Assembly: GCA_024278765.1 (NCBI GenBank) | Contig: JAJRSM010000044.1 | Span: forward strand, 5,972 to 69,971 | Length of the DNA: 64,000 bases | Reading direction: 5' to 3' | Source: Deltaproteobacteria bacterium | GTDB lineage: Bacteria > Desulfobacterota > GWC2-55-46 > DRQE01 | Part shown: positions 1 through 64,000 of the stretch, piece by piece | How the letters are laid out: each line of letters opens with the position of its first letter | How positions within the stretch are numbered: the first letter of the stretch is position 1 | Notes under the pieces: generated by a model | Databases searched by the model: none | What the model saw: the letters and a program-made list of their open reading frames with translations, nothing else | What the model was told of the DNA's origin: nothing | Translations under genes and position numbers: made by a program

Positions 1-251
1 TTGAATCATGTGTCGTCTCCACATGATTCATCATTCATCTTGGCCGTCATTAAATATTGTTGCTTTTTTACAGGAAGTACGACGGTACAATCACCTACAT
101 AACGCTTTGTTGATCTCGATGCTTATGCCTCGCCGGCACGCTGTTCAGTCTCGACACCAGTTGTGGTATAATTACCAGGAGTTCCGGCTGATTAACAGGG
201 AGGGCGGCGTCTGCCGTCCTTCTCATAAGACGAAAGACAGGAAGCTTTATA

Positions 252-883
252 TGCATGAATATTCTCTTTACGCACAATCAATAATAGGACTTTTGGCCAT
301 ATTGAACCCGCTTGGGATCATACCGATATTCCTGAGCATGCGGGGCGAGCGTAGACAGAGCGAGTGCAACTCCATTGCCCGGGTCACGGCCATCTCCGTT
401 GCTGTGATTCTGGTCCTGTCTATTTGGTTGGGTACCTCAATTCTACATTTTTTCGGAATAAGTATTCCGGCTTTTCGTACAGGCGGCGGGCTGTTGATTA
501 TATTTATGGCTATGGCCATGCTAAACGCGAAGCAAGGTCATGCAAAGCAAGCACCGGGGGAAGCCGACGAGGCGAGTACAAAAGAAAGCATTGCTGTAGT
601 TCCGCTTGCTATACCTCTACTAGCAGGCCCTGGAGCTATCAGTTTGGTGATCTCCGATGCGCATCAAGCGGCGAATATCTCGGATAAGTTTATACTTTGC
701 GCAGGCGTTATCTTGATCGCATGTGTTGTCTGGCTTGCCTTACGACTGGCCGTACCTATTGGAAAACTATTAGGAACTACGGGGATGAATGTAGGCACCC
801 GTATCATGGGGTTGTTACTTGCGGCAATAGGGGTCCAGATGTTCGCTTCGGGTTTGGTCAAGCTGTTGCCGGGACTGGCCTGA
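252..883 (+). CDS. MarC family (UPF0056) integral membrane protein. The ORF track starts at 8, but the conserved MarC sequence begins at MHEYSLYAQSIIGLL.
   Basis: The motif LAILNPLGIIPIFL with multiple hydrophobic helices is typical of the MarC/UPF0056 family. Confidence 0.7.
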
Positions 884-893
884 CGGGGGGTGA

Positions 894-2192
894 GTGGGTA
901 ATTTCAAAGATGAAAAAATAGGACTTAAAGAAGCTGTCTCTATCGGCATAGGCGGCATGGTCGGCGGCGGGATATTTGCAGTTTTGGGGCTGGCCGTTGC
1001 TCTTGCCAAAGGAGGTACGCCGCTTTCTTTTTTATTTGCCGGAGTAATCGCTCTTATTACTTCTTACAGCTATGTGAAACTGTCCTTAAGCTTTCCCGAC
1101 CGGGGAGGTACGGTAAAATTTATCAATAAAGGGTTTGGGCGAGGCGTTTTCAGCGGCGGCATTAATAACTTACTCTGGGTAAGTTATATAATCATGCTCT
1201 CTCTCTATGCCTCGGCATTCGGCTCCTATGCACCGAACCTCTATAAAATCACGGCAAGCCATAGTTTAAATTTTCATATTTATGCCAGCCTTATCATAAT
1301 ACTTGCTACCCTGATCAATTATTACAGTATCAGGGTAGTTGGAATGATCGAATCATATGCTGTGATCATTAAACTTATAATCCTGTTAGGTTTTATAGGT
1401 ATCGGTGCCTATGGGCTCGTTGGCAACGCCAATCTGGAGCAGCTGGATCTCGCTTACTGGGAAAGTCCGTTAAAGCTGGTTGCGGCTGGCATGGTAATTT
1501 TTGTCGCCTATGAAGGGTTTGAGCTCATCGCGAATGCGGCACCGGATATCAAAAACCCACAGAGGAATATTCCCCTGGCTTATTACATCTCTGTTGTTTT
1601 TGTTATCGCTCTCTATTTAGTTATTGCCTTTATCACCGTAGGCTCATTACCTTTTAAAACTATAGCGACTGCGCAAGATTATGTCTTAGCCGAGGCCGCC
1701 AGACCTATGCTTGGTCAGGTTGGCTTTACGATCATCACCTTTGCCGCCTTGGTCTCAACTTTTTCAGCCATAAACGCCTCGCTCTACGGAGGAAGCCGCG
1801 TTAGCTATGAAATTGCCGAAGACGGCGAACTGCCCGGTGAGTTCACAAAACAGTACTGGAATCAACCGGTCGGCCTGTTTATAACGGCGGCGGCAACGCT
1901 TGTCCTTGTAAATACATTGAGACTGGAAAGCATTGCCACAGCGGGCAGTATCGGATTTTTACTTATTTTTGCAGTTGTTAATTTTTCAGGGTTTAAGTTG
2001 GCGGCGCAGATAAAGAGTAAGAAGGTTATACCGTTGTCTGGCTTCGTTCTTTGCGTCCTGGCTATGTCAGCCCTGATCTCTCATACATTTGTTGCTAACA
2101 AAACAGGGTTATTTATCTCTGGAGGTATTGTTACCGGCTGTTTTTTTGTCGAGTATATCTATAAAAGGCAACAGCCGGAAGCAATCTTATAA
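894..2192 (+). CDS. APC-family amino acid permease.
   Basis: The N-terminal GIGGMVGGGIFAVLG motif and about 12 predicted TM helices in 432 aa fit the family. Confidence 0.75.
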   Translation: MGNFKDEKIGLKEAVSIGIGGMVGGGIFAVLGLAVALAKGGTPLSFLFAGVIALITSYSYVKLSLSFPDRGGTVKFINKGFGRGVFSGGINNLLWVSYIIMLSLYASAFGSYAPNLYKITASHSLNFHIYASLIIILATLINYYSIRVVGMIESYAVIIKLIILLGFIGIGAYGLVGNANLEQLDLAYWESPLKLVAAGMVIFVAYEGFELIANAAPDIKNPQRNIPLAYYISVVFVIALYLVIAFITVGSLPFKTIATAQDYVLAEAARPMLGQVGFTIITFAALVSTFSAINASLYGGSRVSYEIAEDGELPGEFTKQYWNQPVGLFITAAATLVLVNTLRLESIATAGSIGFLLIFAVVNFSGFKLAAQIKSKKVIPLSGFVLCVLAMSALISHTFVANKTGLFISGGIVTGCFFVEYIYKRQQPEAIL

Positions 2193-2247
2193 ATCCTATA
2201 CTTTATATTATTCAGCTCTACAAAGGTTTTCTCCTCCATATTGTCGG

Positions 2248-2276
2248 TTGACATATGTCCTTTAATTCCTTATAAT
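2248..2276 (+). promoter_or_regulatory. Near-consensus sigma70 promoter, TTGACA-17 nt-TATAAT, upstream of gmd.
   Basis: TTGACA lies at 2248-2253 and TATAAT at 2271-2276, separated by a 17-nt spacer; this was read directly from the sequence. Confidence 0.6.
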
Positions 2277-2383
2277 TCCTAGGGTTATCCATGTAATATT
2301 GTCTATAATCTGCCTTAGGAGGCTGCTCAGAGCGACTTTTAAGGACCTTTTGCTTTTTTTTGTCATTCGCCAAGGAGTTTTCT

Positions 2384-5969
<3,586 letters not shown>

Positions 5970-5998
5970 TTGACATTTCGCTGAATTGTTTTAATATA
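5970..5998 (+). promoter_or_regulatory. Candidate sigma70 promoter, TTGACA with a TAATAT-like -10, upstream of the oxidoreductase gene.
   Basis: TTGACA lies at 5970-5975 with an AT-rich -10-like hexamer about 17 nt downstream. Confidence 0.35.
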
Positions 5999-6184
5999 TC
6001 CAATGTTATTTATCGTAGACTCTATGTTGTGAAATGTGGGGTTTTTTAAGGATATGGGTTGTATCTAATGCTTTTTTCTTTGAGTTTATACGGAGAAAAA
6101 GGCGCAGCGAGCCGGATTTACAGGTAAGCCATTCATTAAATAACTGACGTAGTTAAATCAATATACATCGGAGACCTTCTTAAT

Positions 6185-7288
6185 ATGAAAAAAATTAAGA
6201 TTTACGGCGCGGGCTCAATCGGTAATCATCTGGCATATGCATCGCGCAACCTGGGTTATGAAGTGTTAATAAGCGATATCGACGGGGATGCCTTACGGCG
6301 AACCAAAGAAGAGATATATCCGGATAGATACGGCGAGTGGGACGACTCGATCAGGCTCTCTCTGGTAAAAGACATCCCTTCTGACGAGCACTTCGATGTT
6401 GTATTTATAGGCACGCCGCCGGACAGTCACATGGCACTTGCCCTTAAGACCCTTAAAGAAGAAAAGTCAAAGGTCTTGCTGATAGAGAAACCTCTATGTA
6501 CGCCTGATCTCAAAGACGCGCAGGCCTTGTTTGAAGCCTCTGAAAATTCTGAGACTACAGTCTTGGTAGGTTATAATCACGGCCTTGGCGAGAATACGGT
6601 TGAGATAGAAAAGCTTTTGGCAGCAGGCACGATAGGTGAGGCTATAACCCTATACGGTGGTATTCATGAGCACTGGGGCGGTATCTTTAAGGCGCATCCG
6701 TGGCTGAGCGGGCCAAGCGATACCTACCTTGGTTTTGCAAGCAGGGGCGGCGGCGCATGCGGCGAGCACTCGCACGGCATTCATATCTGGCAGCATTTTG
6801 CGCATCTGCTCGGTAAGGGCAAGGTCGTAGAGGTAGCGGCGGTAATGGATATTGTTGATGACGGTACGGTTGACTATGATAGTTTTTGTAACCTTAATCT
6901 GCGCACAGAGAAGGGCTTTGCCGGCACCGTTGCGCAGGACGTAATAACCGCACCATCGAAGAAGTATATGAAGTTGCAAGGTGATGAGGGCTTTCTGGAG
7001 TGGCACGTTAATTACAGCAGCGATGGCGATGCCGTCATGACGAGTCGTGACGGCATCGAGCCTGTGACAACTGTATTGCCAAAGATCAGGCCCGATGATT
7101 TTCGTCTGGAAATGGAGCATGTAAATGATATTATAGATGGTAAGATCAAGGACTCTCCGATATCGCTGGAGCGGGGCCTTGATACTATGATGGTGATAGC
7201 CGCTGCGTATCAGGCCAATATAAAGAAGAAGGTTATGCGCATTGATTACTCAAAGGGATATACCCTTGGTGCGATTGAAGCAATTTAG
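6185..7288 (+). CDS. Gfo/Idh/MocA-family NAD(P)-dependent oxidoreductase.
   Basis: An N-terminal Rossmann motif IYGAGSIGNH is followed by the family hallmark VLLIEKPL. Confidence 0.65.
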   Translation: MKKIKIYGAGSIGNHLAYASRNLGYEVLISDIDGDALRRTKEEIYPDRYGEWDDSIRLSLVKDIPSDEHFDVVFIGTPPDSHMALALKTLKEEKSKVLLIEKPLCTPDLKDAQALFEASENSETTVLVGYNHGLGENTVEIEKLLAAGTIGEAITLYGGIHEHWGGIFKAHPWLSGPSDTYLGFASRGGGACGEHSHGIHIWQHFAHLLGKGKVVEVAAVMDIVDDGTVDYDSFCNLNLRTEKGFAGTVAQDVITAPSKKYMKLQGDEGFLEWHVNYSSDGDAVMTSRDGIEPVTTVLPKIRPDDFRLEMEHVNDIIDGKIKDSPISLERGLDTMMVIAAAYQANIKKKVMRIDYSKGYTLGAIEAI

Positions 7289-7320
7289 TTAAAAATAAAT
7301 CAATTAAATGGTGGTATTAA

Positions 7321-8868
7321 ATGAACTTTGAAGGACTCTTTATCTACGATATGGCCAATAATCATCAGGGCGATCTTGGACATGGCCTGAGGATAATAAA
7401 AGATTTTGCCAAGGTCTCCAGTGAAAAAAGCGTACGAGGGGCTATGAAGTTCCAGTACAGGCAGCTTGCGACCTTTATCCACCCTGACTACAGGGACTAC
7501 GAGGGCAATAAGCATCTCTCAAGGTTTATCTCGACCGAGCTGTCTTCGGAGGATTACGGCGTACTTGCAGCCAGCGCAAAGGAGCAGGGGCTGGTAACGA
7601 TATCAACGCCTTTTGATGAAGAGTCGGTTGATCTAATAGAAAAGCTCAGGATAGATATAATAAAGATAGCCAGTTGCTCGGCGCAGGACTGGCCTTTACT
7701 TGAGCGCGTAGCCCTTGCCGGTAAACCTGTGATCTGCTCGACAGCAGGGCTTAATATTACGCAGATAGATGATATCGTAAGCTTCTTTGAGAAGCACGGC
7801 ACAGAGTTCGCTCTGATGCACTGCGTTGCGATCTATCCGACGCCCTTTGATAAGCTTGCGTTGAATCAGATAAAATTGCTGTCGCGTCGTTATCCGCAGG
7901 TTACAATCGGTTTTTCTACGCATGAAGATCCGGATTGCCTCGATGCCGTTAAGATCGCTTACGCAAAAGGTGCGAGGATATTCGAGAGGCATGTCGGGGT
8001 CAATACCGATAAGTATAAGCTTAACGGGTATTCCTCAACGCCTGAGCAGGTAGCTAGCTGGATAGATTCTTATAAAGAAACACTGGACGGTTGCGGCCCT
8101 TCCGGGCGTGCACCGGTTAGCCAGGAGGAAGAGGCGTCTTTACAGTCTCTTTCGCGCGGTGTCTTTTTGAAAAATCCGGTCGCAAAGGGCGAGGAGATTA
8201 AAAGGGATAATGTCGTCTTCTCTATGCCGATCTTAAAAGGCCAGCTAAAGAGCGGGCTCTGGGCTGACGGGCTTATAGCGGATAAAGGTTACAGCGCGGC
8301 AGAGCCGGTGCCTGCGAGCCTTCGTGATATTTCAATGAGCGATCAGGATACAGTTAACCGCACAATCTTGCAAGTCAAGGGTATGCTTAATAACGCCAAG
8401 ATTTTTCTCGGTGATGACTGCTCGGTAGAGCTTTCGCATCACTACGGCTTGGACCGTTTCCGAGAGTTCGGTGCCGTGATAATTGATTGCATAAACAGGG
8501 ACTACTGCAAGAAGCTGATAATACAGCTTCCTCGTCAGAAGCATCCTTATCATTATCATAAAAAGAAGGAAGAGACCTTTCAGGTCCTAAGCGGCAGCGT
8601 CGAGGTCGAGCTGGAGGGCGAGATGCGTACAATGCTTCCGGGCGATAAGTGTCTTGTAGAGCGCGATAAGTGGCACAAGTTCCAGACCCTGCACGGTGTG
8701 ATCTTTGAAGAGGTCTCGACGACGCACTTTAATAATGATTCTTTTTACGAAGACCCTCTTATCAGCGAGATCCCGAGGGAATCGAGGAAGACAAAGATAG
8801 ATCTCGGGCTAAGGTTACAGATGAACTCCGAGCTGCTTGAAGAAGATGATAAAAGTAATTGTCTTTGA
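7321..8868 (+). CDS. NeuB-family nonulosonate (sialic/KDN/Pse-type) synthase with a C-terminal SAF domain and an additional C-terminal cupin domain.
   Basis: A TIM-barrel NeuB core (HCVAIYPTP, GFSTHE) and SAF region are followed by an extra roughly 150-aa cupin (HYHKKKEETFQVLSGSVEVELEGE...GDKCLVERDKWHKF). Confidence 0.75.
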   Translation: MNFEGLFIYDMANNHQGDLGHGLRIIKDFAKVSSEKSVRGAMKFQYRQLATFIHPDYRDYEGNKHLSRFISTELSSEDYGVLAASAKEQGLVTISTPFDEESVDLIEKLRIDIIKIASCSAQDWPLLERVALAGKPVICSTAGLNITQIDDIVSFFEKHGTEFALMHCVAIYPTPFDKLALNQIKLLSRRYPQVTIGFSTHEDPDCLDAVKIAYAKGARIFERHVGVNTDKYKLNGYSSTPEQVASWIDSYKETLDGCGPSGRAPVSQEEEASLQSLSRGVFLKNPVAKGEEIKRDNVVFSMPILKGQLKSGLWADGLIADKGYSAAEPVPASLRDISMSDQDTVNRTILQVKGMLNNAKIFLGDDCSVELSHHYGLDRFREFGAVIIDCINRDYCKKLIIQLPRQKHPYHYHKKKEETFQVLSGSVEVELEGEMRTMLPGDKCLVERDKWHKFQTLHGVIFEEVSTTHFNNDSFYEDPLISEIPRESRKTKIDLGLRLQMNSELLEEDDKSNCL

Positions 8869-9505
8869 TTTTGACGGGACTATTATAGATTCTAATCAGC
8901 TTAAATATGATGCCTTCTTTCGTATCTTTGAGTATGATAAAAGATATAAAAAAATCGTCAAAGACGTGCTTGATCGTTCACGAGAAGAGACTCGTTTTTC
9001 TATCATAGAGCGTATTCTTAGAATTTTCCAACAAGATTTTCCCGGCATCTTACTGGAAGGTGATATAGGTGAGGTCTCACTCTTATATGCCGCTAAGTAT
9101 AACGATATTGTCGAATCTGCGGCTTCAATTTGTCCCGAGATAAGTGGTGCGTCTGATGCTCTTGATTTTTTATTTAGACGCTATCCGCTATACATAAACT
9201 CAGCTACTCCGCTTGAGCCGCTCAGGCGGATTATATCCGAGCGATCGCTGGATGGTTATTTTGTGGATATCTATGGAGCTCCAAGGGCAAAGATTGAAAA
9301 TCTGTCTGAGATATTGTCTAAAGAGAGTGTCGCTGGGAGTGAAATATTAGTCGTTGGTGATGGTGCTGGAGACCTAAAGTCGGCGTTATACTTTAGCGCA
9401 GCTTTTGTAGGTGTTCGCAATGACTTTAATAGATCTTTGGAGTGGAAAAAAGATATGGTTGATGACTTGAGAACATTACCCGATCTGGTTACTTCCATGA
9501 GCTAA
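8837..9505 (+). CDS. HAD-superfamily phosphatase or hydrolase.
   Basis: The N-terminal VIVFDFDGTIIDS (DxDGT) motif and a late VVGDGAGDL motif are HAD signatures. Confidence 0.75.
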   Translation: MKKMIKVIVFDFDGTIIDSNQLKYDAFFRIFEYDKRYKKIVKDVLDRSREETRFSIIERILRIFQQDFPGILLEGDIGEVSLLYAAKYNDIVESAASICPEISGASDALDFLFRRYPLYINSATPLEPLRRIISERSLDGYFVDIYGAPRAKIENLSEILSKESVAGSEILVVGDGAGDLKSALYFSAAFVGVRNDFNRSLEWKKDMVDDLRTLPDLVTSMS

Positions 9506-9532
9506 TATAGTAATTTTTTAAATCTGGCTTCT

Positions 9533-11209
9533 GTGTTTTTCAAGGCCGTATATAAAAGTGAGTCTTTGTCTGTGAATGAAGCTTATATATTAAATAAAGA
9601 TCGGTCAAAGATAACATTACCTTTGCTTATTGTCATTGTACTTGTAATTATGGCTGGTTTTTTCTTGCGCAGCTATAAGCTCTCTGCCGACCTTCCGTAT
9701 AAGGATTTAGGCCCGACTTGGGTTTTTGTCACCGACGAGGGTGCTTACCCGTATAGCGCTGCACATAAAGTTAAGTATGGTTCATGGCGCGTTGAAGATA
9801 CCTACTATGACGGTTGGACTATACGAGGCTATCAACTATGGGTTGAACAGTTTTTCAAGGGCGGAGGCGTTAACCTTACTTCGGCTCGCTTTGCCTCTGT
9901 AGTTGCTTTTACTCTTGCTTTGTTTTTCTTTGCCTTTGCACTTGCAAGGTATACGTCTTCATCTATGTCTGTTTTTTTTACAATATTTGCCGCTTCTAAT
10001 TTTCTTTTGCTTATGTGGTCCAGGTTTGCGAGCCCCTATGCGGTAAGCCTGCTGCCTATGGCTATTATATTTGCATGTTTTCTTATAGCAATGGCCAAAA
10101 AGAGTTACGCAGCCCTGATAACTGCTGGTGTTGTCACTTTCATTGCCTTTACGATAAAAGAGACCTCTATTATTTATCCCTCGATAGTTGTTATCTCGAT
10201 TATCATTGGCGATTGGCTTTATAGTGGTATGCCTCTTCATAGAGCAATCTTCAATAAGAAGGTATTGGTCTACTTGTTGGCATTTTTAATTCCTATGGCT
10301 CTTTATTATATTTTTTTTCTTAATCCAAATGCTACCGAGTGGTGGAATAGTTCTGCAAAACTTCAAAAGGATACGGTTGCTTCTATAGCCAACCTGAACA
10401 ATGCTGTTGCAGAAAATGTCGCAAAGCCGAATGCCTTTTATAAGTTATTTTTTAAGTATCTGGGGGCAAGACATATCCTGGCGTTATGGTTTCTTGCAGC
10501 CATAGGCATGGTAGTAGAAGGTTTACGTTATTTGTTCGCGCCCGGCTACAGGCGTAGCCTCTGGTCTTTGAGTTCTCTATTTATGGCCCTTTGGTTTTTA
10601 GGAATGTCTGTGGGGATGCTTGTTTTAAGGCTTGGCGGAGGCGTGGCAGAGCACTGGAATGTACTTTTTATCCTGCCTGTCTGTTATTTCGGCGCTGTGA
10701 CAGTGGCAAGTCTCTGGGAGATCGGCAAAGGTGCTTTTCTCCGTAGAGGTAGGACTGTAATGGTAGTAGCTGTCTTTTTGACAGCCATTGTTGTCTTCTC
10801 TGATATGAACAGGTACTACGCGTGGGCCACTACGCCGCTTGAAGATGAGGGTTTAAATTTTGCCGCCTCTGATATAGCAGAAAAGATTATGGAAAGGAGA
10901 GAGGGCTCCACTACGATTGTTATGATCGATGCAACATTCACTCTTTTGAGAGAAGAAAAAATTAATACGATTTTTGTGCGTAATTTCAACTTGAAAGATC
11001 TTCCGCGTATCTATAAACGCTGGAAACCCGGGTATATAGTCGTGCCAGATGATGGGGGTACTTTGTATTCTGTTGCTGTCATGCAAGAGCTTGCAGAAAG
11101 AGGGTTTATAGTAAAGCCGATAAATGAGACCTATCTTGGTTTTTTTGATCACAGAGATTTGAGCATGGTTACTTACGAACTTGCATATAGTCCTGCTGAT
11201 AAAACTTAA
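9533..11209 (+). CDS. GT-C fold membrane glycosyltransferase (GT39/ArnT-like), paralog 2.
   Basis: About 11 TM helices precede a soluble C-terminal domain, and the architecture matches ORFs 4461 and 12785. Confidence 0.55.
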   Translation: MFFKAVYKSESLSVNEAYILNKDRSKITLPLLIVIVLVIMAGFFLRSYKLSADLPYKDLGPTWVFVTDEGAYPYSAAHKVKYGSWRVEDTYYDGWTIRGYQLWVEQFFKGGGVNLTSARFASVVAFTLALFFFAFALARYTSSSMSVFFTIFAASNFLLLMWSRFASPYAVSLLPMAIIFACFLIAMAKKSYAALITAGVVTFIAFTIKETSIIYPSIVVISIIIGDWLYSGMPLHRAIFNKKVLVYLLAFLIPMALYYIFFLNPNATEWWNSSAKLQKDTVASIANLNNAVAENVAKPNAFYKLFFKYLGARHILALWFLAAIGMVVEGLRYLFAPGYRRSLWSLSSLFMALWFLGMSVGMLVLRLGGGVAEHWNVLFILPVCYFGAVTVASLWEIGKGAFLRRGRTVMVVAVFLTAIVVFSDMNRYYAWATTPLEDEGLNFAASDIAEKIMERREGSTTIVMIDATFTLLREEKINTIFVRNFNLKDLPRIYKRWKPGYIVVPDDGGTLYSVAVMQELAERGFIVKPINETYLGFFDHRDLSMVTYELAYSPADKT

Positions 11210-12791
11210 TGGTTTGTTCTGTAGCTTTAAGTTTTTTACTCTAATCTCAAAAAGGTTATTTTTCATGTTTATGTTGTTCGGAGGTGATTTTAAATTTTCA
11301 AGTAAGATTGTGCTGCCATGGTTGTGTTTCGTTGTCTTTGCATTTTTTCTGGCTTTTATTGGAGTAATTAGTCTTGCTGCATTATTGATTCTGACAATAT
11401 GTCCTTCTCTGGCTCTGGTTTTTTTATTTTCTCCCAAGGTTGGTTTAATGGTTATTGTGTTAATAAGGACCTCCCTTGATGCCTTTGCTCAAAAAATAAT
11501 ATTGGAGTCTCTTGGGAATACCTACTTTAATCTACAAATGATACTCACTGTGGAGATTATCGTTATATTAAGTGTCATGGTATTTATTTTCTTTATAACA
11601 AGAAAAGCTGAATTTAAAAACTGGTCGTTCCTCTTGGCCGCCGGAGCTTTTTTACTGTATTGTCTGATCTCTGTATTCTTCAGTTCTGATCTTTTTAATG
11701 CCTTGCATGCGTATCTTAGGTATTTGACATGGATACTTCTGATGGTATCGATCTTGATCTTTGTGAAAACAAAAGCAGATATTGACCGTTTTATGGTAGT
11801 AGGAATGATGGCTGCTATACTGCCTGTTTTAAGCGTTTTATGGGATATAGGTAATGGCGCAACCCTTGGGAGTCATTATGGCATTAATGATATTAAAGGC
11901 GTATATGACAATCCGCCTAAAATGGCAAGCGTACTTTTTGCTGTATTGCCGTTTTCAATATTTAAGGTTGAGCAGTCTTTGCAGACAAAGGGTAAGTGGG
12001 GTTGGGAGCGGCTTTCATTGTTTCTTCTTCCAGTTATCTTTATAGGCGTTTTATATACATATTACAGGGCTGTATGGTTAGCCGTTATATCTTCTTTAGC
12101 AATCACAACACTGTATTACATTAAAACTTCCAGACTGTATTTTATTATTTTTATTGTTTTATTATCTTTGTTTGTCTGGCAAAATATTGATCATATCAGG
12201 TTTAAGATGAGAGATTCGCCTTTGCAGTTGATCGAGAAGAAGATGGATGTTCTTTTAAAATTTGTTCAAGTGGAGAAGAAGATGGATATTCCTTTAAAAT
12301 TTGTTCAAGTGGAACATGAAGTCCTTGACTACGGTTCAGGGCGTCTGAGGATCTGGAGCAATATTGTTAATGCCTGGCTTGATGCGCCTATATATAAAAA
12401 AGTCTTCGGTTTCGGCATGTCTTCATCGGTTGAAATGTCGGGGCGCACGAATAAAGCGGGGATTATATCCAATGCGCACAATGATTTCCTTGCACTCTTG
12501 ATAAACCAGGGGGTATTGGGGCTGGGGCTTTTCTTTTGGCTGGTCTATGAAATATTAAGGCCTATACTGGTGCTTTTGAGGAGGGCTAAGGACCCATATT
12601 ATAGATGTCTAGCCGTTGTCTCTTTTTCGTTGATCCTTGCTTGTTTTTTTCTGGCGATGACATTTTTATTGTTGCAAACAATGGCTGTGATGTTTTATGT
12701 TGCAATTTTCTTGGCTCTAACATTGGTAGCCTGTAATTTGAGTATTAAATCCTGTAACGACGATGATAAGGCAGGTACATGTAAGTGGTAG
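11181..12791 (+). CDS. O-antigen ligase (WaaL/Wzy_C) family membrane protein; the true start is probably an internal Met near 11266.
   Basis: The protein is polytopic with a large periplasmic loop and the conserved NAHNDFLALLINQGVLG motif (H-N-D-x-L). Confidence 0.7.
   Translation: MHIVLLIKLNGLFCSFKFFTLISKRLFFMFMLFGGDFKFSSKIVLPWLCFVVFAFFLAFIGVISLAALLILTICPSLALVFLFSPKVGLMVIVLIRTSLDAFAQKIILESLGNTYFNLQMILTVEIIVILSVMVFIFFITRKAEFKNWSFLLAAGAFLLYCLISVFFSSDLFNALHAYLRYLTWILLMVSILIFVKTKADIDRFMVVGMMAAILPVLSVLWDIGNGATLGSHYGINDIKGVYDNPPKMASVLFAVLPFSIFKVEQSLQTKGKWGWERLSLFLLPVIFIGVLYTYYRAVWLAVISSLAITTLYYIKTSRLYFIIFIVLLSLFVWQNIDHIRFKMRDSPLQLIEKKMDVLLKFVQVEKKMDIPLKFVQVEHEVLDYGSGRLRIWSNIVNAWLDAPIYKKVFGFGMSSSVEMSGRTNKAGIISNAHNDFLALLINQGVLGLGLFFWLVYEILRPILVLLRRAKDPYYRCLAVVSFSLILACFFLAMTFLLLQTMAVMFYVAIFLALTLVACNLSIKSCNDDDKAGTCKW
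12226..12310 (+). repeat. In-frame tandem duplication of 39 bp (two 13-codon units, EKKMDVLLKFVQV and EKKMDIPLKFVQV) inside the ligase gene.
   Basis: Two adjacent near-identical 39-nt units differing at three positions were read directly from the sequence. Confidence 0.8.
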
Positions 12792-14140
12792 GGATTAAAG
12801 ATAATATTTTTACCGGTAAGGTGCTGGTACTACTCTTGTTCGCCTTTTTAGTTCGTTTGTTTATGTTGTATTTTTTAGGGGATACCCTTAACTTTGATTT
12901 GGGACATATTGCAAATCTAGAAAATTTACTGGCCGGAAACGGACTTTCGGATACGCTGGTCTCAGCTGACGGTACAACTACCTATCTGCCAACCGCAAGA
13001 GACCTGCCGTTACACGGATTGATGATAGCCGCCACATGGGTCTTGAGTGGTACGCGCAGCTTTATCTTTATCCAGCTGGTACAGATGGCGATCGATAGCT
13101 TTATGCTGGTGCTGGTCTATCTTATCGCCAGGGACCTTTTTGGAGAGAGGGTTGGTTTTTTATCGGCGATTTTATTTGCCTTCTACCTGCCTGAAGCATG
13201 GCTCTCCATCTATGTCAGAAGGGATATATGGGTTTCCTTTGCAACTATTTCTCCATTTTACGTTTGCCTGAAATATATCCGTACCGAGCAAATAAAGTAT
13301 GTAGTTTTAGCTGGAATAACACTTGGTTTGGGGGTTTACTTTAGATCCACCATGTTTTTTTTCCCTGTTGCTATTGGCGTAGCCATGTTGCTCTTTATCC
13401 GCTTTAGAAAGGCCGTTATAGCTGCTGTTATTATGACCGGCATTATAGTTGTATTTTTATCACCCTGGGCTATCAGGAACTATATGGTCTTTGACAGGTT
13501 CGTGCCTACCGAGGTCAACTTTAATCAATCGATCTGGGAGGGCTTTGGTGAGTTTCCAAACCCAGTGGGTGCGGTCAACAATGATGAGGCGACCTTCGAG
13601 CAGATGAGAAAAGAGGGTTTTACCGGTAGGCCTGCTTCATTTGAATATGAGGATTTTCTTGCTCCGAAGGTTAAGAAGGTTTTAAAGGAGCATAAGCTTT
13701 GGTACATAGGGACTATGTTTAGAAGGATTCCCAGGGCACTCCTTGTAAATCGCGTACCATGGGGAGTCTTTCAGGCTCGCACTGACCAGGTGGGTTTTCA
13801 TAAGATATACGCGCACAATAATCAAGAAAAAAGTGTGATAACCTACGCAAAGTATATGCTGAAGGTAAATCCAGGCTTCCTTATTACCAAAATTTTTGAT
13901 ACAGTTATCTTTTTCCTTGCTCTTTTTGGGTTGATTCTAGCACTTAAGGGGCGCAGTTCCAGGCGTAACGCCTTACTATTGACGGCAGCCCCGCTATACT
14001 TTATTATGATACTTATTCCAATTAGAATGGAGGGCAGGTATATTGTTGCTGTCCACTGGACTTTCTTGATATTTATGAGTTTTGCCCTTATTTATCTGAA
14101 AGACAGGTTATTGAGTTATCGCAGCAGGAGAAGGCTTTAG
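12785..14140 (+). CDS. GT-C fold membrane glycosyltransferase (GT39/ArnT-like), paralog 3.
   Basis: The polytopic N-terminus (DxxRDIWVS region) is followed by a C-terminal soluble domain and then TM segments. Confidence 0.55.
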   Translation: MVGIKDNIFTGKVLVLLLFAFLVRLFMLYFLGDTLNFDLGHIANLENLLAGNGLSDTLVSADGTTTYLPTARDLPLHGLMIAATWVLSGTRSFIFIQLVQMAIDSFMLVLVYLIARDLFGERVGFLSAILFAFYLPEAWLSIYVRRDIWVSFATISPFYVCLKYIRTEQIKYVVLAGITLGLGVYFRSTMFFFPVAIGVAMLLFIRFRKAVIAAVIMTGIIVVFLSPWAIRNYMVFDRFVPTEVNFNQSIWEGFGEFPNPVGAVNNDEATFEQMRKEGFTGRPASFEYEDFLAPKVKKVLKEHKLWYIGTMFRRIPRALLVNRVPWGVFQARTDQVGFHKIYAHNNQEKSVITYAKYMLKVNPGFLITKIFDTVIFFLALFGLILALKGRSSRRNALLLTAAPLYFIMILIPIRMEGRYIVAVHWTFLIFMSFALIYLKDRLLSYRSRRRL

Positions 14141-14141
14141 T

Positions 14142-14882
14142 ATGATTGAAAAGAAGAAGTGTAAGGTTGCCGTAGTGATGCCGGCATACAATGCTGCGCA
14201 GACTCTGGTGCGTACCTACAAGGCTATTCCTAAAGGGGTGGTAGATGAGATACTCTTGGTTGACGATAGCAGTCACGATGATACGGTAGAAATCGCCAAG
14301 CTCCTTGGTATAAAGACCATTGTTCATGAAAAAAATGTCGGGTATGGGGGTAATCAAAAGACCTGCTATACTCATGCCCTGGATGATCAATCCGATATTA
14401 TTATAATGCTGCATCCTGATTATCAGTATGATCCCAGCATTATACCTGACCTGATAAAGCCGATAAAAGAAGGCAGGGCCGATGTGGTCTTTGCATCCCG
14501 TATGCTTGGTAATCCGCTAAAGGGAGGAATGCCTCTTTATAAGTTTGTCGCCAATAAGTGTCTTACCAAGTTCCAGAATGTAGTATTTGGCACTAATTAT
14601 TCGGAGTTTCATACAGGATACAGGGCATTTAGCAGCAAGCTTTTGAGGTCATTGTCTTATCATACAAACTCAAATAACTTTATCTTTGATAATGAAATGA
14701 TAGCCCAGATAGTTATGAAGGGCTTTAAGATATATGAGATCCCTGTCAAGACCCGTTACGCTACGGATTCTTCATCGACAAGTTTTAAGACAAGCGTCAT
14801 CTATGGTCTGGGTATTTTAAAGGTCTGTGCAAGGTATTTTTTCCATAAGTATGGGATTAAAAAAGATTCTCTGTTTAATTAA
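14142..14882 (+). CDS. GT2 glycosyltransferase, polyprenyl-phosphate sugar synthase-like (GtrB/ArnC/DPM1-like).
   Basis: VAVVMPAYNAAQTL with a DDSSHDDT (DxD) motif fits the family, and the gene directly follows a GT-C gene. Confidence 0.75.
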   Translation: MIEKKKCKVAVVMPAYNAAQTLVRTYKAIPKGVVDEILLVDDSSHDDTVEIAKLLGIKTIVHEKNVGYGGNQKTCYTHALDDQSDIIIMLHPDYQYDPSIIPDLIKPIKEGRADVVFASRMLGNPLKGGMPLYKFVANKCLTKFQNVVFGTNYSEFHTGYRAFSSKLLRSLSYHTNSNNFIFDNEMIAQIVMKGFKIYEIPVKTRYATDSSSTSFKTSVIYGLGILKVCARYFFHKYGIKKDSLFN

Positions 14883-14924
14883 TATACCTGTGTAACAGGT
14901 TGAGTAAGGGTATCCTATAGGTCT

Positions 14925-15890
14925 ATGGGTTGTTTATTGTGTGGGAGTGCTGGCAAGTATAAAGGTCGCGCCGGATATAATGATTTTGTTGTCTCTGGGC
15001 GTAGCTATGCGATTAAATTCTGCCAAAGATGTAAGATCGGCAAGACAGTACCATTTCCCGATGAAGCAGAGCTCAGGGCTGTCTACTCTAGCGAACAGTA
15101 TAGGGAGGACGACGGTAAGAGGTTTCTGACACCGATAGAGTGGATGGTTCATGCTTTACGGATATTTCGCTGTAGGCGAGTGGAAAGGTGTTCTGAGAAG
15201 GGGCGTGTTCTGGATATAGGATGCGGTAGAAGCGATTTTCTCTCGGTTATGGCAGGGCGTGGCTGGGAGGTAACAGGTCTGGAGATGAACGAGCGTGCGG
15301 CAGATTACGCCAAAGACGCCCTTGGCCTTGACGTTCGAGTTGGAACTTTAAAAGATCAACGCTTTCCAAACGATCACTTTGATGCTGTCACCTTATGGCA
15401 CGTCTTTGAACACTTTCGTGACCCTGCGCTCTTGCTAAAAGAATGTAGACGCATACTTAAGCCAGGGGGGCTCTTGGTCGTAGCCATCCCAAACAGGGCA
15501 AGCCTTCAGGCACGGCTTACGGGTAATGGCTGGTTTCACCTTGATGTGCCGTACCATCTTTACCATTTTTCTCTTGGCAACTTAAAGAAGCTGATAGGTA
15601 AGGGTGGTTTTAAGTATGAGCAGGTTAATAACTATTCTTTTGAGTATAATCCTTACGGTCTTCTTCAGAGTTTTTATAACCGCCTAGGTTTTCGTCGCAA
15701 TCTGCTCTATGATCTGCTCAAGAGGACAAAAGACGGGAGCCCGCGTAGTGCTACTGTGTACTTGCAGATAGCCTGTACGGTTTTGACTCTGCCTGTTATG
15801 GTGCCGCTCTCTGTTCTTTTCTCTTACGCCGAGTCCTTTATGGGGCTGGGAGGTTCGATAGAGATCTATGCACGTAAAGGTAATAAGTAA
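14925..15890 (+). CDS. Class I SAM-dependent methyltransferase with an N-terminal Cys4 zinc ribbon.
   Basis: CLLCGS...CQRCK is followed by the SAM motif I VLDIGCGRSDF. Confidence 0.75.
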   Translation: MGCLLCGSAGKYKGRAGYNDFVVSGRSYAIKFCQRCKIGKTVPFPDEAELRAVYSSEQYREDDGKRFLTPIEWMVHALRIFRCRRVERCSEKGRVLDIGCGRSDFLSVMAGRGWEVTGLEMNERAADYAKDALGLDVRVGTLKDQRFPNDHFDAVTLWHVFEHFRDPALLLKECRRILKPGGLLVVAIPNRASLQARLTGNGWFHLDVPYHLYHFSLGNLKKLIGKGGFKYEQVNNYSFEYNPYGLLQSFYNRLGFRRNLLYDLLKRTKDGSPRSATVYLQIACTVLTLPVMVPLSVLFSYAESFMGLGGSIEIYARKGNK

Positions 15891-15959
15891 GGTAGCACTC
15901 AATAAAAAAACCTTCTGCCAAAGGCGAGTTCTCCCTTACGATACTGTGGAGGTTTACGG

Positions 15960-16751
15960 ATGAGTGAGATGAAGGTTGTGATACTGGCGGGCGGCACAGG
16001 GACGCGCCTTAGTGAAGAGACGTATCTAAAACCCAAGCCGATGGTTGAGATCGGCGGTAAGCCGGTGCTATGGCATCTTATGAAGCTGTACTCCCATTAC
16101 GGGTTTAATGATTTTATCGTCTGCCTCGGGTACAAGGGGTATATGATAAAGGAATATTTTGCCAATTATTTCCTGCATCAAAGTGATGTTACTATAGATA
16201 TCAAGAATAACTCTTTAGATGTGCATCAAAATACCGCAGAGCCGTGGAAAATAACACTGATTGATACCGGCGATGACTCAATGACCGGCGGTAGGGTTAA
16301 GCGTATCCAAAAATATACCGATGATAAGCCGTTTATGTTGACCTATGGTGACGGTCTTGGTGATGTTGATATCGCAGCTTTACTTGAATATCATAAGAGC
16401 CACGGCAGACTTGCAACCGTTACATCTTCTCAGCCATCGGGGCGTTTTGGGGCGTTGACGTTGGATGATAATGGTCAGATAGGGGCTTTTCAAGAAAAGC
16501 CGGACGGAGACGGGGGCTGGATTAATTCAGGTTTTTTTGTAATGGAGCAGGGCATCTTTGCCTATATAGAGGGAGACTCGACTCTGCTTGAAAGAGAGCC
16601 GCTGGAGAGGCTAGCCTCGGATAAAGAACTCTTTGCTTATAAGCATCATGGCTTTTGGAAGCCTATGGATACGCTACGCGATAAAAGAGAGCTGGAAGGG
16701 CTTTGGGACTCCGGCAAACCACCGTGGAAGATCTGGAAGGGACAAAAGTGA
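15960..16751 (+). CDS. rfbF: Glucose-1-phosphate cytidylyltransferase.
   Basis: MKVVILAGGTGTRLSEETYLKPKPMVEIGGKPVLWHLMK is close to the canonical RfbF sequence. Confidence 0.9.
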   Translation: MSEMKVVILAGGTGTRLSEETYLKPKPMVEIGGKPVLWHLMKLYSHYGFNDFIVCLGYKGYMIKEYFANYFLHQSDVTIDIKNNSLDVHQNTAEPWKITLIDTGDDSMTGGRVKRIQKYTDDKPFMLTYGDGLGDVDIAALLEYHKSHGRLATVTSSQPSGRFGALTLDDNGQIGAFQEKPDGDGGWINSGFFVMEQGIFAYIEGDSTLLEREPLERLASDKELFAYKHHGFWKPMDTLRDKRELEGLWDSGKPPWKIWKGQK

Positions 16752-17623
16752 GGATTTTGATCACAGGGGCTACTGGTTTTATTGGCAGCTCTGTTGCTAC
16801 CAGATTATTTGCTGACGGGCACAGACTTACGCTCTTGAAGCGTACAGGCTCGGATACCGGACGTATTAAAGATCTTTTGCACAAGGTCGCTGTCTATGAT
16901 ATTGACGTGCACAGTTTGGAGGAGATCATTGCAGGTGAGACCCCAGAGCTTATTGTGCATCTTGCGACTAATTACGGAAGGTCAGGGGAGAGCCCGATTG
17001 ATATTGTAGAGACAAATATTGGTTTTCCCTCGGCCCTTATTGATGCAGCCCTTAGAAGCGGTTTGAAATACTTTATAAATACCGATACGGCTGCACCGCA
17101 GGAGTATACATTCTACGCCTCTACGAAGAAGGCATTTCTGCATCCGCTTGGTTTTTTCTGTAAGGAAAAGGCCCTTAAGGTCGTAAGCTTAAAGCTTGAG
17201 TATGTTTACGGTCCTGGTGATGACGACAATAAGTTTATACCGTATATGATAAAGAGTGTCCTCTCAGGTGAAGAGGTCGATGCGTCTGGGGGCGAGCAGA
17301 AAAGGGATTTTATACATCTGGATGACGTTGTGGATGCATATGCCAGTGCGGTGGCTTCGATAGTCGAGATGGAAGAGGATTACATCTCTATCGATATTGG
17401 GTCTGGTCAGTCAATTAGCCTTAAAGCCTTTGCTTCTCTGGTCGCCGATTTTTCAACTATTGATATGAAGATCAACTGGGGCGCGCGACCTTACAAGAAA
17501 AATGAGATCTTTGACTCAAAGGCAGATATAACGAAAGCCGAAAAAATACTTGGTTGGCATCCGAAGCGTGCACTGCACGACGTTCTCAAGGATACTGTTG
17601 ATAGCTACAGGCAAGGTGCATGA
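16749..17623 (+). CDS. rfbS: CDP-paratose synthase-like SDR 4-reductase (RfbS/RfbJ family); a GTG start overlapping the rfbF stop is likely.
   Basis: The Rossmann motif VRILITGATGFIGSSV, a length of about 290 aa and its place within the rfbF-G-H-E set support the call. Confidence 0.6.
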
Positions 17624-18738
17624 CTGTGATGAACTGTTTTGATCAGGTCTATAAAGGTAAGAAGGTTTTTTTGACTGGGCACACCGGTTTTAAGGGAGCT
17701 TGGATTTCTTTGTGGCTCATAGAGCTTGGTGCAGAGGTCTTTGGGTATGCTTTAGAGCCACCGACCGAGCCGAGTCTTTTTGAGGCGGCGGGGCTAAAGG
17801 ATAAAATGGTTCATCATGTTGGCGATGTGCGTGATGCAGCTAAACTTAGTGCTGCTCTGCGGGAATTTGCTCCAGAGTTTGTCTTCCATCTTGCGGCTCA
17901 GCCCCTGGTCCGGCTTGGCTATAACGACCCGAAGCTTACCTATGAGACCAATATCATGGGGACGGTCAACCTCTTTGAGGCTGTTAGAGCGTGCCCGTCG
18001 GTAAGGGTAGTTGTAAACGTCACAAGCGATAAGTGTTATGAAAATATTGAGTCGGATTACGGTTATAAAGAAGATGACCCTATGGGTGGTTACGATCCGT
18101 ATAGCTCAAGCAAGGGCTGTGCAGAGCTCGTAACATCTGCCTACAGAAGGTCGTTTTTTAATGATGACGGCAGCGAAGGTGTAGTAGCTCTCTCATCGGC
18201 ACGCGCCGGTAACGTGATAGGCGGCGGAGACTGGGGCGATGATAGGCTCATCCCTGACTGCGTAAGAGCGATAGAGGCCGGCGAGGGTGTACAGATACGC
18301 AACCCAAGGGCCGTTCGTCCGTGGCAGCATGTCTTGGAGCCTCTCTCTGGTTATCTTACGCTCGGTGCGTTAAGCTACAGAAAGAATGCGGCCTATAGCA
18401 CTGGCTGGAACTTCGGCCCAGCTCCGGGCGAGGTGTTGACGGTTGAGGATATCGTAGGGCTTTTGGTGAAAGAGTGGGGCAAGGGTCGTCTGGAGATAGA
18501 TTCTTCCAGCCATCCGCATGAGGCAGGGCTTTTGATGCTTGATTGTAGTAAAGCCGAGGTAGATCTCGGGTGGTGTGCTGCGTGGGACGTCCAGGCGGCG
18601 ATAGAGAAGACAGCGGCCTGGTATAAGGCCTTTTATGAAGGTCAGAGCGTGCAACAGACCTATGATTATACACTCGGTCATATAACGAGCTATATTGAAG
18701 ATGCGCTGAAAAAGGGAATCGAGTGGAGTGGTAAATGA
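17620..18738 (+). CDS. rfbG: CDP-glucose 4,6-dehydratase.
   Basis: KKVFLTGHTGFKGAWISLWL is the canonical RfbG N-terminus. Confidence 0.88.
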   Translation: MTVMNCFDQVYKGKKVFLTGHTGFKGAWISLWLIELGAEVFGYALEPPTEPSLFEAAGLKDKMVHHVGDVRDAAKLSAALREFAPEFVFHLAAQPLVRLGYNDPKLTYETNIMGTVNLFEAVRACPSVRVVVNVTSDKCYENIESDYGYKEDDPMGGYDPYSSSKGCAELVTSAYRRSFFNDDGSEGVVALSSARAGNVIGGGDWGDDRLIPDCVRAIEAGEGVQIRNPRAVRPWQHVLEPLSGYLTLGALSYRKNAAYSTGWNFGPAPGEVLTVEDIVGLLVKEWGKGRLEIDSSSHPHEAGLLMLDCSKAEVDLGWCAAWDVQAAIEKTAAWYKAFYEGQSVQQTYDYTLGHITSYIEDALKKGIEWSGK

Positions 18739-20051
18739 GTAAAACCAAGGCAGCCGAACTAAAGGCTGAGATATTTAAAAAGGTAACCGAGTATTTTGAG
18801 GCTATTCACAGGGTAGAGCGTGAAGCCGTATTTGAGCCGGGTGTTTCAAAGGTACATTACGCAGGGCGTGTCTTTGATGATAGAGATATGATAAACCTTG
18901 TTGACTCAGCGATGGATTTTTGGCTGACGGCAGGGCCTTATGCCAGAGAGCTTGAGAAGAGTATGCGTGAGTTCTTCGGGGCCAGAGGTTTCTATCTGGT
19001 CAACTCCGGCTCTTCTGCAAACCTTGTTATGGTCTCGACGCTTAGGGCCGCCTCTTACAAAGGCCATCTCAAGCTTGGTGATGAGGTGATAACTCCTGCG
19101 GTTACCTTTCCGACGACCCTTACGCCTATCCTGCAGAATCAACTAGTCCCTGTCTTTGTCGATGCAGAGGTTGGCACATATAACATAGATCCGGCCAGGA
19201 TTGAAGAAGCAATAGGCCCTAAGACGCGCGCGATACTGATACCTCATACCCTTGGCAACCCGTGTAAGATGGATACGATAATGGAGATTGCCGCGAGAAA
19301 GGGGTTAGTCGTTTTGGAAGATTGCTGTGACGCACTGGGCTCTAGGTTTGACGGAAAGATGGTAGGAACTTTCGGGGCGATGGCCTCGCTTAGTTTTTAT
19401 CCGGCCCACCACATGACGATGGGTGAGGGCGGTGGGGTCGTTGTAAATAATCCTGAGTTTGATAAGATAGTACTCTCGGTACGTGATTGGGGTAGGGATT
19501 GCTGGTGCGAGCCGGGCCATAGCGGCACATGCGGCGAGAGGTTTACCGGTACCTTCGGCAAGCTGCCAAAGGGGTATGATCATAAATATGTTTACTCCAA
19601 CCACGGCTATAACCTTAAGGTCACTGATATGCAGGCAGCAGTGGGGCTCTCTCAATTTGATAAATTGGCGGGTTTTATAGAAGCCAGAAAAAAGAACTTT
19701 AAATATTATTATACAGAGCTTAGAGCGTTGGAAGATTATCTTGTTCTGCCAAGGTGGGAAGAAAAGGCAGACCCTTCGTGGTTTGCCTTTCCTGTAACGG
19801 TTAAGCAAGGCGTGGATTTTAATTCGCTTATACAGTATTTGGAAGATGCAAAGATAGAGACGCGCAAGGTCTTTGCCGGCAATATTCTGCGCCAGCCAGG
19901 CTTTACCTCAATAGAGCACAGGCTTGGTGGCAGCCTTGAAAATACGGACACGATAATGGACAGGACATTTTTTATAGGCGTCTATCCGGGGCTCACTCAA
20001 CCGATGATGGAGTTTGTTGCAGATACCTTTAAGGGTTTTTTTAGAGGCTAG
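18735..20051 (+). CDS. rfbH: CDP-6-deoxy-D-xylo-4-hexulose 3-dehydrase (E1), a PMP-dependent DegT-family enzyme.
   Basis: The DegT/DnrJ fold, a CxCx7C iron-sulfur motif (DCWCEPGHSGTC) and a 438-aa length match RfbH/DdhC. Confidence 0.85.
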   Translation: MSKTKAAELKAEIFKKVTEYFEAIHRVEREAVFEPGVSKVHYAGRVFDDRDMINLVDSAMDFWLTAGPYARELEKSMREFFGARGFYLVNSGSSANLVMVSTLRAASYKGHLKLGDEVITPAVTFPTTLTPILQNQLVPVFVDAEVGTYNIDPARIEEAIGPKTRAILIPHTLGNPCKMDTIMEIAARKGLVVLEDCCDALGSRFDGKMVGTFGAMASLSFYPAHHMTMGEGGGVVVNNPEFDKIVLSVRDWGRDCWCEPGHSGTCGERFTGTFGKLPKGYDHKYVYSNHGYNLKVTDMQAAVGLSQFDKLAGFIEARKKNFKYYYTELRALEDYLVLPRWEEKADPSWFAFPVTVKQGVDFNSLIQYLEDAKIETRKVFAGNILRQPGFTSIEHRLGGSLENTDTIMDRTFFIGVYPGLTQPMMEFVADTFKGFFRG

Positions 20052-20053
20052 CT

Positions 20054-21082
20054 ATGAAGTATTTGATTACAGGTGGATGTGGTTTTCTGGGTTCTAATCT
20101 AGCCTCAGAGGTTTTGGCACGTGGAGAAGAGCTGTGCATATTTGATAACCTCTCCAGAGAGGGCAGTGAACTGAACCTTGAGTGGTTGCGTAGCAAGGGA
20201 GAGTTTTTACTTGATAAGGGCGACGTACGAGACCTCGGTGTACTCGATAAGATTTTAAATGACTTTACCCCGGATGTTATTTTGCATCTGGCCGGTCAGG
20301 TCGCCATGACAACTTCTATTGCTGATCCCAGGCTTGACTTTGAGATTAATGCCCTTGGTACATTTAATCTGCTTGAGTCAGTCAGGCGAAATTGTCCTGA
20401 GAGTATTGTGATATACTCTTCGACCAATAAGGTCTACGGCGATCTTGAGTACCTTGAGTACAAAGAAGAGCCTACGCGCTATATATGCGAAGAGCGTCCT
20501 GAGGGACTAGGTGAAGATACGACCCTGGAGTTTCATTCTCCTTACGGTTGTTCCAAGGGAGCGGCCGATCAGTACATGCTTGACTACGCCCGTATCTTTG
20601 GGCTTAATACGGTCGTCTTTCGTCATTCGTCGATGTATGGAGGCAGGCAGTTTTCAACCTATGATCAGGGCTGGGTAGGATGGTTTTGTCAGAAGGCCCT
20701 TGAGATAAAGTGCGAGACGTTAAAAGAATCTTTTACAATATCCGGCAACGGTAAGCAGGTCAGAGACGTCCTGCATGCAGAAGATATGAAGCGTCTGTAC
20801 TTTGCAGCGATAGATAATATAAAGGACGCAAGAGGGCAGGCCTTTAATATAGGCGGAGGCATCGATAACAGCCTTTCGCTGCTTGAGCTCTTTGCATTGC
20901 TCGAAGAGATTCTGGATATAAAAATGGTCTATGATATTTTGCCGCCGCGCCGGAGCGATCAGAAGATATTTGTTGCTGACCTTGATAAGGTGCAAAAGCT
21001 TTTAAAGTGGAAGCCTCAGGTAAGTGCCAGGCAGGGGATAGAGAAGATGCTTGCATGGCTTGGTGAGGAAGTTAAGGGGTAA
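20054..21082 (+). CDS. rfbE: CDP-paratose 2-epimerase (CDP-tyvelose epimerase).
   Basis: Very strong resemblance to Salmonella RfbE across HLAGQVAMTTSI, YSSTNKVYGDLE and HSPYGCSKGAADQYMLDYARIFGLNTVVFRHSSMYGGRQF. Confidence 0.9.
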   Translation: MKYLITGGCGFLGSNLASEVLARGEELCIFDNLSREGSELNLEWLRSKGEFLLDKGDVRDLGVLDKILNDFTPDVILHLAGQVAMTTSIADPRLDFEINALGTFNLLESVRRNCPESIVIYSSTNKVYGDLEYLEYKEEPTRYICEERPEGLGEDTTLEFHSPYGCSKGAADQYMLDYARIFGLNTVVFRHSSMYGGRQFSTYDQGWVGWFCQKALEIKCETLKESFTISGNGKQVRDVLHAEDMKRLYFAAIDNIKDARGQAFNIGGGIDNSLSLLELFALLEEILDIKMVYDILPPRRSDQKIFVADLDKVQKLLKWKPQVSARQGIEKMLAWLGEEVKG

Positions 21083-21837
21083 TGGCTAAGATAGATCTGA
21101 GTATAATATTACCTGCTTATAAAGAGGCCGAGAATTTGAAGATTCTATTGCCCAAGATCAACAGCGTTATAAAAGGGCTTGGTCTAAACGGAGAGGTTCT
21201 GATTGTTGATTCAAAGAAACCGCTGGATCACACGCCGCAGGTATGCCGTGATAATAAAGTGAGACACGTGCCGCGTCTTGGCGACGATACATATGGTTCT
21301 GCCGTGCGGACCGGCATAGCTCGCTCTAAGGGCAAGTACGTTGTTTTAATGGATGCCGATGGTTCGCATACGCCGGAGTTTATAGAGAAGCTTTGGGCCT
21401 TAAGAGACAGCAGTGAGATCATCATTGCATCTCGCTATATAGCAGGCGGACATACCCATAACTCATGGCCTCTGGTGGCGATGAGCTATCTTTTGAATAT
21501 TGTTTATTCAAATCTACTCAGATTGCCTGTGACCGATATATCCAATAGCTTCAGGCTCTACCGTGGTGGCAAGCTAAGAAAACTGAGTCTGGACTGCGCA
21601 CATTTTGATATTCAGGAAGAGATACTCGTTAAGCTCCTCTGGAAGTACACGCAGAGCGTCAGTGAGATACCTTACGACTTCAAGAAACGCATTTCAGGCA
21701 AGAGCAAACGCGTCTTTGTTGTATTTGTATATAACTACCTCAAAAGTCTTGTGAAGTTATATAAGTTGAAAAAGAGTTACGGGGTAAAAGGGGCTGTCAA
21801 CCGCCACTTTGCAAATAAGCAGAGGTCAAAGCCGTAG
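21082..21837 (+). CDS. GT2 glycosyltransferase, DPM1/GtrB-like polyprenyl-phosphate sugar synthase.
   Basis: LSIILPAYKEAENL with a LMDADGSH motif fits the family. Confidence 0.75.
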   Translation: MAKIDLSIILPAYKEAENLKILLPKINSVIKGLGLNGEVLIVDSKKPLDHTPQVCRDNKVRHVPRLGDDTYGSAVRTGIARSKGKYVVLMDADGSHTPEFIEKLWALRDSSEIIIASRYIAGGHTHNSWPLVAMSYLLNIVYSNLLRLPVTDISNSFRLYRGGKLRKLSLDCAHFDIQEEILVKLLWKYTQSVSEIPYDFKKRISGKSKRVFVVFVYNYLKSLVKLYKLKKSYGVKGAVNRHFANKQRSKP

Positions 21838-21883
21838 AGCAATCTTAGAATAACTACACTGTTTTTTTACGGATAAAATTATT

Positions 21884-23026
21884 ATGAAGACTCGTTTTAA
21901 GGTCGCTCAAATCGAATTAACAAACCACTGTAATATGAAGTGCCCTTTTTGTCCTCAACCAACGTTGATGACAAGAAAAAAGCTTTTTATGGACTTAGAT
22001 CTATATTATAAAATAATAGACCAGGTTGTTGAAGATAATCTGGCCGACTGTGTTTCGTTGACTGGTCTTGGTGAGCCTACTCTTTATAAAAAATTAATAA
22101 GTGCGGTAGAATATGCAACTGATAAGGGGCTATCTGTAAAGGTCTCGACCAATGGGTTACTTTTGAACGTCGAGACCTTGCTGAACCTTTACAGAGCGCG
22201 TTTGGATAATTTGTTCTTCAGCTTGCAGATAATGGATGAAGAGGCTTACCGTGAAAGGTTGGATGGAAAAAATAAGCAAACCTTTAAAGAGTATTTAGAT
22301 AACCTTAAAGTGATTATCTCAACTCATATACGGAACAATCCACAGACCAAGCTACGTATATCTATCATGGGCAACTGGTATCTGCCACATAAAAATATAT
22401 TGGGACTTAGGTATTTTAATTTATCAACTGATCTGTTGCGTGATTTTATTGAGCCGATCTTCTCTCTTATAGAGAGCGAGAGTTCTTTGAAAAAGAAGAG
22501 TTTAAAGTTGAGCTTGGATGATATAAAGATTCCCAGGTTTTATGAAAATGACAGGGAGTACTGGATACTTGATAATTTGTCACTTGTCCTTAAAGAGGCT
22601 AATGGATGGGCCAATTCTATGGACGCCTCCGATGACTATGTACTTATACCGGCTAAGAAAGGTTTTTGTGTAGCACAAAAAAACATGTTTGAGATTTTTG
22701 CTGACGGTACTGTCTGCCTATGCTGTTTGGATTATGACGCTAAAACAACTTTAGGAAAACTTACGCTTGGTGGGAATGAACGATTGGTAGATATTTTATT
22801 TGAAGGTCGTGGTAAGCAAATTAAGGATAGTTTTGATAAAGGCAATATTATTCTACCGTTTTGCCAGCGATGTCTTGGAAAACGTCGCCATAAAAAGAAA
22901 TTGGTACATTATGGTAATATGATAAGATTTTATCCATTTAAGGTTATGGATGTTATGCTTAAAAATAGAAGTTCATTAATGACGAGAATACGTTATTCTG
23001 TGATCAATAAATTTTTCAAGGTGTAG
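21884..23026 (+). CDS. Radical SAM enzyme with a C-terminal SPASM/twitch Cys-rich domain.
   Basis: CNMKCPFC (CX3CX2C) near the N-terminus and C-terminal Cys clusters (CLCC...CQRC) support the call. Confidence 0.75.
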   Translation: MKTRFKVAQIELTNHCNMKCPFCPQPTLMTRKKLFMDLDLYYKIIDQVVEDNLADCVSLTGLGEPTLYKKLISAVEYATDKGLSVKVSTNGLLLNVETLLNLYRARLDNLFFSLQIMDEEAYRERLDGKNKQTFKEYLDNLKVIISTHIRNNPQTKLRISIMGNWYLPHKNILGLRYFNLSTDLLRDFIEPIFSLIESESSLKKKSLKLSLDDIKIPRFYENDREYWILDNLSLVLKEANGWANSMDASDDYVLIPAKKGFCVAQKNMFEIFADGTVCLCCLDYDAKTTLGKLTLGGNERLVDILFEGRGKQIKDSFDKGNIILPFCQRCLGKRRHKKKLVHYGNMIRFYPFKVMDVMLKNRSSLMTRIRYSVINKFFKV

Positions 23027-23196
23027 GCTGAGGATAATGTTGATGCATGTTGCTGTGAGCGTGTATGTAACTTAGAATCCTTGGGTTTCCAACGCGAAGA
23101 CAAGTTTATAGGTTTGAAAGTAGTCAAATAGGTGGCTGGAGCGTAGCGATTGAAAATTAAGTATATATCACAAGTAGTAAAGATAGAGTTTTTTTT

Positions 23197-23799
23197 ATGG
23201 GACATGATGATATTATTGAAGACGACAGCGTGAAGTCCAAGGGTGCCCTAACTTGCTTGAATGTTGGATGTGGTAATGACATATTAGATGGGTATATTAA
23301 TCTTGATGCTGTAAAATTGGACGGGGTGGATGTTGTCCATGACTTGACCGTCTTTCCATGGCCTTTTGCTGATGATTATTTTGAAGAGATACGTATGATA
23401 AATGTACTTGAGCACTTGCCAGATACAGTCAAGGTCATGGAAGAGTTGTGGAGAATCTCAAAGGACGGAGCTAGCGTAGTCATACGTGTGCCGTACTGGA
23501 ATTGCTGGCAGTCCATAGGCGACCCCACGCACCTTAAGAGTTTTCATCAAAGAACTCTTGATTGCTTTGACCCATCAACGAAACAAGGCATGGAACGTTC
23601 TTATTATACAAAAGCGCGTTTTAAGATCAATTGCATTGGTTATTGGGTGCCTTTACTGCCTATTGAAGATGGTAGGGGCTGGTTTAAAGTAACTAATCCG
23701 GTTGCCAAGTTATTTATGACGGCCTTGTCTACATACCTAAGCAATATAATATGGGGACTGGAGTTTGAATTGATCACTTTAAAACATGAGAGGAAGTGA
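23197..23799 (+). CDS. Class I SAM-dependent methyltransferase.
   Basis: The LNVGCGNDILDGYINLD motif and a length of about 200 aa fit the family. Confidence 0.7.
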   Translation: MGHDDIIEDDSVKSKGALTCLNVGCGNDILDGYINLDAVKLDGVDVVHDLTVFPWPFADDYFEEIRMINVLEHLPDTVKVMEELWRISKDGASVVIRVPYWNCWQSIGDPTHLKSFHQRTLDCFDPSTKQGMERSYYTKARFKINCIGYWVPLLPIEDGRGWFKVTNPVAKLFMTALSTYLSNIIWGLEFELITLKHERK

Positions 23800-24007
23800 C
23801 GGATTTCGCAAGGAAGAGCCTTTTGATTTTGAGTCTCCAAGTGTGACTTTAATGAACTGGACCTTGGGGGGATCTGATAAGGAATATATATAACAGCCTG
23901 CCTGATAACGGTTGCTTTATATTGCTAGAAAAGGTTCTGGGTGACATTCCTATGACCAACAGACTTTTTATTGGAATTAAAATATCATAAGATTTAGAGT
24001 GTAAGAG

Positions 24008-25306
24008 ATGAAATTTGTTGAAAAAGTTTTTTTATTCCTTAAGGTAGAAGTAGCAGTTCACTTGTCTCGTATTGGCTTAAGGTTTATGCTCGCCGCGTTT
24101 ATGGGGCCTGCCAATTATGGTATTTTTGTTCTACTTAAATTAATTCCAGATTATAGTGAAAAGCTTGGTCGATTAGCAGTAGACGATGCAGCTATATATC
24201 TGGCCGGTAAAAAAGAATATCCAGTGAAGGAAGTAGCTTTCACATTGTTTTTTTTAATTCTTTTAATGAGTTTATTGTTTGTAATAATACTCTTATGGCA
24301 ATCGGAACAAATAGGTCAATGGATATTCAAAGATCTAACGATCGACAAGCTTTTGTTATGGATTATAATTATTAGCATTCCGCCGATTTTTTTAATTCGC
24401 TCTATGCTAAAACTTTTTCTTTTCCATGATTCTTTATTGATTTATAACTGTTTAGCTTTTTTACCTTCCTTATTGGGTTTATTGATAGGTTCTATTGCTT
24501 TTATAGTCTTCGATGCTGGTATTATTGGTTTGTTTATCTGTTTTGGAGTTATATATTTTATCGCTTTATTGATAGGTATGTTTTTTTATCTAAAGAATTT
24601 TGGTGTTACGCCTGTCTTTAAACCTGTTTTGGTTGCCAGATTGTTTGGATATGGCGGCAGGTTATATTTAGCAACACTTGCTAATTTTATTAAGAACAGG
24701 GTGGACATATTGATCGTCGCCTATTTTCTCACATCTAAGGAGGTTGGTTACTATGCTTTGGCCTTGTTGGTGATTACCAGCTTTAGCAGAATACCTGCTG
24801 TTGCCTCTATGCTCATATACCCTCTGTTAACTAAAAGAAAGCATGGTGAGGCAGTGAAAATGACAGTTAAAGCATGTAGGCATGTCTTCTTTATAGGTCT
24901 AATTTTTTGTGTCCCTATTTTCTTTGTTGTTAAGATATTAGTTGCTTCTTTCATGCCAAAAGATTATTCACTTGTACCTGGTATTGTACTTCTAGCTTTA
25001 CCAGGTGTGATTTTTACGGGCATCATCCCTTTATTGCAAAGTCATTTTTTTGGAACAGGGCGACCTAGTATTATTACAAAAGCTGTTCTATATAGCGGCA
25101 TTGTTTCTTTAGCGGGCAATTTTTTACTAATACCCAAAATAGGTTTGCTTGGAGCACCAGTGTCTTTTTCAATTTCGTCAATTTTCATGACTGTGTTAAT
25201 CTTAGTCAGATTCCTACAGGTTGAAGGTGTTAAACTAAAAGAGATATTTGCATTTAAGAAGGATGATTTGTCGCTTTATCTCAAATTATTTAAATTACAG
25301 AAATAA
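24008..25306 (+). CDS. wzx: Wzx-type oligosaccharide flippase (MOP/polysaccharide biosynthesis family).
   Basis: About 12 TM helices in 432 aa within a glycan locus support the call. Confidence 0.65.
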   Translation: MKFVEKVFLFLKVEVAVHLSRIGLRFMLAAFMGPANYGIFVLLKLIPDYSEKLGRLAVDDAAIYLAGKKEYPVKEVAFTLFFLILLMSLLFVIILLWQSEQIGQWIFKDLTIDKLLLWIIIISIPPIFLIRSMLKLFLFHDSLLIYNCLAFLPSLLGLLIGSIAFIVFDAGIIGLFICFGVIYFIALLIGMFFYLKNFGVTPVFKPVLVARLFGYGGRLYLATLANFIKNRVDILIVAYFLTSKEVGYYALALLVITSFSRIPAVASMLIYPLLTKRKHGEAVKMTVKACRHVFFIGLIFCVPIFFVVKILVASFMPKDYSLVPGIVLLALPGVIFTGIIPLLQSHFFGTGRPSIITKAVLYSGIVSLAGNFLLIPKIGLLGAPVSFSISSIFMTVLILVRFLQVEGVKLKEIFAFKKDDLSLYLKLFKLQK

Positions 25307-25476
25307 ATTTATTGTGGCTGATATTGTGTCTGTGATCATGAGTGTTTTAAGGGAATTATTGGTTGAAACCTAGCCTCTTAAATGTTGTATATTATAATAC
25401 TCCCCAAAATTTAGACAGCGGCATTTGTTGTATGATGGTCTGCCAAGATCAGTAAGGAGGCAGACGAGATGAAGAA

Positions 25477-25680
25477 GAAGCACGATGCGTCGTTCAAAGC
25501 TAAGGTTGCACTTGAGGCGATAAAGGGTGAGAAGACGCTGCTTAGTTATCAAGCCAGTACGGAGTCCACCCGAACCAGATAGGCCAGTGTAAAAAGCGTC
25601 TTCTGGAGGGTCTTACGAGGTTCTTTTCGGACAAGCGCAAGAAGTCCATATGGATATATAAACCTTTTATAAGAAACTGA
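25477..25680 (+). pseudogene. Frameshifted, truncated remnant of an IS3-family OrfA transposase (HTH_Tnp_1 type).
   Basis: Frame A reads MKKKHDASFKAKVALEAIKGEKTLL and then shifts; frame B continues QYGVHPNQIGQCKKRLLEGLTRFFSDKRKK, which matches the conserved FKAKVALEAL..GEKT...YGVHPNQI.QWKKQLLEG motif of IS3-family OrfA. Confidence 0.65.
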
Positions 25681-25685
25681 TTACT

Positions 25686-26438
25686 ATGACTGATAAAAAT
25701 TCATTGAATCTTTTTAGAGACCTTGATTCGGGTGCTTTTAAAAAGAAATTTATTTGTGAACTGAACTATGAATACAAGCCTCAGTTCAGTGTATTGTCTG
25801 AATTTGCAAGAAACCTGCTGAGTTTGACTTCTCCAGGTGCTATTGTGCTTGATATTGGAGCAGGCCGTTGTCAATGGAAGCGTCTTTTTACCGATTGTAT
25901 GTATATTGGTGTAGATAATTGTGTTGGTGATGATCAGTGGGAGTATAGTGCACTGGATTGTGTCGCTGATATTGCGAACTTGCCGATAAAGAGCAATTCA
26001 GTTGATGTTGTTATTTGCATGGCCGTGCTTGGCCATGTTCCTGAGCCGGGAAGGATTATAAGAGAGGCATATAGAGTCTTAAAACCCGGGGGCAGCTTTT
26101 TTTCTTTAAGTGAATTTGCCAAGGCTGAACATCAGGTGCCTTATGACTTTGTCAGGTTAACTGAGTTTGCACTGAAAAAATATACTGAAGATAGCGGTTT
26201 CTCTGTTGTCGATATATATGGTTCCAATTCATTTTACACATCAATTCTTAATCTTATTGAAAACTATACATGGAAGGTTTCGTATGGAGGGGTGAAGGCG
26301 GTGGTAAGGTTCTTACTTAAATTACTAATAAAATCAGGGTTGTTTGGCTTGCTTTATTGTATGTCGTCACGTAAAAAGACTGATCAGAATAATTTATTCC
26401 CTGTTTATTTTCTTACGCAATGTAAAAAAAATAAATAA
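25686..26438 (+). CDS. Class I SAM-dependent methyltransferase.
   Basis: VLDIGAGRCQW and VLKPGG motifs are present. Confidence 0.7.
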   Translation: MTDKNSLNLFRDLDSGAFKKKFICELNYEYKPQFSVLSEFARNLLSLTSPGAIVLDIGAGRCQWKRLFTDCMYIGVDNCVGDDQWEYSALDCVADIANLPIKSNSVDVVICMAVLGHVPEPGRIIREAYRVLKPGGSFFSLSEFAKAEHQVPYDFVRLTEFALKKYTEDSGFSVVDIYGSNSFYTSILNLIENYTWKVSYGGVKAVVRFLLKLLIKSGLFGLLYCMSSRKKTDQNNLFPVYFLTQCKKNK

Positions 26439-27847
26439 TGAAGACTATTATTCTTAGCATACCCTACACCATGTCGGCAAGGAATATTCTCAGGTCAGAT
26501 ATATTCAGGATCTTGAAGTCTAACTTCAAGGTAGTGGTACTAACGCCTCTTCATGCCGATAATAACTTCAGGCAAGAATTCGCCACTGACAATGTTGTGA
26601 TAAAAGACCTGCCGCGCGTTGAGTCTATTTTTTATAAGCTATTCAGAAGGACGCTTGATATTGTAGAGGGTTATTATTTTACCAGGAAGACCCGTATAGA
26701 GACGCTTCTGATACTTAGGGAATGTCTTAAAAAGACAAAACCTGTTACTTACTGGGTCAGGACGGCTATTGGTTGTTTATTTTCACCATTGCTCGGCACT
26801 CTGCGTACCTTGCAGGGGAGTTTTCTGCAATCTTCTTATTACGACCGCCTGTTTTCTGAGTATGACCCCGTACTCGTTTTCCTGACCCATCCTATAGCGA
26901 TTGAAGAGTTCGCGCCGGCTTTTTATGCTAAGAGGCTAGGCATAAAGTTGGCTGCCATGATACACAGCTGGGATAATGTAACCTCAAAGTCGGGAATAAG
27001 GACAGTTACGTCCAACAGGCCCGGGCGCATGCTACCTCTTGATTTTGATAAGGTCGTAGTATGGAATGATATTATACGTGAGGAACTTACCAGCTATTAC
27101 GGCTATGCAAAGGACGATGTCTCTGCCTTTGGTGTGCCTCAATTTGACTCTTATTATAATTATAAGCCATCATCGCGTAAAGATTTTTTTAAAAAAATAG
27201 GAGCAGACCCTGAAAAAAAACTCATACTCTACGCCGCAGGAAGTTCCTTCTTATTACCAAAACAGGATGAAGTTATAGATATTATCGTAAAGGCTATAAC
27301 TGATGATAAGTTTGCTGCGTCGTCCCAGTTACTTATTAGAGCGCATCCCGGGACGGATATGACTGCTTTACGTAATAAGTTTTCAGGTTGCGCGAAGGTC
27401 TTGTTTTCCGAGCCAGGTATCGCCAATGCAGCCCTGAGGTGCTCTAAGGGCTGGAAACCTGTTGACGGCACGCAGGCCGCTCTTGCCGATATACTTTCTC
27501 ACTGTGACGTTACGGTCAATGTCTCTTCCACGATGAGTCTTGATGCGGCAGTTTTTGATAAGCCAATTGTATGCGTAGGTCTGGACGGCTATAAAAACCT
27601 TCCTTATCACAAGTCTTTACTTAAACACTATGATTTTACTCACTATAAATATGTTATGGATACAGGAGGGGTAAAGCTTGCAAAAACCCCCGAAGAATTG
27701 ATAACATATATAAACGATTATCTACTTGATCCCTCGTTCGATAGCAGTGGCAGAAGAAAGATCAGAGAAGGGCTTTGCTATAACCCTGACGGTAAGGCAG
27801 GTGAGCGAATCGGCAGATATATCTGTGAGTTGGTAGGGGCTGTTTAA
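26438..27847 (+). CDS. Putative GT-B transferase of the CDP-glycerol glycerophosphotransferase/KpsC-like (Glyphos_transf-like) type.
   Basis: Weak motifs resemble the TagF family (KKLILYAAGSS, NVSSTMSLDAAVFDKPIV), the length is 469 aa, and a CMP-sugar synthetase gene lies directly downstream. Confidence 0.4.
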   Translation: MKTIILSIPYTMSARNILRSDIFRILKSNFKVVVLTPLHADNNFRQEFATDNVVIKDLPRVESIFYKLFRRTLDIVEGYYFTRKTRIETLLILRECLKKTKPVTYWVRTAIGCLFSPLLGTLRTLQGSFLQSSYYDRLFSEYDPVLVFLTHPIAIEEFAPAFYAKRLGIKLAAMIHSWDNVTSKSGIRTVTSNRPGRMLPLDFDKVVVWNDIIREELTSYYGYAKDDVSAFGVPQFDSYYNYKPSSRKDFFKKIGADPEKKLILYAAGSSFLLPKQDEVIDIIVKAITDDKFAASSQLLIRAHPGTDMTALRNKFSGCAKVLFSEPGIANAALRCSKGWKPVDGTQAALADILSHCDVTVNVSSTMSLDAAVFDKPIVCVGLDGYKNLPYHKSLLKHYDFTHYKYVMDTGGVKLAKTPEELITYINDYLLDPSFDSSGRRKIREGLCYNPDGKAGERIGRYICELVGAV

Positions 27848-27864
27848 TTATTAGTAACGAGATC

Positions 27865-28054
27865 TTAGGGTTAATAACTGCCCATGGCGGGTCGAAGGCT
27901 GCAAACAAGAACGGTGTTAGGTCTTTGACTGGAGACTTCGAATAATGAGTTTTGAGATTTTAGGGTTGATAACCGCCCATGGCGGGTCGAAGGCTGCAAA
28001 CTAGAATGGTGTTAGGTCTTTGACTGGAGACTTCGAATAATGAGTTTTGAGATT
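27865..28054 (+). repeat. Tandem repeat of two 95-bp units (27865-27959, 27960-28054), with a third unit continuing into the gene from 28055; each unit is the leader plus first about 17 codons of the downstream cytidylyltransferase gene. A 19-codon decoy ORF runs 27945-28004.
   Basis: The period is 95 bp with about 93% identity between units; the decoy reads MSFEILGLITAHGGSKAAN* against the real start MSFEILGLITARGGSKTV. Confidence 0.85.
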
Positions 28055-28765
28055 TTAGGGCTTATAACCGCCCGTGGCGGTTCAAAGACCGTTCCTAAGA
28101 AGAACATTAAGGATCTGGGGGGTAAGCCTCTGCTCGCCTATACCATTGAAGAGGCACGTAAGACAGGGCTAATTAGCAGGCTTATTATTAGCACTGACTG
28201 CGAGGAGATTGCAGCGGTTGCCATGGACTATGGCTGTGAAGTTCCTTTTATGAGGCCTTCCGAGTTTGCCGGCGATATGGTCCAGGATTTGCCTGTTTTT
28301 GAGCATGCTCTTAAGTGGCTTGAAAGGGAAGAGGGGTATAGCTCTGATATGGTCGTGCATCTGAGGCCCACCGCCCCGCTTCGCAGGGTTACGCATATAG
28401 AGGGCGCGATAAAGACGCTCATTGCTCACCCCGATGCCGACTCGGTGCGTTCGGTATGTTTAGCACCCAAGCATCCGCTAAAGATGTGGAGAATTGAAGG
28501 AGACCGGTTGGTCTCTTATATACCTGCCGAGGTAAGCGGAATTAAGGAGTCTTACAATTATCCTCGCCAGAAATTGCCGGAGGCTTACGTGCAGAACGGA
28601 TCGGTCGATGTGATAAGGAGGAAGACTATTACCGATATGGGAACGATGAGTGGTGACCTTATAGTACCGTATGTGATGGAGGAGGAAGATTCTATTAATA
28701 TTGATACTTTCATGGACTTTGCTATGGCTGAGATCTTGCTGCGCGATAGGTTGGCCGAATTTTAA
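28040..28765 (+). CDS. Acylneuraminate (CMP-nonulosonate) cytidylyltransferase family protein.
   Basis: GLITARGGSKTVPKKNIKDLGGKPLLAYTI is the CMP-NeuAc/Pse/Leg/KDN synthetase N-terminal motif. Confidence 0.85.
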   Translation: MSFEILGLITARGGSKTVPKKNIKDLGGKPLLAYTIEEARKTGLISRLIISTDCEEIAAVAMDYGCEVPFMRPSEFAGDMVQDLPVFEHALKWLEREEGYSSDMVVHLRPTAPLRRVTHIEGAIKTLIAHPDADSVRSVCLAPKHPLKMWRIEGDRLVSYIPAEVSGIKESYNYPRQKLPEAYVQNGSVDVIRRKTITDMGTMSGDLIVPYVMEEEDSINIDTFMDFAMAEILLRDRLAEF

Positions 28766-28775
28766 GGGGTAAGTT

Positions 28776-29930
28776 ATGAGAATTGCTATCTCAACTTGCT
28801 CTATGGTTAGTTGTGACAAGGATTTTGCAGGGACAGGGCTCGGAGTTTATCTGGATAACCTGGTCACCTTCCTTCAGAAAGAAGCTTCTGACGATCAGTT
28901 TTATATCTTTATGCCCGAGAGCCAGCGCCGATTTTTCAAAATAAAGCATAAAAACTTCAAAGCTATATATCTCAAGGAGTATACGAACAGGCTCATTCCA
29001 GGGCTTTTGTGGTACTTTTTTTTACTACCTTTGCTTTTGAAACGCTATAAGATAGATTGTCTGCATATACCTGACTTTAGAAGGTTTCCTTTGATAAAGG
29101 TATGTCCTATTGTCTTGACGATTCACGATATGACAAACTTTATAGTCAAAGGTCGTCTGACAACGACCAAGAAGATATATAGATATTTTATTAAGTATGT
29201 CTTCTCTAAATATGCAGACAGGATAGTGACCGTATCTGATAATACAAAGAAAGACGTTGTAAATGTACTCGGGATAGATCCGGCGAAGATTACCGTAGTT
29301 CATAACGGTGTCTCAAAAGAGTTTTGCGTGAGAGAGAGAAAAAGTGCTTTAAAGGAGCTTAAGTCCTTTGACCCACCTGAAAGGTCAATCCTTTACGTCT
29401 CACGGCTTGAGCATCCTTTGAAAAATCATATTACGCTGCTCAGGGCCTACGCAAGGTGCAAAGAAGAGAAAGATTTCGCTCATAAATTGATATTTATAGG
29501 TGAGAGGTGGAGCGGTCATGAGGCTATTTTTGTTGAAATAAAGAGGTTAGGGTTGGGCGGTGATGTCATTATGTTAGAGAAGATATCGTTTAAGGCCCTT
29601 ACTCGTTTTTATAATATAGCAGACCTGTTTGTATTTCCTTCTTTATATGAAGGGTTTGGACTGCCTGCGGTTGAGGCCCTTGCAAGCGGAGTGCCTGTTA
29701 TTGCCTCTGATACCTCTTCTTTAAAAGAGATCGTTGGCGGCTCAGGGCTACTCTTTAAGCCCGGAGATGACCTGAATTTATCTGAGCTGATATTAAAGGT
29801 TTTAGATGATAAAAACCTGCGTAGTGATATGATACAAAAAGGGCTTTCGCGCAGCTCCGAGTATTGTTGGAAGGCCGTGGCATCATCGATGTTAAGTGTC
29901 TATAGATCCAGCGCATCACGGGTTCAATAA
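28776..29930 (+). CDS. GT4 (GT-B fold) glycosyltransferase.
   Basis: The C-terminal FVFPSLYEGFGLPAVEALASGVPVIASD motif matches the EX7E region. Confidence 0.85.
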   Translation: MRIAISTCSMVSCDKDFAGTGLGVYLDNLVTFLQKEASDDQFYIFMPESQRRFFKIKHKNFKAIYLKEYTNRLIPGLLWYFFLLPLLLKRYKIDCLHIPDFRRFPLIKVCPIVLTIHDMTNFIVKGRLTTTKKIYRYFIKYVFSKYADRIVTVSDNTKKDVVNVLGIDPAKITVVHNGVSKEFCVRERKSALKELKSFDPPERSILYVSRLEHPLKNHITLLRAYARCKEEKDFAHKLIFIGERWSGHEAIFVEIKRLGLGGDVIMLEKISFKALTRFYNIADLFVFPSLYEGFGLPAVEALASGVPVIASDTSSLKEIVGGSGLLFKPGDDLNLSELILKVLDDKNLRSDMIQKGLSRSSEYCWKAVASSMLSVYRSSASRVQ

Positions 29931-29931
29931 G

Positions 29932-31407
29932 ATGAAGATAACCCTCATACTAATAGAGATAAGAAGCGATATTCCGGGCTTTACCGGCAATTATTATGAA
30001 GGCGTCGGGGCTGTCTCGGCGGCCTTGGAGGGTGCTGGTAATGAGGTGAGTTTCCTGCACCTGACGCGTACGATGGAGAGGGGCGAGTTCATAGCAAGGC
30101 TTGAGCAGGACCGGCCAGGTATGGTCGCCTTCTCGGCTATGACCAACGGCTTTCATTACGCCAAAGAGATGACCGGCTGGGTAAAGGAATATAGCAAGGA
30201 TGTGATCGTCCTTTGCGGTGGTATTCACGCAACGCTAGACCCTGAGGACGTCATTAAGGTCGGTGCTATCGACTACGTCTGCCGTGGCGAGGGCGAAGAT
30301 CCTATGGTAGAACTTTGCGATGCGCTTGATAATTGCAAGAGCCCTAATTATATCTCCAATATATGGCTTCGAGATGGCAAGAAGGTAATAAGAAATAAGG
30401 TTCGTTCGACATATCAGGATCTGGACCGTTTTCCGCACCCTGATCGTGATATATTTGATTTTGATAATCTTCTGACGACCAAGGAGAGTTTTGCTACCTT
30501 TCTTGGGGGGCGAGGCTGTCCTTTTGCCTGTGCGTACTGTGCCAACCACGGAATGAAGGACCTTTATCCGAATAAGGGGCAGTATATAAGGTTTAAGACC
30601 GTAGACCGCCTAATGGACGAGATAGAGGTTGTTTTAAAGCGTTATCCTTATATTAAATATGTTGCTTTCTCCGATGACATTTTGCCTCTCAAAATCGACT
30701 GGCTGCGCGAGTTCGCCGATAAATACAAGGCGCGTATAAATCGTCCTTTTAAGTGTAATATTAACCCTATGCTCGTAAAAGACGAGACGATATCTCTTCT
30801 GCGTGCCGCCGGGTGTACGATGGTGGAGATCGGCGTTGAGAGCGGTAACGAGCGGATCAGGCGCGAGGTCTTAAACCGTAAGATCACCAACGAGGGGATG
30901 CTCAAGGCGACGCAGTTAATTCGCAGCTATGGGCTTAAGATTGCTACCTATAATATGGTCGGCGTGCCGGGTGAGAGTATTCGTGAGATACGTGATACTA
31001 TAAAGCTCAACGGCCAGATCGGGCCAGAGAAGATGTATGCATTTATCTTTTATCCTTACCCGGGTACGCGTTTACATGCATTTTGCAAGAAGGAAGGACT
31101 CTTGACCTCTTCAAGGTTTGATACCTACGCAGAGGGTACGATACTTAAGAGCAAGACCCTCACGGAAAAAGAGGTCGTCTTTGGCCACAGGTTTTTCAAG
31201 AGCTTTGCCAAGCTATATAAGAAGGCCAACAAGATGCCAAGCCCTCTTAATAAGATTTTGATGAAGTTACTGGATATTATTATTGTTGCAAAGCTGCCGT
31301 ACGGGCTTTTGATATTTACTCACTCGGTACTATACAGGACTGCGAGCTTCATGTACCTGAAGTTTGGCAGATACATCTATAACAGGCAAAAGGCATACTA
31401 CGGATGA
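29932..31407 (+). CDS. B12-binding domain radical SAM enzyme (class B radical SAM, methyltransferase-like).
   Basis: An N-terminal cobalamin-binding-like domain (VIVLCGGIHATLDPED) is followed by a radical SAM core (GGRGCPFACAYC). Confidence 0.75.
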   Translation: MKITLILIEIRSDIPGFTGNYYEGVGAVSAALEGAGNEVSFLHLTRTMERGEFIARLEQDRPGMVAFSAMTNGFHYAKEMTGWVKEYSKDVIVLCGGIHATLDPEDVIKVGAIDYVCRGEGEDPMVELCDALDNCKSPNYISNIWLRDGKKVIRNKVRSTYQDLDRFPHPDRDIFDFDNLLTTKESFATFLGGRGCPFACAYCANHGMKDLYPNKGQYIRFKTVDRLMDEIEVVLKRYPYIKYVAFSDDILPLKIDWLREFADKYKARINRPFKCNINPMLVKDETISLLRAAGCTMVEIGVESGNERIRREVLNRKITNEGMLKATQLIRSYGLKIATYNMVGVPGESIREIRDTIKLNGQIGPEKMYAFIFYPYPGTRLHAFCKKEGLLTSSRFDTYAEGTILKSKTLTEKEVVFGHRFFKSFAKLYKKANKMPSPLNKILMKLLDIIIVAKLPYGLLIFTHSVLYRTASFMYLKFGRYIYNRQKAYYG

Positions 31408-33572
31408 AACAGATTATACAGAACTATAAGACAGGTGAGTTAAAGGTAGAGAACGTCCCAGTGCCGTATCTCAGGCGTGGCGGGGTCTTGGTTAATAACG
31501 AATATTCGCTGATAAGTTCAGGGACAGAGCGCGGCAAGATAGAGATGGCCAGGGCTAATCTTCTGCAGAAGGCACGGCAAAGGCCGGATCTCGTTAAGCA
31601 GGTAATGCATAACGTCAAGAGCGAAGGCCTTGTGCCTACGGCAAAGAAGGTCTTTACCCGTCTGAATACTCCGATAAGCCTTGGTTATTGCTCGGCTGGT
31701 ATTGTCTCTGTCGTAGACGACGCCACAAGTGGCTTTAAAGTTGGCGACCGCGTGGCATGTGTTGGAGAGGGCTTTGCCTGCCACGCCGAGGTCGTCTATA
31801 TTCCGGGCGGCCTACTGGTAAAGGTCCCTGACGAGCTTACGCTTGATAAGGCCTCTTTCGCTCCACTCGGAGCAATTGCCATGCAGGGGGTCAGGTTGGC
31901 TGAGGTCGGACTTGGCGATAAGGTCGTTGTTCTGGGGCTGGGCCTGATAGGTCAACTCACAGTACAGCTCCTAAAGGCATCGGGTTGCCACGTGATTGGC
32001 GTGGATATCGATGACGAGAAGGTCGCTATGGCTACCGAGTTCGGAACTGATATGGCACTGAACCTGAAAGAGGCGGATACGGAACTTGGCGTAGAGGGCT
32101 TTACCTTTTCACGCGGCGCGGATGTCGTTATCATCACGGCATCAGCATCGACGAGCCAGCCAATAGAGACCGCCGGTAAGCTTTGCAGGGAAAAAGGCAA
32201 GGTCGTTCTGGTGGGCGCTGTGCCAATAGAGTTGCCGAGAAAAGAATACTATGAAAAGGAGCTGGACTTTGTCGTCTCCCGCGCCTTTGGCCCGGGCTCT
32301 TATGACGAATCCTATATCGGCGGTACTGATTATCCTTACGGCTATGTGCGCTGGACGGTTCAGAGGAATATGGAAGAGGTAATGAACCTTATGGTTAGCG
32401 GTAAGGTTCTGGTAGATAAACTCATAAGTGGCAGGTTTAAAATAGACGATGCTGTTAAGGCCTACGAGCTTGTGAGAAAGCCAGAGGGTATTGTTATGGG
32501 CGTACTCTTTGAGTACGACGGTAAGCCAGCGGTGCCGGGCAGGATAATGATATCGCAGAAGGCAGGTAAAACGCGTAGTAATGCCCGCTCCGTCGGTTTT
32601 ATCGGGGCAGGGAACTTTGCGCAGAGCTATCTTCTGCCTGAGCTAAAGAAAGCAGGTGGCATGGAGTTGCGCGGGGTTGCGACCAACAGACCGATTAGCT
32701 CCGACAGTGTTAGCCGCAAGTTCGGCTTTAACTACGGGACCTGCAATCATAGCGAGATATTAAAAGACAATGATATAGATACTATATTTATAGCAACGCG
32801 CCATGACTTGCACGGCCCTCTGACGGCACAGGCCTTGCGTGCCGGGAAATCCGTCTTTGTAGAAAAACCGCTTGCCCTGAATCTGGACGAATTAACTGAG
32901 ATAACTCAGGCGTACGGCGCAGCCGATAGCCCCTACCTTATGGTAGGTTTTAACAGAAGGTTCTCGCCGCTATCGGTTAAGTTAAAGAAGCATTTTGAGA
33001 GTATAAAGACGGCCAAGGCAATCAACTTTCGCGTTAATGCAGGGCCTTTGCCGCCCGACCACTGGCTCTTGGATCCGGTAGAAGGAGGGGGACGTATAAT
33101 CGGCGAGGGGTGCCATTTTATAGATTATCTCCAGTTTGTGACAGGGGCCAGACCGGTAAGGGTATATGCTGTATCAATGGACGGAAAGACGCGTGAAGCA
33201 GCGCAGAACGTACAGATAACAATTGATTTCTCTGATGGCTCGGTCGGTAATATTGCCTATATAGCCGACGGAGATCCGTCTTTTTCCAGAGAATATCTAG
33301 AGGTCTTCGGTGGTGGTAGAGTTGCCGTGCTGGATGATTTTAAGAAACTGACCTTGAGTGCCAAGGGTAAAGAAAAGGTCCATACCCTGCGCGGTAAGGA
33401 TATGGGGTATGGTGGTGAGATAAGCGAGGTCATAAAGACATTGACAGGTGGCGGCCCGGCCCCTATATCCTTTGCAGATCTGGTTGCAACGACGCTTACG
33501 AGCTTTGCCGTCAATGAGTCTTTGGTAACCGCTGCACCCGTGACTATCGCATTGGAGGTCTCTGGTGAGTAG
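31404..33572 (+). CDS. Bi-domain oxidoreductase with an N-terminal zinc-type MDR alcohol dehydrogenase fused to a C-terminal Gfo/Idh/MocA dehydrogenase.
   Basis: The N-terminus has GDRVACVGEGFACHAEVV plus a GLGLIGQL Rossmann; the C-terminus has VGFIGAGNFA and FVEKPL. Confidence 0.75.
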   Translation: MKQIIQNYKTGELKVENVPVPYLRRGGVLVNNEYSLISSGTERGKIEMARANLLQKARQRPDLVKQVMHNVKSEGLVPTAKKVFTRLNTPISLGYCSAGIVSVVDDATSGFKVGDRVACVGEGFACHAEVVYIPGGLLVKVPDELTLDKASFAPLGAIAMQGVRLAEVGLGDKVVVLGLGLIGQLTVQLLKASGCHVIGVDIDDEKVAMATEFGTDMALNLKEADTELGVEGFTFSRGADVVIITASASTSQPIETAGKLCREKGKVVLVGAVPIELPRKEYYEKELDFVVSRAFGPGSYDESYIGGTDYPYGYVRWTVQRNMEEVMNLMVSGKVLVDKLISGRFKIDDAVKAYELVRKPEGIVMGVLFEYDGKPAVPGRIMISQKAGKTRSNARSVGFIGAGNFAQSYLLPELKKAGGMELRGVATNRPISSDSVSRKFGFNYGTCNHSEILKDNDIDTIFIATRHDLHGPLTAQALRAGKSVFVEKPLALNLDELTEITQAYGAADSPYLMVGFNRRFSPLSVKLKKHFESIKTAKAINFRVNAGPLPPDHWLLDPVEGGGRIIGEGCHFIDYLQFVTGARPVRVYAVSMDGKTREAAQNVQITIDFSDGSVGNIAYIADGDPSFSREYLEVFGGGRVAVLDDFKKLTLSAKGKEKVHTLRGKDMGYGGEISEVIKTLTGGGPAPISFADLVATTLTSFAVNESLVTAAPVTIALEVSGE

Positions 33573-34344
33573 TGGTGGCGCAGCTTTGCATGCTGGTAAG
33601 GTCGATATCCTCGGCATGCACTTTGATCCTCTGACTATGGACGAGGCGTTGGCTCGTATTGATGGTTTTGTTCTGGAGGGCGGTCCTCACAAGATTTTTA
33701 CTCCGAATGTCGCCCTTTTTGTCTGGTCTCGCTCCAAGCCGTGCCAGAAACGTTTCTACGATAGCTGTGACCTCTTACCTGTTGATGGCAGAGGGCTATA
33801 TTATGCATCAAGGCTCTTGGGTACACCTGTGCCGGAGGTCTTGAGCGCGGTCTTTATATTCTTTAAAATACTGGAGATTGCACCGAAAAAAGGGTATAAA
33901 TTATACTTCCTCGGTACAAAGGACGATATACTGAATAAGGCCGTAAAAGAGGCCCGTAAAAAGTATCCCGGGATAAAGATAGTAGGAGCTAGAAACGGCT
34001 ATTTTGATGAGTCAGATGAGGCGGAGGTCGCAGAAGATATCCGTGCCTCAGGTGCTGACATGCTTTTTTTAGGGATGAGTAGCCCTAAAAAAGAAGATTT
34101 TGTCATTAGGAATCTGGATCGCACCGGGGTCTCTGTCTGTCTGGGTGTTGGCGGTAGCTTTGACGTGCTGGCAGGGATCTACCATCTGGCCCCCGACTGG
34201 GTAGCAAAGGCCGGTATAGAATGGCTATATCGTCTTATACAAGAGCCAAGGCGGATGTGGAAAAGATATCTTACGACCAACTCTGTCTTTGCCTACCTGC
34301 TTATAAAAGAACTTATAAAAAGACCTTTTAGGAGAGTTTTATGA
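33565..34344 (+). CDS. WecG/TagA/CpsF-family (GT26) glycosyltransferase.
   Basis: VDILGMHFDPLTMDEALARI and PVDGRGL are family motifs. Confidence 0.8.
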   Translation: MSSGGAALHAGKVDILGMHFDPLTMDEALARIDGFVLEGGPHKIFTPNVALFVWSRSKPCQKRFYDSCDLLPVDGRGLYYASRLLGTPVPEVLSAVFIFFKILEIAPKKGYKLYFLGTKDDILNKAVKEARKKYPGIKIVGARNGYFDESDEAEVAEDIRASGADMLFLGMSSPKKEDFVIRNLDRTGVSVCLGVGGSFDVLAGIYHLAPDWVAKAGIEWLYRLIQEPRRMWKRYLTTNSVFAYLLIKELIKRPFRRVL

Positions 34345-35402
34345 ATGACAAGGATTACTTAGAGGCATATAAAGGCAAGAAAATTCTCGTAACCGGCGGT
34401 GCCGGTGCTATAGGCAGTAATCTTGTAAGGGCTCTGGCCGGTACAGGGGCCGCGATGATAATGGTCCTTGACAACCTGGTCTCGGGTGAACGCTGGAACC
34501 TGCCTGATCTGCCAAATATCATGTTTATCGAGGGCGATATCTGTGATGAGGTAAAGCTTAAGAGGGTCTTTTTTGAGCAGCCTGATTACGTCTTTCATCT
34601 TGCTGCATTTTTTGCCAATCAGAACTCGGTCGATCACCCCGAGAGCGACCTTGATGTAAATGGCATGGGTACGCTCAGGCTGTTGGAGTATTCGCAGATG
34701 ACCAAGCCCACGCGTTTTGTATACGCTTCTTCCGGCTGCTCTATCTACGGTAGTGCCGCGCCGTTGCCGCTTAAAGAAGAATTTATGAGCATGCATCTGA
34801 GTACACCTTACCAGATAACCAAGATGCTCGGTGAGCTTTACTGTAACTTCTTTTATCATCACTACGAACTGCCGGTAGTAAAGGCAAGGTTCTTTAACTC
34901 TTACGGCCCGGGCGAGGTTCCGGGGCAGTACCGTAACGTTATACCGAACTTTATCTACTGGGCGATGAAGGGCGTAGCCCTTCCGATTACAGGCACGGGC
35001 GAGGAGACGCGTGACTTTACTTATGTCGGCGATCTGGTAGACGGATTGCTAAGGGCAGGACACTTTGATGCTGCAATCGGGCAAGAGTTTAATCTGGCCT
35101 CCGGTAAAGAGACGCAGATAGTGGATCTAGCCAATATGATAAATGATATTGTTGGTAATGAAGCGGGCATTAACTTTGTTAGTAAAAGAAAGTGGGATAC
35201 AAAGAGTAGGTTGAGGGCCTCCGTTGACAGGGCCAGTGAGTTGATCGGGTACGACCCGCAGACCGAGTTTAAAGAAGGTCTGGCTGAGGCCATAAAGTGG
35301 TTTAAAGATAACTGGGATCTGGTCAATGCGGCTGCCTCATTCGGCCCGGGGATGACCTCGGCTGTAAGGGACGCAAAAGATAAGGATAAAGCGAGTTGTT
35401 AA
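34341..35402 (+). CDS. NAD-dependent sugar-nucleotide epimerase/dehydratase (SDR).
   Basis: The Rossmann motif KILVTGGAGAIGSNLV and the YxxxK region are present. Confidence 0.75.
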   Translation: MNDKDYLEAYKGKKILVTGGAGAIGSNLVRALAGTGAAMIMVLDNLVSGERWNLPDLPNIMFIEGDICDEVKLKRVFFEQPDYVFHLAAFFANQNSVDHPESDLDVNGMGTLRLLEYSQMTKPTRFVYASSGCSIYGSAAPLPLKEEFMSMHLSTPYQITKMLGELYCNFFYHHYELPVVKARFFNSYGPGEVPGQYRNVIPNFIYWAMKGVALPITGTGEETRDFTYVGDLVDGLLRAGHFDAAIGQEFNLASGKETQIVDLANMINDIVGNEAGINFVSKRKWDTKSRLRASVDRASELIGYDPQTEFKEGLAEAIKWFKDNWDLVNAAASFGPGMTSAVRDAKDKDKASC

Positions 35403-36532
35403 AGGCCCTAATAGTCTTTGGCACAAGGCCGGAGGCCATAAAGATGGCACCGCTGGTCTTGGAGTTTATGCGGCGACCCGATATAGAATGCAAGGTCTGC
35501 GTAACGGCGCAGCACAGGGAGATGCTGGATCAGATACTAAAGGTATTTGACATTACCCCTGATTATGACCTTGATATTATGCGGAAGGATCAAGATCTCT
35601 TTGACGTAACCTCAGCCGTATTACTTAATATCAAGGATGTTATAAATGAGGTTGCCCCTGATATAGTGCTGGTGCAGGGTGATACAACAACGGCAATGGC
35701 AACGGCTATGGCGGCCTTCTACCTGAAGGTCCCGGTTGGTCATGTCGAAGCCGGGCTTCGCACCGGTGATAAGGCAGCACCTTTCCCAGAAGAGATCAAC
35801 AGGCGCATAGTAAGTACTATGGCCGATTATCATTTTGTCCCTACCGAGTGGTCAAAGGGTAATCTGATAGCTGAAAATATCGCAGAGCAAGATATATATG
35901 TAACCGGGAATACCGTAGTTGATGCTTTGCTTGAGGTCTCAGGGAGGGCACGCACTGCTTCGGCAGAGCATTTCAAAGGTCTTTTTGATTTTATAGATGA
36001 GACGAGAAGGATCATCCTTATAACCGGGCATAGGCGAGAGAACTTCGGGGAGGGCTTTAAAGAAATATGCGCTGCTATAAGAGAGCTTGCAGAGAGCTTC
36101 CCTGACTGTGATTTTATATACCCGGTGCACCTGAACCCGAATGTCAGAAGGCCAGTTGATGAGATACTCGGGGCTGAAGACCTGAAGAATATTTACCTTA
36201 TCGAGCCGCTTGAGTATGAGCCGTTTGTATATTTGCTTGGCAAGGCGTACCTGATACTAACTGATTCCGGCGGTATTCAGGAAGAGGCTCCGAGCCTTGG
36301 TAAGCCTGTTCTTGTAATGCGCGAAGTTACGGAAAGACCAGAGAGTATTGATGCAGGCTCTGCCATACTGGTAGGGGCAGGACGCGAGAGGATAGTTAAA
36401 GAGGTCTCCCGGTTATTAAATAACGCCTCAGCTTATAACGAGATGGCCAAGGTTCATAACCCGTATGGTAATGGTAAGGCATCTCTAAGTATCTCTGATA
36501 TATTGACAAAAGATCATAGTAATCTTATTTAA
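35396..36532 (+). CDS. wecB: UDP-N-acetylglucosamine 2-epimerase (non-hydrolysing).
   Basis: KALIVFGTRPEAIKMAPLV, HVEAGLRT and DSGGIQEEAPSLGKPVLVMR are WecB motifs. Confidence 0.88.
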   Translation: MLKALIVFGTRPEAIKMAPLVLEFMRRPDIECKVCVTAQHREMLDQILKVFDITPDYDLDIMRKDQDLFDVTSAVLLNIKDVINEVAPDIVLVQGDTTTAMATAMAAFYLKVPVGHVEAGLRTGDKAAPFPEEINRRIVSTMADYHFVPTEWSKGNLIAENIAEQDIYVTGNTVVDALLEVSGRARTASAEHFKGLFDFIDETRRIILITGHRRENFGEGFKEICAAIRELAESFPDCDFIYPVHLNPNVRRPVDEILGAEDLKNIYLIEPLEYEPFVYLLGKAYLILTDSGGIQEEAPSLGKPVLVMREVTERPESIDAGSAILVGAGRERIVKEVSRLLNNASAYNEMAKVHNPYGNGKASLSISDILTKDHSNLI

Positions 36533-36562
36533 AGTTCATATCTATCCTGTAGGAGTAGCCAG

Positions 36563-37981
36563 GTGAAGGCAAGACATTTTTCACTGCGCCCGTTGGCGAT
36601 ATTTCTTGATATCATAACCATACTGCTGTCCTTTTACGTCTCTTTTATTCTGCGTGGTGTGCTTCTGCGTTTTTATCAGTTCGGCAATGTTACAGAGTTG
36701 CATGATTACGTCTACGTCTTGATAATTGTCCTTGCCGGTTCAATATGGCTTCTGACTATTTTTGGTGCTTACAAAAAACCTATGTTTGTCTCTCTATGGA
36801 AGGAGCTACAGATAGTTGTAAAGGTCGTAGTCCTGGGTTCGTTGATACTTTTTGCAGGTATTTTCTTTTTGCAGCTGGATGTATCGTTCCTACCAAGAAC
36901 CTTTATGCTGCTCTTTTTACTGGTCAACTTTTCTATCTTAATCTTTCAAAAGACGATTATGTATTCTCTTATGAGCAGAGAACGTATGAAGGGAGTCGGT
37001 CTTCAGAGTGCCATTGTAGTTGGCGACGGTGATGGGGTTGCGCGTTTCTTGCATACGTTAAAGGTTCATCCCGAGTATGGCTTGAAGGCAATCGGTGTTT
37101 TCTGTGATGACGAATCAACCGCCTCTACAGTTAAGGATTTAGCTACACTTGGCCCTGTAGAAGGGTTAGGAGACTTTCTTCACAAAAACCATGTTGACGA
37201 GGTTATTATTATACCTGAGAAAGACGTTAATATAGAGGAAATATTAGTGGTCTGTGAAGAAGAAGGTGTCAAGACAAGGATCGTGCCGGATCTTCTAAAC
37301 AGGCTTGATATTGATGTCGCGCTCGACAGACTTGGCGATATGATTGCTATTAATCTTTACGGTCATCATGAAAAAGAATGGCAGATATTCTTTAAGCGTG
37401 CTATGGATATTACCGTATCCGCAATAATGATCTTATTGCTTTCACCAATCTTAATAGCGATATCTATTGCTATTAAGATAAACTCTCCGGGGCCTGTCTT
37501 TTACCATTGGAGGGTCATGGGTTTTAATAAAAAGCCCTTTACAAGCTGGAAGTTCAGGACGATGATCGTTAATGCCGATGAGATGAAAAAAGAGCTTATC
37601 AAAGAAAATGAAATGAGCGGCCCTGTCTTTAAGATCAAGAACGACCCGAGGATCACCCCTATCGGGCGGGTTCTCAGGAGGTTCAGCATGGATGAACTAC
37701 CTCAGCTCTTCAGTGTCCTAAAAGGGGATATGAGCCTTGTCGGCCCAAGGCCTCCACTGGTATCAGAGGTGGAAAAATTCGAACGTTGGCATGGCAAGAA
37801 ACTTCGGATCAAACCTGGGATAACGTGCCTCTGGCAGGTAAGCGGACGAAATGCGATAAAAGATTTTGACGAGTGGGTACGCCTGGATGTAAAATATATT
37901 GAGAACTGGTCGCTCTGGCTGGATATTAAAATATTATTTAAGACAATACCAGCTGTCTTTTTGGAACAGGACATTAACTAA
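36563..37981 (+). CDS. Polyprenyl-phosphate hexose-1-phosphate transferase, a WbaP/PglC-family priming glycosyltransferase.
   Basis: TM helices, a CoA-binding-like domain and a C-terminal 'bacterial sugar transferase' domain (FKIKNDPRITPIGRVLRRFSMDELPQLFSVLKGDMSLVGPRP) are present. Confidence 0.88.
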   Translation: MKARHFSLRPLAIFLDIITILLSFYVSFILRGVLLRFYQFGNVTELHDYVYVLIIVLAGSIWLLTIFGAYKKPMFVSLWKELQIVVKVVVLGSLILFAGIFFLQLDVSFLPRTFMLLFLLVNFSILIFQKTIMYSLMSRERMKGVGLQSAIVVGDGDGVARFLHTLKVHPEYGLKAIGVFCDDESTASTVKDLATLGPVEGLGDFLHKNHVDEVIIIPEKDVNIEEILVVCEEEGVKTRIVPDLLNRLDIDVALDRLGDMIAINLYGHHEKEWQIFFKRAMDITVSAIMILLLSPILIAISIAIKINSPGPVFYHWRVMGFNKKPFTSWKFRTMIVNADEMKKELIKENEMSGPVFKIKNDPRITPIGRVLRRFSMDELPQLFSVLKGDMSLVGPRPPLVSEVEKFERWHGKKLRIKPGITCLWQVSGRNAIKDFDEWVRLDVKYIENWSLWLDIKILFKTIPAVFLEQDIN

Positions 37982-37982
37982 G

Positions 37983-38045
37983 ATGAAGCTACTCGTGACC
38001 GGCGGAGCCGGAAGAAGTGTTTGCTACAGGCAGGATATTAAATGA
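37983..38045 (+). other. Twenty-codon upstream ORF (MKLLVTGGAGRSVCYRQDIK) formed by a partial duplication of the 5' end of the downstream epimerase gene; its stop overlaps the real start (ATGA).
   Basis: Nucleotides 37983-38012 are about 85% identical to 38042-38071. Confidence 0.6.
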
Positions 38046-39175
38046 AGATACTTGTAACCGGCGGAGCCGGGTTTATTGGCTCTCATACTGTTGACGCACT
38101 TTTGCTTAAAGGGCATGAGGTGCGTATCCTCGATAGCTTTGAGAAACCAGTACATCTTAAGGGCAGGCCGAGCTATATACCAAAAGAGGTCGAGGTCATT
38201 GAGGGCGACGTGCGTGATAAGGCTGCGTGGGAAGAAGCCCTTGTTGGTATCGATGCAGTCTATCATTTTGCTGCTTATCAGGATTATCTGCCGGATTTTT
38301 CCAAGTTCTTTCATGTCAATAGCGTTGGGACTTCTTTGCTTTACGAGGTCGCTGTTGAACGTAAACTGCCGCTTCAGAAGGTAGTCGTAGCCTCTTCGCA
38401 GGCGGTATACGGCGAGGGCAGGCATAACTGCCCTGCCTGCAAGACGGCGTATTACCCTGATATCCGCAGTTCTGATGTCATGGATCGTGCGCAGTGGAAT
38501 CATAGGTGTCCTACCTGTAAAGGCCCTTTAGAGTTCAGTCAGACCGATGAGTCCCGTATAAATCCGCAGAACCAATACGCACTTAGTAAATATACGCAAG
38601 AACTTATAGCCATTAACTTTGGTCGTCGTTATAATATACCAACAGCTGCTATGCGCTACTCTATCGTACAGGGGCCGAGACAATCTTTTTATAATGCTTA
38701 TTCTGGGGCGTGTAGGATTTTCTGTCTGAGATATTTCTTTGATCGGTCTCCGGCGATATACGAGGACGGCAACCAAGTACGTGACTTTGTAAATATCAAG
38801 GATGTTGTAGCAGCCAATATTGCTGTTCTTGAAAGTGATAAGGCCGATTACGAGGTCTTTAATGTTGGCGGAGGCCATGCCTATACCGTCTTCGAGTTTG
38901 ACGCGACCGTCAGGAAGGTCTTTGGTAAAGAGGCCATGGCGCCGCGCATCCCAGGTGAATATAGGTTTGGCGATACTCGTCATATATTATCAGATGTGAG
39001 TAAACTTAAAGCCCTTGGCTGGAAGCCCGAATCTACGCCCGAGGATAGCGTAAGAGAATATATGGAGTGGTTAAAGAGTCAGGTCGATATCGAAGACGTC
39101 CTGGATTACGCAGAGCAGAAGATGAAGGATATGGATGTGGTTAGAAAGGCTGACCTAAAAGGAGATACCCTATGA
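38042..39175 (+). CDS. NAD-dependent epimerase/dehydratase (SDR) carrying an inserted CxxC...CxxC zinc-ribbon segment.
   Basis: MKILVTGGAGFIGSH is the SDR N-terminus; the insertion reads NCPACKTAYYPD...HRCPTCKG. Confidence 0.75.
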   Translation: MKILVTGGAGFIGSHTVDALLLKGHEVRILDSFEKPVHLKGRPSYIPKEVEVIEGDVRDKAAWEEALVGIDAVYHFAAYQDYLPDFSKFFHVNSVGTSLLYEVAVERKLPLQKVVVASSQAVYGEGRHNCPACKTAYYPDIRSSDVMDRAQWNHRCPTCKGPLEFSQTDESRINPQNQYALSKYTQELIAINFGRRYNIPTAAMRYSIVQGPRQSFYNAYSGACRIFCLRYFFDRSPAIYEDGNQVRDFVNIKDVVAANIAVLESDKADYEVFNVGGGHAYTVFEFDATVRKVFGKEAMAPRIPGEYRFGDTRHILSDVSKLKALGWKPESTPEDSVREYMEWLKSQVDIEDVLDYAEQKMKDMDVVRKADLKGDTL

Positions 39176-40161
39176 TAATCACCCAGACGCCTTTGCGGAT
39201 CAGTCTTTTTGGCGGAGGTACGGACTTTAAGGATTTCTACCAGAAAGACGGCGGAGCTGTCTTGAGTCTTGGTATTGATAAGTATATCTACGTAATAGTC
39301 AAAGAGCGTTTTGATGAAGATATCTATATAAATTATTCCAAAAAAGAAATTGTAAAGTGTGTTGACGATATCGAGCATGAGCTTGTAAAAGAGTCGATGC
39401 GAAAGACCGGTGTAAAGGCCGGTATAGAGATAACGACCTTGGCTGATATACCCAGCGAGGGTAGTGGGCTTGGCTCGTCATCAAGTGTTACCGTAGGGCT
39501 TTTAAATGCCCTCTATGCCTATCAGGGTGAGCAGGTAACGCTTGAGCAGCTGGCACGTGAGGCATGTGAGATAGAGATTGATATCCTAGGCAAGCCAATC
39601 GGCGTGCAGGATCAGTATATAGCCGCCTACGGAGGTTTGCGTTTTATCGAGTTTAGTAAAGATGGTAGTATTACCGTTGAGCGGATGCCGCTGAAGGAAG
39701 AAGAAAAGAGGCGGCTCGTATCAAACTTACTAATATTCTATACGGGTAAGACCCGCAGCTCTTCTAATGTATTGACTGAGCAGAAGGCGAATATAGGTAA
39801 GAGGCTGACAGAACTTGGCACGATAAAAGATCTTGCATATAGTGCAAAAGAGCAGATACTCGCAGGTGATATCGATAATGTCGGTGCTCTGATGCAGAAG
39901 GGTTGGGAGGCTAAAAAGAAGCTCGCCTCTAATGTGACGACCCCGGAGATAGACGAGCTATACGCTAAGGCAATCGTTGCCGGCGCGCTCGGTGGTAAGA
40001 TTTCAGGGGCAGGCTCTGGTGGTTTTTTGCTTCTGTATTGCCCACGTGAGGTGCAGAACTCAGTACGCGAGGCGATGAACGGCCATATGGAGTTGCCTTT
40101 CCTACTTAGCCGAGACGGCAGTAAGGTGATATTTAACAACAGAGGCTATGAGTGGAAATGA
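39172..40161 (+). CDS. GHMP-family sugar kinase (D-glycero-D-manno-heptose 7-phosphate kinase HddA-like).
   Basis: The GHMP motif PSEGSGLGSSSSVTVG is present, and the gene sits between an epimerase and nucleotidyltransferase/GmhA genes. Confidence 0.7.
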   Translation: MIITQTPLRISLFGGGTDFKDFYQKDGGAVLSLGIDKYIYVIVKERFDEDIYINYSKKEIVKCVDDIEHELVKESMRKTGVKAGIEITTLADIPSEGSGLGSSSSVTVGLLNALYAYQGEQVTLEQLAREACEIEIDILGKPIGVQDQYIAAYGGLRFIEFSKDGSITVERMPLKEEEKRRLVSNLLIFYTGKTRSSSNVLTEQKANIGKRLTELGTIKDLAYSAKEQILAGDIDNVGALMQKGWEAKKKLASNVTTPEIDELYAKAIVAGALGGKISGAGSGGFLLLYCPREVQNSVREAMNGHMELPFLLSRDGSKVIFNNRGYEWK

Positions 40162-40859
40162 AGGCCGTTCTGCTCGCCGCAGGGAAGGGGACAAGGCTGC
40201 GCCCATTGACCGATTCAGTGCCAAAGTGTCTGATCCCTATCGGCGGCGAGCCAATGCTCACCATATGGTTGCGTTTGCTGAAGAAACATGGTATAGAAGA
40301 AGTCCTTATTAATACGCATTATCACGCAGAGCGAGTAGATGATTTTCTGGCCAGTGATGATTCCGGGGTCAAGGTCAAGGCCGTATACGAAGAAGAGCTA
40401 CTTGGTAGCGCCGGTACGGTACTGGCAAATAGAGATTTTTTCAGAGATGAAAAAGATTTTTTTATTATCTATGCCGACAACCTGACCAATATGAATATTA
40501 CTAAGATGGCAAAATTTCACCGGTGCAATAACAAAAAAGGCCTTCTTACTATGGGGCTGCACAGGGCTACGAACCCGCAGGCCTGCGGCATAGCAGGCAC
40601 TGACAAGGACGGTCTGATAACGTCTTTTGTAGAGAAGCCGGAGCACCCTGAATCTAACCTTGCAAATGCCGGTGTATACGTCGCTGGCCAAGAGATCTTC
40701 GACTATATACCGCAGAGAAAAGGGGTTGTGGACCTTGGTTTTGATCTTCTGCCGATTTTGGTCAATAAGATGTATGGCTATGAAATAGAAGAATACCTTT
40801 TGGATATCGGTACGTTAGATAACTACGAACGCGCTAACAAAGAGTGGAGCAACGAATGA
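40152..40859 (+). CDS. Sugar-1-phosphate nucleotidyltransferase (HddC-like heptose-1-P guanylyltransferase candidate).
   Basis: MKAVLLAAGKGTRLRPLTDSVPKCLIPIGGEPML is the family's N-terminal motif. Confidence 0.75.
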   Translation: MEMKAVLLAAGKGTRLRPLTDSVPKCLIPIGGEPMLTIWLRLLKKHGIEEVLINTHYHAERVDDFLASDDSGVKVKAVYEEELLGSAGTVLANRDFFRDEKDFFIIYADNLTNMNITKMAKFHRCNNKKGLLTMGLHRATNPQACGIAGTDKDGLITSFVEKPEHPESNLANAGVYVAGQEIFDYIPQRKGVVDLGFDLLPILVNKMYGYEIEEYLLDIGTLDNYERANKEWSNE

Positions 40860-41449
40860 GTAAAGATTTTTTCGACCACTATATAGAAGAAGAACAGAGG
40901 CTGCTTGGCGAGATCTCGGAGGCGGAGTTTAATAAGGTGATAGAGCTCTTTCAGACTGCTTATGAAGATGGCAGGCAGGTCTTTGTCTTTGGCAATGGCG
41001 GCAGCGGCTCGACGGCCTCGCACTTTGCCTGCGATATCAATAAAGGGGTCTCCTACGGCCATGACAAACGCTTTAAGGTTATCTGCCTCAATGACAATAT
41101 AGCGACAATACTCGCCTATGCCAATGACACCTCGTATAATGATATTTTTGTTGAGCAGCTTAAGAACTTCATGCAGCCTGGAGATCTGGTCTTTGGAATA
41201 TCCGGCAGTGGAAACTCAGAGAATGTCCTGCGTGCTGTGGAGTATGGTAATGGTAACAGTGCGATAACATTAGGTTTTACAGGCTTTTCGGGTGGCAGGC
41301 TTGGTAAGGTTGCCGAATTATCTATAAATGTGGCCTCAGAAGATATGCAGAAGATCGAGGATATACACCTAATTATGACCCATATGATAATGCAGAGTTT
41401 CTGTAAGAAACTAGGCCTGCCTTGTAAAAAAGACGGTGAAAAGAGCTAA
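40844..41449 (+). CDS. gmhA: SIS-domain sedoheptulose-7-phosphate isomerase.
   Basis: VFVFGNGGSGSTASHFACD and a length of about 200 aa match GmhA. Confidence 0.85.
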   Translation: MEQRMSKDFFDHYIEEEQRLLGEISEAEFNKVIELFQTAYEDGRQVFVFGNGGSGSTASHFACDINKGVSYGHDKRFKVICLNDNIATILAYANDTSYNDIFVEQLKNFMQPGDLVFGISGSGNSENVLRAVEYGNGNSAITLGFTGFSGGRLGKVAELSINVASEDMQKIEDIHLIMTHMIMQSFCKKLGLPCKKDGEKS

Positions 41450-41452
41450 GTT

Positions 41453-42058
41453 GTGAATGAATGCACTATATATTTGATCCGTCACGGCGAGATACTTTCT
41501 AATAAAGACGACGTCTATGCCGGCTGGAGTGGTGAAGAACTTACTGAGCAGGGGCGAGCCTCTGCCCAGAACCTCGGTAAAGAGGCCAAAGACTGGAGTA
41601 TTGAGGCTATCTATACCAGCCCTATCAGAAGGGCCGTTCAGACGGCAGAAATAATCAATAGCTATCTCGGTAAAGAACTCTTTACCGAGGATGGTTTGAA
41701 AGAGATAAAGATGGGGCCTTGGGAAGGGCTGCGTATCGGTGATGTTGAGGAGCGTTTCCCTGAAGATTTCAAAACATGGCAAACAAGGCCAGGCGATTTA
41801 AGGGTAGAGGGCAGAGAGACACTGGAAGAGTTGCAAAGAAGAACTGTAACTGCGGTGATGAAGATATTTAAAGCCCACAGCGGTGCTGTCCTTGCCGTAA
41901 CCCATGTAGCTATAATTCGTGTACTTTTTCTTTACTATAACTACAGGCCTTTAAACGATTATAAGAAGATAGATGTCCCAAACCTCTCGGTCTTTAAACT
42001 CACCTTATCATCCGGATCCGGCGGGTCCGGGAAGAGCGCGAGTTTTACTCCTTTATAA
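41453..42058 (+). CDS. Histidine phosphatase (phosphoglycerate mutase-like) family protein.
   Basis: IYLIRHGE is the catalytic His motif. Confidence 0.75.
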   Translation: MNECTIYLIRHGEILSNKDDVYAGWSGEELTEQGRASAQNLGKEAKDWSIEAIYTSPIRRAVQTAEIINSYLGKELFTEDGLKEIKMGPWEGLRIGDVEERFPEDFKTWQTRPGDLRVEGRETLEELQRRTVTAVMKIFKAHSGAVLAVTHVAIIRVLFLYYNYRPLNDYKKIDVPNLSVFKLTLSSGSGGSGKSASFTPL

Positions 42059-42373
42059 CTGTAAAAATAATTATTCCCAATTGATGAACATACCTATTAA
42101 TTTATTGCTGTAATTGCCTGATATAATTAGTATAAATTGTCTTTTATATTTAACTTCTGCATTCAGCCATGTCGCATAATGAATATTATGTCAAGTACGA
42201 TGAAGGGGCTCATCATGATGGATCTTGGTTTCTATCCCTTCGGTATTGTCTTAGGCTGGTATCACAATAAAATCTAGAAAAAACTATCTGCTAAATAATT
42301 AAAATATTCTGCCCTGCTTATATCAGATCCAGGCCGATAATTTAAGAGGCCAGTCTTAAAATTAAGATTTGAT

Positions 42374-43285
42374 TTATCCCCTTGGATGCGCCTTCTTGTG
42401 CAGTTGTTTGAGCCTCTCTGCCCTGACGTGTGTATAGATCTGGGTCGTTGAGATATCACTATGACCAAGCATTTCCTGGACAGATCTGAGGTCTGCGCCA
42501 CGCTCCAGCAGATGTGTAGCAAATGAATGGCGTAGTATATGCGGCTTAACTCTGTTTTTTTCTATTCCGGCTACCAGGGCCATCTTTTTGATAATAAGCC
42601 AGTAGTTCTGGCGAGTCATGGCAGAGCCTAGTCTGGTAATAAAGAGGTACTTTGATGTGCCGCGCCCTTTGAGTTTACCCTCTCTTTCGCCCTCTATATA
42701 GGCCTGCAAGCACTTCATGGCCACCTCTCCTATAGGTACAAGTCTTTCCTTTTCACCCTTGCCTATGGCCCTTATATAGCCTTTCTGGAGGTTTATGTCA
42801 TTTAGCCTGAGCCCTGTAAGCTCGGAGACTCGAAGCCCGGTGGCATAAAGTAGCTCGATCATGGCTTTATCTCTAAGCGAGTTCTTTTCATCTTTGCTGC
42901 TTGCCCTAAGAAGCTCATCTACCTCTGCTATAGAAAGGTACTGAGGAAGACGTCTTGGCTCTTTAGGCAGGTCGATCAAAGAGCAAGGTGAAGACTCTAA
43001 ATAACCCTGTTTAATCAGGTACTTATATAAACCTCTCAGGGATATCATAGCCCTAGAGCAACTCCTGCTCTTGAGCCCTCGTAGCCGCATGCTAAGGATA
43101 TATTCCCTCAGGTCAGTCGGTTTTATCAGTAATAGATCTAGATTATTCTCGGTAAGGTATGCGCTAAAGGCACGGAGGTCTCTTCTGTAGGCAGATGCAG
43201 TGTTCTTTAAAAGTCCTTTTTCAGTAATAATAACGGTGATATAGGATTCGATTAGCTGAAGGTTATCACCTGTTTGTAGAGCCAT
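42374..43285 (-). CDS. xerD: Site-specific tyrosine recombinase XerD.
   Basis: The C-terminal HILRHSFATHLLERGADLRSVQEMLGHSDISTTQIYTHV motif is XerD-like. Confidence 0.85.
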   Translation of the reverse strand: MALQTGDNLQLIESYITVIITEKGLLKNTASAYRRDLRAFSAYLTENNLDLLLIKPTDLREYILSMRLRGLKSRSCSRAMISLRGLYKYLIKQGYLESSPCSLIDLPKEPRRLPQYLSIAEVDELLRASSKDEKNSLRDKAMIELLYATGLRVSELTGLRLNDINLQKGYIRAIGKGEKERLVPIGEVAMKCLQAYIEGEREGKLKGRGTSKYLFITRLGSAMTRQNYWLIIKKMALVAGIEKNRVKPHILRHSFATHLLERGADLRSVQEMLGHSDISTTQIYTHVRAERLKQLHKKAHPRG

Positions 43286-43300
43286 ATTGCCCTCCCCCGA

Positions 43301-45964
43301 TTAATTAAGAACATCCATTATGGTCTTCTTAATATTATCTACCTTGGTCTCGTCGTTGATCTTCTGGTTAAAGATATCCCTGATATAGAAGATATCAGAG
43401 GCTGTATCCCCTTTTGTCGAGACCTTGGCGATGTGGATTATAACCCCCATTGATGTTAGCGCGGAGCTTATCATATATAGCAGGCCGAGCCTGTCTTCGG
43501 TATGAATCTCAAGGACGGTAAAGATATCCGAGACGTCATTATCTACCTCGATACGGACAGGAACAGCAGGCTTTATCTTCTTATCCAAAATTGACGGGCG
43601 TATATTCTCTATCAGGCTCTCTACCTTGATCTTACCGCTTATCAGGTCTTTGAGGTTCTCTCCAATCCTGTCAATCTTTATATCATCGGTTAAGAGCTTT
43701 CCGTAGACGGTATTGACCTGCAAGAGATCAAGGGCCACGCCGTTTCTAAGGGTATTGATCTGTGCGCCGAGGATGTTAATAGAATTAGCCATCATAACGC
43801 CGGTTATCATGGCAAAGAGTCCGGAGGTATCCAGGGTCGTTATGACAAGCTCGGTGTACTCACGCTCTTCTATCTGGCGAACTTTTACGATCAAGGAGCT
43901 TTTATCTAGCTCTTTTATATATTCTATATGGTTCAGTACCGCCTCGGGGCTATTGGAGAAGGCATACCTTGGTGGTAGCTGCTTCATATGCTGCTCGATC
44001 TCAGCGGCCGTTATGTTGGTGTCTTCATCAAGGCGGGCGCGTGCCAGAATACGGCTCTTGAGCTTATCGAGCCGTACCGACATATGAGTAGGCTCAAATG
44101 CACCTTTCTCAAGGACTGCGCGAGCTTTAAAATAGAGTTCTTGGAAGAGTGTCCCCTTCCACTCACTCCATACCTCGGGCCCGACGGCCTTTACATCGGC
44201 AAAGGTCAAGAGATATAAAAGATCCAGACGTTCATCATCACCTACTGTTTTGGCAAAGTCTATTATGAGCTTTTCGTCATGCAGATCGCGATATTGCGCT
44301 GTATTGGCGAGGATCAGGTGCTCACGTACGAGAAAGGTAACGAGCTCAATACTTTCTTTTTTAAAGCCTATACGAGAGCATATTTCAGGGACCATTGCGG
44401 CACCTTTTAGGGCATGGCCGCTGCCGTGTGCCTTACCGATATCATGCAGAAGTATAGCGATAGAGAGCTCTGCGCGTTGCTCGACGTCTTCTAGCAAGGC
44501 TGTCAGCAGTTTGTGGCGGTTGCTGTACTCGTCCCAGAGTTTTTCAAGCTCTCGGATGGCAAATATTGAGTGCGCATCAACGGTATAGATATGATATAGG
44601 TCATGCTGTACTTTGCATCTGACCTCGGCAAACTCGGGGATATAGGTATCAAGGACCTTCAGGCGATGCATAATGTCGAGGGTCTCAAAGAGGTTTTCTC
44701 CGATAAGGATACGACGAAAAGACTTTCCAGCGTCCTTGTCGGTAGAAAGCTCAAGGCCGGGCTTGATAATGGCCTCCAGTATCAGGTCTTGCGTCTTTCT
44801 ATCTATTTTTGCACCGTAGTCCTGTGCGTATTCAAAGACGTGAATAAGATTTGCTGGACTGCACAGAAAGACGTCCTCGACACTAGCCGACATAACATGG
44901 TTAGTTATTACGAAGTCCGTGCTTGGTCTGAGTTCTTCGATGGGTTCAGAGGATTTAATCAAGGCTATTTTGGGCTCAAGGCAGCGCGAGATTATAAGCT
45001 CTGAGATAGCACTTATATTGGTGGCGTGCAGGTAGTAATTGCGCATAAAAGTCTCGACTGCCAGCTCGCGCTCAGCATCAAAGTGCCCTCTTATCTGCGC
45101 CATCCTTTCTTGTACGTCAAAGGTTAGCCTGTCTTTCTTTCGCCCGCTCTGAAAATGTATGCCGTTCCTGACCCAGTGAAGATAGTCAACAGAGTTTTCC
45201 AGAGATTCTTTCTCCGCGCCGCTCATAACGCCTTCTTCAAGTGCGCTGAAGTAACCACGCTTGGTGGCCTTTGCTATCCAGAGTGCAGCATGTAAGTCGC
45301 GTAGCCCCCCCTGGCTTTCTTTTACATTTGGTTCAAGTACGTATATGGAATCGCCGAATTTTTTATGACGCGCGGCTTTTTCTTGCAGTTTTGACTCTAT
45401 AAAATCACCAGAGCCACGCTTAGAGAATATCACGGCCTCGTACTTGGTCAGAAGCTTATCATAGAGCTTTTTATCACCAAAGAGAAAGCGCGAGTCTATC
45501 ATCGCAGTCATTGTCTTGGTATCTTCTATCGTAATATTAAGGGCGTCTTTGATGCTCCTTATGCTAAAGCCCATATCAAGGCCCGCGTCACTTAAGACGT
45601 AGAGGATAGATTCCGCGATCTCTTCAATTTCTTTAGTCCTTTTTTTATTATAGAGCAACATCAGATCAATATCCGAGTGGATATTAAGCTCCCCTCTTCC
45701 GTAACCGCCAAGGGCTACAAAGGCAACATTGTTGTTTTCAGGGAGCTTTGCCGTGACCTTCTTAAAGAGGGTTAGCAGGAGTTCATCCATTATAGCGGTA
45801 TGCTCAAGCGTGATTGATAGCCCCTGGAGGCTACTCAGGTGCTTCTCTCGCAGCTCCAAGCGTACGGTGCTGAGATACTGCTTCACCTTTAAAGATAGTG
45901 CGGTGTTGCCTTCTGTTCCGAGTATTGTCAGGATGGTCTGTACTCCCGGCGTGGTTGTTGACAT
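43301..45964 (-). CDS. glnD: [Protein-PII] uridylyltransferase / uridylyl-removing enzyme.
   Basis: A nucleotidyltransferase domain, HD domain and two ACT domains across 887 aa match GlnD. Confidence 0.85.
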   Translation of the reverse strand: MSTTTPGVQTILTILGTEGNTALSLKVKQYLSTVRLELREKHLSSLQGLSITLEHTAIMDELLLTLFKKVTAKLPENNNVAFVALGGYGRGELNIHSDIDLMLLYNKKRTKEIEEIAESILYVLSDAGLDMGFSIRSIKDALNITIEDTKTMTAMIDSRFLFGDKKLYDKLLTKYEAVIFSKRGSGDFIESKLQEKAARHKKFGDSIYVLEPNVKESQGGLRDLHAALWIAKATKRGYFSALEEGVMSGAEKESLENSVDYLHWVRNGIHFQSGRKKDRLTFDVQERMAQIRGHFDAERELAVETFMRNYYLHATNISAISELIISRCLEPKIALIKSSEPIEELRPSTDFVITNHVMSASVEDVFLCSPANLIHVFEYAQDYGAKIDRKTQDLILEAIIKPGLELSTDKDAGKSFRRILIGENLFETLDIMHRLKVLDTYIPEFAEVRCKVQHDLYHIYTVDAHSIFAIRELEKLWDEYSNRHKLLTALLEDVEQRAELSIAILLHDIGKAHGSGHALKGAAMVPEICSRIGFKKESIELVTFLVREHLILANTAQYRDLHDEKLIIDFAKTVGDDERLDLLYLLTFADVKAVGPEVWSEWKGTLFQELYFKARAVLEKGAFEPTHMSVRLDKLKSRILARARLDEDTNITAAEIEQHMKQLPPRYAFSNSPEAVLNHIEYIKELDKSSLIVKVRQIEEREYTELVITTLDTSGLFAMITGVMMANSINILGAQINTLRNGVALDLLQVNTVYGKLLTDDIKIDRIGENLKDLISGKIKVESLIENIRPSILDKKIKPAVPVRIEVDNDVSDIFTVLEIHTEDRLGLLYMISSALTSMGVIIHIAKVSTKGDTASDIFYIRDIFNQKINDETKVDNIKKTIMDVLN

Positions 45965-45980
45965 AATATTATCAGTATCC

Positions 45981-47216
45981 TTATCCGGCGCCTTTGCCGT
46001 CCATGTAATTTATAATGCCTTTGGTAATGCCCTTTGTGATCTCTCTGAGGTATTTATCGGTCTTCAGTCTCTTCTCGTCCTTTGGGTTACTTATAAAAGA
46101 TACCTCGACCAAGACGCTTGGCATATTGGCATTTACCAGTACATAAAAGAGCGCGCCCTTTACGCCGTTGCTTTTGACACCCTTGTATTTTCTCTGTAAC
46201 CCCTTTGATAAAGTCTGCTGAATATTGGTTGCAAGCCTGATGCTCTCCTGCTGGTTGCCGGTACTCTCAAGATCTCTGAGGATATAGCCCAAAACATCAT
46301 TCATCTCGGCTGGCGTTGTCTTATTCTCACGCGCCGCAACCCTAATGGCGTCTTTATCCTGTGTATACCTGAGGTAATAGGTCTCAACCCCAGTTGCAGC
46401 TCTTCTGGGACTTGCATTAACATGGATCGAGACAAAGAGGTCGGCCTCCTTGGAGTTTGCTATGGCCGTGCGTTCATCAAGAGGCAGGTATTTATCCCTT
46501 GTTCTTGTGAGTATTATCTTGGGCTTTTTGCCGTATTTTTTCTGGAGTTCTTTTGCCAGATCCTTCTTCAGCATCTTTGCGATCTTTAAGGTAACGATCT
46601 TTTCCTGAAGCTTTCTCTTACCTATTGCTCCGGGGTCTTTACCGCCGTGCCCCGGATCAATGACGATTGTACGTATTCCGTTTGGTTTTTTTATAACGGG
46701 CTTTTCCGGCTTTGGCGTCTTTACCTTCTCTACCCCTGATACTACTGGTGGCTCGGTTTTTGCCGCAGGGGCCTGACGCGCACCTTTACCAAAGATATCA
46801 ATGACTATCCGGTTGGGCCCTGACAAAGGAAAGACCTTATAATCCTTTAACGACTCAATATCAAGGACCACACGTACGGTCTTGTTATCGAACTGCCCGG
46901 CCCTTGCGACCTTTAACAGACCGTCATTGATCGGAATCATCCTCTGGATATTTTTACCCAGGCGAGCCCCTTTTATATCGACATAGAAGCGACGGGGTTT
47001 CTTTATCGAAGGATCTTTCCGAAGCAGATGCGATTTAAAGTCGGCCTTTTTATCCAGTGTTATAACGACACGGGTATAGTTCTTTGAAGAGAAATGCCTG
47101 ATCTCTTTGACAGTTACCTTTGCCGCATCCGCACAGGCAGCGGCGAAAAGAACCGCGAAGAAGACAAAGACGGACAATAAGATAATGGCTATTCGTATAT
47201 TATATCTGGGTCTCAA
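45981..47216 (-). CDS. N-acetylmuramoyl-L-alanine amidase with an N-terminal AMIN domain (AmiC-like).
   Basis: A signal peptide and AMIN domain precede the amidase_3 motif IVIDPGHGGKDPGAIG. Confidence 0.85.
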   Translation of the reverse strand: MRPRYNIRIAIILLSVFVFFAVLFAAACADAAKVTVKEIRHFSSKNYTRVVITLDKKADFKSHLLRKDPSIKKPRRFYVDIKGARLGKNIQRMIPINDGLLKVARAGQFDNKTVRVVLDIESLKDYKVFPLSGPNRIVIDIFGKGARQAPAAKTEPPVVSGVEKVKTPKPEKPVIKKPNGIRTIVIDPGHGGKDPGAIGKRKLQEKIVTLKIAKMLKKDLAKELQKKYGKKPKIILTRTRDKYLPLDERTAIANSKEADLFVSIHVNASPRRAATGVETYYLRYTQDKDAIRVAARENKTTPAEMNDVLGYILRDLESTGNQQESIRLATNIQQTLSKGLQRKYKGVKSNGVKGALFYVLVNANMPSVLVEVSFISNPKDEKRLKTDKYLREITKGITKGIINYMDGKGAG

Positions 47217-47217
47217 T

Positions 47218-49929
47218 TTAGTCCTTTACTTTTATCATTCTGAGCTGGGTGAGTTGGGTCTTGAGCTGGCTCAGCAGGTTCAGTCCCTCAAGCGGGGTAA
47301 GCTGGTCTATATCTGTTGATAATAGTCTTTCTATTACCTCACCTTCTTTTGGCTTTGGTTCTGGCTCTGGGACTAAGGCTACGCCGTCAGCCTGACCCAT
47401 CTTCTGGTCTCTGGAGTTTGCTCTGGACGGGTAAATACCGGGCAAAGGCGGAGTCTGAATTACCTGTTTTTTCCTGGTCCCTGCGATCCTTGGCAGTCCC
47501 GCTTCGTTAAGCTCATCGCTTTCTAGGTTTGCAAGGACCTCTTTTGCTCGTGCGATGACCTCTGGCGGTAGTCCTGCCAGCCGCCCCACCTGAATCCCGT
47601 AGCTGGAGCTTGCTCCGCCAGGGACGATTTTCCTCAGAAAGATAATCCTGTCTTCAAATTCTTTAACAGTCATATTATAGTTTTTGACGCGCTCCTTTGT
47701 CAAGGAAAGCTCTGTAAGCTCGTGATAATGCGTGGCAAATAAGGCCTTTGTAGCTCCAATCGGTCTGTCGTGTAGATACTCGACCACGGCCCATGCAATG
47801 CTTAGGCCATCAAAGGTCGATGTGCCTCGCCCTATCTCATCGAGGATTATAAGGCTTTTTTCAGTAGCATTATTAAGGATATTGGCCGTCTCGGTCATCT
47901 CGACCATAAAGGTACTCTGGCCTCGTGAGATATCATCGGAAGCACCGACGCGTGTAAATATCCTATCGACCACACCGATTGTAGCCTTTGTAGCCGGGAC
48001 AAAGCAGCCTGCCTGCGCCATAAGAACAATAAGGGCAACTTGTCTGATATAGGTCGATTTACCAGCCATATTAGGGCCGGTTAAGAGGATTATCTGGCTC
48101 GTCTTACTACCTAAAAATAGGTCATTTGGTGTAAAGGGCTCTCTGCTGGCCTTCTCAATTACAGGGTGGCGGCCTTCTTTGATCTCTATCAGGTCGTTGT
48201 CGTTTATAACCGGCCTTACGTAGTCCATCTCTACAGATACGAGCGCGAATGATATAAGGGCGTCAAGCGTTGCGATCTGTGCCGCTGATTGCTGGATCCT
48301 TCCAATATGGACTCGTACTTTATTAAGGATCTCGCCGTAAAGGGTAAGTTCCAGCGTCTTTGCTTTGTCTTCCGCCGATAAGAGGCGCACCTCCCATTCC
48401 TTAAGCTCCGGGGTTATAAAGCGTTCGGCATTAACGAGCGTCTGTTTTTTGATGTATTCTTCGGGGACATTAGCACTCTTGGCACGGCTGACCTCGATAT
48501 AATAACCAAAGACCTTGTTGTACCTGACCTTCAGGGTATGGATACCGGTGCGTTTACGTTCTTTTAGCTCAAGCTCTTTTAGCCAGTCTTTACCGAGGCT
48601 TGAGGTATCGCGCAGTTCATCCAGATCTGCATTGAAACCCTCTTTTATAAAGCCGCCTTCCCTTGTTATGTGAGGCGCGTCCTCTCTGATAGATTCTTCA
48701 ATTAGCTCTGTTACTTCCCTTACCGGATCAAGCCTCTCTGACAAGTCTTTAATAAGGGTTGAGGTAAAGGTCGCAAGCGTCTTTTTAAGCGGACTAATCT
48801 GAAGCAGCGAGTCCTTGAGACTAAAGAGTTCTCTAGGGCCTACGACCCCGATTGAGACCCGCCCTGTTATCCTCTCGATATCCGAGATCTTTTTTAGGCT
48901 CGTTGTAAGTGAGCTTACGAGCAGGCGGTCTTTTGTAAGCTCCTCTACGCCGTCGTGGCGGGCGATGATCCGAGTCTTATCCATAAGAGGTCTGATCAGC
49001 CAGTTCTTCAGACGCCGCGCCCCCATCGAGCAAGATGTCCTATCCAGATAATCCAGCAGGCTTCCCTTGCGTTGCATATCCCGGGTGTTTTCGATTATCT
49101 CCAGGTTTCTGCGCGTATGATAGTCAAGGGTCAGGTACTTATCACCGTAATAAGGCCTGCACTGCTTTACATGGGTAAGCTCGGCTCGCTGCGTGTCTTT
49201 GACGTAATGCAGTAGTGCGCCAGCGGCCCTGATACCCTCGGTATGCCTTGAAAGACCAAAGCCGTCGAGGGTCGCCAGATCAAAGTGTTGCAAAAGCCGC
49301 TCTGTACAGATCTTCAGCTTTAGGTCGTAGTCCGTAATGATAGAGATGTTTTTAATAGGTAGGGGTGAGCTGCCATCAGTCGTAGCCGAAAGCTCTTCCA
49401 TGCACTGCTGGCTGGTAACCAACTCGCTCGGAGCTAGACGTGCGAGTTCTTCAATCAGGTTCGGAAGGCCACCTGTCTCGGTCACCATGAACTCGCCGGT
49501 GGTGATATCCATATAGGCCAGACCGCCACGCCCCTGATTAAGAGATAGTGCTGCTATATAGTTGTTGGCCTTGGAGTCCAGCAGTTCAGCGTCAAGGGCC
49601 GTGCCCGGTGTGATTATACTGGTTACGGCCCTGCGAACAACTCCTTTTGCAGTAGCCGCGTCCTCCATCTGATCGCAGATAGCGACTTTGTAGCCTTCTT
49701 TTACGAGCTTTCCGCAGTAGCCCTTTGCGGCATGAAACGGCACACCGCACATAGGGATCTTCTTTTCTTTATCGCGCGAGGTAAGGGCTATACCCAGCAC
49801 CTCGGCCGCTATCTTTGCGTCCTCAAAGAACATCTCATAGAAGTCGCCCATCCTGAAAAAAAGCAGGGCATCCGGGTGCTCTGCCTTGATATCAAGGAAC
49901 TGCCTCATAGCCGGTGTTATCTTCTCCAT
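47218..49929 (-). CDS. mutS: DNA mismatch repair protein MutS; the start is assigned to MEKITPAMRQF.
   Basis: The N-terminal TPMMRQ-like motif, the Walker A GPNMAGKST and a length of about 900 aa match MutS. Confidence 0.92.
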   Translation of the reverse strand: MEKITPAMRQFLDIKAEHPDALLFFRMGDFYEMFFEDAKIAAEVLGIALTSRDKEKKIPMCGVPFHAAKGYCGKLVKEGYKVAICDQMEDAATAKGVVRRAVTSIITPGTALDAELLDSKANNYIAALSLNQGRGGLAYMDITTGEFMVTETGGLPNLIEELARLAPSELVTSQQCMEELSATTDGSSPLPIKNISIITDYDLKLKICTERLLQHFDLATLDGFGLSRHTEGIRAAGALLHYVKDTQRAELTHVKQCRPYYGDKYLTLDYHTRRNLEIIENTRDMQRKGSLLDYLDRTSCSMGARRLKNWLIRPLMDKTRIIARHDGVEELTKDRLLVSSLTTSLKKISDIERITGRVSIGVVGPRELFSLKDSLLQISPLKKTLATFTSTLIKDLSERLDPVREVTELIEESIREDAPHITREGGFIKEGFNADLDELRDTSSLGKDWLKELELKERKRTGIHTLKVRYNKVFGYYIEVSRAKSANVPEEYIKKQTLVNAERFITPELKEWEVRLLSAEDKAKTLELTLYGEILNKVRVHIGRIQQSAAQIATLDALISFALVSVEMDYVRPVINDNDLIEIKEGRHPVIEKASREPFTPNDLFLGSKTSQIILLTGPNMAGKSTYIRQVALIVLMAQAGCFVPATKATIGVVDRIFTRVGASDDISRGQSTFMVEMTETANILNNATEKSLIILDEIGRGTSTFDGLSIAWAVVEYLHDRPIGATKALFATHYHELTELSLTKERVKNYNMTVKEFEDRIIFLRKIVPGGASSSYGIQVGRLAGLPPEVIARAKEVLANLESDELNEAGLPRIAGTRKKQVIQTPPLPGIYPSRANSRDQKMGQADGVALVPEPEPKPKEGEVIERLLSTDIDQLTPLEGLNLLSQLKTQLTQLRMIKVKD

Positions 49930-49934
49930 TGTTG

Positions 49935-52160
49935 CTATACCATCCAGTGTATATTCTCGTAGTCTGTATCCGGTAAGTCTATTACAATAACGCCCTTTGT
50001 CGGCCACCGCATCTGTCCGTGTTCTTTGGCATCGAGCTCAAGATATAGCTTTAGCTCCGAGCCCGGTGCGGCACCGAGCATGGCAAAGTCCAGACCAATC
50101 TCTATGATATCACCTGTAGCGAGCATTGCTATATCAGAATCTTCCTGCCAACCTTCATCTGTCTTTTTTAAGAGTTTACCTGAACTCTTATTACCCTCTA
50201 CTGTAATCTTTATCTTTAGATGCTCGGGATGCAGCAACCTGAGCGTCAATGACCAGGGCTTATTAAAAGGAAAGAGCCCCATTGTATAGTCAAGGCGCAA
50301 GAAAAAAGTCTGCAAGTTAAAGCCGTAAAAGACCGTATCGATAAGACCAACCGCCACGCCTTCGCTATGCATAGCTCCGCTTGCGTGTGTGCGTTCTATC
50401 TTGCAGGCCGAGAGCCACTCAAAGTAATTTGTCACCTCACCGTCAAAGACGGCCTGCATAAAGCCTGTTGGTATAGTACTGGGCCTTTGCTCCCAGAGTG
50501 TAGATATTATCGGGATATCAAAGCTGGGTGGATGTTCTCGTCCGATAAGGCTGAATACCTTTATAAGATGGGCACGGAAGAGATAATCAAAGTCCTCGGC
50601 ACTTAGTGTTGTGTGGTCATCGCCATACCACCAGAACCAGTCACTACCCTCTGCCGCGTATATGGCCTCCCATGCGGCTTTTATATCCTCACTCTTGCTT
50701 AAGGACATCTCCTCGCTAAGAGAATCCTCGTACTCTACCAGAGCCGCACGCGCCTCGCTTATCATATCCCACGCGGCATTGTCTTCTGCGTGCCCTATCC
50801 AAATATTGAAGTTATGATTTATCCAGGAGCCACTATGAATACGCTCGATCTTCTCTGGCGTAACCTTACCGGAGGCAAAGAACTCGCCCGGCGTTACGCA
50901 GTTTATTCGGTCGTCTTCGGTTAAGGTTTTATAGAGAAGACGCAGGAAGTCACGGCCATCATTTTCATAATATTCCCATGCATTCTCGCCATCAAGAATG
51001 ATATTAACCAGATGCGAATCCGGGTCATCTAGATTTTGATGAATCTGCGAGAGCCTTGTCATAAAGTCAGCTACGGCCTTGTCCGCGTCCATTTGTGAGT
51101 ACTCAAAACCTATAAGGTCAGAGAGGACCTTATCTCTAAAAACGACCCCCAACTCGCCGTGCTGCGTATCCAAAGAATACGGCCTGTAGATAAGGCCGTC
51201 CATGCAGACGCCGTTTGATGATCGCAAGATAGGTTTATTTAAAGACCTTGATAATATCTCCTCATCCGTACCTATCCACTTTATACCGGCCTCTGCGACA
51301 AGCGGGGCCATCTCCATAGAGACCGAACCCTCTGAGGGCCACATCCCGTCGGGTAAGACCCCGAAGGTCTCTTTATGTAGTAGCACGGCCTTTCTTATCT
51401 GCTCGCGTGCGTCTTCTGGATGTATAAATCTCTTGCGCGGCAGTGAGATATCGGGCGAGCCCTCTTTGGCCGAATCACTATCGCAGAGCAGTGGAAGGAT
51501 CGGATGGTAATACGGAGAGGTCGTAAGCTCTACGATTCCCTTGCCCCTCATTTCCGCGTATTTTGGCAGGATGCTCTGCATAATCTCGATCTGTTTTTTT
51601 AGTAAGGTCGCTTTGTCTTGTTCAGAAAAGCCACGGCCTTTTTTAACTAGCCCTGCCAGCCACGGGTCATTTATAATATGCATCGGGTCTATCCAGGAAA
51701 GATTGAATAGTACTTGCAGGTCCAGGTAATCTTGCTCTGTGAAAAAACGTAACGCAACAATAAGGTCTTCATGAGCAGATGAAAAGCCGCGCAGTTTCAG
51801 CATCTCCCTGTATTGTTCAACAGGGTTGACCATCCTCTCCCAGTTAGACTGAAAGAAGCGGTCCAGCATAAAGTATTTATCTTCCTGCGTAAGTTGGCTG
51901 GCCTTTTTAAGGCTGACTTGCCTGTACCTGTCCTTTACAGACGGCGAACAATAATCCTTTATCTGCTCGATCAGGGAAGGCACAAGATTGAAGCTCTGGT
52001 GGATCTCAGGAAATTCTTCGAGGATCGCGACCATATCATAGTAATCTTTCGTGCCATGAAAAAGCACCCATGGCAGGATAAAATCAGATGTGACCGGGTC
52101 TTTATACAAGGGCTGATGCATGTGCCATAAAAAAGATATATTCAGCTTTTTGTCAGCCAT
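49935..52160 (-). CDS. Glycoside hydrolase family 57 protein (alpha-glucan processing).
   Basis: The N-terminus NISFLWHMHQPLY is the GH57 signature. Confidence 0.8.
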   Translation of the reverse strand: MADKKLNISFLWHMHQPLYKDPVTSDFILPWVLFHGTKDYYDMVAILEEFPEIHQSFNLVPSLIEQIKDYCSPSVKDRYRQVSLKKASQLTQEDKYFMLDRFFQSNWERMVNPVEQYREMLKLRGFSSAHEDLIVALRFFTEQDYLDLQVLFNLSWIDPMHIINDPWLAGLVKKGRGFSEQDKATLLKKQIEIMQSILPKYAEMRGKGIVELTTSPYYHPILPLLCDSDSAKEGSPDISLPRKRFIHPEDAREQIRKAVLLHKETFGVLPDGMWPSEGSVSMEMAPLVAEAGIKWIGTDEEILSRSLNKPILRSSNGVCMDGLIYRPYSLDTQHGELGVVFRDKVLSDLIGFEYSQMDADKAVADFMTRLSQIHQNLDDPDSHLVNIILDGENAWEYYENDGRDFLRLLYKTLTEDDRINCVTPGEFFASGKVTPEKIERIHSGSWINHNFNIWIGHAEDNAAWDMISEARAALVEYEDSLSEEMSLSKSEDIKAAWEAIYAAEGSDWFWWYGDDHTTLSAEDFDYLFRAHLIKVFSLIGREHPPSFDIPIISTLWEQRPSTIPTGFMQAVFDGEVTNYFEWLSACKIERTHASGAMHSEGVAVGLIDTVFYGFNLQTFFLRLDYTMGLFPFNKPWSLTLRLLHPEHLKIKITVEGNKSSGKLLKKTDEGWQEDSDIAMLATGDIIEIGLDFAMLGAAPGSELKLYLELDAKEHGQMRWPTKGVIVIDLPDTDYENIHWMV

Positions 52161-52169
52161 AAAAAATAA

Positions 52170-53438
52170 CTACTCCATCCTAAAGACGCGGAGCACTCCC
52201 TTTGAATTTACAAAAGCCAAAACCTTTCCTTTACCACCAACCTCTAGTGCTGTGATAGGTTGCTTGAACTCTTCCGTCCATGACTCATCTCCTGTTGCTA
52301 TATGATAGGTCGACACATGACCGTAGTTGCGCTTGAGGTACTTTAGGTCAAAGGGGATTTTAATTGAACTCGACAAAACCACGAGATGATCTCCCAACAA
52401 CTCCATGGCCGAGGGTTTACCGTGGTTAAGGTCTGTACTCCAGAGGACTTCCCCTGTACTGAGATTTACCTGCACAAGAAGTTCTTCGCCAAGCAGGTAT
52501 ATATTCTCGCCTTTGACGATAAAATCAATTGTCTTTATTATAGGATAAGACTCTTTGATCTCGCCGTCTTCCTGATCAATGAGCAGAACAATGCCGCTGT
52601 CGTCTATAATAAAAAGCTTATCATCGGTTAGAACAACTCTGCGACGAGAATGGTCCTTGACATTAATCTTTGAACTTATAACCTTCCTGCTCCAGCGCTC
52701 TTTACCCCTTGCTCCGCCCAGGCATGTCAGCGAGCCGTTGGCAAGAAGAACAAAGACCTTTCTTCCTCGGTCTGAGTCACAAACTATAGGTGACGTTATA
52801 ATACGCGGCAAAACATAGTGCGGTGCGATTGCGCTGTAGCTCCAGATCTTCTTACCGCTTCTGCGGTCCAGGACATAGACGCGGTCTTCGGTAGAGGTAA
52901 AGTAGACATATTCTTTTGTCAAAAGCGGAGCCGCTATAATCTCCGAGCGTGCTTTAAAGTTCCAGAGCTCTTTGCCTGTTTCTTTATCCAGACAATGCAG
53001 CACTCCGGTGATAGTACCAAAGCATACCATTTTGCCTTCAACAGCTGCGTCGCCGTCGATTGCAGAGGCCGTCTTAAAACTCCAACGCAGATCTCCTGAG
53101 GAAAGATCCAGACTATAAAAAATCTTCTTGGCTGACCCCACATAAAGCGTATCTGCGGTTATGGTAGGTCTGCTGGAAATTCCGTGTTTACCTATCTTAC
53201 CTAATTTACCCCATGGCGACTTTGCACTGAGTTTCTTCTTCCACTCAGCCGTTACTCTAAGCCTTATCGAGTTCTGCGAGCGGCTTGTTTTTTTACTAAT
53301 TACAAAGGCATTGGAACTGTCTTGATTCTTACTGGCAGCATCAGCAACGCTCGTGAAGCTGAGCAAGAAAAAGACAAAAAGTATTGATAACGCCATTGTA
53401 GTTCTATAGTATATGTTTTTTGATAATATCTTCTGCAT
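52170..53438 (-). CDS. PQQ-like beta-propeller repeat lipoprotein (BamB-like).
   Basis: A signal peptide precedes repeated propeller blades with W/G motifs. Confidence 0.65.
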   Translation of the reverse strand: MQKILSKNIYYRTTMALSILFVFFLLSFTSVADAASKNQDSSNAFVISKKTSRSQNSIRLRVTAEWKKKLSAKSPWGKLGKIGKHGISSRPTITADTLYVGSAKKIFYSLDLSSGDLRWSFKTASAIDGDAAVEGKMVCFGTITGVLHCLDKETGKELWNFKARSEIIAAPLLTKEYVYFTSTEDRVYVLDRRSGKKIWSYSAIAPHYVLPRIITSPIVCDSDRGRKVFVLLANGSLTCLGGARGKERWSRKVISSKINVKDHSRRRVVLTDDKLFIIDDSGIVLLIDQEDGEIKESYPIIKTIDFIVKGENIYLLGEELLVQVNLSTGEVLWSTDLNHGKPSAMELLGDHLVVLSSSIKIPFDLKYLKRNYGHVSTYHIATGDESWTEEFKQPITALEVGGKGKVLAFVNSKGVLRVFRME

Positions 53439-54054
53439 TTATCCTCATTTTTGCATAGTTGTTTTTGTCAAGGCCGGCACCAAGTGCAACGTTTCTGGAA
53501 AACTCTTCTGTTAAAAACTCTGTTGGCGAATGCAGGTCAGAGTTAAGAACCATCTCTACATTAAAGCGGCATGCCATCGCACCTACATGACCATTAGTAA
53601 GACTGTGCCCCTTACGCGCACTTATCTCAAAGTATACACCTTTTTCTGCCGCAAGCCTGCATTCGGCCTCATTAATAAGACCTGGATGAGCCAGTATATC
53701 AACACCTGCATCGATTGCGGCCAGATTTGTCCCACCAGGCACTGGCTCTACGATTGACTCACCGTGGCATATAACAAGGTCTGCACCAAGCCTGCGAGCA
53801 AAGATAGTCATCTCCCCGATATCAGCAGGCCTCAGATGGGTTAACTCAACGCCTGCCAATACCTTTACGCCTTCTGCGGCGGTGAGGTTACCAGTAAACT
53901 TTAAGAGGTTTTCTATCACGGCCTCTATATTAGAGCGGTCAACATGGTCGGTGATCGCCAGTGCCTTGTACCCGGCTCGTCCAGCCCTTGATACCAACTC
54001 TGCTGGAACAAGCTCGCCGTCAGAATGTATTGTATGCATATGCAGATCTATCAT
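53404..54054 (-). CDS. PHP-domain phosphoesterase.
   Basis: MIDLHMHTIHSDG is the PHP N-terminal His motif. Confidence 0.75.
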   Translation of the reverse strand: MIDLHMHTIHSDGELVPAELVSRAGRAGYKALAITDHVDRSNIEAVIENLLKFTGNLTAAEGVKVLAGVELTHLRPADIGEMTIFARRLGADLVICHGESIVEPVPGGTNLAAIDAGVDILAHPGLINEAECRLAAEKGVYFEISARKGHSLTNGHVGAMACRFNVEMVLNSDLHSPTEFLTEEFSRNVALGAGLDKNNYAKMRINAEDIIKKHIL

Positions 54055-55622
54055 AATGAATGCACCCTTGATGTCACAAACCTCTCGCCTGAGATATCCA
54101 GCAGTAACCTTTGAAATATTTCAAATGCCATCTTATTATCTGAACTAGAAAGGCTATAGATATTTTCTTCTTTTTTAACACCAAGGCCTTTGCAATACTC
54201 ATCAAGTACTTGGCTCTCCGGCTCAGTTGCCCCCAGATTAATATGGACAACCGGGACGCGCCGCTTTGAAAGAATAACGTCTTTACCAGCCTTAAGTCTC
54301 GAAAGAAGCTGCGCATCGGTAGAGTCCCAGAGAATAATCAGGCCTAAAATATTGGTAGAGAAAGCCCTCAAAAAAGGCCCCATACGTGCGGCCAGTGGTG
54401 TTGAAAAGAGCGTTACCTCCATATTACCATAAAGCTTAATAGATCCTATCTCACCGATGACCCTGCTGCTCTCCGCACCACCACTGACGATTGGACTCTT
54501 TGAGTTTAGAGAAAAATCAGGTATAAACTTAAGCGTATGTGCCAACGTCTTTGCCAGATCAGGAGAGGAAGAGAGTATTAGCACCTTACCGTAGTCTGCA
54601 AGCATCATCTCCGACCAGTTGGAGATGACCTTCTCTTTTATCTTGATGGCCTGTGCAGGGGTAACCGTCTGAGTACTATCGATTATTTTATCAGCCTCTA
54701 TCTCGAGCTCTTTTAGAATATCCCTATCCAGCAGCTTAGCGATAGTACTATAGACCTCATAATCGGTAAAACTACAGTGCTCTATCACATCACCGACACG
54801 CGGATAATATTCAACGAGCTTCAGCACCTCATACATCACCGGCTTAAGCCCTGTCGGTAGTGCGTTGGTATCTACATTAGTACCGATCCTGAGATCAATG
54901 CTCGGAAACTTATCTCTTGAGTTTTCCAGTTCATCAAGCTGGCGCATAGCCTCCATTAGCAAGTGGTTTGTTCTGGCCTTGACCTTACGCCCTAGGCCTA
55001 ACCTTAAAGGACGAAACTCAAAGACTCCGTCCTTCCAGGTAAGTAATCTAAAGAGGGCTTTTTCTCTTTCCACCTTACCGCATACGGCGTTATATATCTC
55101 GCCGTCCTTTACATAGACTGCTCCGTACAAATCGCCTTTCGTTAGATTTAGTTCGCCTTCATTTTTATTCATATGAAGCATCTGCAAAATATCGACAAGA
55201 GGAACTCTGGATAATTTACCCTGGATCTCTTTATCTCCCATCTTCCGTGCGTTGGCCGAGCATGCAAAAGAACGCTTAATCTGTTCATGCAGTTCTTCCC
55301 ACAAAAAAGGACGGGTAACAAAGATATCTACTCCCACGTTAAAACCTTTTATATACAGTGGCCTGTTGGAGATAAAAAGAAAAGGAACGCCCGAGGTATA
55401 AGGGTTGTTGCGCAGTATTCTAAATAGATGTGAGCCCTCAATCAGCGGCAGCTGACAATCAACGATCACCAGCGACGGCAACTCATCAAGAGCTAGCTCC
55501 ATTGCCTTCGCGCCATTGGTAGCCATGGTATACGGATATTTGGCTCGCTCAAGAAAACCTATAAACTCTGTAAAGTCCTCTTGGCTTTTAAGGGCCAAGA
55601 GAATCTTTTTTTCTTTACCCAT
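54051..55622 (-). CDS. Response regulator receiver domain protein with a DUF4388-like central region.
   Basis: The REC domain has an acidic pocket and phospho-acceptor at LVIVDCQLP; the central LQMLHMNKNEGELNL segment resembles DUF4388. Confidence 0.6.
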   Translation of the reverse strand: MGKEKKILLALKSQEDFTEFIGFLERAKYPYTMATNGAKAMELALDELPSLVIVDCQLPLIEGSHLFRILRNNPYTSGVPFLFISNRPLYIKGFNVGVDIFVTRPFLWEELHEQIKRSFACSANARKMGDKEIQGKLSRVPLVDILQMLHMNKNEGELNLTKGDLYGAVYVKDGEIYNAVCGKVEREKALFRLLTWKDGVFEFRPLRLGLGRKVKARTNHLLMEAMRQLDELENSRDKFPSIDLRIGTNVDTNALPTGLKPVMYEVLKLVEYYPRVGDVIEHCSFTDYEVYSTIAKLLDRDILKELEIEADKIIDSTQTVTPAQAIKIKEKVISNWSEMMLADYGKVLILSSSPDLAKTLAHTLKFIPDFSLNSKSPIVSGGAESSRVIGEIGSIKLYGNMEVTLFSTPLAARMGPFLRAFSTNILGLIILWDSTDAQLLSRLKAGKDVILSKRRVPVVHINLGATEPESQVLDEYCKGLGVKKEENIYSLSSSDNKMAFEIFQRLLLDISGERFVTSRVHSL

Positions 55623-56650
55623 TACAGCATCTCCTGTAGCGAGTAATCCTGTTGAAACTTCTCAATAAGGGCCTCTACAATGTACGGATCACTTGTATGA
55701 AAACAACTATGCGCGTCTCCCCAGCTCTCATTACAGAATATCCCGTAGGCCGTATCTTCATTTAAAAATAGGGTAAAATATGTATTAAGTAACCTATTGT
55801 CTGAGAGAAGCAATGCCGTAGCAGAGCCAATCTGTTTTTTCTTGTCCTCACCTTGACCGACTATAGATATCTTTGTATTTGTTTTATTGATCGAGTGCAA
55901 AGAACTGATAATAGGTAGGTCTTCACTGTACTTCTTTATCCCCATATAAAGAATGCCACGGCTGCGATGGTTACGTACTACCTCCTGCAAGATCGTTGTA
56001 TTGAGGGTCTCGATAAAAGAATTTGGCAGGTCGTGGTCAGCCCCTATGTAAAAGGTCGAATAGTCTTTTTCTTCAAGCTCGTTACCGGTCAGTGCCGCTG
56101 CCATCTCCCAGAAGAGTTTACCGCGAAAATCCAGGCGTTCAAGCAAAGAATCCATTCGCTCTTGGATTCGTCTGGTCGCTACGGCCACAAGCTCTCCGTA
56201 GCCATTGGCGTCTTTCGGGTATGTTGCCTGAGAATATATAATAGTTGCGTAAGGCTCTGTCTTTGTACAGAACTCCAAGGCGCGAGCGAGTTTACGAATC
56301 GCAATAAGTGAGTCAAAGTATGCCGTATGCGGCAGTATTAATATTACTCTCTTGTCTTCAAGAATTCCGGTTATATCACAGCCGCGTATTACCTTGTTAG
56401 TAGTCCTTACGAGGATCTTCAGGAATTCAAGAAGACCTTTACGCGACGGTATTTTTTTGCCATGATAAAAGGACTCGACATGAATTACGATTACAGAGAA
56501 AGAGCTACCGTACCTCTCAGAGCGCAACGTCTCGAGCCTGCCGTACTCATTTATAAAATACGAGTCGTAGAGACGCGCATCCCCGATCTTTGAGGAATCT
56601 GCGGTAAGAGAAAAATCTGTTTTTTCAGCGTTGTTTTTTGCCTGGGCCAT
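55622..56650 (-). CDS. Degenerate GGDEF-like domain protein (catalytic motif replaced, with a C-terminal domain of unknown function).
   Basis: RYGSSFSVIVIHVESF ... LEDKRVILILPHT aligns to the GGDEF fold but lacks the GG(D/E)EF motif. Confidence 0.45.
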   Translation of the reverse strand: MAQAKNNAEKTDFSLTADSSKIGDARLYDSYFINEYGRLETLRSERYGSSFSVIVIHVESFYHGKKIPSRKGLLEFLKILVRTTNKVIRGCDITGILEDKRVILILPHTAYFDSLIAIRKLARALEFCTKTEPYATIIYSQATYPKDANGYGELVAVATRRIQERMDSLLERLDFRGKLFWEMAAALTGNELEEKDYSTFYIGADHDLPNSFIETLNTTILQEVVRNHRSRGILYMGIKKYSEDLPIISSLHSINKTNTKISIVGQGEDKKKQIGSATALLLSDNRLLNTYFTLFLNEDTAYGIFCNESWGDAHSCFHTSDPYIVEALIEKFQQDYSLQEML

Positions 56651-56704
56651 TTATATATATCGCAACCGGGAATCTGTATAGTGGTAATGCTGAAGCAGTG
56701 GTGC

Positions 56705-57259
56705 TTACATCTTGTATTTGCCAAATGCCTCAGGGCTAAGATCTTCCAGCATTTCCGAAGCAGACTCAACACCTGCCACCTCGTCTTCTGCATCTGCGAT
56801 AGACTGTATTACCGCTTTGCTGCCCTGCCCGATATCCTCAGAACGTTCTATCACATCAACCGATACAAGTATAGGAGCAGCCATTCTAAGTGCTACTGCC
56901 ATGGCATCGCTTGGTCTGGAATCGATGCAGTGGGCATAACCATTGTTATCTTCCATAAATATACTTGCATAATAGACGTTATCTACCAAATCGTTGATCT
57001 CTACTCTTTCAACCGTTGTACCTGTTTTCTTCATTAAGGTCTTTATAAGATCGTGAGTCATTGGACGGGTGAACTTCACCTCCTCCATCTCAGCCGCTAT
57101 CGCACTGGCCTCCAGTGCCCCGATCCAGATAGGCAGAACAATCGAAGAATCGTCACGGCCTTTAAGTATTACGATTGGTGCATTTGTAAACGGATCTATA
57201 GTAATACCTGTTACCTTCATATCGATGAGTTTTGCTTTCAATGTAGTCTTCATAAGCAT
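56705..57259 (-). CDS. Bifunctional nuclease (DUF151) family protein.
   Basis: MKVTGITIDPFTNAPIVILKGRDDSSIVLPIWIG is the family's N-terminus. Confidence 0.75.
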   Translation of the reverse strand: MLMKTTLKAKLIDMKVTGITIDPFTNAPIVILKGRDDSSIVLPIWIGALEASAIAAEMEEVKFTRPMTHDLIKTLMKKTGTTVERVEINDLVDNVYYASIFMEDNNGYAHCIDSRPSDAMAVALRMAAPILVSVDVIERSEDIGQGSKAVIQSIADAEDEVAGVESASEMLEDLSPEAFGKYKM

Positions 57260-58623
57260 TCTCCTCTGAGTGAATTTGCGTAAGCACCGACAATTGAAAT
57301 ACTGGCGATATCACCGGCAACTATATTTTTAGTTGAAAAATTCACAACCCTGTTGCACGGTGTTCTTCCAGTAAGCTCCGACGCATCCGCCTTGCTACGT
57401 CCCTCGACCAATACCATCTGATCTGTGCCAACCAAGGCGCGACTCTTTCGTTTGCCGATCTCTTTTTGAAGCTCTTGGAGCGTAGAGAGCCTTTTTTTTG
57501 CAATATCAGGCTCGATATGATCGGCCGTAAATTCCTCTGCCTTTGTCCCCGGCCTGACGGAGTATTTAAAAGAAAAAATTCCGTCAAACTCTACTTCTTT
57601 AACTATATTCATTGTAGCAGCAAAATCAGACTCGTCTTCGCCCGGGAACGCTACAATTATATCAGTTGTTATGGCCATATCGGGATATAACTTCTTTAAA
57701 AGATTAATTTTAGCCATATATGAACCGCTTGTATAGCCCCGCCCCATGCGCCCTAGGACCTTATCTGAGCCGGACTGAAGTGGTAGGTGAAGGCTTTTTA
57801 CGAGCTTTTCTTCTTCTCCGTATAGGTAAATCAGCTCCTCGGAGATATCCTTTGGGTGAGAGGTCACAAACCGTACCCTCTCTATTCCACCAATCAGACA
57901 AATGCGCTTGATAAGCCCTGGAAAGCTCACCTCACCTACGTAAGAATTTACATTCTGTCCTATAAGGGTTATCTCTTTCGTCCCTGCGCCGGCCAGTGCG
58001 TTAACCTCTTTTTCTATATCAGCAAGGCTTCGACTGACCTCACGACCCCTGACATACGGTACGATACAATACGTACAAAAGTTGTTACAGCCGCGCATGA
58101 TACTTACAAAAAACTTTATTTTATTTTTATAGCTATCTGCATTTAAAGCATATTCATCAGGTGAGAAGCCGTCATACATCTCGGTTGTGCTTCTGCGTTT
58201 ACCTCCGCCGCGTATCTGACTAACTATAGCTGATATTTTATGGACGTTGTGCGTGCCTACTACCATATCGACATATGGCATTCTTTTAAGCAACCCTTCG
58301 CCGCCTTGCTGCGCGACACAGCCACTTATCCCTAGTATAAGCTCAGGCTTTTCCGTTTTAAGCTCTCTGTACCTGCCTGCAGAGCTATAGACCTTCTGCT
58401 CGGCCTTATCACGTACACTACAAGTATTTAAGATAATCAGGTCGGCCTTTTTCGGATCTTCTGTCTCTATAAAATCCGAGTCCGCGAGAAGACTGACCAT
58501 CCGCTCGGAGTCTCCTACATTCATCTGACAGCCAAAGGTCTCGATAAAGACGTATTTTACTGCTTTGTCATCGCTCTTGGCAATATTTATACCGACTTGG
58601 CCGGATCCAGGGTTATTCTTCAT
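57250..58623 (-). CDS. miaB: tRNA-i6A37 methylthiotransferase.
   Basis: The UPF0004 N-terminus (FIETFGCQMN), the radical SAM core (CNNFCTYC) and a TRAM domain are present. Confidence 0.9.
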   Translation of the reverse strand: MKNNPGSGQVGINIAKSDDKAVKYVFIETFGCQMNVGDSERMVSLLADSDFIETEDPKKADLIILNTCSVRDKAEQKVYSSAGRYRELKTEKPELILGISGCVAQQGGEGLLKRMPYVDMVVGTHNVHKISAIVSQIRGGGKRRSTTEMYDGFSPDEYALNADSYKNKIKFFVSIMRGCNNFCTYCIVPYVRGREVSRSLADIEKEVNALAGAGTKEITLIGQNVNSYVGEVSFPGLIKRICLIGGIERVRFVTSHPKDISEELIYLYGEEEKLVKSLHLPLQSGSDKVLGRMGRGYTSGSYMAKINLLKKLYPDMAITTDIIVAFPGEDESDFAATMNIVKEVEFDGIFSFKYSVRPGTKAEEFTADHIEPDIAKKRLSTLQELQKEIGKRKSRALVGTDQMVLVEGRSKADASELTGRTPCNRVVNFSTKNIVAGDIASISIVGAYANSLRGECL

Positions 58624-58656
58624 AGATAAAGGTTTTATAATATATATCCAAGGTGA

Positions 58657-59211
58657 TTATATTTTATTCTTCTCAACCTCGTCCTTAGGAGGTCTGACTA
58701 TCCAAGCACCGGGCTGTTTAAATCTCTTCGATATTATGGCAGAGGTCTTTTTGGCATCCGTTGCTGTATTGAAAAAACCAACCCTTACTCTATGCCAGTT
58801 AACATCGTCCTTTATAAAGGTCGTTACGTAAGCATTATAGCCGGCACTATCTATGGCTCGCTCTAGACGTCTTGCATATTTTTCGCCGTGAAATGACGCT
58901 ACGTGTATAGCATATACCCCACGCTTTACAGCCTTCGCCGTAGCGGCCTTCGCCGTGGCAGCTTTAGCTGGGGCAGCTAAAGCTGGGGCAGCTAAAGCTG
59001 GGGCCGTAGTAGTCTGAGTGCTAGCAGCAGGCTTTGTCGGGTCAGTTACACGGATGCTTTTGCGTACAACCATGTCATCGGTCTCAGGCGTCTCGCCTCC
59101 AGATGATAGAAAAAATATTATCGCCCCACCGCTTATAATTATCAACGCAGCGATGATCAGGAAAAGCCGACTATTCTTTGCCTTTGAATTGGTATTTAAT
59201 CTATTGTTCAC
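58657..59211 (-). CDS. SPOR-domain peptidoglycan-binding protein with an N-terminal TM anchor and an Ala/Pro-rich repeat linker.
   Basis: The C-terminal SPOR fold (YAIHVASFHGEKYARRL...WHRVRVGFF) and the linker APALAAPALAAPAKAATAKAATAKA are present. Confidence 0.8.
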   Translation of the reverse strand: MNNRLNTNSKAKNSRLFLIIAALIIISGGAIIFFLSSGGETPETDDMVVRKSIRVTDPTKPAASTQTTTAPALAAPALAAPAKAATAKAATAKAVKRGVYAIHVASFHGEKYARRLERAIDSAGYNAYVTTFIKDDVNWHRVRVGFFNTATDAKKTSAIISKRFKQPGAWIVRPPKDEVEKNKI

Positions 59212-59291
59212 ATGGGCCTCCGTTTAGAGGTTGGCAAGCTATTATAGTACCTATCAATATACGTTATACTATGGATAAGGCCATGTCAAAG

Positions 59292-59320
59292 AAAAAAACC
59301 CCGGGTCACCCCGGGGTTTT
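59292..59320 (-). terminator. Rho-independent terminator hairpin (7-bp GC stem CCCCGGG/CCCGGGG, 4-nt loop) flanked by an A-tract and a T-tract; it may act in both directions.
   Basis: The sequence AAAAAAACCCCGGGTCACCCCGGGGTTTT was read directly; it lies downstream of the aclA stop on the minus strand. Confidence 0.7.
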
Positions 59321-59399
59321 ATATCGTTGATTTCATTGACCTTTATCAACTATCATAGCCTGATAAAAACCCTTGTCTAGGTTTTGATGACTACCAGTT

Positions 59400-62111
59400 C
59401 TATCTTACATACAAGCATTTGCTCGCTGCAGTCCTGGTATCCATATTCCTACCCCTATTGGTATGATCATCTACCTCAGCGGCGCAACCTAGCATACGAC
59501 CAAAAAGGAAGGTCGTAAATGCCGCTGTCTCGACTTCTTCATCTGAGATTGTTCCCTCGATAAATGGTTTCCAGACGATCTTCAGTAGTATTACGGCGAT
59601 AACAGCATCGATGTTTACGCAGTAAACGTCTTTCGTAACCTTTGACTCAAATAGTGAGTTCACTAAATTGCTATAGAAGTCCAGGAAGATATTGTATATA
59701 CCCTTCTCCTCAAAAAGCTCGGTCACGAAACGCTCGCGCGGATCATAGTTAACCGGCTTACCTTTAAAGATCGGATGATTAACGCAAGGTATCTTCTTAT
59801 ACTCGATATTACCGATTGACTTCTGCTCGGCCTTATAAGCCTTGTACCAGTCGGCGTATTTACTTGAGATAGCCTTAAGGTCAAGGCCGTGCTTAGAGCT
59901 TGCCGGGTCTTTCAGCCCCTCTTCCTTGAACCTCTCGATAAGGAATGCAATTGCCTCATAACCATTACCACCGTGAGCAAAGCCGGTATGAGTCATAAAG
60001 CCGATCATGGCCTTATTAATCTGTACACGCTCGGTCTCAGCCGGACCGTCGGCACTTACCCCGCCCTTTGCTCCCTGAGCAGATATCGTACCTGGGCCGT
60101 TGGTGATGATAAGCCCTAAGAGCATTGAGAACTCAAAGAGCTCGTCGTCTGTTGGTTTGCGTCCGATCAAAGCCAAGAAGGCCGTCTCGGTAAAGCCCCA
60201 GTCGGCTACAAGCTCTTTATTATCAATACCACAAAAGCTGGTATCGGTATGCTTCTTTTCAGCAACGCTACAGCCGACCATCGTCGAGAAGATCCTTGAG
60301 TGCCACGAAAGTGTAGTAAGCGTTGCTTTACTGATATCCTTGGTCATATAAGCGTTCCATGCAAGGGTCGTCCAGATAGCGGCCAAAAGCGCACTACTTG
60401 ACGGCTTACCATCAGCGGCTTCTATTACAAAGTTAACAAATACCGAGGGCCTGTCCATACCTTCCAGAGCATCTTTAAGCATAATGCCTCTGGCACATGG
60501 GTTAGGATAGGAAAGAGCGGCCTTATTGTCATCGGTGAGTTCTTTTAAAATACCGGAGTAATCAAAGTCCTCGCTAGGGTTCACAAGGCCTGTGTGCTGA
60601 AACTTGTCGATAAGTATCTTGGTCGTTGCGATTGAGTCCTTGACCTTACCCTTACCAACGATTGCAACAGCCGCTGAGAGTACGGTATTTGGGGAGTTGC
60701 CATTTTCGCGTGCGGCATTGGCAGCGATAAGCGAAATATCGTTATTGTGATTTACAAAAGAGTTCAGAGCGATATTGGCAAGCCTTTTGCCATATGCATC
60801 CGGATACTCTTTAAGAAGCGAGAATACGAGGTTTTCTTCTAAGGTGCGCTTTGAGGCCTCTAGTATTGAGAGTCCGTGGATCTTGGAGACCTGGGTCTTT
60901 GGATCCATCATTGAAGCACCACTTGTATCCTTCATTGTCTGGCGAGGAAGCTGCGCTCCCTTCTGCCTCGATATTACTTCAATCTGCTCACCATAAGGAG
61001 ATATCGCCTTGATAGGCTGTACATCCAGTTCCTTAGGAAGCTTATAACCCGCAGTGCTTGAGAACCAACACTTAAGCGAGAGGTCTCCTCTGGGCGCAAA
61101 ATCAGAGTCTATGCCGTTTAGTTTCTGTACAGCCGACAATGCCTCAGGGATATAGGCGATATTAACAACAACAGCACCCTTCTTGGAGACTACTGGATTC
61201 TCAGGTGTGTAGATGTCTTTGACACCAAAGTAATCCATAAACCATTTTTCTTTGGCCTTTGCGTCATCCCCTGAGCCAGCCAGACTTCCTGCGTGACCAC
61301 AGGCCTTGGAGAGTCTTGCCTTCCAGCGACCGACTATGCAGGCAACCGTTGGTTTTGTAATGTTAAGATCATGCTCGTAGTACCCACCAGGCTCTACGTA
61401 TATGACGGCTGAAGTAGACCTGTCGTCATTGTCAAGAGCGTGGAAGAACTCGGCTGGGCCGTAATGAATGTACACGTCCTTACCGCTTGATAGGCTAGTC
61501 GTAGTTCCCCAGCCCTGCGTTAAGAGATAAACAGCAATTGTTGTAGTGAAGTTACCTGAGTTGGAAAAAAGCGCAACCGAACCCTTAACCAGAGACTCTT
61601 TAGGATTACTCCCTCCTAGAGCTCCACCAATGCGAACGTTATTCCACGCATCAGCTATTCCCAAGCAATTTGCACCGAAGACATCTACGCCATTTGTCTG
61701 ACATATCGCACGTATTGTCCTACTGTCGCTTACCGCGACCTTTTCAGTAAGGATAACGACCTTTTTAAGGTCCGGGTTAAAGCGTACCGCCTCGGCCACA
61801 CCGTCTTTAACACCGCTTGGCGGAAGATAGACGACCAGGGTATTGAATTTATGACCGGCCTCCATGCCTTCTTTGATCGAGTTATAGACCGGTATGGGAC
61901 CGGCCTTTGTCTCAAGCTTTTGTCCTGATTTACCTGGACCTGTTCCAAAGACTATGTTCTGCCCTGAGAACTCATGGCTAACAGGGGTAACCGTACGGCT
62001 CTCGTTGCCAAGGATATTAAGCACGCAGACCGTGTCTTCTTTTGTTGCCATCTCTGCCAGTGAATTAACACCTAAAAAGTATGGAAAACTCTTTACGCCC
62101 TCTTTATGCAT
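59400..62111 (-). CDS. aclA: ATP-citrate lyase alpha subunit (CoA-binding/phospho-His domain plus citrate synthase-like domain); at 903 aa it is unusually long.
   Basis: It contains an SCS-alpha-like domain with the catalytic His context ACGHAGSLAGSG and a C-terminal citrate-synthase-like domain, and it follows an ATP-grasp beta subunit gene. Confidence 0.75.
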   Translation of the reverse strand: MHKEGVKSFPYFLGVNSLAEMATKEDTVCVLNILGNESRTVTPVSHEFSGQNIVFGTGPGKSGQKLETKAGPIPVYNSIKEGMEAGHKFNTLVVYLPPSGVKDGVAEAVRFNPDLKKVVILTEKVAVSDSRTIRAICQTNGVDVFGANCLGIADAWNNVRIGGALGGSNPKESLVKGSVALFSNSGNFTTTIAVYLLTQGWGTTTSLSSGKDVYIHYGPAEFFHALDNDDRSTSAVIYVEPGGYYEHDLNITKPTVACIVGRWKARLSKACGHAGSLAGSGDDAKAKEKWFMDYFGVKDIYTPENPVVSKKGAVVVNIAYIPEALSAVQKLNGIDSDFAPRGDLSLKCWFSSTAGYKLPKELDVQPIKAISPYGEQIEVISRQKGAQLPRQTMKDTSGASMMDPKTQVSKIHGLSILEASKRTLEENLVFSLLKEYPDAYGKRLANIALNSFVNHNNDISLIAANAARENGNSPNTVLSAAVAIVGKGKVKDSIATTKILIDKFQHTGLVNPSEDFDYSGILKELTDDNKAALSYPNPCARGIMLKDALEGMDRPSVFVNFVIEAADGKPSSSALLAAIWTTLAWNAYMTKDISKATLTTLSWHSRIFSTMVGCSVAEKKHTDTSFCGIDNKELVADWGFTETAFLALIGRKPTDDELFEFSMLLGLIITNGPGTISAQGAKGGVSADGPAETERVQINKAMIGFMTHTGFAHGGNGYEAIAFLIERFKEEGLKDPASSKHGLDLKAISSKYADWYKAYKAEQKSIGNIEYKKIPCVNHPIFKGKPVNYDPRERFVTELFEEKGIYNIFLDFYSNLVNSLFESKVTKDVYCVNIDAVIAVILLKIVWKPFIEGTISDEEVETAAFTTFLFGRMLGCAAEVDDHTNRGRNMDTRTAASKCLYVR

Positions 62112-62158
62112 AACTCTTCCGTCCTATGTTTGTTTTTTAAAGTTCATTAAATATTTTT

Positions 62159-63451
62159 TTAAACAGATGCCATCTCTGGAGTCGCGCCTGTCATCTTCTT
62201 CTCCATCATTGCCGCACCTTCTTTTGCCATCCACTCATCGGCCCTGTGCGCGTAGTTAACTACCTCGCTCATGGCACTGTCATGGCCAAAGATCTTATAA
62301 GGCAGCTTTAACTGATCAAGCGTGTCCTTCATGTAATTAAGGCCACGAATCAGATTTGGCCCGCCTCTACCAACGACGACAAAGAGCGGGGTTGGCCCGT
62401 ACTCCTGGAAGTGTGATCGAAGGGCATCTGCCATTGCTCTGAAGGTCTCGTATATATCGGTATTATTGGCCTTACCACCGATTATAAAGAGCACGTTAGA
62501 TTGCTTGAGCCAGTACTTAAATACTATCCGTGAGATGTCATTCATCTTCGCGTATGGCGGGTTGCCACCAAAGTCAGATGATATCGTCGCCTTCTCACCA
62601 AGCAGCTCTGTTACCAGTGCGTTTGCTCCGCCGCCAAAGGTCGGTGCTGTTATCGTACCCTTTGGGTTAATTACAAAAACATCGCTCTGGCCCTGATAGG
62701 TTCTGAGCTGGTTGATCTCCTGCTCAAACTCCGAATAATCGGATGCAAAAAGATGGCTTGGTAGATCAAGCCTTGTCCATGCCGGGTCGTCTTGGTCAAA
62801 AGATCCTTTAAAGTCACAGGCAACAGGTGTGAGCCTGCCCTTCTTATTAGGTGACATGCGTATAGGATTAAGCTCCAGCATATTCATTCCGTAGTTGTTA
62901 TAAAGTGTCCATAGCTTTGGAAGGTTTTGAACCAGCGGGCTGATTAGAGCCTTTGGTGCGCCGAGTGCCTCCAGAGCATTAAGTACGTGATAGCTCTTAA
63001 GACCTGTAAGCGGATCAAAAGGCACTTCCTGAATCTTCTCAGGAGGCAGCTCTTCGATATCCACTCCGCCGTGATGGGTTATGGTCATCATCGGTGCGCG
63101 GTACTGTGTTGAATCTGAGATTGAAAAATATATTTCGTGCTCTGCTGGTACAGAGCCCTCGAAGGTAACGCCGTCGGCCTTTGCGCACTCATTGCCGACA
63201 ACATGCTCGGCAAAGTAAAGACGTTCTTTTTCCTCAAGCGCATGCGTTATATCCGTTGCGCGTCCGATAAGTCCTGATTTGCCTTTCTTACCAACGCCGC
63301 CTTTGAAGATAGGCTTGATAAAGACAGCTCCGCAATCATTGATGAGTTCCTTGATCTCATCCACACTTGCCTCTGGCCCTAAGACCTTGGCAACTGGATA
63401 ATCGACCTTTTTAAGAAGCTTCTGCCCCCAAAGTAGTCCTGTAAGTTGCAT
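62159..63451 (-). CDS. aclB: ATP-citrate lyase beta subunit (ATP-grasp, succinyl-CoA synthetase beta-like).
   Basis: An ATP-grasp N-terminus and an SCS-beta-like ligase C-terminus in 430 aa, directly upstream of aclA, support the call. Confidence 0.75.
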   Translation of the reverse strand: MQLTGLLWGQKLLKKVDYPVAKVLGPEASVDEIKELINDCGAVFIKPIFKGGVGKKGKSGLIGRATDITHALEEKERLYFAEHVVGNECAKADGVTFEGSVPAEHEIYFSISDSTQYRAPMMTITHHGGVDIEELPPEKIQEVPFDPLTGLKSYHVLNALEALGAPKALISPLVQNLPKLWTLYNNYGMNMLELNPIRMSPNKKGRLTPVACDFKGSFDQDDPAWTRLDLPSHLFASDYSEFEQEINQLRTYQGQSDVFVINPKGTITAPTFGGGANALVTELLGEKATISSDFGGNPPYAKMNDISRIVFKYWLKQSNVLFIIGGKANNTDIYETFRAMADALRSHFQEYGPTPLFVVVGRGGPNLIRGLNYMKDTLDQLKLPYKIFGHDSAMSEVVNYAHRADEWMAKEGAAMMEKKMTGATPEMASV

Positions 63452-63496
63452 CTCGTACCTCCGAAGTTCTGTGATTGGCTAATTTATAATTATATT

Positions 63497-63531
63497 GCCG
63501 TCTGAGTCGAGTGTCGCTCGACTCAGACGGC
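63497..63531 (-). terminator. Long inverted repeat (14-bp stem GCCGTCTGAGTCGA/TCGACTCAGACGGC) downstream of the IDH stop.
   Basis: Read directly from the sequence; it lies in the intergenic region between the IDH stop (63563) and the aclB start (63451). Confidence 0.5.
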
Positions 63532-63562
63532 ATAAGTGTTAAAACTACCTCTAGTTTTAGTT

Positions 63563-64000
63563 CTAGACAGTCTCGACTGAGAGACTATCCATAATCTTAT
63601 TGAATGTAGCACTCGGACGCATGGCCTTTGCTAACTTCTCAGGTGACGGGTGGAAGTAACCGCCCATATCTACAGGGCTACCCTGAGCTGCGAGCAACTC
63701 ACCGAAGATCTGGGCCTCATTGCGCTGAAGCTCCATTGCTACGCTATCAAAACGAGACTTAAGCTCTGCGTCATCGGTTTGAGCGGCAAGTGCCTCGGCC
63801 CAGTACATGGCCAGGTAAAAATGACTGCCACGGTTATCTAGCTCACCGCATTTGCGCGATGGTGACTTGTTGCTATCAAGGAACTTACAGTTTGCCTCGC
63901 CAAGAGTCTTGGAGAAGAGCTTTGCCTTATCATTACCTGTAGCATTACCAAGGTGCTCAAAAGATTCCGCAAGAGCCAAGAACTCACCAAGAGAATCCCA
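63563..64000 (-). CDS. icd: Monomeric NADP-dependent isocitrate dehydrogenase, C-terminal part only (the gene runs off the window edge).
   Basis: The C-terminal [14 protein letters not shown] and the motif before it ([17 protein letters not shown]) match monomeric IDH. Confidence 0.75.

What the first reader, a model, noticed from the sequence alone, without database searches (positions are those of the whole stretch)
37983..38071. Second case of 5'-end duplication: a 20-codon uORF mimicking the epimerase N-terminus and overlapping its start codon (ATGA)
ATGAAGCTACTCGTGACCGGCGGAGCCGG at 37983 closely copies the true start ATGAAGATACTTGTAACCGGCGGAGCCGG at 38042 and encodes MKLLVTGGAGRSVCYRQDIK*. 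Its TGA stop shares nucleotides with the real ATG. With the 27.9 kb repeat, this makes two genes in the locus whose N-terminal Rossmann or CMP-transferase motifs are duplicated upstream. That pattern fits a gene-replacement junction created by homologous recombination between conserved 5' ends, which would be direct evidence of cassette shuffling. It may alternatively be a translationally coupled leader peptide.
Basis: seen in the sequence. Interest (0 to 1): 0.55.

Follow-up and report, generated by a model that had tools for sequence, protein, structure and literature searches.

The report
Tandem-duplicated gene start forming a uORF
The 59 bases in front of this sugar-epimerase gene are a leftover from a small tandem duplication of the gene's own start region, a repeat that relatives carry in 0 to 4 copies, and not the scar of a replaced gene.

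Summary
Bases 37983-38011 match the epimerase start at 38042-38070 at 26 of 29 positions. They open a 20-codon ORF (MKLLVTGGAGRSVCYRQDIK*) whose TGA overlaps the real ATG.

Inside the window the match is only slightly better than another SDR start gives (23-24 of 29). Related loci settle the question:
- The closest fully syntenic relative (L010) has a single transferase/epimerase junction. The window carries 59 extra bases.
- Four other lineages carry the same unit (the 29-mer, always broken at GCCGG|AA, plus a spacer) in 2-4 relic copies.
- Two loci whose flanks are 99.3-99.5% identical (L016, L027) have different arrays.
- The spacers derive from the last ~85 nt of the upstream glycosylphosphotransferase gene.

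So this is a tandem duplication across the gene junction, covering the epimerase's translation-initiation region, that has since behaved like a minisatellite. No relative has a full epimerase gene upstream, and there is no window-specific identity break at the junction. The gene-replacement reading is therefore not supported.

The leader-peptide reading stays open. The layout resembles a natural bicistronic coupling element, with the stop overlapping the start and the SD lying inside the uORF. However, the peptide is not conserved and some relic copies have lost their ATG. Interest is moderate.

The parts
36563..37981 (+). Polyprenyl glycosylphosphotransferase gene (initiating sugar transferase, 472 aa). 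Its stop TAA is at 37979-37981, 1 nt before the relic ATG.
   Evidence: Pfam Bac_transf + CoA_binding_3. NCBIfam TIGR03025, 418 bits against a cut-off of 296. 92% aa identity to the L010 and L016 orthologues.
37902..37930 (+). Segment of the transferase 3' region (AGAACTGGTCGCTCTGGCTGGATATTAAA) that is the parent sequence of the spacer.
   Evidence: Local alignment to 38013-38042, 24 matches in 30 columns. Significance. The long spacers of L027, L016 and L015 are colinear with the last ~85 nt of the transferase gene.
37983..38011 (+). Relic copy of the first 29 nt of the epimerase gene (ATG plus 9 2/3 codons, MKLLVTGGAG). It ends at the conserved break GCCGG|AA.
   Evidence: The same relic with the same break is found in L015, L016, L027, L118, L120 and L121.
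37983..38045 (+). uORF of 20 codons plus stop (MKLLVTGGAGRSVCYRQDIK*). Its stop overlaps the epimerase ATG in the ATGA (-4) configuration.
37999..38011 (+). GC-rich palindrome CCGGC-GGA-GCCGG (5-bp stem, 3-nt loop) at the 3' edge of the relic. The duplication junction lies directly after it.
   Evidence: Read from the sequence. The twin palindrome at 38058-38070 was picked up as a stem-loop. In the MFE fold the two palindromes pair with each other, but z = -1.48, which is not significant.
38012..38041 (+). 30-nt spacer AAGAAGTGTTTGCTACAGGCAGGATATTAA: a decayed copy of the transferase 3' region. It carries the Shine-Dalgarno-like AGGA (38032-38035), 6 nt before the real ATG.
   Evidence: 23/30 identical to the L015 spacer. 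Aligns with the spacers of L118, L016 and L027 (alignment A1).
38042..39175 (+). Intact SDR epimerase/dehydratase gene (377 aa), first gene of the heptose cassette. Its first 29 nt (38042-38070) are the parent copy of the repeat.
   Evidence: Pfam Epimerase / GDP_Man_Dehyd. 86-91% aa identity to P0122-P0125.
39172..42058 (+). Rest of the cassette: HddA-like GHMP kinase, HddC-like nucleotidyltransferase, GmhA-like SIS isomerase and a histidine phosphatase (an NDP-heptose-type pathway). It always travels with the epimerase in relatives.
   Evidence: Synteny.
27859..28087 (+). Second array of the same kind: a 95-nt tandem repeat (2.4 copies) made of the leader plus the first ~75 nt of the PseF-like cytidylyltransferase gene 28040..28765.
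   Evidence: L010 has a 95-nt, 3.1-copy array at the same gene.

Best explanation
In an ancestor of this group of uncultured Thermodesulfobacteriota-like bacteria, about 110-125 nt spanning the gene junction was duplicated in tandem. The segment ran from roughly 85-95 nt before the end of the glycosylphosphotransferase gene to base +29 of the epimerase gene. A tandem duplication across a junction leaves the upstream gene intact on the left and the downstream gene intact on the right. Two partial pieces are trapped between them: an epimerase start (the 29-mer) followed by a transferase tail (the spacer). The transferase-derived part then decayed, and an internal deletion produced the 59/60-nt unit. 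Misalignment between the 29-nt direct repeats (replication slippage or unequal exchange) has since added, removed and homogenised units, so relatives carry 0-4 relic units. The window keeps one old unit that differs from the real start at 3 of 29 positions. The relic still has an ATG, sits 1 nt after the transferase stop, and reads in the frame that ends in the ATGA of the real start. The spacer supplies an AGGA 6 nt before that start. Ribosomes are therefore expected to translate a 20-residue peptide of no importance in itself and be handed on to the epimerase start, which would make the insertion harmless to operon expression. Shown here: the homology of both halves of the unit, the single shared break point, and the copy-number and structural variation among relatives. 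Inferred: the founding event, the slippage mechanism, and translation or coupling of the uORF.
For: 1. L010 (transferase 92% aa, fully syntenic) has a single junction...GGAACAGGACATTAATTAAG|GTGAAGATACTAGTAACAGGCGGGGCCGGTTTT. The window has 59-60 extra nt exactly there.
2. Origin of the spacer. The window spacer scores 26 against the transferase 3' 150 nt, against shuffles of 13.5 +/- 2.4 (0/500). L016 spacer 3 (1/500) and the two L015 spacers (1/500 against L010) are also significant. There is no similarity to the epimerase sequence that follows the 29-mer. The long spacers are colinear with the transferase tail through to the ATG.
3. The same unit occurs elsewhere. L015 has copies at 1420 and 1479 plus the real start at 1578. 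L016 has 5723, 5783, 5846, 5941 plus real 6001. L027 has 3 relics plus the real start. L118 has 3 relics of period 59 plus the real start (TRF: 3.5 copies, 83% matches). All are broken at GCCGG|AAG or GCCGG|AAAG. The units align at 83% mean column identity.
4. Fast structural turnover. L016 and L027 are 99.3-99.5% identical in both flanking genes, yet their arrays differ in unit number and content.
5. Decay. Relic copies have lost the ATG (ATA in L016 R1 and L027 R1, ACG in L118 R2), carry non-synonymous changes (L to P, T to A, GG to DR), and uORF tails differ between lineages (RSVCYRQDIK against SSLCCRQEIG).
6. Independent short-read contigs (L120, L121) end inside the array, as expected of a real repeat.
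7. Every pair of relatives shows the epimerase diverging 5-8 points more than the transferase, so there is no window-specific break.
Against: Between the window and L015, four-fold sites of the epimerase are only 50.7% identical (third positions 58.5%). The relic unit is 48/59 = 81% identical with no indel. This is more conserved than simple neutral decay predicts, so some constraint (SD, start, coupling) or gene conversion from the real start has to be invoked. Arrays descended from one founder junction persist in at least three lineages whose synonymous sites are nearly saturated, although direct repeats this close should be lost easily. A second array of the same design sits at another gene of the same locus and is also kept in a relative, which hints at something more than accident. 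The founding duplication itself is reconstructed, not observed. The short 30-nt spacers of L016 and L027 are not individually significant against the transferase; they are tied to it only through the unit alignment and the long spacers.
Confidence: 0.7

Rival explanations
1. The unit is a maintained, functional element: a natural 'bicistronic' translation-initiation device and/or an expression rheostat. Each unit carries an SD, a start codon and a short ORF that ends on or next to the next start codon. Ribosomes are thus relayed from the transferase gene to the epimerase gene and unwind the GC-rich hairpins on the way. Changes in unit number by slippage would tune or switch expression of the heptose-modification cassette, as a contingency locus does.
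For: The stop/start geometry is the classic coupling geometry. The window and L027 have -4 (ATGA), L118 has -1 (TAATG) and L015 has TAG immediately before ATG, so 4 of 5 lineages have the gene-proximal uORF ending at the real start. NTGA and TAATG are the spacings enriched in coupled pairs (PMC12548453). The SD of the real gene lies inside the uORF, as in engineered bicistronic designs (PMC8601185). The unit is more conserved than synonymous sites (81% against 51-58%). Copy number differs between loci whose flanks are 99.3-99.5% identical. A second TIR array sits at the nonulosonate cytidylyltransferase gene, also kept in L010. Both genes concern surface-sugar decoration.
Against: Peptide tails are not conserved, and 7 nt differences in the spacer give 5 aa changes. 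Several relic copies lack a start codon or stop early: L016 R1 and R4, L027 R1 and R2, L118 R1 and R2. With a 59-nt period the ATGA stop comes for free, and 10 stop-free codons are expected about 57% of the time, so open uORFs are not statistically remarkable. Close relatives do without any unit (L010, L013, L017). The predicted RNA structure is not better than shuffles (z = -1.48) and there is no Rfam match. The window's own relic has only a poor SD (AGGA 12 nt upstream).
Confidence: 0.2
2. One reading: the relic is the stump of a different, resident epimerase gene. It would have been left when an incoming cassette, carrying its own upstream flank, replaced the resident gene by recombination in the conserved 5' ends.
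For: The heptose cassette does have different left-hand neighbours in relatives: the 472-aa transferase in the window, L010 and L016; a GT2 in L013, L017 and L118; a membrane protein in L015. Epimerase similarity does not follow locus architecture, since the window is closest to L118 and L015 while L010 is closest to L013. Identity to L010 falls from 82.4% to 75.2% across the junction.
Against: No relative has a full gene where the relic sits. The spacer is homologous to the resident transferase tail, and the unit recurs as a tandem array with one common break point, which homologous replacement cannot generate. The identity drop is the same in all pairs. L118 against L013 shows no identity step at the cassette border. 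Equal homologous recombination between 5' ends leaves no duplication.
Confidence: 0.05
3. Chance resemblance between SDR gene starts, or an assembly artefact that concatenated strain variants.
For: Another SDR start in the window reaches 23-24/29. The data are metagenome assemblies. The 59-nt period equals a common assembler k-mer size (my observation, not tested).
Against: An intergenic MKLLVTGGAG ORF directly after a stop codon is not expected by chance (0.00 expected). The same unit is found in assemblies from different projects and samples: NCBI MAGs, JGI 3300003877 and 3300003876, ENA UOEZ01 and two Logan runs. These have differing copy numbers, diverged copies and a spacer that matches neither flank exactly.
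Confidence: 0.03

Closest known systems
Bacterial minisatellites / VNTR loci formed by small tandem duplications and changed by misalignment between short direct repeats (RecA-independent slippage and template switching; my knowledge, cf. PMC7145654 found)
   Same: Head-to-tail units of 59-99 nt. Copy number and unit content differ between near-identical strains. Gene-proximal copies are identical while distal ones have decayed. Assemblies break inside the array.
   Different: The unit is neither anonymous intergenic DNA nor an in-frame coding repeat. It is the junction of two genes, so every unit re-creates the downstream gene's SD, start codon and first ten codons. The array persists across lineages whose synonymous sites are nearly saturated.
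Translational coupling through overlapping stop/start codons, and the engineered 'bicistronic design' (short leader cistron with the second SD inside it and its stop overlapping the start; PMC12548453, PMC8601185)
   Same: The 20-codon leader ORF ends in ATGA on the real start (TAATG or TAG-ATG in relatives). The AGGA for the real start lies inside the leader ORF. The leader ORF itself starts 1 nt after the upstream gene's stop.
   Different: The leader arose by duplicating the gene's own start, so it mimics the protein's N-terminus. Translation is not demonstrated, peptide tails vary, some units are dead, and relatives lacking the unit exist.
Gene remnants at module junctions of O-antigen/capsule loci, taken as scars of cassette exchange (my knowledge)
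   Same: A truncated gene start at the boundary of a sugar-pathway cassette, in a locus whose cassette neighbours differ between relatives.
   Different: The remnant is a copy of the adjacent intact gene itself, paired with a copy of the adjacent upstream gene's tail and tandemly repeated. This is the signature of local duplication and not of replacement.
CRISPR array (format resemblance only: 29-nt repeats with ~30-nt spacers)
   Same: Repeat length, spacer length, and a partially palindromic repeat.
   Different: The spacers are homologous to one another and to the transferase gene tail. The last repeat is the start of a conserved protein-coding gene. Spacer lengths range from 30 to 70 nt.

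Membership tests
Tandem-duplication array (minisatellite/VNTR) | Units lie head to tail and are homologous to one another | tested here: met
   Window: relic plus spacer, then the real start, at spacing 59. L118: period 59, 3.5 copies, 83% matches. Unit alignment A1: 83% mean column identity.
Tandem-duplication array (minisatellite/VNTR) | Copy number varies among close relatives | tested here: met
   Relic units number 0 (L010, L013, L017), 1 (window), 2 (L015), 3 (L027, L118) and 4 (L016). L016 and L027 flanks are 99.3-99.5% identical.
Tandem-duplication array (minisatellite/VNTR) | Both halves of the unit derive from the sequence flanking the array (duplication of local DNA) | tested here: met
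   The 29-mer equals the epimerase start. The spacer matches the transferase tail (0/500 shuffles for the window).
Translationally coupled leader ORF / natural bicistronic element | The leader ORF's stop overlaps or abuts the downstream start codon | tested here: met
   ATGA at 38042-38045. ATGA, TAATG or TAG-ATG in L027, L118 and L015. Not met in L016, where the stop lies 15 nt upstream.
Translationally coupled leader ORF / natural bicistronic element | The downstream gene's SD lies inside the leader ORF | tested here: met
   AGGA at 38032-38035, 6 nt before the ATG. AGGAGA or AAGGAG at the same place in relatives.
Translationally coupled leader ORF / natural bicistronic element | The leader ORF is translated and downstream expression depends on it | not testable with these tools
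   Needs ribosome profiling or reporter fusions.
Translationally coupled leader ORF / natural bicistronic element | The leader ORF is conserved under selection in relatives | tested here: inconclusive
   The unit is 81% identical between the window and L015, against 51% at four-fold sites. However, peptide tails differ, several copies lack an ATG, and three relatives have no unit.
Gene-replacement scar (remnant of a displaced allele) | A full-length version of the remnant gene occupies that position in some relative | tested here: not met
   All nine related junctions examined show either a single junction or the tandem array. None has a second SDR gene.
Gene-replacement scar (remnant of a displaced allele) | An abrupt, lineage-specific change of sequence identity at the remnant | tested here: not met
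   The 82% to 75% drop against L010 is matched by the same transferase/epimerase difference in every pair.
Leader-peptide transcription attenuator | Alternative terminator/antiterminator structures downstream of the leader ORF | tested here: not met
   The only 'terminator-like' hit is the 5-bp Rossmann-codon hairpin inside the real gene. Fold z = -1.48. No Rfam family.
CRISPR array | Unrelated spacers between identical repeats | tested here: not met
   The spacers are homologous to each other and to the transferase gene tail.

The most novel reading that the evidence does not exclude
Tandem arrays of a gene's own translation-initiation region (SD, ATG and the first ~10-25 codons) may be a maintained device in this lineage. 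Slippage-driven changes in unit number would tune or switch translation of surface-sugar modification genes: the heptose cassette here and the nonulosonate cytidylyltransferase at 27.9 kb. That would be a long-period, translation-level counterpart of contingency loci, built from N-terminus-mimicking, serially coupled uORFs.
Probability: 0.15. Interest if true: 0.7.

Novelty: new variant of a known kind. Interest (0 to 1): 0.42.

Why it matters
The result corrects a tempting inference. A truncated gene start at a cassette border in a polysaccharide locus looks like a recombination scar, but here comparison with relatives shows a local tandem duplication of the gene junction. It also documents something unusual for bacteria. 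A 59-99-nt repeat built from a gene's own ribosome-binding site and start has survived long divergence, changes copy number between loci with 99.3-99.5% identical flanks, and has a twin at a second sugar gene in the same locus. If unit number affects translation, this would be a new route to variable expression of surface glycans in environmental sulfate-reducer relatives. If it does not, it is still a clean natural example of how a junction duplication is tolerated because it recreates a coupled leader ORF. It is also a practical warning for gene callers and assemblers, since contigs break at the repeat and false starts appear.

Tried and rejected
- TRF on the window region found nothing, because there is only one diverged unit. 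The array nature emerged only from relatives.
- Exact look-ups of the window's transferase and epimerase, and of P0121 (listed as 100% identical), found no contig.
- The genome-contig scan with the transferase gave only one close hit (L001), and that contig is cut inside the gene.
- The metagenome pattern scan returned 99 stretches, but only L027 is a true array. The rest are unrelated matches.
- I considered that the spacer might be the continuation of an SDR coding sequence. There is no similarity to the epimerase sequence after the 29-mer (scores at shuffle level). Similarity to the other SDR gene is weaker (19; 3/500) than to the transferase tail (26; 0/500).
- I considered in-situ duplication followed by purely neutral drift of a single 59-nt unit. 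The longer 95-99-nt units in relatives show that the 59-nt unit is a deletion derivative.
- I considered a cassette swap between L118 and L013 as direct evidence of shuffling at the array. There is no identity step.
- The 456-aa transferases of L013, L017, L018 and L118 are not orthologues of the window's (about 30% identity). A 'gene order flipped by duplication and loss' scenario was therefore dropped.
- An RNA structure or riboswitch reading found no support: no Rfam hit and z = -1.48.
- A link to the neighbouring XerC-like recombinase was considered but not pursued. The 29-mer does not resemble a dif-type site by my own inspection, and the gene is conserved next to glnD in all architectures.
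Full report
**1. The observation**

The transferase gene 36563..37981 ends with TAA at 37979-37981. One base later comes ATGAAGCTACTCGTGACCGGCGGAGCCGG (37983-38011), then 30 nt (38012-38041), then the epimerase start ATGAAGATACTTGTAACCGGCGGAGCCGG (38042-38070).

- The two 29-mers are 26/29 identical at a spacing of 59.
- The upstream copy opens MKLLVTGGAGRSVCYRQDIK*, and its TGA overlaps the real ATG.
- With up to 3 mismatches the 29-mer occurs only at these two places, against 0.00 expected from shuffles.

Among the other SDR starts in the window, the one in gene 34341..35402 matches the two copies at 23 and 24 of 29. From the window alone, therefore, 'copy of this gene's start' cannot be told apart from 'start of some SDR gene'. 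The question needs related loci.

**2. Context**

- 36563..37981 is a polyprenyl glycosylphosphotransferase (Bac_transf; TIGR03025 above its cut-off).
- 38042..39175 is an SDR epimerase/dehydratase.
- It is followed by an HddA-like GHMP kinase, an HddC-like nucleotidyltransferase, a GmhA-like isomerase and a histidine phosphatase. Together these form an NDP-heptose-type cassette.
- Next come a XerC-like recombinase and GlnD on the other strand.
- The closest public relatives are uncultured Thermodesulfobacteriota-type MAGs and vent or sediment metagenome contigs.

**3. The closest syntenic relative has one junction**

L010 (GCA_964493925.1) has a transferase 92% identical in protein and the same gene order from the radical-SAM gene to the recombinase. 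Its junction reads ...GGAACAGGACATTAATTAAG GTGAAGATACTAGTAACAGGCGGGGCCGGTTTT. A global alignment places a 59-60-nt insertion in the window at exactly this point. No relative examined has a second epimerase gene there.

**4. The same unit is a multi-copy array in other relatives**

| Locus | Upstream gene | Relic units | Positions and notes |
|---|---|---|---|
| L015 | different (membrane protein) | 2 | 1420, 1479, real 1578; spacers 30 and 70 nt; the first spacer is 23/30 identical to the window's |
| L016 | same transferase | 4 | 5723, 5783, 5846, 5941, real 6001; spacers 31, 34, 66, 31 nt |
| L027 (hydrothermal vent metagenome) | same transferase | 3 | spacers 31, 68, 66 nt |
| L118 / L119 | GT2 glycosyltransferase | 3 | all period 59; TRF 3.5 copies, 83% matches |
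| L120 / L121 (two Logan runs) | same transferase | incomplete | contigs stop inside the array |

Every relic copy ends at the same base, GCCGG|AAG or GCCGG|AAAG. Eight 59/60-nt units from five loci align with 83% mean column identity. L013/L014, L017, L011/L012 and L018 have no relic.

**5. What the spacer is**

- The window spacer aligns to AGAACTGGTCGCTCTGGCTGGATATTAAA inside the transferase 3' region (37902-37930). It scores 26 against shuffles of 13.5 +/- 2.4, with 0 of 500 shuffles reaching that score.
- It shows no similarity to the epimerase sequence that follows the 29-mer.
- The long spacers of L016, L027 and L015 are colinear with the last ~65-85 nt of the transferase gene right up to the start codon.
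- The short spacers correspond to the two ends of the long ones. L027 spacer A shares its first ~18 nt and its last 15 nt with spacer D.

The unit is therefore [transferase tail + epimerase bases 1-29]. This is what remains between two intact genes after a tandem duplication that spans their junction. The 59/60-nt unit is an internal-deletion derivative of a ~95-nt unit. One shared break point implies one founding event.

**6. Dynamics**

- L016 and L027 are 99.3-99.5% identical in both flanking genes (four-fold sites 97.7%), yet their arrays differ in number and content of units.
- Copies next to the gene are 29/29 identical to the real start. Distal copies have decayed: ATG to ATA or ACG, L to P, T to A, GG to DR.
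- L015's lineage-specific TTA codon is shared by its relics.

This is the behaviour of a minisatellite evolving by misalignment between short direct repeats. That mechanism is inferred from general knowledge and was not tested. The break point lies directly after a perfect CCGGC-GGA-GCCGG palindrome, which may have favoured the founding event. This too is speculation. The three relatives without relic units that I checked for it (L010, L013, L017) read ACAGGCGGGGC(C/T)GG, which lacks the perfect palindrome, but this may simply reflect phylogeny.

**7. Gene replacement?**

Not supported. The fall in identity to L010 across the junction (82.4% to 75.2%) recurs in all pairs: transferase 85-88% against epimerase 77-82%. 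It therefore reflects gene-specific rates. Homologous exchange between 5' ends would leave no duplicate.

Cassette neighbours do differ in the clade, and epimerase similarity does not follow locus architecture. The window groups with L118 and L015, while L010 groups with L013. Reassortment has therefore happened at some time. I could not locate a breakpoint: L118 against L013 shows no identity step. The array travels with the cassette and does not mark the event.

**8. Function?**

The anatomy is that of a coupled leader cistron:
- The relic ATG is 1 nt after the transferase stop.
- The uORF ends in the -4 ATGA configuration.
- AGGA sits 6 nt before the real ATG, inside the uORF.

In relatives the gene-proximal uORF ends at ATGA (L027), TAATG (L118) or TAG-ATG (L015). 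In L016 it stops 15 nt early. NTGA and TAATG are the spacings enriched in coupled gene pairs (PMC12548453). The layout equals the engineered bicistronic design (PMC8601185).

The unit is also better conserved between the window and L015 (48/59, no indels) than four-fold sites of the adjacent gene (50.7%).

Against a selected function:
- The peptide tails differ.
- Several units are dead.
- With a 59-nt period the ATGA stop comes for free, and ten stop-free codons are not unusual.
- Three relatives lack the unit.
- The predicted RNA structure is not better than shuffles (z = -1.48).
- No Rfam family matches.

My reading is that the duplication is tolerated because it recreates coupling, and that it is not maintained for its own sake. 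I give the functional alternative about 0.2.

**9. The second case**

The array at 27859-28087 (95 nt, 2.4 copies) is the leader plus the first ~75 nt of a PseF-like cytidylyltransferase gene. L010 has a 95-nt, 3.1-copy array at the same gene. Its copies are 99% identical to one another, but the unit differs from the window's. Both are tandem arrays of the translation-initiation region kept in relatives, and neither is a replacement scar. This recurrence is the main reason I keep a non-trivial probability for a functional or mechanistically special explanation.

**10. Verdict**

The preferred interpretation (a gene-replacement junction) is not supported. The alternative (a coupled leader) is open. 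The best explanation is a tandem duplication of the gene junction, followed by minisatellite-like turnover (confidence 0.7). I class it as a new variant of known kinds, namely VNTRs and coupled leader ORFs. Interest is moderate.

Noticed in passing
window 27859-28087; L010 1194-1492: A 95-nt tandem array (2.4 copies, 92% matches) made of the leader plus the first ~75 nt of the PseF-like cytidylyltransferase gene 28040..28765. The relic ORF reads MSFEILGLITAHGGSKAAN*. L010 has a 95-nt, 3.1-copy array at the orthologous gene, with copies 99% identical to each other but a unit sequence unlike the window's, which suggests concerted evolution. The unit contains a CCGCC-CAT-GGCGG hairpin analogous to the one in the epimerase 29-mer. 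TRF did not detect it in L027.
   Followed up: partly
window 37955-37981: The transferase C-terminus is ...AVFLEQDIN* in the window but ...AVFLGTGH* in L010 and L016. A 1-nt deletion near 37960 shifts the frame and moves the stop to 1 nt before the relic ATG.
   Followed up: partly
L011 9437-9600; L012; L018 833-900: More distant orthologues of the epimerase carry N-terminal extensions built from low-complexity or short-repeat DNA at the same junction: a G9 run and AGAGTTAGAG motifs in L011, and AAACCTCAA(G/A)CCTCA repeats in L018. The 5' border of this gene seems generally prone to repeat insertion.
   Followed up: no
L013, L017, L118 vs window, L010, L016, L027: The same five-gene heptose cassette sits in two locus architectures at the same chromosomal site (next to xerC-like and glnD). 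In one it follows the 472-aa transferase. In the other it lies between a GT2 and a different 456-aa transferase (~30% identical). Epimerase similarity does not follow architecture.
   Followed up: partly
JGI sample 3300003877 (L013, L016, L118): Three related populations in one metagenome carry 0, 4 and 3 relic units respectively.
   Followed up: no
L120 4510 (contig end); L121 1884 (contig end): Two independent Logan assemblies terminate inside the array, one of them exactly at the end of the second 29-mer. This shows that the repeat breaks short-read assemblies.
   Followed up: yes
window 12234-12313: A 39-nt unit duplicated in tandem (2.1 copies, 95% matches) inside ORF 11181..12791. It is an in-frame 13-codon duplication.
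   Followed up: no
window 58957-59004: A 15-nt tandem repeat, 3.2 copies (GGCAGCTAAAGCTGG), inside the minus-strand ORF 58657..59211.
   Followed up: no
window 37950-38100: Each 29-mer ends in a self-complementary CCGGCGGAGCCGG, so the two copies can also pair with each other. The MFE fold does this and encloses the real SD and ATG in the loop, but the energy is not better than shuffles (z = -1.48).
   Followed up: partly

Follow-up and report, generated by a model that had tools for sequence, protein, structure and literature searches.

Five genes at positions 38042–42058 of the window, the 64,000-nucleotide stretch of DNA analyzed here, probably direct the synthesis of a GDP-activated heptose, with a histidine phosphatase taking the step of GmhB. 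Judged by comparative genomics, this looks like a case, apparently new to the literature, of one enzyme family taking the place of another, and a literature search returned no paper tying histidine phosphatases to heptose synthesis. In the pathway for which we infer substrates, step order, regiochemistry, and nucleotide, the SIS enzyme would convert sedoheptulose 7-phosphate to an aldoheptose 7-phosphate, and the HddA-like GHMP kinase would phosphorylate the anomeric oxygen to yield the alpha-1,7-bisphosphate. The histidine phosphatase would strip the 7-phosphate, which is the job of the HAD-IIIA enzyme GmhB in the classical pathway, via a phospho-His11 intermediate and with Glu84 as the acid. 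A short Glu80-type nucleotidyltransferase (NTase) would join the heptose 1-phosphate to GMP, and an insertion-bearing SDR would epimerize the GDP-heptose, most likely at C4.

The five open reading frames (ORFs), all on the + strand and translationally coupled, make up a single operon that closes a glycan-synthesis locus of about 40 kb on its 3′ side. They encode an extended SDR, a GalE-like NAD-dependent NDP-sugar epimerase of 377 aa (38042–39175; Pfam Epimerase, E = 2e-42); an HddA-like GHMP sugar-1-kinase of 329 aa (39172–40161; Pfam GHMP_kinases_N and GHMP_kinases_C); a short sugar-1-phosphate NTase of 235 aa (40152–40859; Pfam NTP_transferase, E = 4e-44); a GmhA-like SIS ketose/aldose phosphate isomerase of 201 aa (40844–41449; Pfam SIS_2/SIS); and a cytoplasmic histidine phosphatase of branch 1, also of 201 aa (41453–42058; Pfam His_Phos_1, E = 1.7e-49). 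The SDR and kinase genes overlap by 4 nt (39172–39175), the kinase and NTase genes by 10 nt (40152–40161), and the NTase and SIS genes by 16 nt (40844–40859), and a 3-nt gap separates the SIS stop at 41449 from the start of the phosphatase gene at 41453, which is the last of the operon and adjoins a strand switch. Because the homologues in one related locus (L001) are 233 and 197 aa long, translation of the NTase and the SIS protein probably begins at internal ATG codons, at 40158 and 40856, respectively. The ORFs and their Pfam and NCBIfam matches bear out the original prediction of a module combining an SDR epimerase, a GHMP kinase, an NTase, and a GmhA-like protein. Its reading of these genes as a GmhA/HddA/HddC-type set held in part: the best NCBIfam models are HddA for the kinase and, among specific models, gmhA for the SIS protein, and HddC is among the NTase matches, but the set is not canonical, with the kinase, NTase, and SIS protein at 166, 92, and 107 bits against equivalog cut-offs of 600, 300, and 209, and all four “heptose” enzymes of the module below such cut-offs.

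The catalytic core of the phosphatase is intact, R10-H11-G12, R60, E84, and H151 being invariant. The protein falls under the cut-offs of every NCBIfam equivalog model, including CobC, PspA, and GpmB, with CobC the best match at 124 bits (cut-off 163). Its structure model (pLDDT 96) resembled small sugar/phospho-ester phosphatases in a fold search, among them PspA, PhoE, CobC, and fructose-2,6-bisphosphatase; mutases aligned with lower TM-scores and rmsd values of about 4–6 Å. The enzyme belongs to a small clade (28 representative clusters at E ≤ 1e-30) with the clade-specific residues S16, A23, E28, Q63, R121, and V152, and we predict from its sequence and gene context that it is a heptose-1,7-bisphosphate 7-phosphatase, a functional analogue of GmhB. 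As originally predicted, the sole phosphatase of the module is of the histidine phosphatase family: a tblastn search with E. coli GmhB found no homologue within the 64-kb window, and a GmhB profile matched neither the window nor any of the 36 loci fetched via the phosphatase. The window holds 2 other phosphatase-like genes, encoding a HAD-IA protein (8837–9505) and a PHP protein (53404–54054), and both were rejected as GmhB candidates, neither being GmhB-like.

The distribution of the 2 phosphatase families was assessed in 2 samples that differ in their seeding and are both dominated by short metagenome contigs. In the phosphatase-linked set, which comprises the window and 26 fetched loci with phosphatases that reach 140 bits or more in comparison with the window enzyme, module genes adjoin the phosphatase in 25 of 27 loci. 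These modules vary in gene order and come from at least seven phyla, with loci in Thermodesulfobacteriota, Nitrospirota, Aminicenantes/Acidobacteriota, Phycisphaerales, Deferribacteres, and others. Across both samples, the phosphatase lies mid-module in several loci (L014, L024, L033, L043, and L047). Outside the 27, a 123-bit homologue from Eisenbacteria (L026) also lies inside a module; no module genes were found beside seven weaker His_Phos_1 relatives (<125 bits). When orthologous modules were sampled via the kinase and a phosphatase was sought within 10 kb, 20 loci proved to carry GmhB and 2 the histidine phosphatase, whereas 0 carried both and 8 neither, a further 53 contigs being too short to judge, so that the 2 enzymes are mutually exclusive in this sample. 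The GmhB-bearing modules carry kinases 55–68% identical to that of the window and the same insertion-type SDR, and a rough neighbor-joining tree places the kinase clade of the window as sister to a GmhB-linked one. The HAD proteins of these sister modules are true GmhB family members (HAD-IIIA), matching E. coli GmhB at E = 1e-30 and NCBIfam NF006506 at 188.5 (cut-off 178), and in one locus (L091) GmhB is fused to the SIS isomerase. Given the 8 orthologous loci lacking either phosphatase within 10 kb, a distal phosphatase can serve such a module, and this genome could have one as well; a gmhB elsewhere in the genome would not be decisive, since it could be an additional gene of the LPS type (beta-anomer). 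Collectively, the linkage, the 20/2/0 split, the intact catalytic residues, and the Glu80 motif of the NTase described below support the proposed non-orthologous replacement of GmhB by the histidine phosphatase.

The best PDB matches of the kinase are the heptokinases 3k85, 4usk (WcbL), and 4n3o (E = 1e-38 to 4e-43). R9 and D147 are invariant and, by motif position rather than alignment, appear to be the counterparts of R13 and D163, the catalytic residues of WcbL (PMC4691232); the kinase is predicted to phosphorylate O1 of a heptose 7-phosphate, giving the alpha-1,7-bisphosphate. The NTase, which lacks a C-terminal LbH domain, has mannose-1-phosphate guanylyltransferase as its best NCBIfam model, with HddC under its cut-off, and matches GMPPs and HddC (5xhw/6jq8) in the PDB. 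Its motif E80-E-E-L-L-G-S-A-G fits the HddC guanine-binding motif EXEPLGTGGA (PMC6981941), and the Glu is kept in 16/17 NTases of the phosphatase-linked loci and begins every NTase motif captured in the kinase-seeded set, pointing to a GTP-type (Glu80) guanylyltransferase. The PDB matches of the SIS protein are only GmhA and DiaA, and the phosphate-binding loop GISGSGNS is retained. Catalytic or metal residues are changed in the window isomerase (E65D and Q172E, in what we take to be the E. coli GmhA numbering, as for T120): the E65 equivalent is Asp in all module SIS proteins, and the Q172 and T120 equivalents are Glu and Gly, respectively, in most. We regard the protein as a member of a distinct subfamily of GmhA-like isomerases, and because of the E65D and Q172E changes the module product may differ from D-glycero-D-manno-heptose, the exact sugar being uncertain.

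The SDR retains the GxxGxxG motif, Ser119, and Tyr179-x3-Lys183, which are invariant in the family, and its best PDB matches by both sequence and fold are UDP-hexose 4-epimerases. Pfam Epimerase matched it in two stretches, which points to a zinc-ribbon-like insertion of about 42 aa (residues ~127–168; 38420–38545, + strand), with C130-P-A-C133 and C156-P-T-C159 lying between the catalytic Ser119 and Tyr179 and modeled by AlphaFold with short beta-strands (block-mean pLDDT 79–93). The Cys4 insertion noted in the original prediction is present, but it is a family trait rather than a peculiarity of this locus and also occurs in modules using GmhB. When module SDRs of further phyla are compared, the second CPxC knuckle hardly varies and the first takes the form CPxC or C-x3-H; the SDR homologue in L033 lacks the element. 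SDR and kinase genes are co-located in most related loci, and JGI annotates SDR homologues as “dTDP-L-rhamnose 4-epimerase”; we predict that the SDR epimerizes the NDP-heptose of the module at C4.

Several other readings were weighed against this pathway. The variant SIS enzyme might use another ketose phosphate or yield another epimer, making the product a different GDP-sugar with the phosphatase still removing the distal phosphate; this we consider a lesser but appreciable possibility, favored by the sub-threshold scores of the four enzymes, the invariant E65D and common Q172E and T120G changes, the preference of the NTase for a mannose-1-phosphate guanylyltransferase model over HddC, and the resemblance of the tightly linked SDR to the manno/talo 4-epimerases WbiB and Tle, whereas the kinase and the SIS protein both have heptose enzymes, and no others, as their nearest characterized relatives, and the HADs of sister modules fit GmhB models best. 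Sequence cannot set the order of steps, and the phosphatase might instead act on heptose 7-phosphate before the kinase, giving free heptose and then the 1-phosphate, or on GDP-heptose 7-phosphate after nucleotidyl transfer. CobC, its best NCBIfam match, can act last in cobalamin synthesis, a model for such late action, and galactokinase and fucokinase, GHMP anomeric kinases also matched by the window kinase, take free sugars. Yet its distribution complements that of GmhB, an enzyme characterized with the 1,7-bisphosphate as substrate, which speaks for an identical step, and the closest characterized kinases, HddA and WcbL, act on the 7-phosphate (PMC4691232), making a different order rather improbable.

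Two further readings of the phosphatase seem very unlikely. The protein could be an unrelated housekeeping enzyme akin to CobC, PspA, or PhoE that sits at the operon end by chance, as its top database models (alpha-ribazole phosphatase, phosphoserine phosphatase PspA, and PhoE) and its terminal position beside a strand switch might suggest. But it scores below every equivalog cut-off, no cobalamin or serine genes were found nearby, the sampled members of its small clade are module-bound, and, as a strong counter-argument, the linkage is kept from phylum to phylum even though the gene order is shuffled and the phosphatase at times lies mid-module. A dPGM-style phosphomutase shifting phosphate between heptose O7 and O1 is equally hard to credit: the fold and catalytic residues are common to cofactor-dependent phosphoglycerate mutases and the kinase could provide a bisphosphate cofactor, but the size of 201 aa and the closest structural neighbors (PhoE, PspA, and CobC) are phosphatase-type, mutases fit the model worse, GmhB in the sister modules is a hydrolase, and a mutase would leave no need for a stoichiometric ATP-dependent kinase.

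The preferred reading, a GmhB-like step performed by a histidine phosphatase, places the window enzyme beside several known proteins. GmhB itself (PDB 2gmw and 3l8e), the D,D-heptose 1,7-bisphosphate 7-phosphatase, shares the predicted reaction and place in the pathway and fills the equivalent slot in 20 orthologous loci but is not homologous. GmhB is a Rossmannoid HAD protein that uses an Asp nucleophile within a fold marked by the DxDxT motif and works with Mg2+; the window enzyme, of phosphoglycerate-mutase-like fold, relies on a His nucleophile and needs no metal. Among its best or high-ranking structural neighbors are PspA of Hydrogenobacter thermophilus (4ij5), Rv2419c (4pz9), and the riboflavin-pathway HFP (9mmh), similarly small, single-domain proteins of about 200 aa, which we take to be histidine phosphatases that displaced HAD enzymes in other organisms and which would then be precedents for such displacement. 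They are only 20–25% identical to the window enzyme, act on other substrates (PspA is a phosphoserine phosphatase and Rv2419c a glucosyl-3-phosphoglycerate phosphatase), and, unlike it, are not known to be tied to sugar-nucleotide synthesis. PhoE of Geobacillus stearothermophilus (1h2e/1ebb) and CobC are the closest sequence relatives with a known structure or model and have an identical catalytic core, but PhoE is of broad specificity and CobC, the alpha-ribazole phosphatase, belongs to the cobalamin pathway, whereas the window enzyme carries its clade-specific residues. The fructose-2,6-bisphosphatase domain of PFKFB, found among both sequence and fold matches, likewise takes one phosphate off a sugar bisphosphate; it is, however, eukaryotic, regulatory, and kinase-fused, and its target is the anomeric (C2) phosphate, not the distal phosphate as predicted here.

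The window SDR is an extended SDR like the dTDP-L-rhamnose 4-epimerases WbiB and Tle (Burkholderia thailandensis and Mycobacterium abscessus). The Ser-to-Tyr spacing is equal in Tle (S121/Y181) and the window protein (S119/Y179), and the extra element described at residues 128–165 of the characterized Tle 4-epimerase (PMC11549994) falls at the site of the window insertion, a likeness drawn from the description rather than from direct sequence comparison; the description of Tle names no zinc site, and the context of the window SDR is a GDP-heptose-type module rather than rml genes. At the level of the whole module, the classical GmhB-using heptose pathway involves the same four steps from clustered genes, namely a SIS isomerase, a GHMP anomeric kinase, a phosphatase, and a short Glu80-type guanylyltransferase, likewise in a surface-glycan locus and with SDR tailoring afterward. 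The window module differs in that its phosphatase is of the histidine phosphatase superfamily rather than HAD-IIIA, its isomerase has Asp and Glu where E. coli GmhA has E65 and Q172, its kinase, NTase, and isomerase fall under the curated equivalog thresholds, and a WbiB/Tle-like insertion SDR is its constant partner.

Five co-directional ORFs occupy positions 38042-42058 of the window: the SDR and kinase genes overlap by 4 nt, the kinase and nucleotidyltransferase (NTase) genes by 10 nt, and the NTase and SIS isomerase genes by 16 nt, and a 3-nt gap separates the last of these from the phosphatase gene. This layout is that of a single translationally coupled operon. Pfam assigns the SDR to the Epimerase family, in a match split into two stretches, the kinase to GHMP, the NTase to NTP_transferase, the isomerase to SIS, and the phosphatase to His_Phos_1 (E = 1.7e-49); the ORFs and their Pfam assignments thus confirm the original prediction of a five-gene GDP-heptose-type module ending in a histidine phosphatase. 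A scan for promoters and terminators around the operon revealed nothing beyond shuffle expectation.

The operon forms the end of a plus-strand glycan locus of approximately 40 kb, which also includes GDP-mannose dehydratase/fucose-synthase-like, NeuB-like, CDP-sugar, B12-radical-SAM, and glycosyltransferase genes, along with those for Wzy, a flippase, WecG, a UDP-GlcNAc 2-epimerase, and a Bac_transf priming transferase. At 7321-9505 (plus strand), a NeuB-like synthase with a fused C-terminal cupin domain (515 aa) overlaps an HAD-IA hydrolase gene (8837-9505), and this pair appears to constitute a branch of its own within the locus, for nonulosonic/ulosonic acid. At 29896-33572 (plus strand), the gene for a 503-aa B12-binding radical-SAM enzyme precedes one for a 722-aa protein in which Zn-ADH-like and GFO/IDH/MocA oxidoreductase parts are fused, and three B12-radical-SAM genes adjoin the phosphatase-type module in L002 (1-5052), one of the loci fetched through the phosphatase; these radical-SAM genes may serve to C-methylate a sugar or to carry out some other unusual tailoring. 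The stretch at 22000-26000, which has a low GC content (36% to 38% versus approximately 46% overall) and carries a radical-SAM gene, a flippase-like gene, and a 200-aa ORF (23197-23799) that belongs to no Pfam family, shows the pattern typical of serotype-specific cores that are exchanged horizontally.

Downstream of the operon, in the intergenic region between 42058 and 42374, lies a dif-like site (ATGTCGCATAATGAATATTATGTCAAGT; 42169-42196, plus strand), the 24-nt core of which has 3 mismatches to the E. coli dif sequence and was matched by none of 100 shuffles. At this position, the GC skew turns from positive to negative and gene orientation from all plus to all minus, and a gene for a XerC/D-type recombinase (42374-43285, minus strand) adjoins the site; this region is probably the replication terminus. 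The junction in which the glycan locus and heptose module meet the oppositely oriented xer, glnD, amidase (AMIN + Amidase_3), and mutS genes is kept in related Thermodesulfobacteriota-like contigs (L001 and L003, compared with 36563-50007 of the window), which gives the module a stable place in the chromosome, next to the putative terminus. Further along the minus strand, an ATP-citrate-lyase-type subunit (62159-63451; Citrate_bind + ATP-grasp_2) suggests a reverse-TCA autotroph, which fits the hydrothermal Thermodesulfobacteriota-like relatives. Three ORFs of the window, at 59400-62111 (minus strand, 903 aa), 55622-56650 (minus strand, 342 aa), and 9533-11209 (plus strand, 558 aa), had no Pfam match at E ≤ 1e-6.

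The likeness of the isomerase, kinase, and NTase to the classical heptose enzymes GmhA, HddA, and HddC was borne out in part: gmhA and HddA are the best specific NCBIfam models for the SIS protein and the kinase, and HddC is among the matches of the NTase, with all scores below the equivalog cut-offs. The kinase scored 166.4 bits against the HddA model, which has a cut-off of 600. It contains both the N- and C-terminal GHMP domains of Pfam, and its best PDB matches are the heptokinases 3k85, 4usk/4usm (WcbL), and 4n3o. HddA-type kinases make an alpha-1-phosphate, and the module kinase, which should be an anomeric kinase of this type, should therefore form the same product. Its R9 and D147, invariant in the family, would correspond to R13 and D163 of WcbL as judged by motif position rather than by alignment to WcbL. 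The latter two are the catalytic residues of WcbL; the paper describing them, consulted for residues that bind the 7-phosphate, reports complexes with mannose and AMP-PNP only (PMC4691232).

The NTase, at 235 aa a short single-domain protein like HddC, obtained 91.7 bits with the HddC model (NF049965; cut-off 300) and a higher score, 144.6 bits, with a mannose-1-P guanylyltransferase model. It carries the motif E80-E-E-L-L-G-S-A-G, matching the EXEPLGTGGA motif in which Glu80 of HddC reads guanine (PMC6981941), so GDP is the likely nucleotide. The motif Glu is kept in 16 of the 17 NTases from phosphatase-linked loci and is the first residue of every motif captured in the kinase-seeded set of loci. 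The SIS protein (40844-41449) reached 107.2 bits with the gmhA model (TIGR00441; equivalog cut-off 209.45), and its structure matches are GmhA and DiaA only. Of the catalytic/metal residues of E. coli GmhA (H61, E65, Q172, and H180), it retains both His, as well as the Ser-rich phosphate loop; isomerase chemistry is plausible. Compared with GmhA sequences from solved structures, the position of E65 is Asp in every module SIS protein, and in most of them Q172 is replaced by Glu and T120 by Gly. The motifs HFACD, K[IV]ED[IV]H, and GISGSGNS recur in the window protein and in those from loci L001-L033. These changes delineate a distinct GmhA-like subfamily, in which metal and base chemistry may differ from those of canonical GmhA.

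The SDR has a GalE-type Ser/Tyr/Lys triad (S119, Y179, and K183) and the motif SSQAVYG, unlike dehydratases, which carry a TDE motif; its neighbors in sequence and fold are 4-epimerases. The Cys4 insertion attributed to it is indeed present, at residues ~127-168, with the two knuckles C130-P-A-C133 and C156-P-T-C159. Module SDRs of other phyla keep the second knuckle almost without change and show either CPxC or C-x3-H at the first, and one homologue has no such site; the insertion occurs throughout the family, including the GmhB-linked modules, and is not peculiar to the window locus. In the AlphaFold model (mean pLDDT 88.8), the insertion contains short beta-strands. A fold search with this model recovered ordinary GalE-type epimerases only, with a TM of ~0.7 over the query, as fits an insertion that solved epimerases do not cover, and identified no solved structure with the same insertion. 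Homologues of the SDR are named dTDP-L-rhamnose 4-epimerase by JGI, and in the characterized M. abscessus enzyme of that function, Tle, residues 128-165 form an extra element between S121 and Y181 (PMC11549994). The SDR thus has the architecture of a WbiB/Tle-type NDP-sugar 4-epimerase, an extended SDR triad with some 40 additional residues between the Ser and the Tyr. Judged by position rather than by alignment, the extra elements of the two proteins lie at the same place between the catalytic Ser and Tyr; the Tle paper makes no mention of zinc or cysteines (PMC11549994).

The phosphatase (41453-42058) belongs to PF00300, with 168.6 bits against a Pfam cut-off of 21.7 over residues 6-188 of 201. 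R10-H11-G12, which includes the nucleophilic His, R60, the proton donor E84, and H151 are invariant across 22 homologues and are shared with 78 outgroup members. The protein adopts a phosphoglycerate-mutase-like alpha/beta fold in its AlphaFold model (pLDDT 96.1); the nearest solved folds are PspA of Hydrogenobacter and PhoE (Foldseek TM of 0.88 to both), CobC, a riboflavin-pathway histidine-family phosphatase (9mmh), fructose-2,6-bisphosphatase, and Rv2419c. Because the sequence begins at the RHG strand, without a signal peptide, the enzyme should be cytoplasmic. NCBIfam models ranked CobC best, followed by PspA, PhoE-like, and GpmB models, with the cut-off reached for none. Assignment as a CobC alpha-ribazole phosphatase (TIGR03162) was rejected at 123.7 bits against a cut-off of 162.9; the scanned window ORFs, each 150 aa or longer, include no cobalamin genes. 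The same applies to PspA phosphoserine phosphatase (NF045917), with 103.2 bits against 350. Nor is the protein GmhB itself, which has an unrelated HAD fold with a DxDxT nucleophile motif. A comparison of 120 close homologues with 78 other small His_Phos_1 proteins delineated 6 residues conserved only among the former: S16, A23, E28, Q63, R121, and V152. Arg121, present in 99% of close homologues and 13% of the other proteins, where Gly is found mostly, is a candidate ligand of the second phosphate.

To assess the linkage of the phosphatase to the module, we collected 36 loci from its homologues and from a profile scan of genome contigs with the homologue alignment, and scored every ORF in them for similarity to the five proteins of the window; a search for contigs encoding the window phosphatase itself returned no record. 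In 25 of the 27 loci (the window and 26 fetched) with a phosphatase score of at least 140 bits, the phosphatase had one or more of the four partner genes as a direct neighbor, and several partners were usually present. Gene order varies, with the phosphatase last, first, or internal, and the linked loci carry the host labels Thermodesulfobacteriota/Deltaproteobacteria, Nitrospirota, Aminicenantes/Acidobacteriota, Phycisphaerales, Deferribacteres, Terriglobales, and others. Eisenbacteria are represented solely through L026, a locus outside these 27 in which a 123-bit homologue is also within the module. Both exceptions to the linkage, L008 and L022, are short contigs; the latter belongs to a Wzy/flippase glycan locus. 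The one clear exception is the 181-bit homologue at 3818-4438 of L008 ("Candidatus Aminicenans sakinawicola"), neighbored by a DUF4143 gene, small unknown ORFs, and a beta-barrel porin gene, with the 3.8 kb upstream of it and the 2 kb downstream free of module genes. Weaker relatives (<125 bits; n = 7) occur without the module. The phosphatase clade is small, with 28 representative clusters at E ≤ 1e-30 compared with 28,814 superfamily hits.

The module had been predicted to contain no HAD-family GmhB, and this holds over the whole 64-kb window, in which both tblastn and a GmhB profile came back empty. The E. coli GmhB query, a sequence identical to PDB 2gmw, gave no match by tblastn in the window or L001-L005 and none by phmmer in L001-L036, and a profile built from collected GmhB proteins detected none in the window and the 36 phosphatase-fetched loci (best E = 0.018). 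Two other genes of the window were considered and set aside as the actual phosphatase: the HAD gene at 8837-9505 is of the HAD-IA type, shows no similarity to GmhB, and lies 30 kb upstream, beside the NeuB-like gene, and the PHP protein at 53404-54054 is not GmhB-like and is located among housekeeping genes on the other strand.

The kinase and SDR families are very large and highly conserved, with thousands of proteins more than 60% identical, and one kinase homologue is labelled archaeal. Among loci reached through the kinase, L038 and L039 combine the insertion-type SDR, a kinase (68% identical), and an SIS gene with an HAD protein that matches E. coli GmhB (E = 1e-30). Three tested HAD proteins are named GmhB by NCBIfam, one with 188.5 against the equivalog cut-off of 178 and one just under it (174). 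In two loci, a GmhB domain is fused to another enzyme: to an SIS isomerase in L091 (403 aa; approximately 5800-7015, the end of the plus-strand ORF 3935-7015) and to a GT2 glycosyltransferase in L050 (410 aa; 5894-7129, plus strand). A kinase-seeded scan of metagenome contigs, combined with kinase-context loci devoid of the histidine phosphatase, yielded 83 distinct loci, in which phosphatases were sought within 7 kb of the kinase. A GmhB-type HAD protein was found in 20 loci (12 with the insertion SDR), the histidine phosphatase in 2, and both together in none; 8 loci had neither, although their contigs extend 5 kb or more beyond the kinase in both directions, and in 53 the contig was too short to judge. 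Like the gene content, motifs, and linkage, this mutual exclusivity with GmhB is an observed property of the loci. The distribution is that which classically marks non-orthologous gene displacement and, along with the linkage, supports the original prediction that the histidine phosphatase replaces GmhB; the comparative-genomic support for the swap is solid. In a rough neighbor-joining tree of the kinases, which carries no support values, the two phosphatase types are interleaved and the window clade is placed next to the GmhB-linked L038, so that repeated swaps between modules are a tentative reading.

In the pathway that we propose, the SIS isomerase would convert S7P to aldoheptose-7-P, the kinase would form the alpha-1,7-bisphosphate, and the histidine phosphatase would remove the 7-phosphate through a phospho-His11 intermediate, with Glu84 as the acid; the NTase would then make GDP-heptose and the SDR its 4-epimer. 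Here, we infer the substrates, step order, regiochemistry, and nucleotide. The phosphatase pattern is at present the strongest argument for the kinase product being a bisphosphate that needs a GmhB-like step, and hydrolysis of the C7 phosphate of D-glycero-D-manno-heptose-1,7-bisphosphate is predicted solely from the way in which the enzyme and true GmhB complement each other across orthologous modules. Among the alternatives, appreciable weight goes to the module making a different sugar, a reading compatible with the phosphatase being a GmhB analogue. We give no appreciable weight to a different order of steps, to a housekeeping phosphatase hitch-hiking with the module, set beside its adjacency to partner genes across many phyla, or to the protein being a mutase.

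Returning to the replacement of GmhB, a joint reading can be outlined, which we offer as possible yet, taken as a whole, rather doubtful. The operon would belong to a very widespread uncharacterized pathway of uncultured bacterial phyla. One candidate for its product would be the 4-epimer (D-glycero-D-talo), or else a sugar whose stereochemistry is altered at the isomerase step by the Asp/Glu-type SIS active site; HAD-IIIA GmhB and a dedicated clade of histidine phosphatases, in which Arg121 reads the anomeric phosphate, would have replaced each other repeatedly as the distal-phosphate phosphatase.

Nucleotide-activated heptoses are built into capsules, O-antigens, and S-layer glycans, and heptose bisphosphate and ADP-heptose are innate-immune signals. 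To our knowledge, HAD-family GmhB is so far the only enzyme to which the 7-phosphatase step has been assigned, and a full-text search, beyond the reach of which lie many subscription papers, found no literature on a histidine phosphatase or phosphoglycerate mutase in heptose synthesis. If the histidine phosphatase fills this step, it would be a second enzyme family in the pathway, and many environmental genomes could be better annotated, the genes being now labelled phosphoglycerate mutase, CobC, or PhoE. In gmhB mutants of E. coli and Klebsiella, part of the heptose supply is kept through an "uncharacterized enzyme" (PMC9302095); the swap, if true, would offer a candidate enzyme class for this redundancy, as a suggestion only for those species. 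The analysis also brings out a large, conserved, and unstudied module comprising the insertion-type SDR, kinase, variant GmhA, and NTase. The proposed swap would make the module a variant of a known pathway, and similar swaps are known in other pathways: PspA, Rv2419c, and the riboflavin enzyme are histidine phosphatases doing a job for which other organisms use HAD enzymes. The proposed displacement thus has precedents and is an instructive rather than a revolutionary case.
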